64,000 nt of DNA from Nemertoderma westbladi (lineage: Eukaryota; Animalia; Xenacoelomorpha): assembly GCA_032718475.1 (NCBI GenBank), contig JAUCBJ010000005.1, positions 2,390-66,389 of the forward strand, written 5' to 3'. A program made the translations under genes and the position numbers. Each line of letters starts with the position of its first letter. Within the stretch, counting starts at the first letter, position 1. The notes under the pieces were generated by a model. The model ran no database searches and was not told where the DNA came from. It was given only the letters and a program-made list of their open reading frames with translations. Shown here piece after piece: positions 1 through 64,000 of this stretch.

Positions 1-1142
1 GCCAAATTTGGCTAAACGAAATTTTTTAATGAAACTTGCAAATTTATCCGCGCACAAAGTCTAGGGAGAACATTTGAAGATTTCAGTCGCCTTCACTCCG
101 AATTTAACCATTTAGTGCTAGAAGTTTCCAAATTGGGGCAAAAATCCACATTTGGTGGCCAATTTGGAAATGTTGGGCAACTAAATTGAAAAAACAAAAG
201 CGTACAAAATTCTTAGAATAACAAAAACTACAAACGTGGCAAATTTCAGAGAATATAATTCCTAGGAAGTTGTAAAACGCCCCGAGTAAGCTCCACTTTC
301 TATATACTAATGTTGGAACGCCTACGCCCGGTGTGGGAGAATCCTCACGAAGGATCCTCCCACGTTGTGTTGTTTTTAGGTTTACATAAGAACCGCATAT
401 CCAACTAGCTTGCGTTTAAGAAATATATTTAAATACAAAACAGGACGAACGCAAAGAGGCTTATAATGAAAACGAGTACTGCGTTTATTATATTCCTATA
501 AACCACCTGGCTTTGCATATTTAACGTGCGATTGGAAATAAGTTCGTGCTACCCTTCCGTGGGTGGTAGATGTCGCGGTTATGTATTGGTGGTTGGGAAG
601 GGTGGGGGGGGGGGGGGGGGGGGATTAAAAGGGGTGAACACGTACTGTCCACCTTTCTTTGATTGATTGGTGGTGTGGGTAAATTTCTCAAAACCTGATT
701 TTGTGATACAGTCGCTGCATTTTAATTTGTATATAATAACTAGGCCTCGTGCTGCGCGAAGTCCCCACGAACGTGTTTTATTTTGTTTATTGACAACTCA
801 ACTATTTTCTGCCTATCCCTGAGAGCTGATAAAGGATGTGTAGACTCAGACAGCAGCCAGCAGCAGGAGGGGTGTAGTCAAGAAATTCTGCCTTGATGGA
901 ATTCTATCTCAGGCAGCCCTGAACTCAACCATATTCCTACACAGCTAGCTGCTGCAGCAGCTCAGGGAGGAGTTGTTACTTTACCATTGCCTTTAATTTC
1001 GCGACAAAATAATTTCAAAAAAACGAAATATATCGAATACCACACATTGAATTGATCTGATATTTTGTAACGCGATTATGAATCACCAAAGCAATTTACT
1101 TGTAAAATTTCAACAAAATCGCCAGGCAGGAAGTGCCTGAAC

Positions 1143-3375
1143 CGAGAGAAAGCCGCCCCAATATTAGATTATTACAACAACATCCATTGGGTAAGAAAGT
1201 GGGGGAGAGCCAGCCCGTCTCTTAATTTTTTACTTTATATTACGCGATCAATTTTCACTCATCTCGTCATGAACCCAACATGTATGTAACCTTTTGTTAA
1301 ATTTGTTGGCTATGCGTTTGCGGTTGTTTGGGCGGAGTGTGGTAGGCCTACACTTTTCACACTTAAATATTTTGGTTGTGAAATGTTACAGGGCATAGCT
1401 ATCAGAGATATTTCATTTATATTTTATTATGAGAGGAAGATGACATACAACGTTATTTACTATGTAACAAAATAATTGTTTTCGGGTTTAACTTGGAAGC
1501 CTCCCCAAATAGTTGATATACAATTATATTTAAAATTATTTCCATGGTCATGGTCATTCACCCGTCTTTAGTTAGAAATTTGTTTGCATGAAAGACAGTT
1601 TAGTTTAGTTTTTACTGATTTATTATCTTTTATCTGACTGGGGTAATAATAAAGGATAGGATAAATGGAAGCAAAGTGTGACAGTAACAAATATTTCCCC
1701 GTCACCCTAGCATGTCTTAATTATATGATATATCAAAGGGGGAAGTTTGGATTCACTGCATAAATGCAGTTCACCAAACTTCCCCCGAATGCACACTGTA
1801 ACTTCCCCCTTCCAACAAAAATGTTCACTATTTAAGTGCATTTTGCACTAAGTGCACATAAGTCTTTTCCCACAGACTACAATCTATCCTCTATCCAATG
1901 AAAAAAGTTTCAGATCAAGTTAGTTAGGTTTCAGTAAAGTTAGTTAGGTTTCAGTAGAACCGAAGTTATTGATGTTTAAAAATAGTCACTCGAAAATTTC
2001 AAATTCTCTTGGTCGCATAGTCTAGTGGTTATCAATCACGTTAATGAAACCTACGTTCGCGGGTTCGAAATCCAATATTGACCTGACCATTCTTATTTTT
2101 TTTGCAAAAAAAATTATTTTTATTTTTTCACTAAAATCGCTCTAACTTCGGTTCTGGTTGTCCAAATTCAATAAAATTGGTAGATTCTTTGCCGTAATTT
2201 TTTTCTTAATCTTTTGAGAAGGGGTTATTTTTGGCCCCAAAAATTTTTTATAAGTATTAAACCTTTTTATAAATATTATATTTCACACGATCGCCTGCCG
2301 CTCCAGTTTTATAATATCTCCGGCGCTGTGATTAACGCTGTTAGATAGATAATTTAACGCACTATAAGTCTGTGTAAACAAATCTCCCGTAAGTTAAGTA
2401 GTTTTCGAGCTAGACGATTTCCCGTGAAGCAAGTTTGAAGCGCGAAATTATAATTTCGGCCCTCATTTTTTTAATATCATACTTGGAGCAAAACCGATAG
2501 CATATTTGAATTCCCCGTATGGATATTGACTGTATAGAATGTACCTTAACCAACTAAAGTTAAAAATAAAAAATTATTCGATAAAAACTACTTTACAAAT
2601 TCTGGCCCTTTTTGGCCCCTATTGCCGACATATTTTTTGTACCCCCATTCGATAGGAACGTAGCCCCAATGGTCTTCTACGAGTTTCATAAAAGAATTAG
2701 TGGATTCCTACCCGCGTTGTCGAATTAAACATTTCGGAAATAAGTTTTCCAAAAAAGACGGACAAAAACGTACAAATTTACAGCCCCTTTTTCCACCCGA
2801 AATTTTAATAAATATCTTACCCCCATTCGATACGAAGGTAGTACAACTCTTCCCCTTTCCAACCGCGTTACTTTCGTCCCCGTACGATTAATATTAGCCG
2901 AGTTATAGCGGATCCCGCAAAGTCATTTTGTCCGTTTTTTCAACTTTGACGGACATTTTCGGAAAAAAGGCGTGGTAATCTTTTTTGGAAAAAAAAAACG
3001 AATTCACTAATTAATCCCTTCTATCGTATCCCGGCGTCGGCTAAGCAATAACCTAGGGTTTTTTCGAGCCACTGTAGAGCGCCTTTCAAAAAAATTTTAA
3101 AATTGTCGAAAAAATGACGGATTTTTGTCCGCCGTGTCCGTCGAAGGGTTAGATTTAATAATGTTAGAGTTGCTAATATCTTAGAATTCCGAGCCGCTCC
3201 CCTGGTGAGAAAATAAAAAAATTTGGTCAGTTCCTTCATCGAAAAGTCCCCCAGAATCCCAAGTTAACCTATATAGTTAGCGATGGCCTGCGGCTTTAGG
3301 AGCGGCCGCGGTATTCACCTCCCTCATAGCGGCCGCGGCGGTGTTGCGTCAAATGGAGAAATATTTATCCCACCT
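1143..3375. mobile_element. Dispersed repeat, internally deleted copy of the element at 53.5-56.6 kb
   Basis: Near-identical to 53540-56567 (identical 72-aa ORF translations at 3021 and 56212). Lacks ~640 bp near 1815 and ~170 bp near 2250. Confidence 0.85.
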
Positions 3376-6161
3376 AGATAATTATCAGTGAGTCAGTCAG
3401 TCAGTCAGTGTTATGTATCCTGAGATTTTTACAGTAAGTATCCCTGAGATTCTTACAGTAAGTATCCCGCCTGTCGAGCGGGCTCCTAATAATAAACACT
3501 AATCAAAATTGGAACTGTGTAATAACCCCCGCCAATTGGCTTCTCGGTTGCTGTTGTTACAGGTTATCACTCTAGTTATTCTCCAGTGCTGTTTATTAAT
3601 ATCTGTAGGTATATATTGTTATACAGTATATGGCTTGTTAATCCATGTTGTAGAACATAAACACCATTGTAGTACGTTGTCGCCGCCCCGTAAACCAGTG
3701 GTTTGTGTGGTTTACTAGATCTATGGAACATGTCATGATTCATATTGTGCATAGTCGTTATTAATGGTGAAATCAATATTGGTGACGTATACTGTATCTC
3801 CAACCATAATACTTATATTGTATTAGTGTTGCGTTGAAATAAATGAAAATGATCATTATACTGTACTATTAGTTGTTTTTAAAATAACAACAATTTTGAA
3901 TAGTGGGACTACTTCTTTTTTTCATGAAAATTTACTCAGCTTAAGAAATTTTCATTTCTCAAGAGTTGGTAGATATTTTTTTGACTTACAATCCAAATTT
4001 CGTAGGATTTCATTGGACGATTACAAAATTAATATTTTGGAAATTGTCAAAAAAAATTATTAATCCTATCATGTGACAACTTTAGTGAAGATTTCAAATC
4101 TGCAAGCAGTTTTCTCATATCTTTTTGCAAACTCAAAATGATTAGTCAAAACATAAGAACTAGACTGTTTTTGACAAGCCTTCGAGCAGCACGATATTTT
4201 ACAATTGAATGAGGCCCTTTCCATAAAAAAGGCTCCCACGGTACGGATATGAATACAATTGCTAAAAAGTAGTTTTACTACAGTAGTTATATTTTTATAT
4301 TATTATAGATATGGGTAATTCGTTATATTTTTATATTATTATAGATACACCCCACTCGGGGTAATTCGTTATATTTTTAGCAAGGATGAAATATTTCGTT
4401 GAATTTCATTAGTTTTTGTCAAAGTTATTGTACAAATTAAAATGACTTTATCTAAAATATAAGGTTTGAACTGTTCCTTAAACTTTAAACACCCATTTAT
4501 CTCAGAATGTCCTTTTTTTCATGAAAAAGGCTATTCTCCGCTAATTTTATTTGAAATGATGTTCATTTGTTCAGAATATATTTCTCCATAAATGCTTCTG
4601 TACAAATTGTTCTCAAAATACCCTGGAGACTTTTATATCAAAAAGATCCAAAAAATAGGCCTTTTTAGGGCTATTATTATTTTTTTTAATTTAATTTTAT
4701 TTTATTCATTGGGCCATTTTATTCTAAAATGGCCCAGTCCATTTTGAGCTAAAAACATTCAGAAAAATTAGATGCAATGGGTCTTCTGAAGTTATAATCT
4801 AAATTTCTAAAAATTCCTGCAAATATTGATATAGCCCTTGGCGCAAAAAGGCACTTTCGGCCATTACAGAGCCATATTGTGGCATATTGTGGCAAATTTG
4901 GCAAACATTTGGGATGAGTTTGACTATTCTTAATCAGCCCAGATCACGTTTACTAGCACAAATTAAATTTTAACCCAATTTTAGGTTCTAGAAACACCAA
5001 AATGTGAGGTTACATTGCCGGGTGCTACCTGATACACTCCCCCCCCCCCCGAACGAAAGAAAATAGAAATTACGAAATATCTAATATAATTTCCAATTCT
5101 ACAATAATATTATAATAATATACAGAGATTCTATATAAATGAAATTGCAATAAATTAATTCAATAGGAAATCATAATTATTATAATTACTAACAAATAAA
5201 TTAAATATTAAGTACCGGTACTCAATTCAACACAAATAATATAATTAATTTGTGCAGCACATAAAAAAGCCAAACGCCAAAATACAAGAAATTATAGATG
5301 TTAATTATTATTAATTAACCAACAATTAATTGTAATCAAGCTAAACAGGAATGAAGACGTTTTACCGCATAGATAATTAACTAATTACTTTCAGTTTACC
5401 GACAACCGACAGTCTATATCGCCTCAAGAAGACCCGCGGTCTACTTTCAGATATGACTGACAGTCAATGTTGTGGGAAATATGAAAGAAACGATTGAAAC
5501 ACAATGAAATATTAAGAAAATCCTGGCTCCTCAGTGATGATGTTGATAAGGATGTTAGCGAACATTGTTGTCCAGTATATTAGGATATAGACCCGCCCAA
5601 AGACTGCCTAATACCAATGATTTATAATAATTATAACAAATAACACATAAATTTCTCACATATTCGCACATTCATTAGTAAAACACACTAAATTATTGTT
5701 ATGTAACACAATGCTAAATTATTGATTGCAATAAATTAAAATTATATTTGGAGTGGCTAACATTTAGAACCGCTATTGAGGAAGGATTTACAGCCACTAT
5801 AGGCGTTATAGGAAGGGGATTCAGGTGTGACATTATTGAATCGTTCATATAGAGCCATTACATGGTTCCAGTATTATAAAGAAATAAACAGCCCTGCCCA
5901 TAAAGTACAATATTAAATATCCCATTAAATAAAATATGTACGCAGGTGTTGCGAAGTGAGAATAAACTTTCGAAATATTACTCGGGCCGTCAGGAAATTG
6001 GTGGTGAGTTGCATAGTGAGTACCGAGTTCGCATTTCAGGGCTGAATTCTAAAGATAAAGGGGGGGGGGGGGGGGGGGGGGGGTATTACAAAGGAATCAG
6101 AATTCATATCCATACAGGGGAATACCAACTCAAATAACATATTATTACACCCAAAAATATA

Positions 6162-7620
6162 ACTGTAACCTGTACCATTGACTTTAGTTTAGTGTTTTGG
6201 TTAGAATAACGCGCCACTGTAACCTGTACCAACGACTTTAGTTTATTGTTTTGGTTAGAATAACGCGCCACTGTAACCTGTACCATTGACTTTAGTTTAG
6301 TGTTTTGGTTAGAATAACGCGCCACTGTAACCTGTACCATTGACTTTAGTTTAGTGTTTTGGTTAGAATAACGCGCCACTGTAACCTGTACCATTGACTT
6401 TAGTTTATTGTTTTGGTTAGAATAACGCGCCACTGTAACCTGTACCAACGACTTTAGTTTATTGTTTTGGTTAGAATAACGCGCCACTGTAACCTGTACC
6501 ATTGACTTTAGTTTAGTGTTTTGGTTAGAATAACGCGCCACTGTAACCTGTACCATTGACTTTAGTTTAGTGTTTTGGTTAGAATAACGCGCCACTGTAA
6601 CCTGTACCATTGACTTTAGTTTAGTGTTTTGGTTAGAATAACGCGCCACTGTAACCTGTACCATTGACTTTAGTTTAGTGTTTTGGTTAGAATAACGCGC
6701 CACTGTAACCTGTACCATTGACTTTAGTTTAGTGTTTTGGTTAGAATAACGCGCCACTGTAACCTGTACCAACGACTTTAGTTTATTGTTTTGGTTAGAA
6801 TAACGCGCCACTGTAACCTGTACCATTGACTTTAGTTTAGTGTTTTGGTTAGAATAACGCGCCACTGTAACCTGTACCATTGACTTTAGTTTAGTGTTTT
6901 GGTTAGAATAACGCGCCACTGTAACCTGTACCATTGACTTTAGTTTAGTGTTTTGGTTAGAATAACGCGCCACTGTAACCTGTACCATTGACTTTAGTTT
7001 AGTGTTTTGGTTAGAATAACGCGCCACTGTAACCTGTACCATTGACTTTAGTTTAGTGTTTTGGTTAGAATAACGCGCCACTGTAACCTGTACCATTGAC
7101 TTTAGTTTAGTGTTTTGGTTAGAATAACGCGCCACTGTAACCTGTACCATTGACTTTAGTTTAGTGTTTTGGTTAGAATAACGCGCCACTGTAACCTGTA
7201 CCATTGACTTTAGTTTAGTGTTTTGGTTAGAATAACGCGCCACTGTAACCTGTACCATTGACTTTAGTTTAGTGTTTTGGTTAGAATAACGCGCCACTGT
7301 AACCTGTACCATTGACTTTAGTTTAGTGTTTTGGTTAGAATAACGCGCCACTGTAACCTGTACCATTGACTTTAGTTTAGTGTTTTGGTTAGAATAACGC
7401 GCCACTGTAACCTGTACCATTGACTTTAGTTTAGTGTTTTGGTTAGAATAACGCGCCACTGTAACCTGTACCATTGACTTTAGTTTAGTGTTTTGGTTAG
7501 AATAACGCGCCACTGTAACCTGTACCATTGACTTTAGTTTAGTGTTTTGGTTAGAATAACGCGCCACTGTAACCTGTACCATTGACTTTAGTTTAGTGTT
7601 TTGGTTAGAATAATAACCTG
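6162..7620. repeat. 54-bp tandem array (~27 copies) inside a small dispersed element
   Basis: Unit ctgtaacctgtaccattgactttagtttagtgttttggttagaataacgcgcca, nearly invariant. Confidence 0.97.
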
Positions 7621-7827
7621 TTCCTTTCTATCCATTGACAACTTCACATTGAGACGAAATAATTTATTCGTATAGATAACCCCCCACCCGCCCCGCCCCG
7701 CCGCCTCCAAAATGAATGGGAACAGATAGTAAAATCCAAAAGCCGAACTAAAGTTCTATTTGAATCCCTAGGAGAATCCATGACATACTGTTTCCATGAC
7801 AACTATTGAAGGTCAAAGGAACTGCTA

Positions 7828-8004
7828 TTATAGCCGTTTAAGGAAGGATATATGCAAAGCCTCAGGAACTTGAATTGTTTCCAAGCCAACGGGACTCGGA
7901 GAGAATGGGAAATTGACAGGAAACACGTAGTCTGATTGCATCATCATCTGTGGCTTCTGTCCGCCACTGACGCCACCTTGTCTGCCACTTAGGATTTCTT
8001 CGAC
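7828..8004 (-). CDS. MYO5: Myosin V, last coding exon (not in ORF track)
   Basis: Read by hand: VEEILSGRQ..QMMMQSDYVFPVNFPFSPSPVGLETIQVPEALHISFLKRL*, matching the MyoV C-terminal pattern FPVxFPFxPS..LETIQxP. Acceptor tatttcag ends at 8005; TAA at 7830-7828. Confidence 0.92.
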   Translation of the reverse strand, partial: VEEILSGRQGGVSGGQKPQMMMQSDYVFPVNFPFSPSPVGLETIQVPEALHISFLKRL

Positions 8005-8099
8005 CTGAAATAGAATGAAAATTTAATAATTTTGTAAATGAGTTTTTGAAAAGAAAGAATTTAGTTCGTCACCAAGACAACGACAGAGCTGAATGCTGT

Positions 8100-11000
8100 G
8101 TTTTTACCGGTACCGCTATATTTACCGGTACCGCTATATTTACCGCTACCGCCATATTTACCGGTACCGCTATCTTTTCCGGTACCGCTATCTTTACCGG
8201 TACCGCCATATTTACCGGTACCGCTATCTTTTCCGGTACCGCTATCTTTACCGGTACCGCTATCTTTACCGGTACCGCTATCTTTACCGGTACCACTATA
8301 TTTACCGGTACCGTTATCTTTACCGGTACCGCTATCTATACTGGTACCGCTATCTTTACCGGTACCGCTATATTTACCGGTACCGCTATCTTTACCGGTA
8401 CCACTATGTTTACCGGTACCGTCATCTTTACCGGTACCGCTATATTTACCGGTACCGCTATATTTACCGGTACCGCTATCTTTACCGGTACCACTATATT
8501 TACCGGTACCGTTATCTTTACCGGCACCGCTATCTATACTGGTACCGCTATCTTTACCGGTACCGCTATCTTTACCGGTACCGCTATCTTTACCGGTACC
8601 ACTATGTTTACCGGTACCGTCATCTTTACCGGTACCGCTATCTTTACCGGTACCAGTATATTTTCCAGTAGCGGTATCTTTACCGGTACCGCTATCTTTA
8701 CCGGTACCGCTATCTTTACCAGAACCGCTATCTTTACCGGTACCGCTATCTTTACCGGTACCACTATGTTTACCGGTACCGTTATCTTTACCGGTACCGC
8801 TATCTTTACTGGTACCGCTATCTTTACCGGTACCGCTATCTTTACCGGTACCGCTATCTTTACCGGTACCACTATGTTTACCGGTACCGTCATCTTTACC
8901 GGTACCGCTATCTTTACCGGTACCAGTATATTTTCCAGTAGCGGTATCTTTACCGGTACCGCTATATTTACCGGTACCGTTATCTTTACCGGTACCGCTA
9001 TCTTTACCGGTACCGCTATCTTTACCGGTACCACTACGTTTACCGGTACCACTATGTTTACCGGTACCGCTATATTTACCGGTACCGCTATATTTACCGG
9101 TACCAGTATATTTTCCAGTAGCGGTATCTTTACCGGTACCGCTATCTTTACCGGTACCACTATGTTTACCGGTACCGTCATCTTTACCGGTACCGCTATC
9201 TTTACCGGTACCGCTATATTTACCGGTACCGCTATATTTACCGGTACCGCTATCTTTACCGGTACCGCTATATTTACCGGTACCGCTATATTTACCGGTA
9301 CCGCTATATTTACCGGTACCTCTATCTTTACCGGTACCGCTATATTTACCGGTACCGCTATCTATACTGGTACCGCTATCTTTACCGGTACCGCTATATT
9401 TACCGGTACCGCTATCTTTACCGGTACCGCTATATTTACCGGTACCGCTATATTTACCGGTACCGCTATCTTTACCGGTACCGCTATATTTACCGGTACC
9501 GCTATATTTACCGGTACCGCTATATTTACCGGTACCTCTATCTTTACCGGTACCGCTATCTTTACCAGTACCGATATCTTTACCGGTACCGCTATCTTTA
9601 CTGGTACCGCTATCTTTACCAGTACCGCTATCTTTACCGGTACCACTATGTTTACCGGCACCGCTATCTTTACCAGTACCGATATCTTTACCGGTACCGC
9701 TATCTTTACTGGTACCGCTATCTTTACCGGTACCAGTATGTTAACCGTACCGCTATAATTACCGGTACCTCTATATTTACCGGTACCGCTATCTTTACCG
9801 GTACCGCTATCTATACTGGTACCGCTATCTTTACCGGTACCGCTATATTTACCGGTACCGCTATCTTTACCGGTACCGCTATATTTACCGGTACCGCTAT
9901 ATTTACCGGTACCGCTATATTTACCGGTACCGCTATATTTACCGGTACCTCTATCTTTACCGGTACCGCTATCTTTACCAGTACCGATATCTTTACCGGT
10001 ACCGCTATCTTTACTGGTACCGCTATCTTTACCAGTACCGCTATCTTTACCGGTACCACTATGTTTACCGGCACCGCTATCTTTACCAGTACCGATATCT
10101 TTACCGGTACCGCTATCTTTACTGGTACCGCTATCTTTACCGGTACCAGTATGTTTACCGGTACCGCTATATTTACCGGTACCGCTATATTTACCGGTAC
10201 CGCTATCTTTACCGGTACCGCTATATTTACCGGTACCGCTATCTTTACCGGTACCGCTATCTATACTGGTACCGCTATCTTTACCGGTACCGCTATATTT
10301 ACCGGTACCGCTATCTTTACCGGTACCGCTATCTTTACCGGTACCGCTATCTTTACCAGTACCGCTATCTTTACCGGTACCACTATGTTTACCGGTACCG
10401 CTATCTTTACCAGTACCGATATCTTTACCGGTACCGCTATCTTTACTGGTACCGCTATCTTTACCGGTACCAGTATGTTTACCGGTACCGCTATATTTAC
10501 CGGTACCGCTATATTTACCGGTACCGCTATCTTTACAGGTACCGCTATATTTAACGGTACCGCTATCTTTACCGGTACCGCTATCTTTACCGGTACCACA
10601 ATGTTTACCGGTACCGTCATCTTTACCGGTACCGCTATCTTTACCGGTACCAGTATATTTTCCAGTAGCGGTATCTTTACCGGTACCGCTATCTTTACCG
10701 GTACCGCTATCTTTACCGGTACCACTATGTTTACCGGTATCGCTATATTTACCGGTACCGGTAAACATAGTGGTACCGCTATCTTTACCGGTACCGCTAT
10801 GTTTACCGGTACCGCTAACTTTACCAGTACCGCTATATTTACCGGTACCGCTATATTTACCGGTACCGCTATCTTTACCGGTACCGCTATATTTACCGGT
10901 ACCGCTATCTTTACCGGTACCGCTATCTATACTGGTACCGCTATCTTTACCGGTACCGCTATCTTTACTGGTACCGCTATCTTTACCAGTACCGCTATCT

Positions 11001-13463
11001 TTACCGGTACCACTATGTTTACCGGCACCGCTATCTTTACCAGTACCGATATCTTTACCGGTACCGCTATCTTTACTGGTACCGCTATCTTTACCGGTAC
11101 CAGTATGTTTACCGGTACCGCTATATTTACCGGTACCGCTATATTTACCGGTACCGCTATCTTTACCGGTACCGCTATATTTACCGGTACCGCTATCTTT
11201 ACCGGTACCGCTATCTATACTGGTACCGCTATCTTTACCGGTACCGCTATATTTACCGGTACCGCTATCTTTACCGGTACCGCTATCTTTACCGGTACCG
11301 CTATCTTTACCAGTACCGCTATCTTTACCGGTACCACTATGTTTACCGGTACCGCTATCTTTACCAGTACCGATATCTTTACCGGTACCGCTATCTTTAC
11401 TGGTACCGCTATCTTTACCGGTACCAGTATGTTTACCGGTACCGCTATATTTACCGGTACCGCTATATTTACCGGTACCGCTATATTTACAGGTACCGCT
11501 ATATTTAACGGTACCGCTATCTTTACCGGTACCGCTATCTTTACCGGTACCACAATGTTTACCGGTACCGTCATCTTTACCGGTACCGCTATCTTTACCG
11601 GTACCAGTATATTTTCCAGTAGCGGTATCTTTACCGGTACCGCTATCTTTACCGGTACCGCTATCTTTACCGGTACCGTATCTTTACGGTACCGCTATTT
11701 TACCGGTACCGCTATATTTACCGGTACCGCTATCTTTAACGGTACCGCTATCTTTACCAGTACCGCTATCTTTACCGGTACCACTATGTTTACCGGTACC
11801 GCTATATTTACCGGTACCACTCTGTTTACCGGTAACGCTATCTTTAACGGTACCGCTATATTTACCGGTACCGCTATCTTTACCGGTACCGCTATCTTTA
11901 CCGGTACCGCTATCTTTACCGGTACCGCAATCTTTACCGGTACCACTATGTTTACCGGTACCGCTAACTTTACCAGTACCGCTATCTTTACCGGTACCGC
12001 TATCTTTACTGGTACCGCTATCTTTACTGGTACCGCTATCTTTACCAGTACCGCTATCTTTACCGGTACCGATATCTTTACCGGTACCGCTATATTTACC
12101 GGTACCGCTATATTTACTGGTACCGCTATATTTACTGGTACCGCTATCTCTACAGGTACCGCTATATTTACTGGTACCGCTATCTTTACTGGTACCGCTA
12201 TCTTTACCGGTACCGCTATCTTTACCGGTTCCGCTATCTTTACCGGTACCGCTATATTTACCGGTACCGCTATCTTTACCGGTACCGCTATATTTACCGG
12301 TACCGCTATCTTTACCGGTACCACTATGTTTACCGGTACCGCTATCTTTACCAGTACCGCTATCTTTATCTTTACTTGTACCGCTATCTTTACCGGTACC
12401 ACTATGTTTACCGGTACCGCTATCTTTACCGGTACCGCTATCTTTACCGGTACCGCTATCTTTACCGGTACCGCTATATTTACCGGTACCGCTATCTTTA
12501 CCGGTACCGCTATCTCTACAGGTACCGCTATCTTTACCAGTACCGCTATCTTTATCTTTACTGGTACCGCTATCTTTACCGGTACCACTATGTTTACCGG
12601 TACCGCTATCTTTACCGGTACCGCTATATTTACTGGTACCGCTATCTTTACCGGTACCGCTATCTTTACCGGTACCGCTATCTTTACCGGTACCGCTATC
12701 TTTACCGGTACCGCTATCTCTACAGGTACCGCTATCTTTACCGGTACCGCTATCTTTACCGGTACCGCTATCTCTACAGGTACCGCTATTTTACTGGTAC
12801 CGCTACCTTTACTGGTACCGCTATCTTTACCGGTACCGCTATGTTTACCGGTACCGCTATATTTACCGGTACCGCTATATTTACCGGTACCGCTATATTT
12901 ACCGGTACCGCTATCTCTACAGGTAACGCTATATTTACCGGTACCGCTATCTTTACCGGTACCGCTATCTTTACCGGTACCGCTATATTTACTGGTACCG
13001 CTATCTTTACTGGTAACCGCTATCTTTACCAGTACCGCTATCTTTACCGGTACCGCTATATTTACCGGTACCGCCATCTTTATCGGTACCACTATGTTTA
13101 CCGGTACCGCTATCTTTACCGGTACCGCTATCTTTACCGGTACCGCTATCTTTACCGGTACCGCTATATTTACTGGTACGCTATCTTTACCGGTACCGCT
13201 ATCTTTACTGGTACCGCTATCTTTACCAGTACCGATATCTTTACCGGTACCGCTATATTTACCGGTACCGCCATCTTTACCGGTACCACTATATTTACTG
13301 GTACGCTATCTTTACCGGTACCGCTATCTTTACTGGTACCGCTATCTTTACCAGTACCGATATCTTTACCGGTACCGCTATATTTACCGGTACCGCCATC
13401 TTTACCGGTACCACTATGTTTACCGGTAACGCTATCTTAACCGGTACCAGTATATTTTCCAGT
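8100..13463. repeat. 18-bp satellite (~5.4 kb, ~300 units) filling the last myosin V intron
   Basis: Unit tttaccggtaccgctatc with overlapping ACCGGT/GGTACC palindromes; intron is 8005-13469. Confidence 0.98.
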
Positions 13464-13469
13464 ACTCAC

Positions 13470-13676
13470 CTGACGTAGAAATGCGACAGTTACTCTCTCT
13501 TCATACTCATTAACCGGTGTGTATATACTCAGAATCTTGGTTATCTGCGCCGTGTTCAATCTCGTACACATCCCACCAATACACACCGCATCATCAGGAG
13601 TCTTCTTACTCACTTGTAGCAGCTGAGATACCTGCACTAACGGTTCCAATACCTCAGATGTACCAGGGGCCCCGAC
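13470..13676 (-). CDS. MYO5: Myosin V, DIL domain exon
   Basis: [49 protein letters not shown]. Acceptor gatacag; donor CAG|GTGAGT; 69 codons. Confidence 0.93.
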
Positions 13677-14424
13677 CTGTATCAAACCAAGTTTCTATAA
13701 GAATTTCATTGACCTTATGTTAGCTGAAGATTTTTAATGACTTTTCATTACACTTAGTACCCGATAGTCCACAGAAGTACTCTGGCAAGCTAAAATTCAT
13801 TCAGCTGGCCTGCCACCTAATATATAACAGTGATTAACCTTGTAGATATTCCCATGGGATTCACTGGGATGGGAAGAGCTAACAACTGGGGTAAATACAT
13901 TACAAACTAACAGTTGATATCTGCTTATTGTCTCGGATAGTGTGCCTGAGCAAACACAACCTTACTAAACTTGGTAAGTAATATACTTCTCTGCAGTTTG
14001 GGCCTATTCAATATTAGCATTCATTACTAGGCCCTCACTATCATTTTTTCATGAGCCCACCACCAGCGCTGGTGTTTCTATCATTGAGTCTATGGCAATT
14101 TTCGTGTTATGGGCAATTTTTCGAAATAAAAATAGTTGAGATATTTGAATTTAAACCGCGATTTCACAAGTACCCTTAGAAATCTATTTTCATGGTTCAT
14201 GCAAAATTTCATCAAAATCGTAGCTGGACCATTTTTGATCTAGGTAAGTTGTAGGTAGTAGTAGTCAGTAGTAAGTAGCTATTTATTCTTACAGTAATAA
14301 TCAAGTCTTACGACATGCTAACTATAGTTTAGTAGTTGTATTTAAATTCTATTTAAATTTATCTCCAACTTCAAAATACATTGTCTTGTGCTGTGAGTTC
14401 TACACGATAAACATATTTACAAAC

Positions 14425-14607
14425 CTTGTGAGTTCTACACCATTCATCTAACTCAGATAGATTGTAACGGATTTGCATTCCTTTACTCCAGCAACACATA
14501 TCCTTCCTTAACAACATGTTATTCATTGTGCAGCTGCATATCATGTAGAACAACTGCTTTACCGTTTGTTTGATAACATCAATGTCCAACGCATGGCGGT
14601 ACATAAT
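14425..14607 (-). CDS. MYO5: Myosin V, DIL domain exon
   Basis: [51 protein letters not shown]. Acceptor tttaatag; donor AAG|GTTTG; 61 codons. Confidence 0.93.
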
Positions 14608-15069
14608 CTATTAAACAAAATATTATACTCACAATAATAATAAAATGACTATTTTTACAGAAAATAAGTAGGCTTTTTAACCCGCGAAGTGTAAGCGAAG
14701 ATTCCGTTTCGTTTTCACCACCTCTAAACCACCGGTAGAGCGATTCTATTTATAACTGTACCGGTAGCGGAAGGCATTATGAAAATAAAACTGCAACACT
14801 TGAGATTAGAAAGATACTGTGGCCTACAACAACTGACATGCCTCTCCTCTCACAGACAGAGTGGTTTCTGAGAAAGAAAAGACATGACATTGTTAATCCT
14901 CTCGCACATAAATAAGTTCGTGTGTGGGGGTTGACAGTCGTACACGGTGAAGGATGGAGGATACCGCAGTGAAAAGTAAGAGAAGTAATAATCTGTAGTT
15001 TTTATATTTTTTTATATATATTTTTATATATTTATATTTTTTTATTTTATATTTTTTTATACAACTGCA

Positions 15070-15670
15070 ATAACATTAATTTCAACCCTAGAAAGTCGAA
15101 GGTTATTGTTCTACATAGCGGCTATAGGAAGTATTCTAGAATTTGTACACATTTTAGACTTGGTAGCAATGTATTAGAAGTAGTTACTAAATTTAAATAT
15201 TTAGGACATTTCATTACGTCGGATTTCTCCGACGATGTCGATATTAAAGCTCAGACAAGGTCATTGTACTCTCGTGCAAATATTATAATTCGTAAATTCA
15301 ATTACTGTTCTCATGCAGTTAAGGTTAGACTATTACGTAGCTATTGCTGCAATATTTATTGTAATGCTCTCTGGGCTGATACATACTACAGCCAGCGGGT
15401 TTTTAATAGTTTGAAAGTAGCCCTTACTAAATCAATAAAGAAACTATTTTGTATTCCTGGCGGTCCTGATTATAGTGCTAGTAAGATGCTAGTCAGCCTT
15501 TTTTTTTTTTTTTTTTGGAATCCCCTCTGTTGTTCATATACATCGCTTTGCCCTGCATAGCTTATTTTCGCGAGTATTCGAGTCGAATAACGAAGTTCTA
15601 TGTGCAATTCGATATTACTGCCTAGGCACTTCCGTTATTTATAAGTCATATCGCCGCCTACGAGCATAAT
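15070..15670 (+). mobile_element. 3' fragment of a non-LTR retrotransposon (RT C-terminal part)
   Basis: FKYLGHFITSDFSDDVDIKAQTRSLYSRANIIIRKF..KVRLLRSYC..LW. A related 3' end appears at ~45800-45960 on the minus strand. Confidence 0.75.
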
Positions 15671-16030
15671 CTACTTATATTTATAAGTGTTAGAATTATT
15701 TAATTAATTATTTATCTACGTATTTACTTACCAATATATAAAATTTGTGCTTTATAGTATTACTTAATTATATTTAGTGTGTTCCGGTAATCATAATATG
15801 TCCTATTCTTTATGGATGAAATAAAAGAGAATTATATTCTTTGAGTTCAAATGGATTGATTAACTGGTTGGAAACACAAAATAAAGTGGCTTTTTCTGAC
15901 CGCTAATTCTGAAAAGTTTTAATTTCTCAAAACACGACTCTGTATCATTCGAAAACTTGTGAAAGGCTGTAGAAAGGTAATGAGATTTAATAGCTCATAG
16001 TTTATTGTACAAACCCGATAATAAACCAAC

Positions 16031-17041
16031 CTGAAGGAAGGAAGTTAATTGTTTCACTATGGAGTCCACCGTATAGACGGGCTTGCCATCCACTGTGGAC
16101 TCCCGTCTCGAGCGGCCACTGACTGAGGCCCTGGGTCCACCGCCCACCGCCGCCCCAGTGATACCCTCGTGCTCCAACATCCCCGGCACTATCATCTGCT
16201 CCAACCGCTGTCTCATGGACCCGACCATATTCCCGTAGATCTGCACGCAAAGATCTTCAAACACAGTCTGAAACTCCGCCAGATCGAAGTTACGTAAACA
16301 ATGTTCGTTCTGCAGTTTAGTGTTCCATTTCGAATATTCTAGATCCCCGCTGTACTGCTTCAAACAATGTAGAAGTCTTAGACTGTTAGACAACCAAAGA
16401 CACGAGCATTCTATATCAGACGGCCGTTTCTTTAAGGCTTTCTTTATTCCTTGTAGAGAAGCGTAGAGTAATTTCTTCACTAATACGTCGTTGTTGACGT
16501 AATCGCAGTATCGGATACACATGAATATGATGTAAGCGGGTAGACTCGGCATTAACGTAACAGCCACTATGGGTTTCAGCTCGATAATTAGGTTCCTTAT
16601 CAACCTGGATTCGTCGCTCGGGTTGTAGGATAGCAGACCCATAAAGCCGTGGTCTTTCTGTTTACTAATGAGTAGATTACCTTCGGATACCCTGCGATTC
16701 GAATCGAGGGCGCCCGTCTGTTCCTCGATAAACGCGGCCGACTCGCGCCGTTTGAGCTGCGCTACGCTCTGCTTTACGCTGCGTCTTAGTCGTTTCATCT
16801 GCTTCTCCTGTGCGTCGACTAGGTTGCGTAGATCGATGTTCTCGCTGGCCAGTCTCGTTAACTCGTTCTGTATCCCCGCGTCGACGCGCTCGCGAGGAGA
16901 CAATCTCATCGATTCGGATAGGATTCGTTTCTGTCTGTCGTTGTCCTCTTGCACAGAGTCCAACCGTTGCGTCAGTTCTAGAATACTCATCTCGCTGTTT
17001 CGGCTTACTGCCTGTCTCTCTGCTTCCACCAGCCGACAAAC
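16031..17041 (-). CDS. MYO5: Myosin V, distal coil and start of globular tail
   Basis: VCRLVEAERQ..LPAYIIFMCIRYCDY..WLSNSLRLLHCLKQYSGD..CLRNFDLAEF..IVPGMLEHEGI. Acceptor ctctttag; donor CAG|GTTGG; phase 0. Confidence 0.93.
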
Positions 17042-17164
17042 CTAAAGAGTAAACCACAATATAAGAGAAGTAAAATAATTTAGAAATAATAAGAAGAAAT
17101 GAAGACAATGAGAAGAAATAAATTTTGGTAAGAGCTCCTCTTCTGCATAAAGTTATATTCAATA

Positions 17165-18770
17165 ATTCAATATTTTTACTCTCAATATTTTTACTCTCAA
17201 TATTTTTACACTAAATATTTTTACTCTCAATATTTTTACTCTCAATATTTTTACACTAAATATTTTTACTCTCAATATTTTTACTCTCAATATTTTTACA
17301 CTAAATATTTTTACTCTCAATATTTTTACTCTCAATATTTTTACTCTCAATATTTTTACACTCAGTATTTTTCAATCGCGATATTTTTACTCTCAATATT
17401 TTTTAACTTAGTATTTTTTAATCGCGATATTTTTACTCTCAATATTTTTTAACTTAGTATTTTTTAATCGCGATATTTTTACTCTCAATATTTTTACTCT
17501 CGATATTTTTACTCTCAATATTTCTACTCTCAATATTTTTACTCTCAATATTTTTTACTCTCAATATTTTTACTCTCAATATTTTTACTCTCAATATTTC
17601 TACTCTCAATATTTTTACTCTCAATATTTTTACTCTCAATACTTTTACTCTCAATATTTATTACTCTCAATATTTTTACTCTCAATATTTTTACTCTCCA
17701 TATTTTTACTCTCAATATTTTTACTCTCAATATTTTTTACTCTCAATATTTTTACCCTCAATATTTTTACTCTCAATATTTTTACACTCAATATTTTTAC
17801 TCTCAATATTTTTACACTCAATATTTTTACTCTCAATATTTTTACACTCAATATTTTTACTCTCAATATTTTTTACTCTCAATATTTTTACCCTCAATAT
17901 TTTTACTCTCAATATTTTTACTCTCAATATTTTTACTCTCGATATTTTTACTCTGAATATTTTTACTCTCAATATTTTTAAACTCAATATTTTTACTCTC
18001 CATATTTTTACTCTCAATATTTTTACTCTCAATATTTTTTACTCTCAATATTTTTACCCTCAATATTTTTACTCTCCATATTTTTACTCTCAATATTTTT
18101 ACTCTCAATAATTTTTACTCTCAATATTTTTACCCTCAATATTTCTACTCTCAATATTTTTACTCTCAATATTTTTTACTCTCAATATTTTTAAACTCAA
18201 TATTTTTACTCTGAATATTTTTACTCTGAATATTTTTACTCTGAATATTTTTACCCTCAATATTTTTACTCTCAATATTTTTACACTCAATATTTTTACT
18301 CTGAATATTTTCACCCTCAATATTTTTACCCTCAATATTTTTACACTCAATATTTTTACTCTGAATATTTTTACCCTCAATATTTTTACTCTCAATATTT
18401 TTACACTCAATATTTTTACTCTCAATATTTTTACACTCAATATTTTTACTCTGAATATTTTTAAACTCAATATTTTTACCCTCAATATTTTTACTCTCGA
18501 TATTTTTACTCTGAATATTTTTACTCTCAATATTTTTAAACTCAATATTTTTACTCTCAATATTTTTACTCTCAATATTTTTACTCTCAATATTTTTACT
18601 CTCAATATTTTTACTCTCAATATTTTTACTCTCGATATTTTTACTCTGAATATTTTTACTCTCAATATTTTTAAACTCAATATTTTTACTCTCAATATTT
18701 TTACTCTCAATATTTTTACTCTCGATATTTTTACTCTCGATATTTTTACCCGCGATATTTTACTCTAGAT
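17165..18770. repeat. 15-bp AT-rich satellite filling myosin V intron 17042-18848
   Basis: Unit aatatttttactctc, ~105 copies. Confidence 0.97.
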
Positions 18771-18848
18771 ATTTAATCTCGAAACGAATATTTAAATACT
18801 TCGATGTTGGGGCTTGTAAATAATTTTTTATAACACATTTCGTCTCAC

Positions 18849-20405
18849 CTCCTTCTGACTCTGATACGCCATAGCGAGATCTCCCTTCTCCTCAAGCTCC
18901 TCTATGTCCTTCAACAGGAAGTTAACATCCGTCATGGTCTCCTTGGAGGATCGCGGATGCTCCATCCTCGTGTTCGCGATAACCAGTTTCAGTTGCAGCA
19001 CCTCGTCCCGTCTCGCTCCCAACTCCTCCTGCATCGCCTCGTGTTGCTGCAGAATCTCAACCAACGGAATCCCCGTATCCCCCGTCGATTTCTCCTCCGC
19101 AATCGACTGACACAACTTATAGATATCGCTTTTCAGTTTGCTGTTCTCTTCAGTCAACTCCTGGAGTTTAAGATTCTCGAGAATGGCCAATGAATCCGAG
19201 GTTCGTTTGGTCGCCAACTGATCATCTTTCTCCTCAACCTCGTCTCGCAACCGACTCAACTCGGCCTCCTGCAGCTTCACCTTATTCTGATACTTCAGGA
19301 GGACCGAGAGATCGAGTTGGTCGTTGGACTCCCCGTCACCCTGAGACGACGGGAACGGCGGAGCTGCGCGTCTCGTCGGGGTCGTTACGAGGTGCTGCAT
19401 CTCGGCTAGGTTGTCGATCCGCTGTTCCAACGAGAAGGCCTCCTGCACCTTCGCCTGGTACTGCCCCCGCGCCTCGTCCAGATCCACCGAGATCTGACGT
19501 TCCCGAAACTCGCCAACCTTCATCACCTCCCGTCGCGCACTGCGCTCCTCATCAACCGCCATCTTCAACTCCGTAACTTTCTCTCTCATCCTATCAACCT
19601 CCTCCTCTGCCTCTTTAACCTTTAACTCTTTCTCGTTTTGCAACCGATCCAACGCAACCTTCAACTCTCCATTATGTTTCTCGGATTCTAAGTACATAGC
19701 TTTATAATTGTCCCTTTCAGCCATTAACGACTTTATTTCCTCACTGCGTAACTTTATTTCACCATCTCTCTCATGCACAACATCCTTTAACTGCCTCAAC
19801 TTATTAGCGGTGTCATTAAAACTCTTCTGACTGAAGTTAAATTCTTTAACTTGAACATCGAGTCGTTGTTGTAGAGTGATTATCTTCTGTTCAAGACCTT
19901 TGTTCAAACCTTTCAACTTATCCACCGATCTCGCCTCGATACGCAGCAACTTAAACTGCCGCTTCGCGAGAACCCGCCGCCGACAGCACTGCAGGTAGAC
20001 GATGAGTCGCAAGCTACGCGCGTAGCGCCGCCGCGCTAACCACCCGCGGACGATCCGTTGTATCGCGGTCGCCCGCGAGTCGAAGAGAACCCGTCGGTAC
20101 TCCCGTCGGCCGTTAACGCCCCGGACAAACGATTGGATCGCGATAGCCGCGGCCCGTTGTCGTAGATACCAGACGCGTCGCTCGTAGCAACGCCAGTACT
20201 TCTGCACGACGACGGCGGCCCGAATGCGACGGAGGTGCGCCACCTTGCGGCGAGCGAGTAAACCGCGTCCGTAGGTCTGCGCGATCAACACCGCCCGTTT
20301 CAGTTTAGTGTATCGCCGCATCTGCAACCATCCGCGCACCAACTTCTGCATAATCACGCAGGATTTACGGAGTTTATCAGACCGAAGTTTTTCGAGATAG
20401 GCCAC
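18849..20405 (-). CDS. MYO5: Myosin V, six IQ motifs plus coiled-coil exon
   Basis: VAYLEKLRSDKLR continues FFRAGQ. Six IQxxxRGxxxR-type repeats, then EARSV..LNKGLEQKIITLQ. Acceptor tttccag; donor GAG|GTGAG; 519 codons. Confidence 0.95.
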
Positions 20406-20484
20406 CTGGAAATAAACAAATAATCAATTATTATGCCGAAGGTTTAAATTAAAAATTAAAATTAAAAATAAAACTTTTAGGAGT

Positions 20485-21460
20485 TTAGTCCCAGAATAGA
20501 CCGATGGTATGTGTGGCAGCAGTTCCCATCACTGATGCCGCATTGCCGATCAGGATTGCCATCTCTAGGCGTTGTAGCAGAAACTGGTGCGTCCGCGGTT
20601 CGTGGGTGGCGTTATGGAGGCGATTGCCGATCTCCCGGAGGAAGGTGGATGTCTCTGACCCGGGGCGGCCAACGGTCTCAAAGGCCGCGTGGTGAAAGAA
20701 GTGGCCCCGGTCCATTAGGTCGCGATACTTTGTACTTTTAGTTTGCTCTGCCCCTTCTGTAGTGCGCCCCCCAGCGAGGATTATCTGTTGAATGTGGCTG
20801 TGGGCCAGCGGATCTACCACTGTGGCATCCCATGCTAGGGTTCGGCCCTGTGACCACGGGGTCATGGTGACGCCTTCCACCCTCCTCCCGTCACTCCGGA
20901 GACAGGGGGGAAACCGGACGCAAAACCCGCTTTGGCGAATTAATATCCCGCCTCAATGTTAAATTATCAATTTAGGGAAAGAAGCAGGTTACAGTGGCAC
21001 GTTATTTTAACCAAAACAATAAACTAAACACAATAGAACAGGTTACAGTTTTATTTTTGAGAGTAATCATGTTATTTGCGTCCAATTTCCCCTGGAGAGG
21101 GATGAATTTTTATTGCGTCCAGTTCCACACCCCCCCCCCCCCCCCTATCTGTCACTCCGACATAAACCTGGGGCTCTAGGATTGAAGGCACCCCACAACT
21201 AACCAGCGCCCCCCGAATGATGTTGTTTACCATCGCGTGGCGGGTGTGCCGGCCACCTGTGGGGTTCGACGTCCTTAAACCCCAGTCTTATAGCGATGGC
21301 GATGCGGAACTGCGAATCATTGAGGAAATGATTGAAATATGATGAAAAGGTAAATAAATAAAAAGTATAAATAAAGATGCCATCCGTCCGTGATGGCGGG
21401 CGAGGAGGGTAGTGATGCGACCTCGTAGAGGCCGTCAGAAAGGGCGGGGTCCATTGTCCT
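20485..21460 (-). mobile_element. CRE-like non-LTR retrotransposon 3' fragment (restriction-like endonuclease), interrupted by a MITE
   Basis: NDSQFRIAIAIRLG, then GVTMTPWSQGRTLAWDATVVD..KSTKY..AFETVG..QRLEMAILIGNAASVMGT. Confidence 0.75.
20905..21145 (-). mobile_element. Small non-autonomous element, monomeric form of the 54-bp array; relatives at ~34610-34820 and ~45470-45720
   Basis: caggttacagtggcacgttattttaaccaaaacaataaactaaa..caggttacagtt is the reverse complement of the array unit. Flanks match 6060-6160 and 7620-7700. Confidence 0.75.
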
Positions 21461-21544
21461 ACTAACACGCTATTGTATGTATTGTATGTTTGTGCTTTTG
21501 CCTATTAATTTCGCAGTTAAATTCTTGTAAATCTTCAGCCCATA

Positions 21545-23030
21545 CACTACTACTACTACTAGGATCGGCATGCTGCATTGCAGCTGCATTTTTAAAAATG
21601 CTGTGCCGGCTTGTCGACAAAATTGTGCCGCCACAACTCCCTATCACCCATGACATTTGCTAGATCATCCGCATCTTCAAGGCCAGTGTCCTTTAAGATG
21701 CGTCTCAAGAAAGTCATGGGCTGTCCACCATGCTTATTCACTACATGAGGCTGCCAAAGTACAAGATTATGCACTGGCTGGTCCTCACGGCGAAAGCAAT
21801 GTCCTGCAAAGCGGAGGCGATTTTGTTCTAGTGTCAAGCTTGGGGGAACCAATGAGACACCTCCAATGTTATATAGTGTCTGGTTGGAGATGTGTGCATT
21901 GTACTTGACACAATGAACCCGGCGTAGCATTCTTGTGAATGTGCCATGCAGAGATTTGGTGTTAGCCGTTAGCAGTCTCAGCGTCAGCGTTACCGGACTC
22001 AGCAGTTAGAGCCCAGCATGGACTCCCATAGAGGAGTACTGGAACTTCTGCTGCTCTAAATAATCGGACCTTAAGTTTCCGATTAATTCTCGGTGACTTC
22101 CAAATCCTGGAAAGCCTATTCAAGGCTGCCCATGCCTTTCCCTTACATATTCGAAGGTCCTCACCTGACTTCCGGATCCATGATCCCAGGTAACAGAAGT
22201 CATCCACATGCTCAAGCATACCATCCTTTGAGCTTATGCTCATCCGATCAGAGACTTGCTGAGGACTTTCAAAGTTAACTGTCAAAATTTTGGTCTTTCT
22301 GGAGTTAATAAAAAGACCAACACTAGAAGCAGCATGTTCTAATGAGCTGATGAGCCGTTGGGCTCCCTCTAGTGATTCTGAGAGTACTCCTAGTCATCAG
22401 CAAAGTCTAGATCAGTTAGGTACTTGGCAGGATTTCATAGACTTCTGGAGCCAGAAGGTGGAGTTATCATCACCCCATCACCATTAAGATGATCTAAGAA
22501 CATGCGTAGGACATATAGTCAACCACAATTATGAACAAGAATGGTGCAAGTGTGTCTCCCTGGGGGACGCCCCATAACACTTTTAAATGGTTCTGTGTCA
22601 CCATCAACAGTAGACACAAATGTTGTCGAACCATCGTATACTGATCTGATTGCTGCAATAATTTCATCAGGAATCCCATATAATGAAAGTATGCTGAACA
22701 TACGTGAGCGAGAGACTGAAACAAAGTCCTTGAAGAAGTCAACAAAGATAACAGCCAGATGCCTGTCTTTCTTTTTTGATAATTCTTCAATTATCCTTCT
22801 AAGTACCAAAATGGGCTCCATGGTCCCACGACCTTTACGGAACCCATTCTGATTTCCACGCAGCAATCTCTCAATGGGATCCCTGATGCGATTTAATAGA
22901 ATTCTATTGTATAGCTTTGCAGAAATCGAGATCAATGAGATTTCCCGAAAAGAACCATAGAGTGTTAGGTTGCCCTTCTTGGGAACTGGCACCAACTTAT
23001 TTGTTTTCATTTCTTGTGGGACTCATGTTG
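21545..23030 (-). mobile_element. Degenerate RTE-like LINE with (TAG)n tail
   Basis: PVPKKGNL..ISLISISAKLYN..QNGFRKGRGT..GVPQGDTLAPFLF..FCYLGS..VLLYGSPCW..RLRFAGHCFR across frameshifts; tagtagtag tail at 21545-21562. Confidence 0.88.
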
Positions 23031-23946
23031 TTTGGTACATATCTGGGAGTACAGACTCAGACACTTTTACTTGAATCAACCACACTGAATTTATATTGTG
23101 TGTTGTTTTCGCAATTTTTTTTAAGGCCGCGTTCCGAGTCAATGTCAAAGACAAAATGTAAAACACATGAAATTTAATTTTTTTCTAGAATATATTACAT
23201 AATGTATTATTATTTATTATTGCTAGCTATACTTATTTCCTTTTGTCTTTGACTTTGACTCGGTAGTGTGAACGCGGCCTAACATTGAAAACAAACAGGT
23301 AATCTTTTCCCGCAAACAAAATTTTTCTCGCTAAAAATTCTAGAACAAATATAATATAATAAAAAAATATAACTATTTACACCATTATGTGAAAATAGCA
23401 CTTTACAGCGTTTATGGCACCACCTGTATATTTATGTAAATCTTCCTCGTTGCGCTCGCTCGGTACATAAATACACTCGGGTCAGAACGATGAAAAGTGT
23501 TACTTTACGCACAAAGATGTCAATAGTTATATATATTTTCAGTTCATCATCAGAAATTCTCGCCAAAGTGGCTTGGCTTTAATTATATTGAACATGAACA
23601 TAATACTCAAAATCAATTTCTATATCGGAATTTAAAATATAATATCACGCAAAAGTTAGAATATTCCAAAAGAGAGATCAGAAAGAACAAAAAAATTTTT
23701 AAAATGTAAAGATTTTTGTCGTTGTATCGGACATCTGAAAATGTTCAGCATTGATTGCAGTTAATAACAGTTAAATCAATCACACAGTGGTAGCTCAACA
23801 ATGTAGTGTGTGGATAAATACGGACAAGTACATTAGGGTTGAGCACAGATGCATCAGATGATGGTATTGACAGATGGGAGACCATGGGGACGTAAATTGC
23901 GGACATACAAGGTATCAGATAGTATTTTCAGGTCCACCTTTTACCT

Positions 23947-24025
23947 GAGCCGCTAGCTGAATGGTTAGAGCGTCAGACTTCCAACCCGGAGGTCACCAGT
24001 TCGATCCCACCTGGACGTCATTGCC
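23947..24025 (+). mobile_element. tRNA-derived SINE head or tRNA-like segment; second copy at ~35750-35840 (minus)
   Basis: A box TAGCTGAATGG and B box GTTCGATCC. The anticodon stem does not pair well, so it is not called a tRNA. Confidence 0.65.
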
Positions 24026-24269
24026 GATATGTTCCAAAATAAGCTTGGTATTTCCTTAAACAATATTATTGGTCTGAATAACATTTATTTATCAATAATA
24101 TATTAGTATTTTTCTACAACATTTATGTAAAAAAGTAGAAAATACTAGCTATTCACAAAATAAATATTTTATTGAATGGGATAATCTTTATATTATTATA
24201 GATACGCTCCGAAAGGAGTAAAATAATGACACATGGGGATTAGCATTAAAATTAATACAGGAGCAATAA

Positions 24270-24410
24270 ATAAAATACAGTAAAATAAATACAGTAAAAT
24301 AACTAAATAAAATACAGTAAAATAACTAAATAAAATACAGTAAAATAACTAAATAAAATACAGTAAAATAACTAAATAAAATACAGTAAAATAACTAAAT
24401 AAAATATTAA
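24270..24410. repeat. 23-bp minisatellite
   Basis: aaataaaatacagtaaaataact, ~5 copies. Confidence 0.9.
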
Positions 24411-24452
24411 CTACAAAAATACGTTTTATGGTTCTAAAAATAAATTTATTAA

Positions 24453-26090
24453 TTAATTGAGCTTGTTTAGCTCCGCTAAAGTGGGACAGGGCAGGAGGCA
24501 TTGTAGTGCGTGAAAAAGTGACCCACAAGAGGCGCCGTAGAACCTACATACACATGTAGGTGATGGCTGATGGAACTTCTTGGCGCTAAGGCATAGTTTG
24601 TGGTGGAACCCGTGAGCTGTCATGTGGGTAATTAAGTGCCTGTTCTTTTGGCCTGAACGCTTCCATGTCGAGGTGTTAAAGGCGGGACCCAGAATGAATT
24701 GCCGCGCATCGAAACTGGCTTCTCGTTCAACACGGAAAGCTCGGTAGTTAGCTAACACATCGTTGTTGAAGACTGAGTTGTTTTTCGACACAATGTCTTC
24801 AACAAGTGACTTTTCATCAAGAAGATGGAGAGCTAGAGTTGAAGAAGCCGATGTATGTAGCGATAACATGCGTTTGATATGTGCTGTCTTTATTTTGTCT
24901 AAATCTTTTAGGTGTTGCAATTTGAGGTGATGGCCAATAGCATCAATTGCATATGTAGCATTCATTTTTGATTCATTTTTTCCCTGATGTGCAAGATGAA
25001 GCTCAGGGAAGGTTGCAAGTTAACACCCAGATACTCATATTTGTTTGCTATGGTAACCAGTTTGCCACCATAATAAAATTTATCACAGAGACATAGACGT
25101 CCACCTTTTCTAAACTTTACTATCTTGGTTTTAGTGAGATTGACATCCATCCCATTAGCGATGCACCAAATTTGAAGCACGTTGAGAACGCGTTGGATGT
25201 CTTCGCGGTTGTTTGAGTAAAACACCAGATCATCAGCGTAAAATATGAACTTGATGAAAGCGGCTGCCGTTCGAATTGCTTCAGCGAGGTCGGCAATGTA
25301 AATGATGAAGCACATTGGTGATAGTGAGTCACCCTGAAGAACACCGCGTAGTTGGCAAATCAGATTTGTGACCTTAATGCCGTCGTAAACCCGGAAATAG
25401 TTTGAAGTCAGAGCTCTAATTATGTTAAAAAGTTTGCCTTTGACGCCGCTTTTGTGTAGTTTTGACAATAGCACTGTACAACTGATCGAATCAAACGCCT
25501 TTCGTGAGTCCACAAAGACAGCATATGTGTGGCGAGATTCTGAACTAGGTGAGTTTAGCGAGGAAGCGATGTCGGAAAGGAGTAGCTTGATTGCACCGAT
25601 AGGTTACCTCCCGGAGGTAAAACCGTATTGTTCAGGGGGGATTACCGAGGGATCAATGTTCCGCCGAATTCTCAAGTTTATTATGGCAGTAGAAATCTTT
25701 AGGAATACACTTAACAATGCAATGCCTCTGTAATTGTCGGGACTGGAGATTGCACCTTTCCCTTTGTAGAGTATGATGAGGAGACTCTCCAACCATCTAA
25801 ATGGAAGGTTGCCTAGATTGAGACACGTGTTATATAAGATAACCATGAATACGAGAACAAACGGTGCCGCTTGTTTCAGATGTTCATAATAGATCTGATC
25901 TGGATCACTGGCTTTATTGTTAGAAGAGTTGGTTAATACCCTCTGAATCTCCATTTCTGAGATCGGGTCGTTAAACCACTCCGACTCTTCCAGTTCGGAG
26001 CTGGTAGTTATTGGGATGGGAGGAGCGTTCGGTGGCTCATTGCTCATTCCAAGAACAGAGCGGGATGATGAATGGAAGAATGTTTTAGGC
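24453..26090 (-). mobile_element. 5'-truncated LINE (Jockey/CR1-group RT), frameshifted
   Basis: YKGKG..NYRGIALLSV..EQYGF..DSRKAFDSI..GVLQGDSLSP..FYADDLV..YEYLGV. Confidence 0.88.
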
Positions 26091-26097
26091 TCGTTAA

Positions 26098-26781
26098 GCT
26101 AAGGAATGTCTGTTCACCACCATTGGTGATCTTCCACAGTAAACCCTTCCACTCTGTTTCCTAAAGGGATGCCTGTTCACCACCATGGGTGATCTTCCAC
26201 AGTAAACCCTTCCACTCTGCTGTTTCCTAAAGGAATGCCTGTTCACCACCATGGGTGATCTTCCACAGTAAACCCTTCGACTCTGTTTCCTAAAGGAATG
26301 CCTGTCCACCACCATGGGTGATCTTCCACAGTAAACCCTTCCACTCTGCTGTTTCCTAAAGGAATGCCTGTTCACCACCATGGGTGATCTACCACTGTAA
26401 ACCCTTCCACTCTGTTTCCCAAAGGAATGCCTGTTCACCACCATGGGTGATCTTCCTCAGTAAACCCTTCCACTCTGTTTCCTAAAGGAATGCCTGTCCA
26501 CCACCATGGGTGATCTTCCACAGTAAACCCTTCCACTCTGTTTCCTAAAGGAATGCCTGTTCACCACCATGAGTGATCTTCCACAGTAAACCCTTCCACT
26601 CTGTTTCCCAAAGGAATGCCTGTTCACCACCATGGGTGATCTTCCTCAGTAAACCCTTCCACTCTGTTTCCTAAAGGAATGCCTGTCCACCACCATGAGT
26701 GATCTTCCACAGTAAACCCTTTCACTCTGTTTCCTAAAGGAATGCATGTTCACCACCATGAGTGATCTTCCACTTCCACAG
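26098..26781. repeat. 59-62 bp tandem array (~11 copies), continuing after the hAT insertion to ~28300
   Basis: Unit ccacagtaaacccttccactctgtttcctaaaggaatgcctgttcaccaccatgggtgatctt. Confidence 0.93.
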
Positions 26782-28266
26782 TAGGGCGGTGCGTTTTTTA
26801 TCTTTTTTCGATTTTATTGTTCTACCGGTGCACAAAAGTTGCCAAATGGTATAAAATTAAGGCAAAAAAAATTTATATAAATTTCATCGATATCTTGACG
26901 GATCCCAAGGGGGTTGAAATTTTGTGCCATCGCGATGCACCACAATGAAATTTATAAGAAAATAATAAATTTAAATTATATATATACATTTAAAATATAA
27001 CACTTTGATGAAAGATCAATGACGCAAGAAAGAACTTCCTTCATGCATCAAATGTCATCAAATGGGTCCAAACCTAGTTTGATACCAAAATTTTAAATTT
27101 TGGATCAAGGGAACTAGTGCCACAGGCACATGGCCAGAACCTACCCTTTGGCGCAGGTGACGATCATTCTCAATTTTTACGATGGCCAACTTTTATTACA
27201 CCTACGGCATTAATAGTAGGCTCATTAGAACCATAATGACCGATTTAGTGGGGGTAGACGCCTTCAAAACAAACGTAGAGCGAATAGTTTTTGAGATATC
27301 GCAGAAAATGTGAAGTCCGGCACAAATCTAAATTACCGCCTTGAAGCGATATGGGCAAATACACTAACAATGATACTTTGAATTATCTTAAGGCATCAAA
27401 AAATATACACATCACTGCAACAAATTGATTTAGTGTATACAGACACCTATAGTTATAGATAGACATGTATATTGTATATAGATATGTATAGACACCTATA
27501 GTTCACTATAGTTTTTTGTACGAAATTTGTGGAATGGGTCAACTCCATCTCAATATCAAGTATCAATAAATTGGTGAACATAGTCTTGACATTTTGTAAA
27601 ATAGCCCAAGAACTACTGACTCTACTCTTATTTTGAAGGTGTCTACACCCACTACAATGATCATTTTATGTGATGTGTCTATTCTTGATTCCTTGAGATA
27701 ATTCAAAGTATCATTTTTAGTATATTTGTCCATATTGCATCAAGGCGCTAATGTTGACTTGTGCCGGACTTCACATTTTCTGCGATATCTCAAGAACTAT
27801 TCGCTCTATGCTTGTATTGATGGTGTCTACCCCCACTAAATCGGTCATTGCGGTTCTAATGAGCATATTATTAAAGCAGTAGGCGAACTAAAAGTTGGCC
27901 ATCGCGAAAATTGAGAATAATCGTCACTTGCGCCAAGGGGTAGGTTCTGGCCATGTGCCTGCGGCACTAGTTCCCTTGATCCAAAAATCAAAATTTTGGT
28001 TTCTAACTAAGTTTGGACCCATTTGATGATATTTGATACATGCAGGAAGTTATTTCTTGAGTCATTGATCTTTCATCAATGTGTTATATAGTTTTAAATT
28101 TCATTATGGTGCATCGCGATGGCTCAAAATTTCAACCCCCTTGGGATCCGTGAAGATATAGACTAAATTTATAGAAATTTTTTTGCCTTAATTTTTTACC
28201 ATTTGGCAACTTTTGTGCACCGGTAGAATAATGAAATCGAAAAAAAGTACAAAACGCACCGCCCTA
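26782..28266. mobile_element. Non-autonomous hAT-type foldback element with ~600-bp inverted arms
   Basis: Termini TAGGGCGGTGCGTTT / AAACGCACCGCCCTA; exact 8-bp TSD ttccacag at 26774-26781 and 28267-28274. Confidence 0.92.
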
Positions 28267-28511
28267 TTCCACAGTAGAACCTTTCACTCTGTTTCCCAAG
28301 TTACCTTGGTAAACAGTGGTAAATGTCTTGGTAAATATTATATAAATATTAAATTTTTACTCGCAAATCGAATCTCGATTATTAATTACGGGTAATGAAG
28401 AAATAAGATGGAGAGTTTTAAAGCTCAACCAAATAATAATTAATATTCTAGAAAAAAAAGACAAAAATTTTAAGACAAAAAAATCAGTATTATAGCGATT
28501 TACAGTCTCCT

Positions 28512-28717
28512 CAACACTATAATCCACAGCACATGGTCTGTACAATGGCTATCATCAATGGAGATAAATAAAATATATCAGCAACACTATAATCCACAGC
28601 ACATGGTGTGTACAATGGCTATCATCAATGGAGATAAATAAAATATATCAGCAACACTATAATCCACAGCACATGGTCTGTACAATGGCTATCATCAATG
28701 GAGATAAATAAAATATA
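28512..28717. repeat. 70-bp tandem repeat, 3 copies
   Basis: caacactataatccacagcacatgg.. starts at 28512, 28582 and 28652. Confidence 0.92.
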
Positions 28718-29505
28718 CTTTTTCTAGAATTTTAATGTTACTAAGTTAGTTATTCGTTAGCAGCGTATGGCTATGGCTGCAACGCTTCAATACGGTTATT
28801 TGCTGTGTAACGAGGATATCACCATAACACTCATTAAGTTCACAAAATGTAACAAATTATATATTTTCCTTAAAATATTCCCTTTCATGTCCGCAAAAGT
28901 GCGGACAATAAAGTAATCCAATCAATCTTCTTAAAATGCGGATAATAAAATATTTATCCAATCAACGATCTAGAAGTTTATTCTGTTGATTTCTCATTAT
29001 TTATTCTAGAACAGTAATTAATTACGTCGGTAATTATTAATAAATTTAGCATTAAAATGTTTAGTTGTCGTATCTTTTGATCCAGTAGCTATATACATTA
29101 ATCAAATTTTTGGTTTAAAAGCTGATTAAAAGTCTGACAGAAAATGTAACTTTCTTTTTATAAAAATTAAATATTATGCAAATAAATATTCTATATATTA
29201 TAAGATTATTTTCACAATACTCGAGATATTATATTTACCGAGCGTAGCGAGCTTAATTACAAATTATAATTATAAATTACATTTTAAGAATTTAATAGCT
29301 GTTTAATAATATATTTAATAGTGAAAATAATGTAAAAGAAGTTAAAATAAGGAAGGAGTTAATAAAATGTTCTATATCAAAATAAAAATTTATTAGAGTT
29401 TATATTCTAGAACGGTAGATAACAGTAAAACATTTACCATATATAAAAACTGTTTAGTAGCCGTGTGGGAATTATAAATACAATTAAATTATTCATTCCG
29501 AGAGA

Positions 29506-30999
29506 ATGTCGTCCAAAGGAAGAAAAACAAAAAGCAATCGTAAATCGTACGACGTTGATGGGTTGTTACAGAAACGCTGCAATGTATTCCTAAGACGATC
29601 TCAATTAAACATCCACAGATTAGGGTCGCGAAAAGAAACAGTGACCCTCGATAAACTACCTAAACTACAAGATGTTACTGACAACGACATTCAGAATGTA
29701 TTGCAGGAGAAATTGAAACAACTTTGCGTCATTCTCGATTTCTCTGAAACCAATGAAGAAGTCGCTGCAAAGGATATTAAGCATGATTGTCTGGAAGATA
29801 TCATAGAATATATTAAGGAGAGTGGTCTAAAGAAGATAAACAGCTCAATAGCTTACTCTCTAATGTTTAAAATGTTTGAGGCCAACATATTTGGAGATAG
29901 AGACAGTGTCTCTTCTATAAGTATAACAAAAGTAGAAGTGTTTGATACCGAAGATACTTCAGATGACGCCGAAGCCAGTATTATTGAGCCGGGGTGGCCT
30001 CACATACGTCTCGTTTACTGGCTGTTCTTTGAGTTCGCAAGAAGTCCGGACTTTGACGTGGAATTAGCTGAACCTTTAGTCGGGAAGTCTTTCATTAGCA
30101 AAATCGTTGAGAAACTCCAAAGTGAGATACAAAGGGAAAGAGATTACTCTAAGTTAATAATCCATCAATTATATTCTAAGATAGTAGCTATTCGTGTTGC
30201 CTTTCGTGCGGAGATCCGCAATGCTTTATTAACTTGTGTCTATGAGAGTGATAAATTAACATTCGGCCAGACTGTATTACTGAAACCTTCGCCCCCTGTA
30301 TATCGAGTACAAGAGATCTTAGAGTTATCTATGAGCATCGCAGAAGGATATAAAGTTCCATTAAACGTGGAACACATAGAATTCTTTAAGAAAGTTGTAC
30401 TACCGTTGCACTCACTGTACGACACCGGTCACTGGTTCCATTTAACCCATTGCATAATTACTTTCTTGAAAAAAGACTTAAGTTTAATTGAAACTGTAAT
30501 TTTTGCGATATTAAAATATTGGCCGAAATTGAAACACGAAAAAGAACAACAATGCTTGTCAGAGTTGTACGATATTCTAGAATACGGATTGGAGCAGGCA
30601 CCCGAGAGTGTTAGCAGCGTGATTGTGCCGGTGTTTAAGCAGGTCGCCCGCTCGGTGCTCAGTCCCCACTCCCAGGTGGCGGAGTCCGCACTGAGTTGCT
30701 GGAAGTCCCAGTTGATTAGCACGCTGACGGCGGAGAGGATGGAGGATGTGTTACCGGTGGTGCTCAGCGCACTGCATCGCGCTTCCAAGGAGAACTGGAA
30801 CAAGAAAGACGTCTGCACTCAAGCTTTCGATGTTCTCAAGTTCTTTAGGGAAACAGATGAGGAGTTGTTCGATAATTTGGCGAATAAATTGAAAGTTGAA
30901 AAGCAAGGAGAGGCAAAGAGACAGTGGGAAAGAGACGAGGCATGGAAGAGGGTGGAAGCCATGGCAACTGAGATAGGTTGCGTTGCTCCTACAACTTAA
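29506..30999 (+). CDS. PPP2R5: PP2A regulatory subunit B56 (B'), intronless and divergent, nested antisense in a myosin V intron
   Basis: 497 aa with B56 motifs KLKQLCVILDF, EPGWPHIRLVY, RERDYSKLIIH, VVLPLH, LKYWPK, SPHSQVAESAL. TATA-like TATATAAAA near 29440. Confidence 0.9.
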   Translation: MSSKGRKTKSNRKSYDVDGLLQKRCNVFLRRSQLNIHRLGSRKETVTLDKLPKLQDVTDNDIQNVLQEKLKQLCVILDFSETNEEVAAKDIKHDCLEDIIEYIKESGLKKINSSIAYSLMFKMFEANIFGDRDSVSSISITKVEVFDTEDTSDDAEASIIEPGWPHIRLVYWLFFEFARSPDFDVELAEPLVGKSFISKIVEKLQSEIQRERDYSKLIIHQLYSKIVAIRVAFRAEIRNALLTCVYESDKLTFGQTVLLKPSPPVYRVQEILELSMSIAEGYKVPLNVEHIEFFKKVVLPLHSLYDTGHWFHLTHCIITFLKKDLSLIETVIFAILKYWPKLKHEKEQQCLSELYDILEYGLEQAPESVSSVIVPVFKQVARSVLSPHSQVAESALSCWKSQLISTLTAERMEDVLPVVLSALHRASKENWNKKDVCTQAFDVLKFFRETDEELFDNLANKLKVEKQGEAKRQWERDEAWKRVEAMATEIGCVAPTT

Positions 31000-31377
31000 T
31001 TATCGTGATTGGCGGTTACTAACGTTACATCACACAAATAATCAACATTATTCATTCATACGCCAATTACATAGAGATAAATATGAATATTTGTTTGAAA
31101 AATAACTATTTTTACATTGGAATGTAAAACAAATATCATCTCAATAACATTTCACTATAGTAGTATAATTAAATATAATCACTCATCATCAGGGATGGAT
31201 TATGGATTATCTGGGTCCACCCAGGCAGCCCCCAAATTTCGGGCCCCTTCCCTGGGCAAAAAAGTTACGTTTCGGCAAAGAGTTGCGTTTCCTCAAAATA
31301 TAAAAATAAATTCCTATAGATGTGTTAGATCCGGGTTGAATTCAATAATTAAAATTGGAGTGGTCTTTATGATAATT

Positions 31378-34300
31378 CGATGGCACAATGACGAACAGTC
31401 GTATTCATGTTTTGATGATTTTGAGTAAATGGCGTTTGAAAATTTTTAGTTTTTAAATTATGCATAACTTGCAATCAACTTTATAAAACCGCTTCATATT
31501 TCATTGTAACAACAATTTTGATGATGGCTTTCAGAAAAAAATGATTTTTTTTATTTAAATAGTTTGACGTCATGTAATGACGCCATATTTGAAATACGCC
31601 GTTTCGTCAAAAAAATATCAAGGGCTTTTGCCAAAATAAGTCAAGTAGTATATTTTTACATATAGCATAAGCCCGGTTCACAATGGAGCAATAAGGTCCT
31701 CCATTGTAATTCTGAATATAATTAATTATAGTTTTGCTAAAATTAGAAACGATTATTTGTTCTTATGTGTATTACTGGGTCTAAGGCCTTTAATCCTTCC
31801 TTAAAACTTGTTTCTTCATTGTGAACAACTACTGTACCAATTTATTATTCCCTATTGCTCCATTTCCTTCAAGCTTTTTAGAGTTTAAAGAGTTTAGTTC
31901 TCGTCGTGTCCTTGGTACAAGATGTAACTGCGCCCATCGCAACACCAAGGAAATTAAAGACTGTAGGTTAGTTAATGAGGAAGTTCGCAAGAATCTTATG
32001 GAATCGTTTTATGATCTTGGCAGTTTAGAGGAGCAGCGTAAATATATATTGCGCCATGTTAGACGATGTCAATACCATTGTCCAGTTGTTAAAAGAAAGA
32101 TCAACAATAAAATTTATTACCTATACAACAGCAGAGATCGATGAAGCTCAATCTTTACTAACACCTGTCCCACAACCGATCCCAGGTATTGGTAAGGCAC
32201 ATGAGTTGCTTTTCTTAGATGGAGTATTATACATGAAGCAATTGTCTTGTCTTCCACCACGCGACCTATTATGTACGAAGCATTCAAGTGCAGTGAAAGA
32301 CTTCGCGATTTTAGATTTTACAGGGTTTGATATGTCTGATGCTGAACTTTACCCCTCAATTGATTCTCTCCAATTTTTGCCCGAATGAAAACTTTATATA
32401 ATTTCAAAGTTTATTGAATTTCGAATTCACTCTGTCCGAACTAATTTTGTTTCTAGGCTATTGTAGCAGCTTACGAATAGTTTGGAATTGTCTGGTTTTG
32501 GTTTCTTTTCTGTGGTCGATTATATGAATTTTTAAAAATAATACACAATTTTGACAAAACTTATCTTTCTCGGAAAACTTACTAAAAAGTTATGTATGGA
32601 AAATTAACTAAATACATACGTACATGACTATTATATTGTTACAATGTGGGGACATCGCATTACACGATAGGCCTACCAATAGAGATATATGAATATATTG
32701 TTACAGGGCTGGGACATCGCATTACAGGGACAATTTACAGCCTAAAAATTCGTATTACATGGAGGGACAAACCATTACAGGCGGGACACATACTTTACCT
32801 TGATTATTTCTTTAAGATTTTATCTAACATCTCGGAGATTGTCACCATTGAATTCTCCTTAAAAAATGCTTTCAGAATATATATAGTTTTGTATGGTTTC
32901 AATGGAAATGAAATTTCAGGAATATTTCAGTTCTATTTGGCCACTTTCGGTGAGAATCACCCTACATCACTTTGTGAACCAAAGGGGAAAAAGAAACAAA
33001 CTCTTAATTACACACTATTTAAAGATGGTGAATACGTTTCTGTTTGCAAACAACTTTTTCTCAAAACTTTTAATATAAGCGAGAAATTTGTTTATACAAC
33101 CATCAAGAAGCTGTCTGCAGATGGTGTCTTGGAAGGAGAGAAACGAGGTGGTCGAGTAGCATCTCTAAAAGTGAAAGATGAGTTTCTTGAAACAAGAACA
33201 AGTGAGCATATTGATAGATTTCCAAAGGTCGATGCACATTATACCAGGAAAGATTCCAAGAAGAATTATTTATCGGAGGATCTTTCTGTTCCAAAGATGT
33301 TCAGAATGTATAAAGCTGAAGAAAAGAGAGCAGGAAATCCTGCTGCTTCCTTTAGTAAATATTATAACGTCTTTCAATCGAAAAACCTAGCTATCCATCA
33401 CCCAAAGAAAAATTTGTGTGGTCTTTGCGAAACGCACCGTAGTGCTGTAAAGACCCAAAATATTGTTGGTGGTGAGATTAATGCTGAGCTGAAAGAAGAG
33501 TACGAGCAGCACACTAGTGAAAAGTTGAAATATAGAGAGATAAAAGAGGATTTAACAAAAAGAGCAAAAGCTGATGAATGTAACCAAATCGCCGCAGCTT
33601 CATTTGACCTTGAGCAGGTCATTTACCTTCCAAAATCCAACAGGGCGGAAATCTTTTATAAGAGACGTTTAGCAAATTATAATTTTACAATATATAATCT
33701 GGCTTCAAAAGAGGTACATTGCTATTTGTGGCATGAAGCAGTCGCTCAGCGGGGATCGAATGAAATCTCATCATTTCTTAATAAGTGGCTTCATTTCCAA
33801 GATGGTCGGGGAGTGACAGACATTAAACTGTTTGCAGATGGATGCAGCGGCCAGAATAAGAACTCGATTTTGCCTGCTATGTTTCGTGAATTCCTAGGGA
33901 ATTCGAAGAAAGCAGAGAGTGTTCATCTAATTATATATGTGCCAAATCATGGTCAATGTGAAGGGGACTCAGTCCATGCTTGTGTGGAGAGGGCCATGAA
34001 GCGCTGCGGGGATATTATGCTTCCATCACAGCTTATACCTGTAATTAAGTTGAGTAGAAATATACCGTATAATGTAATAGAAGTTACTAGTGATGATATA
34101 AACGATTTCAAGGAGTATTCCAGATCTCTTGGAATCTTAAAGACCAGAGAGAGTGACAATGGGGTGAATGTCAATTGGCCTTCAATGTGCCAAATATTGG
34201 TTAAAAAGGTAGACCCAGAGAAAATTTACTTCAAGAATATGCATCAACAACCGGAATTTGATGCCATTACTCTTCCCAAAATTCGAGAAAAAAAATATAT

Positions 34301-35425
34301 TTCAGCTATAGCTAAAGCATATTCTTCAGCTCCACGATTGGCTACAGGAAAGTATGATGACCTCGTTTCGCTCTGTACTGGTAATACACCAGTGATACCC
34401 GCCGTGTATTCGCAATTTTATCTTTCCCTTCCACATCAGTAATTCAACAAACATATTGGAAAACTTAACAACAAGTACTCATACTAATCTTATGAATTAA
34501 CTCAATACTCATTGAAGGAAAAGTAATTAAATAATATTGTTCTCTATAATTCTTAAAATATTTTACATTCAGAAGAAAACAATTCATTGTTTTCCATTTA
34601 TACGGGGGGCGGGGGGGGGGGGGGGGGGGGGGTGGTCGAGGGCGAATCAATAATGTCAATTTTCAATTTAGGGAAAGGAACAGGTTCCTGTGACCGGTTA
34701 TTCTAACCAACACAACAATAATCGAAAGAGAAGTTACAGTTTCATTTTTGCTTCTAATAAGCTGTTATTTCCATCGATTTTCCCCGGGAGAGTTAAATGT
34801 TGATCTTCTGGGGGGATAAATAAAAGTGTTGTATTATGAGAGTATTTAACATTGGAAGTAAGTGTGGCATCATCTCTGCCTTATATTAACACCCAAGAGA
34901 GCGAGAGTGGAGCCTTTGGATTGCCTTTGGTGTTTTGTGTTTCACGTCCAACAATAACTTTATTACTTTACAATATGAGCAGTGTTGTACCCACCCACTT
35001 GCATAAAAATAAATGTATCATAAATTTTCTGTCAAGTTCAACTCTACTGTCATTGTTTTGGGCAAATTAGTTAATATTGCATATTGAAATATGAATAAAA
35101 CATCAATATAACAATATTAGTAAGGTTTCTTACATTTTAGTTTATATTTTTATAAACATTAATAGGTCGTATTACAAGATAATCATTGACTAACTTTTTG
35201 ACGAACAGACGTTTTGGAAAATTTTTCTTATACGACCTTTCGTCAAATTAAAATTGTTTAGAAATACGATATAAGGCCGTTTGCTTTTTACTGTACAGTG
35301 TTTAATACTGAAGATATGAATACGACCTTTTGTCAAAACATAGTTCCACCTTTTATGAACTCAAATACCCAATAAAGTCAAAATCGCAAAAATTGCCAAT
35401 ACGACTGTTCGTCATGGTGCCATCG
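31378..35425 (+). mobile_element. Sola1 DNA transposon (~4.05 kb) with nested insertions
   Basis: 28-bp TIR CGATGGCAC(A/C)ATGACGAACAGTCGTATT with one mismatch; 4-bp AATT TSD (31374-31377, 35426-35429), the AWWT type typical of Sola1. Confidence 0.85.
32931..34442 (+). CDS. Sola1-type DDD transposase, main open part (N-terminal part at ~31880-32070)
   Basis: VCKQLFLKTFNIS, HYTRKDS, SFDLEQV..FYKRRL.YNFTIY, WHE..RGSNEI, ADGCSGQNKN, GDSVH. The first ~95 codons of the 32646 ORF come from an insertion. Confidence 0.8.
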   Translation, partial: FYLATFGENHPTSLCEPKGKKKQTLNYTLFKDGEYVSVCKQLFLKTFNISEKFVYTTIKKLSADGVLEGEKRGGRVASLKVKDEFLETRTSEHIDRFPKVDAHYTRKDSKKNYLSEDLSVPKMFRMYKAEEKRAGNPAASFSKYYNVFQSKNLAIHHPKKNLCGLCETHRSAVKTQNIVGGEINAELKEEYEQHTSEKLKYREIKEDLTKRAKADECNQIAAASFDLEQVIYLPKSNRAEIFYKRRLANYNFTIYNLASKEVHCYLWHEAVAQRGSNEISSFLNKWLHFQDGRGVTDIKLFADGCSGQNKNSILPAMFREFLGNSKKAESVHLIIYVPNHGQCEGDSVHACVERAMKRCGDIMLPSQLIPVIKLSRNIPYNVIEVTSDDINDFKEYSRSLGILKTRESDNGVNVNWPSMCQILVKKVDPEKIYFKNMHQQPEFDAITLPKIREKKYISAIAKAYSSAPRLATGKYDDLVSLCTGNTPVIPAVYSQFYLSLPHQ

Positions 35426-35960
35426 AATTATTATGCAAGGTATTAATAAGTACACAGTACTAATATTATTTTATTTATTTGTGTGGAATTAATTTCGCAC
35501 TACCAAATCGTCAGGGCGACATACTTTCTAACTTTACATCGCAGTGCGACATTATTTCTCATGTATCTACGCCATACATTTTACTATAAGTATATCCAAT
35601 ATATCCAGTATGTAACTGCGTGATTATTAGGTTGTTCAAGAAAGTTTAAGTGCATAACTACAAATAATTCCCAACAAATAACAGAATTATATATAGATTC
35701 GCCATTGTTAATAATTATCATTTTTTTTGTTGGGTACAGCTTTGCAAAGTCGGCAATAACGTCTAGGTGAATCAAACTGGAAACTGGTGACCTCCGGGTT
35801 GGAAGTCTGACGCTGTAACCATTCAGCTAGCGGCTCAGGTAAAAGATAGACCTGGAAATACTGAAATGCCTATCTTTTTTTGCCGAAACGCAACTTTTTT
35901 TGCCGAAACGCAACTTTTTTGCCGAAACGCGACGACACCGACAAGACTACTTTCTTTATA

Positions 35961-36609
35961 CACCATGTCCCGTAATATAGTGTCATTTTCCGATGACACG
36001 GACCCCCCCCCCCCCAATATTTTCTACAAATCTTTATCATATTGTTTGAAATTTGAAACACCACTAGTTCCACTCACCGTGGTTGTTACCATGAAGACGG
36101 AATTTTCGATTTCGTCTTTAAATTTTATTTATAAGCGTTTCAAAAAAGTGTCTTTTGCGAAATCGCACCCTCCGTATAATTGCCATTCTTCACATTAGTC
36201 ATAATTGTTTCATATCAATAGAAAGCTTGCGTTGCAAGGATTACAAATATGTAACAATGTCTGAATTTCGTTGAGAAACAGCTGATAAATAGGGGTTTAA
36301 AGATTGCAAGAATTATCCTTCGCTGAAGGCAATTTATTCTATTTAATAAATAAACGATGTTCAGGAACATTTTGTTTAAGTATGAATAGCTACGCAATAG
36401 ATATAGTGGATAGGATTACCGCTGTTGCCAACCAACTCATAAAATAAATAACACGTTCTAGAATATTGTGTATTTATTGAATAGAATAAATGGCCTTCAG
36501 CGAACGATGATTCTTGCGTGTAATTCCCGTGTCATCAATAATTTAAGTTAAGTTAAGTTCAATAATTCCCGTGTCATCAGAAAATGACACTATATTACGG
36601 GTCATGGTG
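35961..36609. mobile_element. MITE with CACCATG termini (TA target, Tc1/mariner-like)
   Basis: ta|caccatgtcccgtaatatagtgtcattttc .. gaaaatgacactatattacgggtcatggtg. A longer copy is at 60103-60974. Confidence 0.8.
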
Positions 36610-37589
36610 AAATAGTCTTGGAAAATCTAGCTCCTGTAGCCAAACAAAAGGTTCATTAAAAATATGACATTTGATGCATATGAAGCCTAACAGGTAGCCT
36701 TGGAGGGATAACCGGGGATTTTTAAGGATAGTCTCTGTATTTTTTTATAGACTTGAATTTTGATTTCCAAGGAACAGCTTGTCTCTATATTTCGCGTAGT
36801 TGTAATCAACTTTATCCCAATTTCATACAGAAATTTCAAGATATAATTTCTTTATACAAAGATGTGGTTACAGAGGTTTATCAACACATATAATTTTCTT
36901 ACACTTTATACTTGGGTTTCCTGTCGCTATAAAATCTATGCAAATGTACTGTAAGTAGTTTTATTGAACTGTAAATTATATGAGGATCACATAGATAGGT
37001 ATGTAATAGATCTTGGCTGGATATGGATGGATAGAAACTTGGTTTGAATTATTGAAGATCTTGAAAAACTTTCCAGCACATTTTTGAAAAAATATTTGTT
37101 AAAATATTAAATTCCGAATTTGAATTAATTTAATTAGTTAAAATTAAATAATTGAATTAAAAATTGATAATTTCAAAAAACGGCTCGAGAGTTTGTTTTT
37201 AAAAAAATCTCCCGAAGGGGTACCCCCCCCCCCCCCCTCAATTATTATTACTTTTTTTTGGGGGGGGGGGGGGGGGGGGGTCGTGTTATTGAATTGCTAC
37301 ACATATTCCGGGATATGGTGTAATAGGTGTCATTTTATTCCTAAAACTACCTTTTTGCAGCTTCAAGAGGTAATTTTCATGAAATAAATTACGTGTAACA
37401 ACTACATAGTATTGCATTGTTTATTCTTGCTTGCTTGCCACAACTGGTTCATCCCATATTACATAAATACTTGTTCTACAATGAATATATCGCGACCATA
37501 GAGCTCAGAGCAATACACGACCAAAAATTATAGTTTCGATAAACATTTGCCTCAGTGTGGATCCAGTATCCTAATTGTTTGCACAGAGG

Positions 37590-37885
37590 TCTGTGGAGAT
37601 ACAAGAAATAGGCCTGATATTAAAATATGGGCAACGGCTATCAGAATAGAGAGACGGAACATGTATATTTGTTATTTTCCCGGTTATTTAACCCGCGTCC
37701 AGGAAACCCTGTCCAAGGCAGACGCCTCGTAAAAGACACTGGCCTTGAAGATGTGGATGATCTAGCAAATGTCATGGGTGCTGGGAGTTGTGGCGGCGCA
37801 ATTTTGTCGACAAGAAGGCACAGCATTCTTAATGTGATATGTATATAATGCAGCTGCAATGCAGCATGCCGATAGTAGTAGTAGC
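37590..37885 (+). mobile_element. 3' end of the same RTE-like family with (TAG)n tail
   Basis: KDTGLEDVDDLANVMG and tgcagcatgccgatagtagtagtag match 21545-21700 in reverse orientation. Confidence 0.8.
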
Positions 37886-37959
37886 TGCCCCTGCCACCCC
37901 CCCCCCCCCCCCCCCGCCCGCTGTCATTCCTCATATATTTACTCAATAAATTATCTCAC

Positions 37960-38684
37960 CTGACCGGCCCGGAAGAATATTTTAGTCAATCCGAACTGAT
38001 ATTTATCCTGATTCGGGATGAACTCCTGTACGACAGTTTCGCAGAGACTCCGCAATGTCTTACAGGAACGAACTCGCAAAGAATGGAGGAGCAACCGGTA
38101 GCGGGAGTTAAACTCGCCGTAGGTCCAACGGGATGGGAACCCGGCGGCGCTAATCCGTATCGTTTCTAGAACGCCGCACGCTCGGAGCTGCTGGATGGCG
38201 CGTCGAGGTTCGAACGAGAACGCGGCTTTATCGTCGTTCGGTTTAATACATCGAACATAATGCGGAGTCGTCGCGTTCAACGTCGTCATCAACTTCGATA
38301 GACTCTCGCAGAACTGCGCGCCGACTGTGGGTTTGTGTGACTTGGTTGTGCGCGGGGCGGGACGCATGGGGGTCACGCTCACCTTGTGCCGAGGGGCCGG
38401 CTCCCCGTGGAACAACCCCGCCACGAACTGGAAGTGACTCGCTCTCAGTATGTTAATGTGTTCGTCCAGCACCGTGTCGCGAGTTTTCTCCATGAATCCC
38501 CGGCACTCGTATTCGACTCGGTCCGCGAAGTGGCGCACCACGAAACAGTTCCGCGAGAGCCTCGGCGCCTCGAAGTCGGCGTGCGCCGCGAAAGCCTCCC
38601 GGAGTTTGGAGCACCAGTTCTCGTCGGAGCCTTTCGGGAGTTTACACTCCTCGTCAAGTCGCGGTAGAATACCGAGTCGTCCCT
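37960..38684 (-). CDS. MYO5: Myosin V, motor/converter exon
   Basis: EGRLGILPRLDEECKLPKGSD..HFADRVEY..HYVRCIKPND..QLRACGVLETIRISAAGFPSRW..TKIFFRAGQ. Acceptor ccacttag; donor CAG|GTGAG; phase matches the previous exon. Confidence 0.95.
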
Positions 38685-38855
38685 CTAAGTGGAAAAATAG
38701 AAATCGTTGATTAGGAGGTTGGATCTGTATTACTCAGCGCTGTAATGTAAGGGGGCGTTCTGTTCATAAAGTATGTCACGCAATATGGGGGAGGGGGGGT
38801 TCACATTAAGTATAATCCCTAACATTAGCACCCCCCCCCCCCCCCCACCCCATTC

Positions 38856-39100
38856 ACATCTCCTGTAGGTCGTGGATTCGATCCTCACATGGGCCAGGGC
38901 AGTTTTCGTTTCGGCTCGAATGCTTTAAAGGGACCAGCCAGGGCGCATCTCTGCCTTGCATCCTTAAGCGGTAGCTAAATGAGTACTGGAGTTTCCTCTG
39001 GGAAGTATAGTTCTGGGGGGACCGCACTGGAAATAAGTCGTCAGCGTATAATTCATAAGCAATTAATAAGTTCGTTCGCAATTAATAATACAATTAATAA
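38856..39100 (+). mobile_element. SINE fragment with B box and a Meta/Sauria-like central domain
   Basis: ggattcgatcc B box; gccttgcatccttaagcggtagctaaatgagtac resembles the GCCTTNCATCCT..GTAAAATGAGTACC core; AT-rich tail. Confidence 0.5.
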
Positions 39101-39149
39101 GTCGTGCGTAATCCCTGGCCTATCGGCTGAAGAAAATTTACTTTTTTAT

Positions 39150-39725
39150 ACGTAATTTTATTCTTCAAAGAGCGATATAGAGTTACAAAATAAATTGAAC
39201 TGTAGTATTTTACTATATTACTTCCAGAGTTACTGCTATTGTAATTATTGTACGTTTCAACTCTCGATGTTGCCTCACTCAATGTTAAATAATTTAGCGT
39301 TCTCGAATATTTATTACGTAACTAGAGAGCCGCTTAACAACATAAACCAATATTGGATATTGAGTTCCGTTTTGGAGTTCGCCTTACAGACACTAAAGTT
39401 GCATTAACTTTTGAGTGTGGGAATCGATTTTGCTTAAATTACTTGCAAACCTTTTCTGCGTCGATGCTCTTTCTACACGTGCAATACATTTTAAGGAATT
39501 CCACCAGAAAATAGTTTCACATGTTCTTAAAAAACATTACTTTTTTCACCGGGAAAAAAGTAAAATCAAGGCAATCCCATGAGTTAACTTTTTCCCCGGG
39601 AAAAAAAGTAACGAATATGATTGCATTGATTCGACTTTTTTTCCAGGCGAAAAAAGATAACAGGGTTGCAAGTAATTTGAGCAAAATCCATGCACACACT
39701 CAAAAGTTATTGCAACTTTAGTAAT
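39150..39725. repeat. ~570-bp dispersed repeat; inverted relative at ~48800-49310
   Basis: Shared blocks such as ggagttcgcctt.cagacactaaagttg and caactctcgatgttgcct in opposite orientation. Confidence 0.8.
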
Positions 39726-39825
39726 TGAAAGGTACAATTATTATAAACTATCAAGATGTACTCTGTCACAATCATAGCAATGATTTATACAATGACATCA
39801 ACAACGACTTCTATAATAACCTTAC

Positions 39826-40168
39826 CAATGAGCTCAATGCAGGTCTGATTGTCGTAGAAATCGATAAAGTTCCATGGGATCTGCTCCTTCGTGTATTCTT
39901 CTTGCTCCAACTTAAACACGTGCTGCGTAAACTGCTGTTGGAGCTTCTCGTTGGCAAAGTTGATACAGAACTGTTCGAAGGAGTTTACAGCGAATGTCTC
40001 GAATCCGTAAATATCCAGGACCCCGATGAAATGGTCTTGAGGAGTGCTGGATACCAGGGAGCGGTTGATTTGTACCACGGTCCAGTTGAACATCTGGCTG
40101 TATATGTGTTTGGCAAGTGCATCGCGGGCATTACTGGACTGTAGAGCGGTCATTGGTTTAGTCAGCAC
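39826..40168 (-). CDS. MYO5: Myosin V, motor-domain exon (most 5' exon found in window)
   Basis: Translates [48 protein letters not shown] (switch II and relay helix). Acceptor ttttag ends at 40169; donor G|GTAAG at 39825; phase 1. Confidence 0.95.
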
Positions 40169-41944
40169 CTAAAATATAATTTTCATCGGTTTAGTTGATT
40201 CTCAAAGAAATTATAATAAATAATAATGACAAATTCCATAAAGCATTCGATACAATTTGACATAGATAAACTTTCAAATCAAGAAAGTTCTAGCCTATTT
40301 TAAACAATTATTATTGGTCGTAATATTTCATCACTAAAATATTTTCGCAAGAAAAAATTGTATAGAATAATATTCCCTGTGAATCCTATGACAATAATCT
40401 ATAAGGTTACTCACTGCTATGTTAGATGGGAGGCCAGGTAATTGAATTGTAAGCACTGGGCCATTTAAATGGTTTAAAGGTTGATGATAATGAATGAGGA
40501 GGGACCCAACTAACACTACGTTTGTCTATAAGGACGGTCTCCTTACAGCCAGCTGGCTGGCTTTTCTAGTTGAATCATATTATTCCGCAACTAAATAATT
40601 TACTCTTTTAGACGAATTTGTGCGTTTTTTTTTGCCGGACTAACAAATTTTGGAAACGTTCTGTGCGAGATGGGCGATATTTGAAAAGATTCTGAGGCAA
40701 AAATATGTTGCTCAGATGACTGAAGACTGAATATCTCAAATAAAAAAGTTGGTGCATTCTTGACGAGTTGAAATCGGTGAAATTCGACTTTAATTTTCAA
40801 AAACGCTATTTTTCAGTGACCCCGCAGTGAAACGCCACAAAAAATATACAGTCTTGAGCGCAACCAAAATTTTGGTAGAGTTTGTTATTAAAATTTTTGC
40901 GTACCTGTTTGAGTTTTTGAGATATTGGATGGTTATACATATATACACACACACACACAACCACATCGTGTTTTTAAACGGCTCAACTCTTGACAAAAAC
41001 TACCCTGGCCTATTAATAGGCAGGTTCGTTATGCCATATATAAATGCATAAAACTGAAATTCAAATTGGTAAAATTATAGAAAGTAAATTACGATACGGA
41101 AATATAACAATATTGAGAAAAAACAACAACCTATTTTAGTATAGTTACCAGCAAAATAAATAAAGGTATGTTCTAGAATCGCAATCACCTTAAGAAACGT
41201 TTATAATAATTTGAATAGTATCCTGCAGTTATATTAATTAATTAGTACATAGTCCACTAGTTACTAGCTAACATGTGCTATATGCTATACGAGATAACAT
41301 AACAATGTTCTAGAAAAAAAAACTAAAAAATATTCCAGAACACTAAAAAAGAACAATACCACAATACGTAGAACTCATAGCTACTAAAAACCACTAGCCA
41401 TCTGAAAATATAAGACCATATGCAATAAAACACTAGCCCGTAATTGTTGCCACTAAAATATGTTATTTATAGCAAGACTGTTTGTAGAAAAAAATATAGT
41501 GGCACACGGAATCTTAGCCCAAATAATTAGGGGTCGGGGTGCGTTGCAGGTCTTACTGATGCCTCTTAACTTGTAATACTTAACTTTTTATCCTTAACTT
41601 TTACCCATAAACTTTTTACTCTTACTTTTTACCCATAAACTTTTTACCCTTAACTTTTTACCCTTAACTTTTTACCCTTAACTTTAGCTGTAATAATTAT
41701 TTCTTCTACAAAAATATAGTTACATTTTTTGTCCGACTTTTGTTTAAAGTTTATGTTTAATGTTGATAAGAGGTAAGAAAGCATAAGCTTATTGAACCTG
41801 TTCACACACAATAATATATGTCTGTAGGTAAGATTCACTTAACACCAAATTAATTACACAAATTTTACAACCGAAAATAAAAGAATCAGAAACTAAACTA
41901 CGCGAAAAATAGTAAAAAGAGGAACTTTTGAAACAAAACTACAA

Positions 41945-42135
41945 ATTAAAATTTACCCAAACAAAGTGGCCAATCTTATAAAAACAGTAAGACATTAAAA
42001 TTTACCCAAACAAAGTGGCCAATCTTATAAAAACAGTAAGACATTAAAATTTACCCAAACAAAGTGGCCAATCTTATAAAAACAGTAAGACATTAAAATT
42101 TACCCAAACAAAGTGGCCAATCTTATAAAAACAAT
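41945..42135 (+). repeat. 49-bp tandem repeat, 4 copies, each with GGCCAATCT overlapping TATAAAA
   Basis: Unit attaaaatttacccaaacaaagtggccaatcttataaaaacagtaagac. Confidence 0.9.
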
Positions 42136-42875
42136 AATACTTATATATTTAATATTTCAAATCCGCATTTTCGAGGAATTGTTTTCTTTAACATATTCAG
42201 TTTTGTATTAGAAGTTTAACTGAAACGTTAACGGAAATCTCTGTCTAATCAAAAAATACTAGCAACTATATACAATATATAATTGTGAATGAGGATGATA
42301 TTCCAGAACGTTAATCAGCTTTTAAACCAAAAATTCGATTAATCTAGCTACTGGATCAAAAGATACGACAACTAAACTTTTTAATGCTAAATTTATTAAT
42401 AATTACCGACGTAATTAATTACTGTTCTAGAATAAATAATGAGAAATCAACAGAAGGAACTTCTAGATCGTTGATTAGATAAATATTTTATTATCCGCAT
42501 TATGTGGGATTGATTTGATAATTGATATTGTCGCAAATGCGGACATTAAAGACTTTATTGTCCGCAATTTTGCGGGCAATTTTAAAGAAATGTCTTTAAA
42601 TTAAAATATATCTTCCCAAATGTAATACCAGGTTTTTTTTAGATATTTTAGATAACAAATAAAGTAATGCGATTGAAACTAAATGATATGGGGAATGGGC
42701 TTCATTTTTTACTATAATTCACTATATCAGTACTTGGTAAAATGCGTTATTAAAATACGATAATAAATATTAAAATATTACGGTATTAATAAAATACAGA
42801 AACGAAACAAAGTAGATTGAAAGTTTATACATTGTAGATGCGGATTATTTGTTGTTGATTAACTCAAAACTCGCA

Positions 42876-44363
42876 ATGGGAGAATATAACGCTGTTCGCG
42901 AGAGTATTAATATGAATATTGATATGATACGGGGTCAGACAGAAGATCTCTGCGACGAGATGGAGAATAAATTCTCGATGGAAAACTTTAGGGTTCAGGT
43001 GCGCCAGATACAGCTGGACACGGAAAAGGTAGTCAAGGAAACGACGAAAAAACTGGAGAGCATGGAGGAATTCACACCTAATGACTCAGATGCTCTTCTT
43101 GGTGATGTGGAAGGACTCAGAATAGAATTTGATAGAGTTGTTAAAGATTTTAACGATACTCTAAATTATTGCAAAAATTCTGAACAGGAACAATTGATTG
43201 AACAGGAGGAAACCGGACGAAAATCTTTTGTTGGAGAACCGGAATGTACACCAGAACTTTCCGATATTGAACCGGAATCTATACCGGAACCTTCCGATAT
43301 TAAACCGGAATCTAGACCGGAACCTTCCGATATTAAACCGGAACCTAGACCGGAACCTTCCGATATTAAACCGGAATCTAGACAGGAACCTTCCGATATT
43401 GAACCGCAAACTAGACCGCAACCTTACGATATTAAACCGGAATCTAGATTGGAACCTTCCGATATTGAACCGGAATCTATACCGGAACCTTCCGATATTA
43501 AACCGGAATCTAGACCGCAACCTTACGATATTAAACCGGAATCTAGACAGGAACCTTCCGATATTGAACTGCAAACTAGACCGGAATCTAGATTGGAACC
43601 TTCCGATATGAAACCGGAATCTAGACAGGAACCTTCCGATATTGAACCGCAAACTAGACCGGAACATTCCGATATTAAACCGGAATCTAGACCGGAACCT
43701 TCCGATATTAAACCGGAATCTAGACCGGAACCTTCCGATATTAAACCGGAATCTAGACAGGAACCTTCCGATATTGAACCGCAAACTAGACCGGAACATT
43801 CCGATATTAAACCGGAATCTAGACCGGAACCTTCCGATATTGAACCGCAAATTAGACCGGAACATTCCGATATTAAACCAGAATCTAGACTGGATCCTTT
43901 GTATATAGAACTGGAAACTTCGGATGCAGAACCGGATGTTTCGGATGCAGTTAGCAAATTTGAACAATTACATGATAGGAATAATCCCAAACACAAAGAC
44001 ACAACATGTAATAGAACTTTTACAATCAAGGAGACATTCAGAAATCCCATATGCGATAGTATTGTAGCATCACATATGCATAAAATTACAAAACAAGATC
44101 GATTAAAGGAAAACAAACGTTTCATTAATGAAATATGTAAAGATGAGGAAGACTGGACCGACATTAGTCTGGATGACGACGAAGTTATTAATCCGCAACC
44201 GGTCCGAGTCCGTGTGAGTAGTGAGGGAGACAAGGGTGTTACTCGGAATAACACTAGATGGAAAATACGGTGTTGCTTCGCAATAATAATATCGTCAATA
44301 ATTGGCATTGTTGGAATAGTTGTGGGTTTATTAGTTTGGCATCATTTAAAAAGTACAGCGTAA
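42876..44363 (+). CDS. Syntaxin-7/12-derived tail-anchored protein: Habc-like bundle, 11-aa repeats, TM; no recognisable SNARE motif
   Basis: ATG at 42876, 495 aa. The N-terminal ~110 aa (INMNIDMI..FRVQVRQIQLDTEKVVKETTKKL..VEGLRIEFDRVVKDF) align by eye to the STX7/12 Habc. C-terminal RWKIRCCFAIIISSIIGIVGIVVGLLVW is a syntaxin-like TM anchor. Confidence 0.72.
   Translation: MGEYNAVRESINMNIDMIRGQTEDLCDEMENKFSMENFRVQVRQIQLDTEKVVKETTKKLESMEEFTPNDSDALLGDVEGLRIEFDRVVKDFNDTLNYCKNSEQEQLIEQEETGRKSFVGEPECTPELSDIEPESIPEPSDIKPESRPEPSDIKPEPRPEPSDIKPESRQEPSDIEPQTRPQPYDIKPESRLEPSDIEPESIPEPSDIKPESRPQPYDIKPESRQEPSDIELQTRPESRLEPSDMKPESRQEPSDIEPQTRPEHSDIKPESRPEPSDIKPESRPEPSDIKPESRQEPSDIEPQTRPEHSDIKPESRPEPSDIEPQIRPEHSDIKPESRLDPLYIELETSDAEPDVSDAVSKFEQLHDRNNPKHKDTTCNRTFTIKETFRNPICDSIVASHMHKITKQDRLKENKRFINEICKDEEDWTDISLDDDEVINPQPVRVRVSSEGDKGVTRNNTRWKIRCCFAIIISSIIGIVGIVVGLLVWHHLKSTA
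43251..43900 (+). repeat. 33-bp coding repeat (PSDIKPESRPE), ~19 copies
   Basis: ccttccgatattaaaccggaatctagaccggaa; reading frame preserved throughout. Confidence 0.95.
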
Positions 44364-46699
44364 TGATAAGATATACATTGCAGACCAAATTTTCTGTATC
44401 AGATAATAAAAAAATAACATGTGGTAGCCCGAACGCCGAACAACATTCGAGTCACAATTCAAGATAAATACTTTTAAATCCTCCATATTAAGCTATTTAT
44501 TAGTAGAGTTAGTCTAAATAAGTGATGGTGTCATTCACATGATTCAAATTCTAGAATATATTTACGCCTAATGAAGAAACAAACTGAAGAGTTTTAAATA
44601 CTCTAACAAAATTAATTAAACTTCAGAATATGTAAAAAAATATCAGAAAAGTATGGATATACCCGATAGATTAGATTACAGACATCTATGGTTCACCCAT
44701 CAGCAGGCACTAACAATCGATCGGAAAATTATACATCTTGGGAATCTTAGAGAAAAAAGCCTATTTGTGGACTTGAAATAAATTGTTTTGCAGGGAAAAA
44801 AGTTAATCTAATAATTTAATCAAGTCCAGAACACAGAAAAGCTATAGGAAAAAACATTGGTTTTAGAAAATATAATTAACGTGACATATAAAATGAATTT
44901 AATTAATAAAAAATATTTTCCCAACAAAGACGCAGCCTATTGATAGTCTACGTTTTAGCATGTATGTATATCCGTCAATCAAGGAACTGGTTGGTGGAAG
45001 GTTTTCACTTTCGGACCCGACAAAGACACAGTATGTGTTCTAGAACATATCTGACAAGTTTCAGCTTGAGGTATTTTATAATAGATAATAAGTATTTGTT
45101 GTTCTCCTTGTAAATCGCATTTCCTCGAAATAGTAATAATTATTTATTGCTAAATAATAATAAATACTCGAGATATTTTATTTACCGAGCGTAGGTAAGT
45201 CGCTTTAGATCAATGGGTACAACGAGTCGAAGGGAACAAAACTAGTCAAAGGGTACAACATTGAAGGGTACAACGAGATAAAGGGTTCAAACCAGGCTGG
45301 TCTAGGGTTAGGGTTACATGACAGTTTTAATTAGGGTTGAGGCCGCCACTACTGTAACCAGCGAGTTTCATACAGTATATAATAAATCCATGTTGTTCAC
45401 TTTGTCCTGTTGTACCCGTTTTTTGTACTCTTTGACTCGGAATCAGTGTAGGTAAAGAATCGCAGATAGGGTGGGACATCAAACGCCATAAATTCGACCC
45501 TCTACAGAGGAAAGTCGACGAAAATAACAGCTGATTACTCTCAAAAATAAAACTGTAACCTGTTCTATTGACTATCGTTTATAACGTACAGCCGTCACCT
45601 GCCCCTTTACCTAAATTGAAAATTTAACATTGAAGTGAGATATTAATTCGCCGGGATAGGATTTGCGTTCAGTCTCCCTCCCCCCCCGCTCCCCGCTCCC
45701 CGCTCCCTGCTCCCCCCCGCTCCCCATGTCTCAAGAATTATAATAATAAATAAATCTCTTTTTATTCATTCAAGATTGAACATAGTAAAAAATTATGATG
45801 ACACAATATATAAATACACATTATAAAAAACAATAACAATGTACAGTTTTAAATTTAATTAATCTGTAAACGACGGTATGATTTGCATATCTCGGATTGA
45901 ACCAAACAGTTGTCATGTACTGCACGAATAACAGCATTTGTCGATGCAGAAACTCTACTAAATAGACTATTTCACTTCATTTCATTTCATTACCGGCTAA
46001 TGGCCACGGTGGCTATTATTAATCAAATTATTAAATCTTCAGTAAAATAATAGAATGAGACGCATACAAATCATGCAAGACAATAATAAAATTGAGTAAA
46101 ATGTTATAACATCTGCAATACTATATGAATGCATGCATAGTTAATGGAAAAAATAGTTGCTAATAAGACAAGCTTGGGATATGGACGAGAATGTAGCTAA
46201 ATACGTATACGATTCGTGAATTTCTGCAATTGAGCGATGAGTAAATACTCCGCGCAAGGCATTTCCGGGCGGAAATCGAAAAACTATTTGTATTGAACAG
46301 ATTATAAGACAACTGTAAGGTATGTAGCAGTCCAGACTAAGTCGTAGACCTCATGGCTTGCGATAATTTATGTCTAGTACTTTCACAATGCTATAAATCA
46401 CGATAGCTGCTCCATGCAGAATCGTGGGGGTGCAGATCGTTTTCCAAACAAATATCTACTGGTACGTCGTCTACAGCGAGACCCCTCCTGGTGTCAACTC
46501 TTGACCGGTTCATCCATATTAGTTGTACGAAATGGTCTTATATGTATATTTTTGTCGGACGCTGGGAATGACAGACAGAGGAATTTGCAGTGTTAGAAGA
46601 TGTAACAGTTTCGCCGGTCTCAGCTACAATAATGCTCAACTGGTTTTTGACAGGTTGATCTAGAAGTCGCATGTCTGCAGATGACTACTGTAGTTTTGT

Positions 46700-47110
46700 T
46701 TTCGTGAAGGTAAGAGACATGTTGCGTCATGTGAAATATTTCTGGCAGATTGAAAACATTCCCTTTATATCACTGAAGTTGTTGTCTAGTAACAGAATGT
46801 CGTCTGCATATCCGATCAGAGGGTAGGCACTATTATTGATGTGTAGCCCTAATTCAGAAGCCACCAACTCCTGCAAAAGGTCTGCCAGGTAGATATTAAA
46901 TAGTTGTGATGATAGGACGCGACCCTGACTTACTCCGCATGGCAGTTTTATCTTTGAGGTTGAAATTAATCCATTAATGACCATCGATGCTGTTGATTGT
47001 GTGTAATATGAGAATAATGTGGTGAGGATTGAATGATTGAGATTTGCAGCAGCTAGCTTATTGAAAATTTGAGTATAGGTGAGCTAAGAGCCTCCTTAAT
47101 GTTACCCTTG
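46700..47110 (-). mobile_element. LINE reverse transcriptase fragment
   Basis: CGVSQGRVLSSQLFNIYLADL..GYADDILLL. Confidence 0.8.
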
Positions 47111-47504
47111 AATTTCCCCTTGTAGTCGGATATAGTTGGCCCTTGTAAAGATCAGATACCCACTCCCGGGATTCTGCCGCCACTATGTACTCCGAATATG
47201 TAAGGCAAATCGATGTAAATGCACCACAGAACGGATTCCTAAACGAGCATCTCGCTAGCACTACAGTAGCTACTGAATCCAAACAGCAGAATAATTGTGA
47301 GCAAAGTGAAAATATGTTCCAAGTAATTTACCATGCAATACGTAGTTTTATTTTTAGATGGATCATTACAAATCTATTTATGTACTAGAACATTTCAATA
47401 TATACAAATTATTAAAAAAAAAAAACGTTCTAGAATAAGAAAAATAGCAAAATCTAGGTATATATCCATATGATTTTTAAAATTAACTCATCTCCCTTAA
47501 TATA

Positions 47505-48030
47505 ATACTACTACTTCTAGGTTAGCAAGCTCGTACAGTTGAAATGAGATCCTTCCAGGCTTGCCGATTCTCCATAGTTGTCGCAATTTCGTTTCTCCTA
47601 AGTTCAGTATCCCTTTCAAGTTGATCTATATATGTTATGGCCGGTCGTCCACGACTACGCTTTCCATGAGTTGGTTGCCAGAGAAGTAGATCTGGTATGA
47701 CCTCGTCTTTACTTCGCAAGCAGTGCCCACTGAATCTTAAACTGCGTTCACGGAGGGTGGTTGATACAGGTGGAATTGTACCATAAAGCTCGGCGTTTGT
47801 CATGTGATGTCTCCAGCTGATGTTTAGGGCTGCCCTTAGTAGTCTTGTGTAGCAACCATCAATTCGTTGTTCAAGTGATTTAGTCAGTGTCCAGGTCTCA
47901 CCCCCGTATAAAAGTACACTTTCCACTGTGGCTCGAAAGAACTTAGTCTTCAGGTGCCTGGAAAGATCTGATTTCCAGATGGTATCCATTTTTGATAGAG
48001 CTACTCATGCCTTTGCTTTCCTATTCTTTT
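47505..48030 (-). mobile_element. RTE-like LINE 3' fragment with short (TAG)n tail
   Basis: IWKSDLSRHLKTKFFRATVESVLLYGGETWTLT..LRFSGHCLRS..GKRSRGRP. Confidence 0.85.
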
Positions 48031-51000
48031 TTACTACTCTTTAACCATGACCCAAAAAAACAATACAATTACAGAGATTATCCCTTAATACAACACCCAA
48101 AATTTTATTTTATTTCAATCACATGCTACGAAATTTGGTATGGTTATAGTTCGACAAGTTTTCATACTGCTGGCTACTGTAGATTTTTCAATTTCTCAGC
48201 TATTTCGAAACAACAGGCCGCTAAAAATCGTCTATTTAAAAAAACATTAGAATTATAGCGAATCACGTCTCAAAATTTATTACACCTTAGTATTTTGATA
48301 ATGTCTCCGGAAAATTTTGGTAAAATTGAAAACGGATCAAGATTCGGAATCTTGCAGATGAAGGCAGTTCTCGTGTCGCACACTCCAAAGATGAAAAGTA
48401 AAGTTGACGGAGGTGGCTAAATATTGCTAAAAAATGCGTTTTATAACGGCTTGTTGTATCTAAAGAGCTCAGAAATTGAAAAATACGGCACTGCCAGCAG
48501 TACGAAAAGTTGTCGAACTATCATCATACCAAATTTCGTAGCATGAGTGAAATTAAAAAAAGATTAGATAGTTTGTTGTATTAAGTGAGATGGTGTATAT
48601 AAAATAAATATCTATTGTAATCTATAATATATATATATATAATAATCTATATAATATCTATAATAATCTATATAATATCTATATAAAATGAATGTTAGAA
48701 CTTATTTACATAATGAAAGTAACATAAAGAAAGTAACATTTTTATTCTTAAAGGGTCACTTTTTCGCTCGAATATACCTCAAAATCGGGAGAAAAAGATT
48801 CACGTTTTTTCCCCAGGGAAAAAAAGTAATCTATAGGATTGCATTGATTTAACTTTTCTTCCCGGCGAGAAAAGTAAAGTAGAATATTTTTGGAGGAATT
48901 TTTTAATTTTATTACATATATTGAAAGAGCATCGACGTAGAAAAGATTTTAAAGTAATTTTAGCAAAATCCATTCCCACACTCAAAAGTTATTACAACTT
49001 TAGTGTCTGCAAGGCGAACTCCAAAACGGAACTCAGTATCCAATATTGGTTTATGTAGTTAAGCGGCTCTCAAGTTACGTAACAAATATTCGAGAACACA
49101 AAATTATTTTAACATTGAGTAAGGCAACAACATCGAGAGTTGAAGAGTACAATAATTTTAATCGTAGTAACTATAGAAGCAAAAGCAATATAGTAAAATA
49201 CTGCAGTTCAATTTATTTTGTAACACTACTGTACTGTAGTATTTCTCTATATTTTATTATAGAATTTAGCAACAAAAAGGTACCAATTTAAGAATAAAAT
49301 TACGTATTACGTGGGAAAAAAACGTAGAACATTTTTTTTTTCAATATTCTCTCGACCCTTTATTAACCTGGGTGTCGCTCGGAAAATAAAATGCCTTTAG
49401 AATAATGAAAAAAAGTTCTACTTTTTTCCCATGTAATAAATAATTATTTTGCCCGACTTTATAATTCCCCTTTTCCTCTAAAATAGTAAAAGCATTTTCT
49501 TCTCGGCCTTTGTCCTCGAAAATGTAAATTCTAAAGTCGGACAAAATAATGTTACTTTATTTTTGTGAGAGAAATAGTTACAAATTTTATATTATTTGAT
49601 TTATTTTAATTCAATTTTATTTGTTAATGCAAATACCGGTATGTAAATACTGTATATGTTGTTACTGTGGCAACAATGTTTACCCCCCCCCCCCCCCCCC
49701 CCTTATTGAACATTTTAACTGTTCATTATTTACATTATTTTCCTTTATTTTTAATTTTTTTTCTATTATGTATGTTAAGACATCAAATTTTATGTATCTA
49801 ATATTTTGGCTAGAGTTCCGCTCGTCCCATTTTAATTTTATACCAAAGTGTACAAGTTTGCTAGCTGTTACCTTTTAGCGTTTGTGTAAAGTGTTCTAGA
49901 ACATTTCATAATAGTTTTTTTAATTATGATCTAGAACAAGTTATATTTTGTTCTAGAACATTTTCAAAAAGTAGGAAATTTTTTTATTATATATATATCC
50001 AATCCCATCTGTTTCTTGGAGTCTGTGTGATACGTGCTCGTTACGGCGGTGGCGACAGAATCCATATACTGGGAGGTCAGTCTCCGGGTCGCTCAGTATA
50101 GTGCAGGTTGGGGGTGCCGGCGGTACGCAAGTACACACCACCTTCATGCCATACCTGGCCTGGGTATGGTCATTATGGTCTTGGGTCAGAGGACGCGCAT
50201 ACGTTGACCACCACTGTTGCACACACGGATGACTACTGACACACACTCGGTTGCTTTTATTAAACAGTATTTGATTTAATCAACAGGGTAGGGTGCTTTT
50301 ATTTCTTTATTATCTCCATGAATGGATTTCTTCCATCTTTTCTTGTACTCTTTTCAATTCCAGTTATTGTTTAGTGACAGTTTTTTACTTTGCAAGTAAC
50401 AAACTATTCTAGAATGTCATGTTTCATTAGATACTGCATCTTTTATTTTTTGAAAAAGTTTAAAAATAGCTAGCTTTTTAAAACATTAGCTAGACAAAAA
50501 AGAATAGCTACCATAAAAATATTAATATATTTTTATCGCGGGAAATGTTCTAGAACATTAATATATGTAAAAAACTCTTCAAAAATAGCTAGTAAAAAAT
50601 CTGAATATGGGGAGGACGGGCGGAACTGTTGCCAATATTTTATAAATGGTAGCTAGTGTTTTTTATTATAATTAATAATTTGTTTAATAATAATTTGTAT
50701 TTTGATAAGGTTTTGAGGATTTTTGTATTGTGTTTTTGAATGTAATTTTTTGTTGTGAAACATTGATAGCTATTATAGTAACTGATCTAGATAGCTATTA
50801 TTTTGCTACTATTATTATAGTTTTTTTAATAATTTTTTAATAATTTAATTTTTTATGGAGTAATAAATTACTTAAGGTGCCGACAAGCCGACTTTAGAGG
50901 GGTTAATTCAACATTACAATAAGGACTGAGTTGAGGACGCCCCTCGTTACTAAAACTCATTTCCTCTTTGAATCTCTATTACTAATATATTTCTGCCTCT

Positions 51001-51051
51001 AGGGCCATCATCAGCGTAACAATTACCGAACTAGACTAAAATAATAAATTA

Positions 51052-52004
51052 CACCATCCCCATTAATACAACAACAATTTTTAGCAAGTCGGAGCCCCCC
51101 CCCCCCTAATTTTTTAAAATTTCAATCATATGCTACGAAATTTGGTATGATGATATTTCGACAACTTTTCGCACTGCTAATAGAGTGCCCTTTTTTCTAG
51201 AATATTAATTATTATTTAGTTGAGCTTTTAAAACTGTCAATCTTGTTTCTTCATTACGCGTAATTCATATTCTAGAATTGAGTAAAAAAACATTAGAATT
51301 ATATTGATTTACATGTCAAAACGTATTTGTTTGTATACCTTTGAATTTTTATTATATGTGAGCGAATATTACACGTTTTATTTGGTAATATTGGTGAAGT
51401 ATTTACGCATTATCAACGTACTTGAGATAGCTTTATTGGTATTATAACAAATAAAACGTAACCACAAAACCATTCTTTCATTGAAACACCTCTGGGATCC
51501 ATACCAAACCCACGACTGGATTTAATGACAGCGGGACCCCTGGTCGAGACCAGAGTGAGCTTGACTAAGACAGGGAGGTGCCGGTAGATATTATCAGCTA
51601 AGGACATACACAATAATCGTTGAGCGATTTCTGAACTACGTAGACCCGACGGAATCTAATCACATTATATCTCCGGAAGTTATTGGTGAAATTGAAAACG
51701 GTATTCAGATTCGGAATCTGCAGCTGAGGGTGGCTCTAATGATATCTAGGCTACATTCAAAAGACGAAAAATAAGCCAACTGAGATGGTTAAATATTTCC
51801 AAATAGGCGTTTTTTAAATACTCATTGTAGCTAAAAAAAAAAATTGAAAAATCCGACCGGGTGGCAGTAAGAAAAGGTGTCGAACCATCTTCATATCAAA
51901 TTTAATAGCATTTGATTGAAAATTAAAGGAGGGGGGGGGGGGGGGGGGGGTGCTCCGACCAGCTTAAAATGGTTGTTGTATTAAAGGAGATGCTGAGATG
52001 GTGT
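51052..52004. mobile_element. MITE with CACCATC termini and TA flanks; relative at ~48080-48597
   Basis: ta|caccatccccattaatacaacaac..gtcggagc versus gctccgac..gttgtattaa..gatggtg|ta. Confidence 0.7.
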
Positions 52005-52089
52005 ATATAACAAAGTAACTGTAAAATTAATGTCAATATAAACTGGTTTAACAATCGGGTTATGTAAAAAGTAAACTTAGATTATCGCA

Positions 52090-52428
52090 ATGGACGAGAC
52101 AGAAAGGGGTAATCCTTTCATACCAGTGGAGTCATCAACGTCCGTCCAAGACACGAAAACAACAGTTAAACCCAAAACAAAGAAATCCATATCAAATGAA
52201 ACACACACACCTACAAAACAACGACACATATCAACGGCCCAGTCCACATCTAAACAACGGCACATTGCAAAGGACTCAAGACCATCTACACCACAGAAAC
52301 CACAGGCAACCACTAGCACAGATGGAAACATAATCTCCCGTTCCCATCTCTCCTGCTCATCCTCAGATCTTGAGGACAATACAGCTAACCCGATGCAACA
52401 GTTGCAGTTAGAGCAGAAACAATTACAG
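52090..52428 (+). CDS. Exon 1 of a Habc-less syntaxin-like (Qa-SNARE) gene; S/T/K/P-rich N-terminus
   Basis: ATG in a tcgcaATGG context. The frame runs to ..MQQLQLEQKQLQ, ending at CAG|GTAGG in phase 0, compatible with the exon at 56849. Confidence 0.6.
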
Positions 52429-53282
52429 GTAGGCCTACCAGTGTAGACAGAGTCACAATGATTGGAGCAGAAACAATTACAGGTAGGCCTACCAATGTAG
52501 ACAGAGACACAATGATTGGAGCAGAAACAATTACAGGTAGGCCTACCAGTGTAGACAGCGTCACAATGATGGGAGCAGAAACAATTACAGGAAGGCCTAC
52601 CAGTGTAGACAGCGTCACAATGATTGGAGCAGAAACAATTACAGGTAGGCCTACCAGTGTAGACAGAGATACAATGATTGGAGCAGAAACAATTACAGGT
52701 AGGCATACCAGTGTCGAGAGAGTCACAATGATTGGAGCAGAAACAATTACAGGTAGGCCTACCAGTGTAGACAGAGTCACAATGATTGGAGCAGAAACAA
52801 TTACAGGTAGGCCTACCAGTGTAGACAGAGACACAATGATTGGAGCAGAAACAATTACAGGTAGGCCTACCAGTGTAGACAGAGATACAATGATTGGAGC
52901 AGAAACAATTACAGGTAGGCCTACCAGTGTAGACAGAGTCACAATGATTGGAGCAGAAACAATTACAGGTAGGCCTACCAGTGTAGACAGAGACACAATG
53001 ATTGGAGCAGAAACAATTACAGGTAGGCCTACCAGTGTAGACAGAGATACAATGATTGGAGCAGAAACAATTACAGGTAGGCCTACCAGTGTAGACAGAG
53101 ACACAATGATTGGAGCAGAAACAATTACAGGTAGGCATACCAGTGTCGAGAGAGTCACAATGATTGGAGCAGAAACAATTACAGGTAGGCCTACCAGTGT
53201 AGACAGAGTCACAATGATTGGAGCAGAAACAATTACAGGTAGGCCTACCAGTGTAGACAGAGTCACAATGATTGGAGCAGAA
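52409..53282 (+). repeat. 54-bp tandem array (16 copies) made of the exon end plus splice donor
   Basis: Unit ttggagcagaaacaattacaggtaggcctaccagtgtagacagagtcacaatga; CAG positions 52426 to 53236. Confidence 0.96.
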
Positions 53283-53539
53283 TTGAGTAGACTCGGTAGG
53301 TATTATAAATGAATCGCGAAAAATCGTGGTCAAAAAATCCGAATATTCTACAAAGCTAGTGGTTCCTACTGATGGAATTGGAAGCATTCTTCACATCAAC
53401 AAATAACACACCCTATCCTTGGGTAGTGCAGTATGTTCAACCCACAGGTCTCTTAATAACAAGTATAGCCGACTCAATTCCAGCAGACAACCCATTACAC
53501 AGTTGGTTTACAAGATACCATCTCATTATATCTTATATA

Positions 53540-56500
53540 ACGAGAGAAAGCCGCCCCATTATGAGATTATTACAAAAACATATCCATTGGGTAAGAAAGT
53601 GGAGGAGAGCCAGCCCGTCTCTTAATTTTTTACTTTATATTACGCGATCAATTTTCACTCATCTCGTCATGAACCCAACATGTATGTAACCTTTTGTTAA
53701 ATTTGTTGGCTATGCGTTTGCGGTTGTTTGGGCGGAGTGTGTTAGGCCTACACTTTTCACACATAAATATTTTGGTTGTGAAATGTTACAGGGCATAGCT
53801 ATCTGAGATATTTCATTTATATTTTATTATGAGAGGAAGAAGAACATACAACGTTATTTACTATATATGTAACAAAATAATTGTTTTCGGGTTTAACTTG
53901 GAAGCCTCCCCAAATAGTTGATATACAATTATATTTAAAATTATTTCCATGGTCATGGTCATTCACCCGTCTTTAGTTAGAAATTTGTTTGCATGAAAGA
54001 CAGTTTAGTTTAGTTTTTACTGATTTATTATCTCTTATCTGACTGGGGTAATAATAAAGGATAGGATAAATGGAAGCAAAGTGTGACAGTAACAAATATT
54101 TCCCCGTCACCCTAGCATGTCTTCAGTATATGATATATCAAAGGGGGAAGTTTGGATTCACTGCATAAATGCAGTTCACCAAACTTCCCCCGAATGCACA
54201 CTGTAACTTCCCCCTTCCCACAAATATCCACTGTTGAATTAATTTGAAGCGTTATAATAAGTACAAAATTGTGCGAGTTTTTAATTGTGTGGTCCAATTG
54301 TTATTTGATTTCTATTTATTATTTCAAGTGCATTTAATATCACACTGGTTTTTAGAATATTATACTATACAACCTTATGTTTTATTAATTTACCCAATCG
54401 AAGCCTCATAAGGGCCGGTTATTTGTACGCATATCCCCTAATGCGCTCAGTAAGGTTCAAACAACATATTAATATGAAAATAAAGTATCTGCAAAGAAAA
54501 GAACCCAATACTATATAATTTGACCTTATTAAAAAATTTGCACTTTTGCACACTTATTTGTACAAATGCACTTTAGCAGATCGTAATGGTGGCTCTTATT
54601 TAACAAACTTATGTTTATCCTCTACCGATCTACGATGGTGTATGATCAAGTGTCAGTCGGTAAAAGTGTCAAAAATCCAATTTAATAAATCTGGATTTGC
54701 GATTTTGGACCATATTCATGGACATTTTAAGTCACTTTATAGACATAAAACGTTAAACAAACGATTATAGTTAGAAATCATTCCAAACTACATTTTAATC
54801 CAAAAAATAATATTCTACGATGAATAGAACTGGAAATAACAGTGTTTGAAATATCGAAAAAATGTTCACTATTTAAGTGCATTTTGCACTAAGTGCACAT
54901 AAGTCTTTTCCCAAGTTTTATCCTATTTCACACACTACAATCTATCCTCTATCCAATGAAAAAAGTTTCAGATTAAACGGCCCTGTAGAACCGAAGTTAT
55001 TTATGTTTAAAAATAGTCACTCGAAAATTTCAAATTCTCTTGGTCACATAGTCTAGTGGTTATCAATCACGTTAATGAAACCTAAGTTCGCGGGTTCGAA
55101 ATCCAATATTGACCTGACCATTCTTAATTTTTTTGCAAAAAAAATTATTTTTATTTTTTCACTAAAATCGCTCTAACTTCGGTTCTGGTGGTCCAAATTC
55201 AATAAAATTGGTATATTCTTTGCCGTAATTTTTTTCTTAATCTTTTGAGAAGGGGTTATTTTTGGCCCCAAAAAAATTAAAAAAAAGGGCCAAAATAACG
55301 CGATATTTTTCGACCCTTAAAATTCGTAATTTTAAATATATATGTTAAGATAAAAGATAGCGGAGTTAATTTGATACTTTTTACAGGTACTTTTGGCGCA
55401 ATACGCTAAATTATAATGGAATAGCGATTTGTTAAAAAAAAAAATTTTTCGTCCCTTTTTATAAATATTATATTTCACACGATCGCCTGCCGCTCCAGTT
55501 TTATAATACCTCCGGCGCTGTGATTAACGCTGTTAGATAGATAATTTAACGCACTATAAGTCTGTGTAAACAAATTTCCCGTAAGTTAAGTAGTTTTCGA
55601 GCTAGACGATTTCCCGCGAAGCAAGTTTGAAGCGCGAAATTATAATTTTGGCCCTCATTTTTTTAATATCATCCTTGGAGCAAAACCGATAGCATATTTG
55701 AATTCCCCGTATGGATATTGACTGTATAGAATGTACCTTAACCAACTAAAGTTAAAAATAAAAAATTATTCGATAAAAACTACTTTACAAATTCTGGCCC
55801 TTTTTGGCCCCTATTGCCGACATATTTTTTGTACCCCCATTCGATAGGAACGTAGCCCCAATGGTCTTCTACGAGTTTCATAAAAGAATTAGTAGATTCC
55901 TACCCGCGTTGTCGAATTAAACATTTCGGAAATAAGTTTTCCAAAAAAGACGGACAAAACGTACAAATTTACAGCCCCTTTTTCCACCCGAAATTTTAAT
56001 AAATATCTTACCCCCATTCGATACGAAGGTAGTACCACTCTTCCCCTTTCCAACCGCGTTACTTTCGTCCCCGTACGATTAATATTAGCCGAGTTATAGC
56101 GGATCCCGCAAAGTCATTTTGTCCGTTTTTTCAACTTTGACGGACATTTTCGGAAAAAAGGCGTGGTAATCTTTTTTGAAAAAAAAAAACGAATTCACTA
56201 ATTAATCCCTTCTATCGTATCCCGGCGTCGGCTAAGCAATAACCTAGGGTTTTTTCGAGCCACTGTAGAGCGCCTTTCAAAAAAATTTTAAAATTATCGA
56301 AAAAATGACGGATTTTTGTCCGCCGTGTCCGTCGAAGGGTTAGATTTAATAATGTTAGAGTTGCTAATATCTTAGAATTCCGAGCCGCTCCCCTGGTGAG
56401 AAAATAAAAAAATTTGGTCAGTTCCTTCATCGAAAAGTCCCCCAGAATCCGAAGTTAACCTATATAGTTAGCGATGGCCTGCGGCTTTAGGAGCGGCCGC

Positions 56501-56567
56501 GGTATTCACCTCCCTCATAGCGGCCGCGGCGGTGTTGCGTCAAATGGAGAAATATTTATCCCACCCA
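53540..56567. mobile_element. ~3 kb non-coding dispersed repeat within the intron of the SNARE gene
   Basis: Direct repeat of 1143-3375. Has a tRNA-like segment (~55040-55105) and a GC-rich end with two AGCGGCCGCGG motifs. Superfamily unresolved; left boundary may extend to ~53290. Confidence 0.8.
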
Positions 56568-56848
56568 GGGCCATTTTTATATACTGGTACCGGAACTGAA
56601 TTAAGATAAAGCGTATTGTATATACATAGCTACTCTATATGTATATAACTGTAAACTATAATATCAACACTAAAAAATACTATAAAAAAAATAAAATCAA
56701 AAGAAAAGAAAAATATTGTCCAGATGAGAGCCGCATCGTAACTTATTGTCACAAATCAAATCAACATTTATTAATAGTAAAAAAAATGTATTAATTAATC
56801 TATTATAAATGATTTATAATCTGACTTAGTAATATATCAATTACGCAG

Positions 56849-57148
56849 CAACGAAAAAACGAACAAGCCCAGATACAAGAAATGGAGACACAAGTAGGGT
56901 TACTACACGATGTTATAGATAAAGTAAACAAATCGGTGGAAGGTGAACAAGGAGAGCTTGTCAGTTCTATAGAGGGTTATATTGAGAAGATTGATATGCG
57001 ATTTAAAAAGGGAAATAAAGATCTGCAGAAGGAAATAAGGTACAGGATTCCATGTAAAGAGGGAAGTACTCTCTGGTTGGGTTTAATTGCTATAATAGTG
57101 ATACTAGTCGTAATAATTGTGGTTCTGGTAGTATATTATGAAACCTAA
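56849..57148 (+). CDS. Exon 2: Qa-type t-SNARE motif plus C-terminal TM (syntaxin-7/12-like)
   Basis: Branch-like CTGAC at 56821 and acceptor ttacgcag. QIQEMETQVGLLHDVIDKVNKSVEGEQGELVSSIEGYIEKIDMRFKKGNKDLQKE follows the EQGExIDSIE..GNxxLxKA syntaxin pattern. TM LWLGLIAIIVILVVIIVVLVVYY. Confidence 0.78.
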   Translation, partial: QRKNEQAQIQEMETQVGLLHDVIDKVNKSVEGEQGELVSSIEGYIEKIDMRFKKGNKDLQKEIRYRIPCKEGSTLWLGLIAIIVILVVIIVVLVVYYET

Positions 57149-57479
57149 GTAGTATAAATGAAAACTAATAAATTAAATAAAAATAACAATAATTTCAAAG
57201 TCGGCGTGAAATACGTCGTGGAGCGTGAAATATGTTGTGGGGCGTGAAATACGTAATGGTGCGTTAAATATGTCGTGGAGTGTGAAATATGCCGTGGTGC
57301 ATCAAGGTTGAAATGAAAGAAAGATAATGCTATTATTGGAAAATAGGCCACCACAATATCAAATCATCAATGTCATCTGCAAGATCGCACCATCCAAAGA
57401 TTTTTAGGTTTTAAAATTTGATGCCCAGGCCTGCCCCCCCCCCCCCCCCCCCCCCCCCCTCTTACGTAATCCATCTAAT

Positions 57480-59150
57480 TCAATAATCCGAGAGCCCAGA
57501 AATATGAAAGAAGGATAGTGAAGCAATAAAATTCCACAGAGCTAACAATTCGATATTATTATTTCGATACCGTCGATATTTCGAAAATTGTAGCTCCAGT
57601 TTCTAATTTCCGTACACACATTGAGCTCATCAAACCCCAATGTACCTCATTGTCGACAATAAAAAACGTAAACTCGAAAACGTTTGCTTGGAATAAAACC
57701 GGGCTTTCCGGTACGCTGCCAAGTTTACAACTAACTATTCCCCTAACACCTTCAGAAATTATAGGCTCTGGAGAATGTTTACATGGTAGCTGTACTGTAT
57801 GTGGACAGGTTGGTGTTTAAATCCGTTGACTTTACATTCACATAAAAGTCTTGTACTTTACTCCCAAAATATTCAAATCACTTTGATGTAATTTGTAGTT
57901 GCGTAAATATCAGGCAGTCTGTCTCTCGGTACCGGTAGTTTCAGACTTTTGATAAAAACCGAAATAAGTCTGTCAATCAAAGATGAAATTAAACTAAACT
58001 TGGTCAGTTTTCAGTCTCGTGCTGCGCGAAGGTACCACGAACGTGAACACATTCTGTGTACGATTGGTTGGAACCCACCAGGTAATACTATTCTGATTCC
58101 CCAAAGTTCAGTCAGGATGTCCAATACGACCCATTTTATCTGCCATTGAAACTACACCTTATAACTGTGGCCAAATTACTGGTTACCAAACGAAATATTC
58201 TAGGTTGTTAGGGAAATTACTGATATTCGTAATTCACAGAATATGTACAAGGTTTGTTATGGATGTGACATATTTGTTTACTTTATATTTGCTGCATTTA
58301 GATTAAATTATCTCTATCATTTTATCTAAACTATTCGCGGACTCTGACTTTTCTAAAATAATCTGTCAAAGACGTATGTAGAGTAGCTATGGGTAGTCCT
58401 ATGGGGCCACTTTTTGCTAATTCGTTTTTGTGTCACCATCAAGTGGTTTGGATGATACATTGTCCTTTGGGATATTTTCTAATTATATACAGACGGGTTT
58501 GTCGATGAATGTTTTGCACAGTTTAATAGCCGATATGTTAAGCTACTGAGTTTCTAGGATACATTATTAACTCGAAACACTGCTCTATAGAGTTCACTGC
58601 TGAATATGAAGTAGATGAAGATAAAACTATATATTTTCATGATGTTTCTATTGCGCGGGATACAGAGTACTTAGACATTGGTGTACCATAAGCCTACTCT
58701 CACTGGTCTATACAGTAGATATGACGCATATGCCCCACTCAGATTTAAGGTTGCACTATTTTCTACTCTTGTCTACAGGACCTCCATGATCCTGTTGTAC
58801 TTGGACTGGTTTCTATGCTAATATAAACTCTTTACATACTACTCTACGCAAAAATGGTTACCCTCAGGATCTATTAACCTGGTTCACTGACAAACTAATT
58901 ATTAAGCTGTCCGGACCCCAAAACCCTAGATCGCAGTCAGTCCATAGGATGCCAGTCTACATAGACTTGCCATTTCTTGGCCCAGCCTCTGTCCTTTTAC
59001 AGGACGTAGCATTTAAAATGACTTAATCCGAGCTTTCCCTCAATGCAAATTCAACTTTATTTTCAAACCCACCTGCAGACTCTCAAATTTGTCAGTTTCA
59101 AAGATCATCCCCCAGTTTGTTTACGCCTGATTCTAGGGTATAAATTTACG
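57480..59150 (+). mobile_element. Decayed Penelope-like retroelement (RT)
   Basis: Read by hand: VAMGSPMGPLFANSFLCHH (~58383), YRR/FVD, VYHKPTLTGLYSRYDAYAPLRFKVALFSTLVYR (~58682), LRKNGYP; many stops and frameshifts. Confidence 0.8.
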
Positions 59151-60102
59151 AATATTACAATGTAGGATGTGAGAAGATGGGAAGGTGGTTAGAATTGTGG
59201 GACGATGGGAATGTGGAAGGTGGTAAGATGGGAATGTGGATTGAATTGTGGGACGATGGGAATGTGGGGAGGTGGGAATACGGGAATCAATAATTTAATA
59301 ATTAATTTATTATTGCCAAACAAATATTTATTACTGCAGTAATACAAAAAATACTTTTGTTACATTATGTCAACTTAACAGCGTTCTGGTGAATTACTCG
59401 TAACGCTGCAAAGTACTACTTTGTAGCGTTGCGGCCTATAGGACGGAACGCTGCAAAGTAATCAACGACATGGAAACAACTTCAATTACCGTATTCCAGA
59501 ATGTATTATTTCCATTTATATTAATGCGTGCTTCTTTATTCAAATGCAGCACGTGTTTGCATTTGACGTAACGGGACTATGTAAATATTTGTTTAACGCG
59601 TAAGACTGTATTCCATATGTCTAAATGTCCTATAGAATACATTTTAGAGAAAATTAGCAAAGAAAATATGACGACAGTTTCGGTAATACTCAACGGACAC
59701 AGACGGTGACTCAGTTTGATTCAGTCGACGATGGATCAAATATTTATCACATCCATGCAAGAGATAACAACAATAAACTTTAATTAGATATAAATGTATA
59801 ATTAATACTGTGTACATGTTAATAAATTTCACTTATATTCGAAATAGTACATGATTACAATGTTTAAAAGAGTATCCATAAAATCCTTTCTTCACATACC
59901 GAACGCTGATAAGTTGACATAATGTAACAAAATTACATACATCATTGCTTGCAAAGGTCACTTTTCAGCGTTAAAGACCCTTGTTTATTTATGTAAACCT
60001 CCCTCGCTGCGCTCGCTCGGTACATAAATAAACTCGGGTCATAACGCTGCAAAGTGCTACTTTGCACACAATGATGTAAATAGTTATTTTGTTTTACTAA
60101 TA

Positions 60103-60974
60103 CACCATGACCCGTAATATAGTGTCATTTTCTGATGACACGGACCCCCCCCCCCCCCCCCCACCCCCAATTTTTCTACAAATCTTTATCATATTGTTTG
60201 AAATTTGAAACACCACTAGTTCAACTCACCGTGGTTGTTACCATGAAGCCGGAATTTTCGATTTCGCCTTTAAATTTTTTTATAAGCGTTTTAAAAAAGT
60301 GTCTTTTGCGAAATCGCACCCTCTGTATCATTGCCATTCTTCACTTTAGTCGTAATTTTTTCACATCAATAGAAAGCTTGCGTTGCAAGGATTCCAAATA
60401 TGTAACAATATCTGAATTTCGTTGAGAAACAGCTGAGAAATAGGCGTTCAAAGATTGCAAGAATTATTGTTCGCTGCAAGCCATTTATTCTATTTAATAA
60501 ATACACAAAATTCTAGAACGTGTTATTTATTTTATGAGTTGGTAGGCAACAGCGGTATGCCTATACAATATCTATACTGCGTAGCTAATCATACATAAAC
60601 AAATTGTTCCAGAATATTGTGTATTTATTAAATAGAATAAATGGCCTGCAGTGACAATATTCTTGCAATCTGCAACTGGTCTCTCAACGAATGTCAGATA
60701 TTGCTACATATTTGGAATCCTTGCAAGCGCAAGCTTTCTATTGATGTAAACATTACGAACTCAAAGTGAAGACATGGCAATGATACCGTAGGGTGCGAGT
60801 TCGCAAGACACTTTTTTACAACTGTAATAAAATTTAAAGCGAAATCGAAAATTCCGGTCATGGTAACAACTACTGAGTGAATAGTTGTGTTCCAATTTCA
60901 GACAATATGATAATGATCTGTAGAAAAATTGGGTCCGTGTCACGGAAAATGACCTGTATTTCGGGTCATTTGTG
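60103..60974. mobile_element. Palindromic MITE (CACCATG family)
   Basis: Left arm matches 35961-36450; right arm is a degenerate reverse complement. Confidence 0.8.
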
Positions 60975-62292
60975 GGGCGAGCCACGAAGTTGGCGGAGCC
61001 TTAGCGAATTGACACTGTTAGGGGGTGGGTCAATTTATGCAAATAGTTGTCGTCGTCGTCGTGTCGTCGTCGTCGTCGTCGTCGTTGTCGTCGTCGTCGT
61101 CGTCGTCGTTGTCGTCGTTACGATTTTGACATGCTAATAACTTTGTCGGATTTAAAGCTGCCAAGTTGAAAATTTGTAGGTATCAATATGAGCAAAAGTT
61201 GAGATTTTTGAGAGACTTTCAGACACCATCAGTGCAATGGTCTCCCGCTAGAGGGCCACATGTCTAAACATTAAATGCCCTCCCATTTCTTTGCTTTTAA
61301 TCCGTTTAAGCTGAAACTTGGCAGATATGTATTAGACCATTAGCTGTGACTTTCAAAGGAGGCGAATCCATCTGCAGTTCTCCAGTCTGCCGCTAGAGGG
61401 CCAAAGGTCTGAAAGTGAAATCGTTGTCGTCGTTACGATTTTGACATGCTAATAACTTTGTCGGATTTAAAGCTGCCAAGTTGAAAATTTGTAGGTATCA
61501 ATATGAGCTAAAGTTGAGATTTTTGAGAGACTTTCAGACACCATCAGTGCAATGGTCTCCCGCTAGAGGGCCACATGTCTAAACATTAAATGCCCTCCCA
61601 TTTCTTTGCTTTTAATCCGTTTAAGCTGAAACTTGGCAGATATGTATTAGACCATTAGCTGTGACTTTCAAAGGAGGCGAATCCATCTGCAGTTCTCCAG
61701 TCTGCCGCTAGAGGGCCAAATGTCTGAAAGTGAAATCGTTGTCGTCGTTATGATATTGACATGCTTATAACTTTGTCGAATTTAAAGCTGCCAAGTTGAA
61801 AATTTGTTTTGTTGAAAATCAGTTCAACAGTCACCCGCTATAGGACTACTTTATGCCTGAAAGTGAATAGATTCTCCCGTCTCATTGATTTTAATCAGTT
61901 TAAGCTGAATCTTGCCATATATTCTGGACCACATGCTGCGTCTTTGTGGGGGGGGGGGGGGGGGGGGGGGGAGATTTAATCGGTCTGCCGCTATACGACG
62001 AAATTTCTGAAAGTGAGATCCGTCTCTCATTTCGTTATCCGTTATTCAAGATGAAACTTGGCCGATGTACGTATGTACTATTCATCCATAGGCTGTGTCT
62101 TTGTGGGGCTGGAGACCCTAATCCATCTTCAGTTCTCACTATACCGCTAGAGTCAGAAATGTCTGAATAGAAATGAAAGAGGTAAAAAGTGATTAGGCGA
62201 AATCTGCTTAAAATTTGCTAATACAGTAATACTTTCGAATTAGTACTTAAATTAAATTTAAGTCACGTGCTGCGCGAAGGCCCCACTTCGTG
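60972..62292 (+). mobile_element. HINE/DINE-like non-autonomous element with (GTC)n and a 315-bp internal tandem repeat
   Basis: gtggggc..cacgaagt start versus gccccacttcgtg end; (GTC)n at 61049-61118; repeat starts 61121, 61436, 61751. The end motif cgtgctgcgcgaag recurs at ~748 and ~58018. Confidence 0.65.
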
Positions 62293-62584
62293 TAATTATG
62301 TACATACTACGATCGACTTCCATTAGAAACGGTATTGATGAAATATAATTTAGGTTCTAGAACAAAAATTTTTTTAAATTTTAATGTAAATAAACTGTAA
62401 AATTTTTCTAGAACTTAGAACTTTAATAAGTAGAAATTAATATTTAATGATCGATTTATTAAGTAGCAGACGTAATATTAGAGTACCGGTATACGTAGAA
62501 ATCACATGTCAGCTATTTATATAAGGCCATGTAAATACAAACTGGCTTTAATTATTGTTGCGAAATAAAGAAAAATTACTCGCA

Positions 62585-62758
62585 ATGGACACAAGAGAGG
62601 AATTAAATAGTTCACCCATCGAATCCACGATTTCAACATCTATCCAAGACACGAAAACAACAGTTAAACCCAAAACAAAGAAATCCATTAGTAGGCCTAC
62701 AGCTAAAACCGCCACTGCTTTAGTATGCATACCAGTTTTTACAATCTTTTGTCAATGA
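62585..62758 (+). pseudogene. Partial paralog of the 52090 exon (truncated copy, or first exon of a third family member)
   Basis: 46 nt identical to about 52144-52189 (QDTKTTVKPKTKKSI), with the same tcgcaATGGAC start and a similar leader, followed directly by gtaggcctac. Confidence 0.6.
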
Positions 62759-63374
62759 TAATGGCTGTTTTCATAAGGTTTTTTGTACTAGAACAAAAAT
62801 TTGTCCATTTTACAGTCAGATATGATAGCTAGTAATTTTGATTTTGTGCTTGCTAGTACTTTTTAGAAGCTAGTAATTATTTACTAGCTAGATGTCTGTC
62901 AAAATGAGGATTTTTTGGGAAACGTTCCGAGCTTTCTTAATATATTACGATGGCTCAGCTAGTGATTTTGATTTTTAAAAGAAAAACAATCTTACAATTA
63001 TTTAATACTAGTTAGTCTTAGTTGATTAAAAGGAGGGGTTTTTTATTAAAATTTTTGGACAAGGTAGCTATCCAAAATTATCGAAATACCGCTTCCAGTT
63101 ATTCGTCAACCTTATAGTGATTTGTTGGTACTAATGGAAAGCTGACGAGGCAAGGATTCCAAAAATGAAAAAACATTAGAATTTTGTTGGGAAATAGCTG
63201 AGATATGGGCATTTGAAAGTTGCATGTATTTGCTTCCTATGCAGGCCAACTTTTCTATTTAATAAATACACAATATTCTGGAACATTTTGTTTAACAAGT
63301 ACGTAGCTGGGCAACAATGCAATACCTCTTTAAAAATACTATTACGTGGCTATTCATACATAAACATATTTATA

Positions 63375-63662
63375 AAAGAAGTATGTGAAGACAGGCGCAT
63401 GGCCTTCACACCACTAGTAGGTACCACCGACGGAGTGTGGTGCGCAGAAGCCAAGATCATCATCCGACACCTGGCTGAACCCCTCGTGGCTAGACGGGAA
63501 TCAATGAGGAACCGATTCGCCTGCATCCTGGGTAGAGTACGTCGGAGACTGGAATTTGCCCTCCTGCGATCAAGCTCCCTCTGTCTTCGAGGTGGACGGC
63601 GTTCCTGGCGCGGACTCGGATTCGGGGACGGCTCCGGATTGAGGGGAACCACGCCGATATGA
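63375..63662 (+). mobile_element. CRE-like non-LTR retrotransposon 3' end
   Basis: FTPLVGTTDG..EAKIIIRHLAE..RRRLEFALLRSSSLCLRGGR..WRGLGFGDGSGL. Confidence 0.72.
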
Positions 63663-64000
63663 AGACCCAACCGACTGCGGGATTCGGTCAGGACTGGGCC
63701 GGCGACGAGTGGGCGGCTACGACACCTTCGGCCGCAGTTGCGCCCACTGCCACTCCCGCCACAGGGCAGACTGCACCCTCGGCTGGAGGCGCCAGTGATT
63801 GGGGCGGGGCCAACAAGGCGTGGCGATTGGTGGAACGAACGGGGAACGGCGGTGGAGAAACTGTTGAGTGGAACTTTGGTGAAATGTTATTGTCTGGCGT
63901 CCTTACTAATTAATTATTGTGCTAATGGATTTAGTTTCATTATACTATATTATATTAAGGTTCTTATGAGACTTATATAATAAATTAAATGGAATTGTTT

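Follow-up and report, generated by a model that had tools for sequence, protein, structure and literature searches.

A tandem array with at least three related gene starts, here called A, B and C, lies in a 64,000-nucleotide stretch of a Nemertoderma westbladi contig (the window; Table 1), and its first two genes have complementary architectures. Gene A is a derivative of Syntaxin-7/12 (STX7/12; Qa.III.b) and not a full member, having an Habc domain and a transmembrane segment (TM) and no Qa-SNARE motif, whereas gene B is a Qa-SNARE (syntaxin) by its Qa motif with a zero-layer Q followed by a TM, with an irregular layer register and no Habc domain. The explanation that we favor, at about an even chance, is that A and B are duplicates of STX7/12 that evolve fast and have lost complementary domains, and that they would act separately, A as an adaptor and B as a decoy.

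Table 1. Features of the syntaxin-like array and its myosin neighbor (window coordinates)
Feature	Positions	Strand	Description
Gene A	42876..44363	+	Intronless 495-aa ORF; order Habc, repeat stalk, acidic tail, TM; SNARE motif absent
Habc domain of A	42876..43187	+	STX7/12-type three-helix domain, aa 1-104
Stalk of A	43237..43899	+	Pro/Glu/Ser/Asp-rich; ~20 in-frame 33-bp units (11 aa; one of 15 aa)
Possible splice donor of A	44214..44219	+	Phase 0, after codon 446; T replaces G at -1
TM helix of A	44280..44336	+	aa 469-487; basic/Cys stretch just before
Gene B, likely exon 1	52090..52428	+	113 aa, S/T/Q/K-rich, Gln-rich end, Habc absent
54-bp unit, 16 copies	52411..53282	+	B exon end and donor-site motif in every copy
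Predicted intron of B	52429..56848	+	Phase 0, GT-AG; contains a dispersed repeat, also at 1143-3377
Gene B, exon 2	56849..57148	+	Qa-SNARE motif, TM, stop
Zero-layer Q of B	56948-56950	+	A single residue is inserted between layers -1 and 0
TM of B	57077-57133	+	Within exon 2
Gene C, third start	62585..62690	+	Truncated version of B exon 1, followed by a weakened donor (phase 1) at 62691
Myosin exons	13437..40168	-	Head exons covering profile positions 319-679; IQ, coiled-coil and tail exons follow

When the 2564 ORFs of the window were scanned with a profile of 65 STX7/12 proteins, the first 104 residues of A matched with an E value of 1e-6, and none of 2000 plain shuffles, nor any of 2000 that preserve the heptads, equalled the profile score of residues 1-110. 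The match begins at profile position 21, so A is missing the usual N-terminal extension of ~20 residues. An AF2 single-sequence model of the A N-terminus has three helices (pLDDT 76.8); Foldseek returned the STX12 Habc domain 2dnx as its top match (E 0.012, not significant alone), and VIA also placed 2dnx first (Z 13.5, rmsd 4.2, 115 aligned), followed by a syntaxin-1 Habc scaffold (Z 13.0) and plectin spectrin repeats (Z 12.4), a fold comparison that by itself does not tell the Habc of A apart from spectrin repeats. Of the two Pfam models with which an earlier, sequence-only reading of this DNA had proposed to check the products, Syntaxin_2 does find A (E 2.4e-4), but at 21.6 bits it stays under the curated cut-off of 26.5, and SNARE alone gives no significant match to exon 2 of B (E 2.5). 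Over the entire A ORF the STX7/12 profile left its SNARE part unmatched, with just a 3-bit stretch over the TM in the tail; Pfam SNARE had no match on A, and a PDB search with the A tail listed no syntaxin among 11 rows at E<=10. The tail has a low heptad moment and a predicted structure below pLDDT 50 except for the TM (about 95), which is single, C-terminal and strongly hydrophobic (mean hydropathy 2.9) and which the 3-bit match weakly suggests to be homologous to a syntaxin TM. These results agree with the earlier description of A as an STX7/12-like Habc protein with a TM and no SNARE motif. All repeat units of the stalk are in frame, and among variants of 17 units 12 change an amino acid and none is silent, so the stalk bears no sign of purifying selection. 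An AATAAA-type signal lies 42 nt downstream of the stop.

For gene B, exon 2 matches the STX7/12 profile with an E value of 2.9e-9, and without its TM its score was likewise reached by none of 2000 plain and none of 2000 heptad-preserving shuffles. A library search of 1.84 billion proteins with this exon gave six matches at E<=0.001, four syntaxins and two unrelated repeat proteins, none of the six being a close relative. The predicted 52428/56849 join is GT-AG and would give a product of 212 aa, as had been proposed from the sequence; it comes only 7th in a ranking of 149 rows, made up of 148 candidate donors and the exon by itself, and gains 0.9 bit. The upstream exon, likely the first exon of B, has no Pfam, PDB or STX7/12-profile match, which supports the claim that B joins a Qa-SNARE and TM to a non-Habc N-terminus. 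With B taken together with its predicted first exon, no Habc piece other than that of A was found among the window ORFs, and the complementarity of the two genes, each without the other's half, is supported. The motif of B is distorted. In addition to the residue inserted beside the zero layer, layers -3, +4 and +8 carry I, I and E, where the 65 STX7/12 proteins have F in 65, A in 47 or T in 13, and A in 64, respectively, and a helix-breaking Pro/Gly linker precedes the TM. Considering these changes, B looks more like a decoy than like a SNARE that is constitutively active, and the term "constitutively open SNARE" used for it earlier says too much. With so distorted a motif, B may be an inhibitory SNARE. 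Poly(A)-type signals follow exon 2 at +19 and +28.

The earlier reading saw a pair of genes, whereas the third paralogous first exon at 62585 makes this an array. A 9-base start context (tcgcaATGG), noted before as common to A and B, occurs at 3 of the 1864 ATGs of the window against 0.27 expected, and all three are the starts of A, B and C, which suggests that the first exon is of common origin. The alignment of B with C runs from about -60 to +100 around the start; A and B exon 1 lack protein similarity, so that the kinship of A and B rests on the nine start bases and on the subfamily lean described below. C reads past its donor into a 57-aa ORF ending at 62758 and may be dead; its donor is weak and phase-shifted. 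Any second exon of C would fall outside the window.

Each of A and B has a start, TM, stop and poly(A)-type signal of its own, and they are likely separate genes. It is quite improbable that they instead form one alternatively spliced locus, in which a full Habc-linker-SNARE-TM syntaxin would arise by splicing of the A donor either to exon 56849 or to an acceptor of phase 0 at 52081, and in which the A-only and B-only forms would be alternative last and first exons. The order of Habc before SNARE would be the normal one, the only GTGAGT on the forward strand of 40169-64000 is the A donor, which is in phase 0 and lies shortly before the TM, exon 56849 is also in phase 0, and an in-frame AG stands ahead of 52081. 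Against this, the A donor scores 3.2 compared with 6.6 for the B donor (on a generic matrix), has T at -1 where the myosin donors have G, and its join to 56849 ranks 121st of 149; the first-exon features of B exon 1 are common to A and C, and A is complete to its own poly(A)-type signal. If a single transcript did join A and B, the product would be an unusual syntaxin of ordinary type.

Both halves incline to STX7/12, in line with the earlier idea that the two arose by duplication, though the tree does not fix the subfamily of B. For residues 1-110 of A, 15 STX7/12 profiles of nine sequences each gave 21.6-31.3 bits, a syntaxin-1-type profile (9 sequences) 6.8 bits and STX16 (9) -0.1. For the B motif, 25 STX7/12 profiles of eight sequences each gave 24.8 +/- 1.5 bits, syntaxin-1-type (8 sequences) 14.7 and STX16 (5) 8.1; the syntaxin-1-type comparison set has few sequences and greater diversity, and its score is lower for that reason. 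We consider it very unlikely that A and B are unrelated neighbors, with A from STX7/12 and B from another Qa subfamily of syntaxin-1 type, rather than halves of one ancestor. The two top library matches of B are syntaxin-1-type, and adding them lifts that profile to 30.3 bits, both having been picked for their likeness to B; a PDB search with B ended in a tie between STX7 (17.4 bits) and squid syntaxin (17.3), and in the AU test the placement of B with syntaxin-1-type had p 0.45 and that with STX16 p 0.36. Yet the size-matched profiles put STX7/12 ahead by about 10 bits, a quick tree without the three other longest rows placed B among STX7/12 and outside the syntaxin-1-type clade (SH-aLRT 99, with a long-branch warning), and A and B share the rare start context.

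A and B appear to be fast-evolving, given a terminal branch of 3.25 for B against a median of 0.24 and the retention of 10 of 26 conserved Habc columns in A. The long branch of B would also fit decaying duplicates, with A, B and C non-functional or near-neutral and their complementarity due to chance: invariant residues are gone from both halves, repeats have expanded within A and at the B donor, those of A show no silent-site excess, and the C donor is damaged. This is nevertheless rather unlikely, since neutral copies at about 20-30% identity to STX7/12 should carry stops and frameshifts, while the frame of A runs open for 495 codons and that of exon 2 of B for 99, each stopping right after an intact TM. 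In addition, 15 of the 16 SNARE layers of B still have a hydrophobic residue, Q or G, although identity to STX7/12 is down to 24-34%. Together with the in-frame repeats, the open frames and preserved layers indicate that selection likely still acts on A and B.

The array lies antisense to the exons of a myosin, which we take from its domain order to be of class V. The earlier placement within the myosin V locus is likely: the last exon seen, 39785-40168 on the minus strand, begins at head-profile position 319, and no upstream head exon was found in 40169-64000, either by motifs or by Pfam in 138 of the 177 minus-strand ORFs with 32 aa or more in that interval. Since the 5' head exons are absent from the window, A, B and C are likely nested inside an upstream myosin intron.

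In the scheme that we favor, of fast-evolving half-copies acting apart, the ancestor would have been a two-exon syntaxin-7/12 gene that was duplicated locally. One copy, A, may have lost its SNARE segment and grown the repeat stalk, while in the ancestor of B and C the Habc domain would have been replaced by low-complexity sequence, the B/C duplication being a later step. An intact STX7/12 gene is assumed to encode the ordinary syntaxin elsewhere. A would be unable to drive fusion because it lacks a SNARE motif, and would hold its Habc domain over the endosomal membrane on a flexible acidic stalk of ~360 residues, where it may bind the usual Habc ligands, namely SM or tethering proteins, ubiquitin chains or any Qa motif. 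B, missing Habc, would enter complexes without auto-inhibition and could take the place of the normal Qa in endosomal SNARE complexes, which the zero-layer register shift, bulky +4, acidic +8 and Pro/Gly linker would render slow or non-fusogenic, like those of an inhibitory SNARE.

It is possible but unlikely that the two genes are instead a natural split syntaxin, A and B together making one STX7/12, with the tethered Habc of A acting in trans on B to close its motif or to aid SM-assisted assembly. Their domains are exactly complementary, both lean to STX7/12, they are neighbors on one strand, and the long stalk of A would provide reach; moreover, an engineered split Sed5 was functional in vitro and, with hyperactive Sly1, in vivo (PMC10943372), and both pieces of a split syntaxin-1a could bind Munc18-1 (PMC10895456). 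Opposed to this, viability with split Sed5 required that hyperactivity (PMC10943372), the third copy makes A and B just a subset of an array, and independent decay of duplicates would also yield complementary loss. The N-terminal half of the B motif, the part expected to pack against Habc, is out of register and lacks residues that all or nearly all of the 65 STX7/12 proteins share, and 10 of the 26 conserved Habc columns remain in A.

The role of Habc beyond auto-inhibition has so far been probed with engineered deletions and split constructs. We found no example of a natural membrane-tethered Habc-only protein in searches of the open-access literature, and such a protein beside a natural Habc-less Qa-SNARE would be a ready test of Habc in trans on endosomes. 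If A and B act separately, a core, slowly evolving fusion gene would have yielded fast-evolving half-copies, probably tissue-specific regulators. If they were truly split, a partner gene, through its level or location, would switch auto-inhibition or SM-assisted assembly, in place of an intramolecular fold-back; there would be a separately transcribed and separately anchored Habc regulator and Qa helix, and B-type copies such as C would enlarge the set of fusion halves.

Compared with Syntaxin-7/12 (PDB 2dnx, 1gl2, 2nps), the N-terminus of A resembles their Habc in profile and fold, and exon 2 of B their Qa motif, zero-layer Q and C-terminal TM. The known proteins are one chain of about 260-290 aa with Habc, SNARE motif and TM, whereas here these are in separate ORFs with two TMs, A adding the ~360-aa stalk and dropping the N-terminal extension, and B carrying the insertion beside the zero layer. 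Split Sed5 (PMC10943372) and split syntaxin-1a (PMC10895456) are similar to A and B in having Habc apart from an anchored Qa motif, and can function in this form; they are laboratory constructs of other subfamilies with a soluble Habc, while A and B are natural, both predicted from sequence to be membrane-anchored, and the free Habc of split Sed5 stimulates fusion rather than inhibiting it, and split Sed5 needed hyperactive Sly1 in cells (PMC10943372). In Drosophila, nested genes are reported to lie mostly on the opposite strand, to include many young duplicates, to evolve faster and to show testis bias (PMC3814207); the present array is similar in strand, duplicate origin and fast evolution, in another organism and with a probable nesting. 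In inhibitory or decoy SNAREs (PMC2171956; tomosyn, PMC8377282), the motif joins a complex and renders it non-fusogenic, the role suggested for B; these cases are either ordinary SNAREs that act in a non-cognate complex or R-SNAREs without an anchor, whereas B is a distorted, TM-bearing Qa and a putative inhibitor. The available part of the tSNARE1 study (10.1101/2021.02.09.430442) mentions no Habc-only partner gene and describes a Qa motif with a foreign N-terminus, and a Myb-like domain, in transcripts that mostly lack a TM. Of the known systems tSNARE1 comes nearest to B, as a natural protein whose Qa motif has been compared with that of Stx12, which takes part in endosomal SNARE assembly, delays endosomal traffic when expressed and has a proposed negative role.

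The N-terminal part of gene A, a single open reading frame of 495 aa, resembles the three-helix Habc domain of STX7/12-type syntaxins, as the sequence-only reading had claimed. A profile was made from 65 full-length STX7/12-type proteins chosen from 113 (fragments, fungal-like rows and STX16 were excluded; the query that supplied the 113 contained the gene B exon and not gene A). Among 2564 ORFs of the window, only gene A (aa 1-104, E 1e-6) and the gene B exon at 56849 (E 2.9e-9) passed E 0.001, which leaves neither a hidden SNARE exon for A nor a hidden Habc exon for B elsewhere in the window; the third-ranked ORF (60877-61134) is a run of valines translated from a GTC microsatellite. Residues 1-110 scored 29.3 bits, above all shuffled sequences (maxima 12.8 and 13.2; 2000 each of two kinds), and size-matched profiles gave 21.6-31.3 bits for STX7/12 versus 6.8 for syntaxin-1-type and -0.1 for STX16 proteins. 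Gene A retains ten of the 26 Habc columns that are shared by 75% or more of a set of 64 STX7/12 proteins. The predicted structure consists of three helices, for which both fold searches ranked STX12 Habc first; spectrin repeats followed within ~1 Z unit. A spectrin or other bundle identity was rejected, for although such folds are close, the profile of the sequence places the domain with syntaxins. The expected match to Pfam Syntaxin_2 was found (aa 11-97, E 2.4e-4) but lies below the Pfam cut-off, the best PDB sequence match was STX12 Habc (E 0.11), and an Atlas entry (best 0.87; Syntaxin_2 in 49% of members) offers a lead. Pairwise BLASTP against three syntaxins was not significant, and two weak blanks came from a word-based search with aa 1-125 (no homologue among 102 candidates of lengths 272-867) and an exact-match look-up of four window proteins (0/4).

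Features of the window (positions in nt unless stated)
Feature	Position	Strand	Description
Gene A	42876-44363	+	Habc, stalk, acidic tail, TM
Gene A repeat stalk	43237-43899	+	~20 in-frame 11-aa repeats (33-bp units) after Habc
Gene A TM	aa 469-487	+	then stop; AATAAA-type signal 42 nt further
Gene B exon 1 (predicted)	52090-52428	+	low-complexity
Gene B boundary repeat	52411-53282	+	16 tandem copies, 54 bp, 95% matches
Gene B exon 2	56849-57148	+	Qa-SNARE motif, TM
Gene C read-through	62585-62758	+	57 aa, mildly hydrophobic end (mean hydropathy 1.4)
Dispersed repeat, ~2.2 kb	53541-56568; 1143-3377	+	three segments, 97%, 87% and 99% identical
Myosin exons, six	40168 down to 13437	-	two match Pfam myosin head
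PP2A B56 regulatory subunit gene	29506-30999	+	intronless, 497 aa; PDB match E 1.4e-79
Frame in myosin intron	32628-34442	+	604 aa, stop-free; transposase-like by eye
RVT_1 (reverse transcriptase) remnant and neighbouring DUF6451	46730-47083; 47525-48004	-	E 1.8e-8 and 2.5e-4; between A and B
Fragments resembling this remnant, by eye	21592-23022; 24453-26098		
Simple tandem arrays, very long	6162-7613; 8095-13465; 17132-18768		inside or beside myosin introns
Frame rich in Ala/Thr/Gly/Trp	63536-63913	+	no Pfam match; reminiscent of C-terminus of ribosomal protein SA

Behind the Habc domain, 17 of the 33-bp repeat units of gene A contain 12 distinct variants, all of them amino-acid-changing, with no silent variant and no stop, which counts against purifying selection on the stalk. 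The lack of silent variants also speaks for a reading of A, B and gene C (a shortened copy of the first exon of B) as decaying copies; we consider this unlikely, because the frames are open and the layers of the SNARE motif are kept at 20-30% identity, the features from which A and B appear functional. Between the repeats and the TM lies an acidic tail of ~125 aa, in which profile, PDB, heptad and model checks detected no SNARE signal, bearing out the absence of a SNARE motif in this gene. A folded domain in the tail was likewise unsupported (pLDDT under 50 in a single-sequence model). At the DNA level, an uncontrolled alignment of the two genes' tails revealed no likeness beyond composition.

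One stretch of the tail (44199-44225, +) resembles the motif following Habc in STX7/12 (chance expectation 0.05 in the tail), which in the accessible text of 10.1101/741652 is the region of the SGK3 site, and the resemblance suggests that A may have lost its SNARE segment by deletion just behind this spot. The stretch overlaps a possible splice donor at 44214, the sole + strand GTGAGT of 40169-64000, in phase 0 and just 5' of the TM; resemblance and donor hint are both after-the-fact observations. Since an in-frame AG precedes 52081, splicing from this donor could produce a full-length Habc-SNARE-TM syntaxin from a single locus. We judge this improbable, as the donor is weak at -1, the join from it ranks 121st of 149 in a profile test, and A and B each have a start and a stop, a TM and a poly(A)-type signal of their own, an arrangement that favours two genes as far as sequence can tell.

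For gene B, a Qa-SNARE motif with the zero-layer Q was confirmed. When exon 56849-57145 was run by HMMER against 1.84 billion proteins, six matches emerged at E<=0.001, comprising four syntaxins (two syntaxin-1-type, one sponge 'syntaxin-7-like' and one unnamed SNARE+TM protein) and two unrelated repeat proteins, and the motif without the TM scored 22.3 bits (shuffle maxima 12.2 and 14.2). Its layers -7 to +8 read I M V L I V V Q V I I I F G L E, and 15/16 keep their character. The motif carries one inserted residue between layers -1 and 0 and departs from STX7/12 at the -3 F, the small +4 and the +8 A, while the linker to the TM contains Pro and Gly together with three basic and two acidic residues. 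Insertions, altered layers and Pro/Gly linkers of this kind weaken zippering and force transfer. For a motif altered in this way, the proposed 'constitutively open SNARE' goes too far. A word-based homologue search with exon 2 (139 candidates, lengths 175-2000) and a metagenome scan (385 pattern matches) yielded no relative, both being weak blanks.

Pfam, PDB and profile comparisons detected no Habc domain in the upstream exon of B, in agreement with the earlier description of its N-terminus, as far as the predicted first exon goes. The two exons are predicted to be joined: the junction 52428/56849 is canonical and in phase, and the profile test ranks it 7th of 149 without singling it out. The exon-intron boundary is itself tandemly repeated, giving 16 donor-like sites and one + frame open for 307 aa, and the intron harbours one copy of the dispersed repeat, which shows no clear terminal inverted repeat. 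With regard to subfamily, motif profiles for B favour STX7/12 (24.8 +/- 1.5 bits, n 25) over syntaxin-1-type (14.7) and STX16 (8.1), whereas PDB subfamily scores tie and trees, from which three long rows were omitted in the later B analyses and the AU test, put B on a very long branch and in no subfamily (AU p 0.45 for syntaxin-1-type placement). The profiles of both halves lean towards STX7/12, and the trees give B no placement; in view of the profile scores, an origin of A and B from different subfamilies, with which the AU result and the PDB tie agree, seems very improbable.

The 9-base start context shared by A and B occurs at 3/1864 ATGs (expected 0.27), namely 42876, 52090 and 62585, and the third start replaces the supposed pair with an array. 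The alignment of gene C to B starts ~60 nt before the ATG and extends to ~codon 35, beyond which C jumps to a weakened copy of the gene B donor in phase 1; any second exon lies beyond the window. Starts are 9.2 kb (A-B) and 10.5 kb (B-C) apart, and A, B and C form an array whose end does not appear in the window. Kinship of A and B is drawn from the start context and the STX7/12 lean, there being no protein similarity between A and B exon 1.

The window is animal-type DNA of 38% GC, rich in repeats. Two myosin exons match Pfam myosin head at profile positions 319-679 (E 9e-70 and 8.5e-53), and we take the gene to be class V from the order of its IQ, coiled-coil and tail exons. Head positions 1-318 were not found in 40169-64000: the region lacks P-loop and switch motifs, and there was no match to the head among 138 minus-strand ORFs, a set obtained from 177 ORFs of 32 aa or more by omitting the 27 shortest and a further 12 that lie opposite A or B. 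The claimed location within a myosin V locus, with the array nested in a myosin intron, is accordingly likely. Antisense between myosin exons lies the PP2A B56 gene, a second nested gene, whose nesting is shown by the exons on both sides. Exons of the myosin gene are few and very long (frames 260, 348 and 531 aa) and its introns are long and full of repeats, a structure that points to an intron-poor lineage; the simple tandem arrays create spurious open frames, the longest of 1435 aa. Nested duplicates on the opposite strand are described as common and fast-evolving in the available part of PMC3814207.

Truncated splice forms are known for some syntaxins. We hold with about even confidence that A and B are STX7/12 duplicates with complementary domain loss, acting as Habc adaptor and distorted Qa, respectively. 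A, with Habc and TM, and B and C, whose first exon was replaced, would stem from local duplications of an STX7/12 gene, and the core job would stay with an intact parent at another site; A could then serve as an adaptor tethered to the membrane, with its Habc domain on a long stalk, and B as an uninhibited yet distorted Qa occupying endosomal SNARE complexes. In the accessible portions of the respective sources, independent duplications of endosomal syntaxins (PMC2639358) and SNARE motif loss in tomosyn relatives (PMC8377282) are documented, as are three activities of Habc domains, namely folding back onto SNARE motifs (10.1101/741652), promotion of SM-dependent fusion, which also works in trans (PMC10943372), and binding to K63 ubiquitin chains (PMC7721868). 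The earlier domain observation was borne out and extended, and its interpretation is supported in part; a true pair, in which the Habc domain of A would act in trans on B, seems rather unlikely.

Gene A is like the Habc module of STX7/12 but falls outside these proteins in having no SNARE motif, and gene B is a Qa-SNARE derivative with neither regular register nor Habc domain. The role suggested for B, occupancy of endosomal SNARE complexes, has likewise been proposed for tSNARE1 in the text available, and inhibitory SNAREs (PMC2171956, available part) provide a similar model. No natural Habc-only or split syntaxin was found in open-access literature searched by title and abstract start (most subscription journals lie outside this scope), and the available part of 10.1101/2022.05.02.490315 has no passage on them. 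The split syntaxins known from the accessible parts of PMC10943372 and PMC10895456 are engineered constructs, whereas A and B are natural genes.
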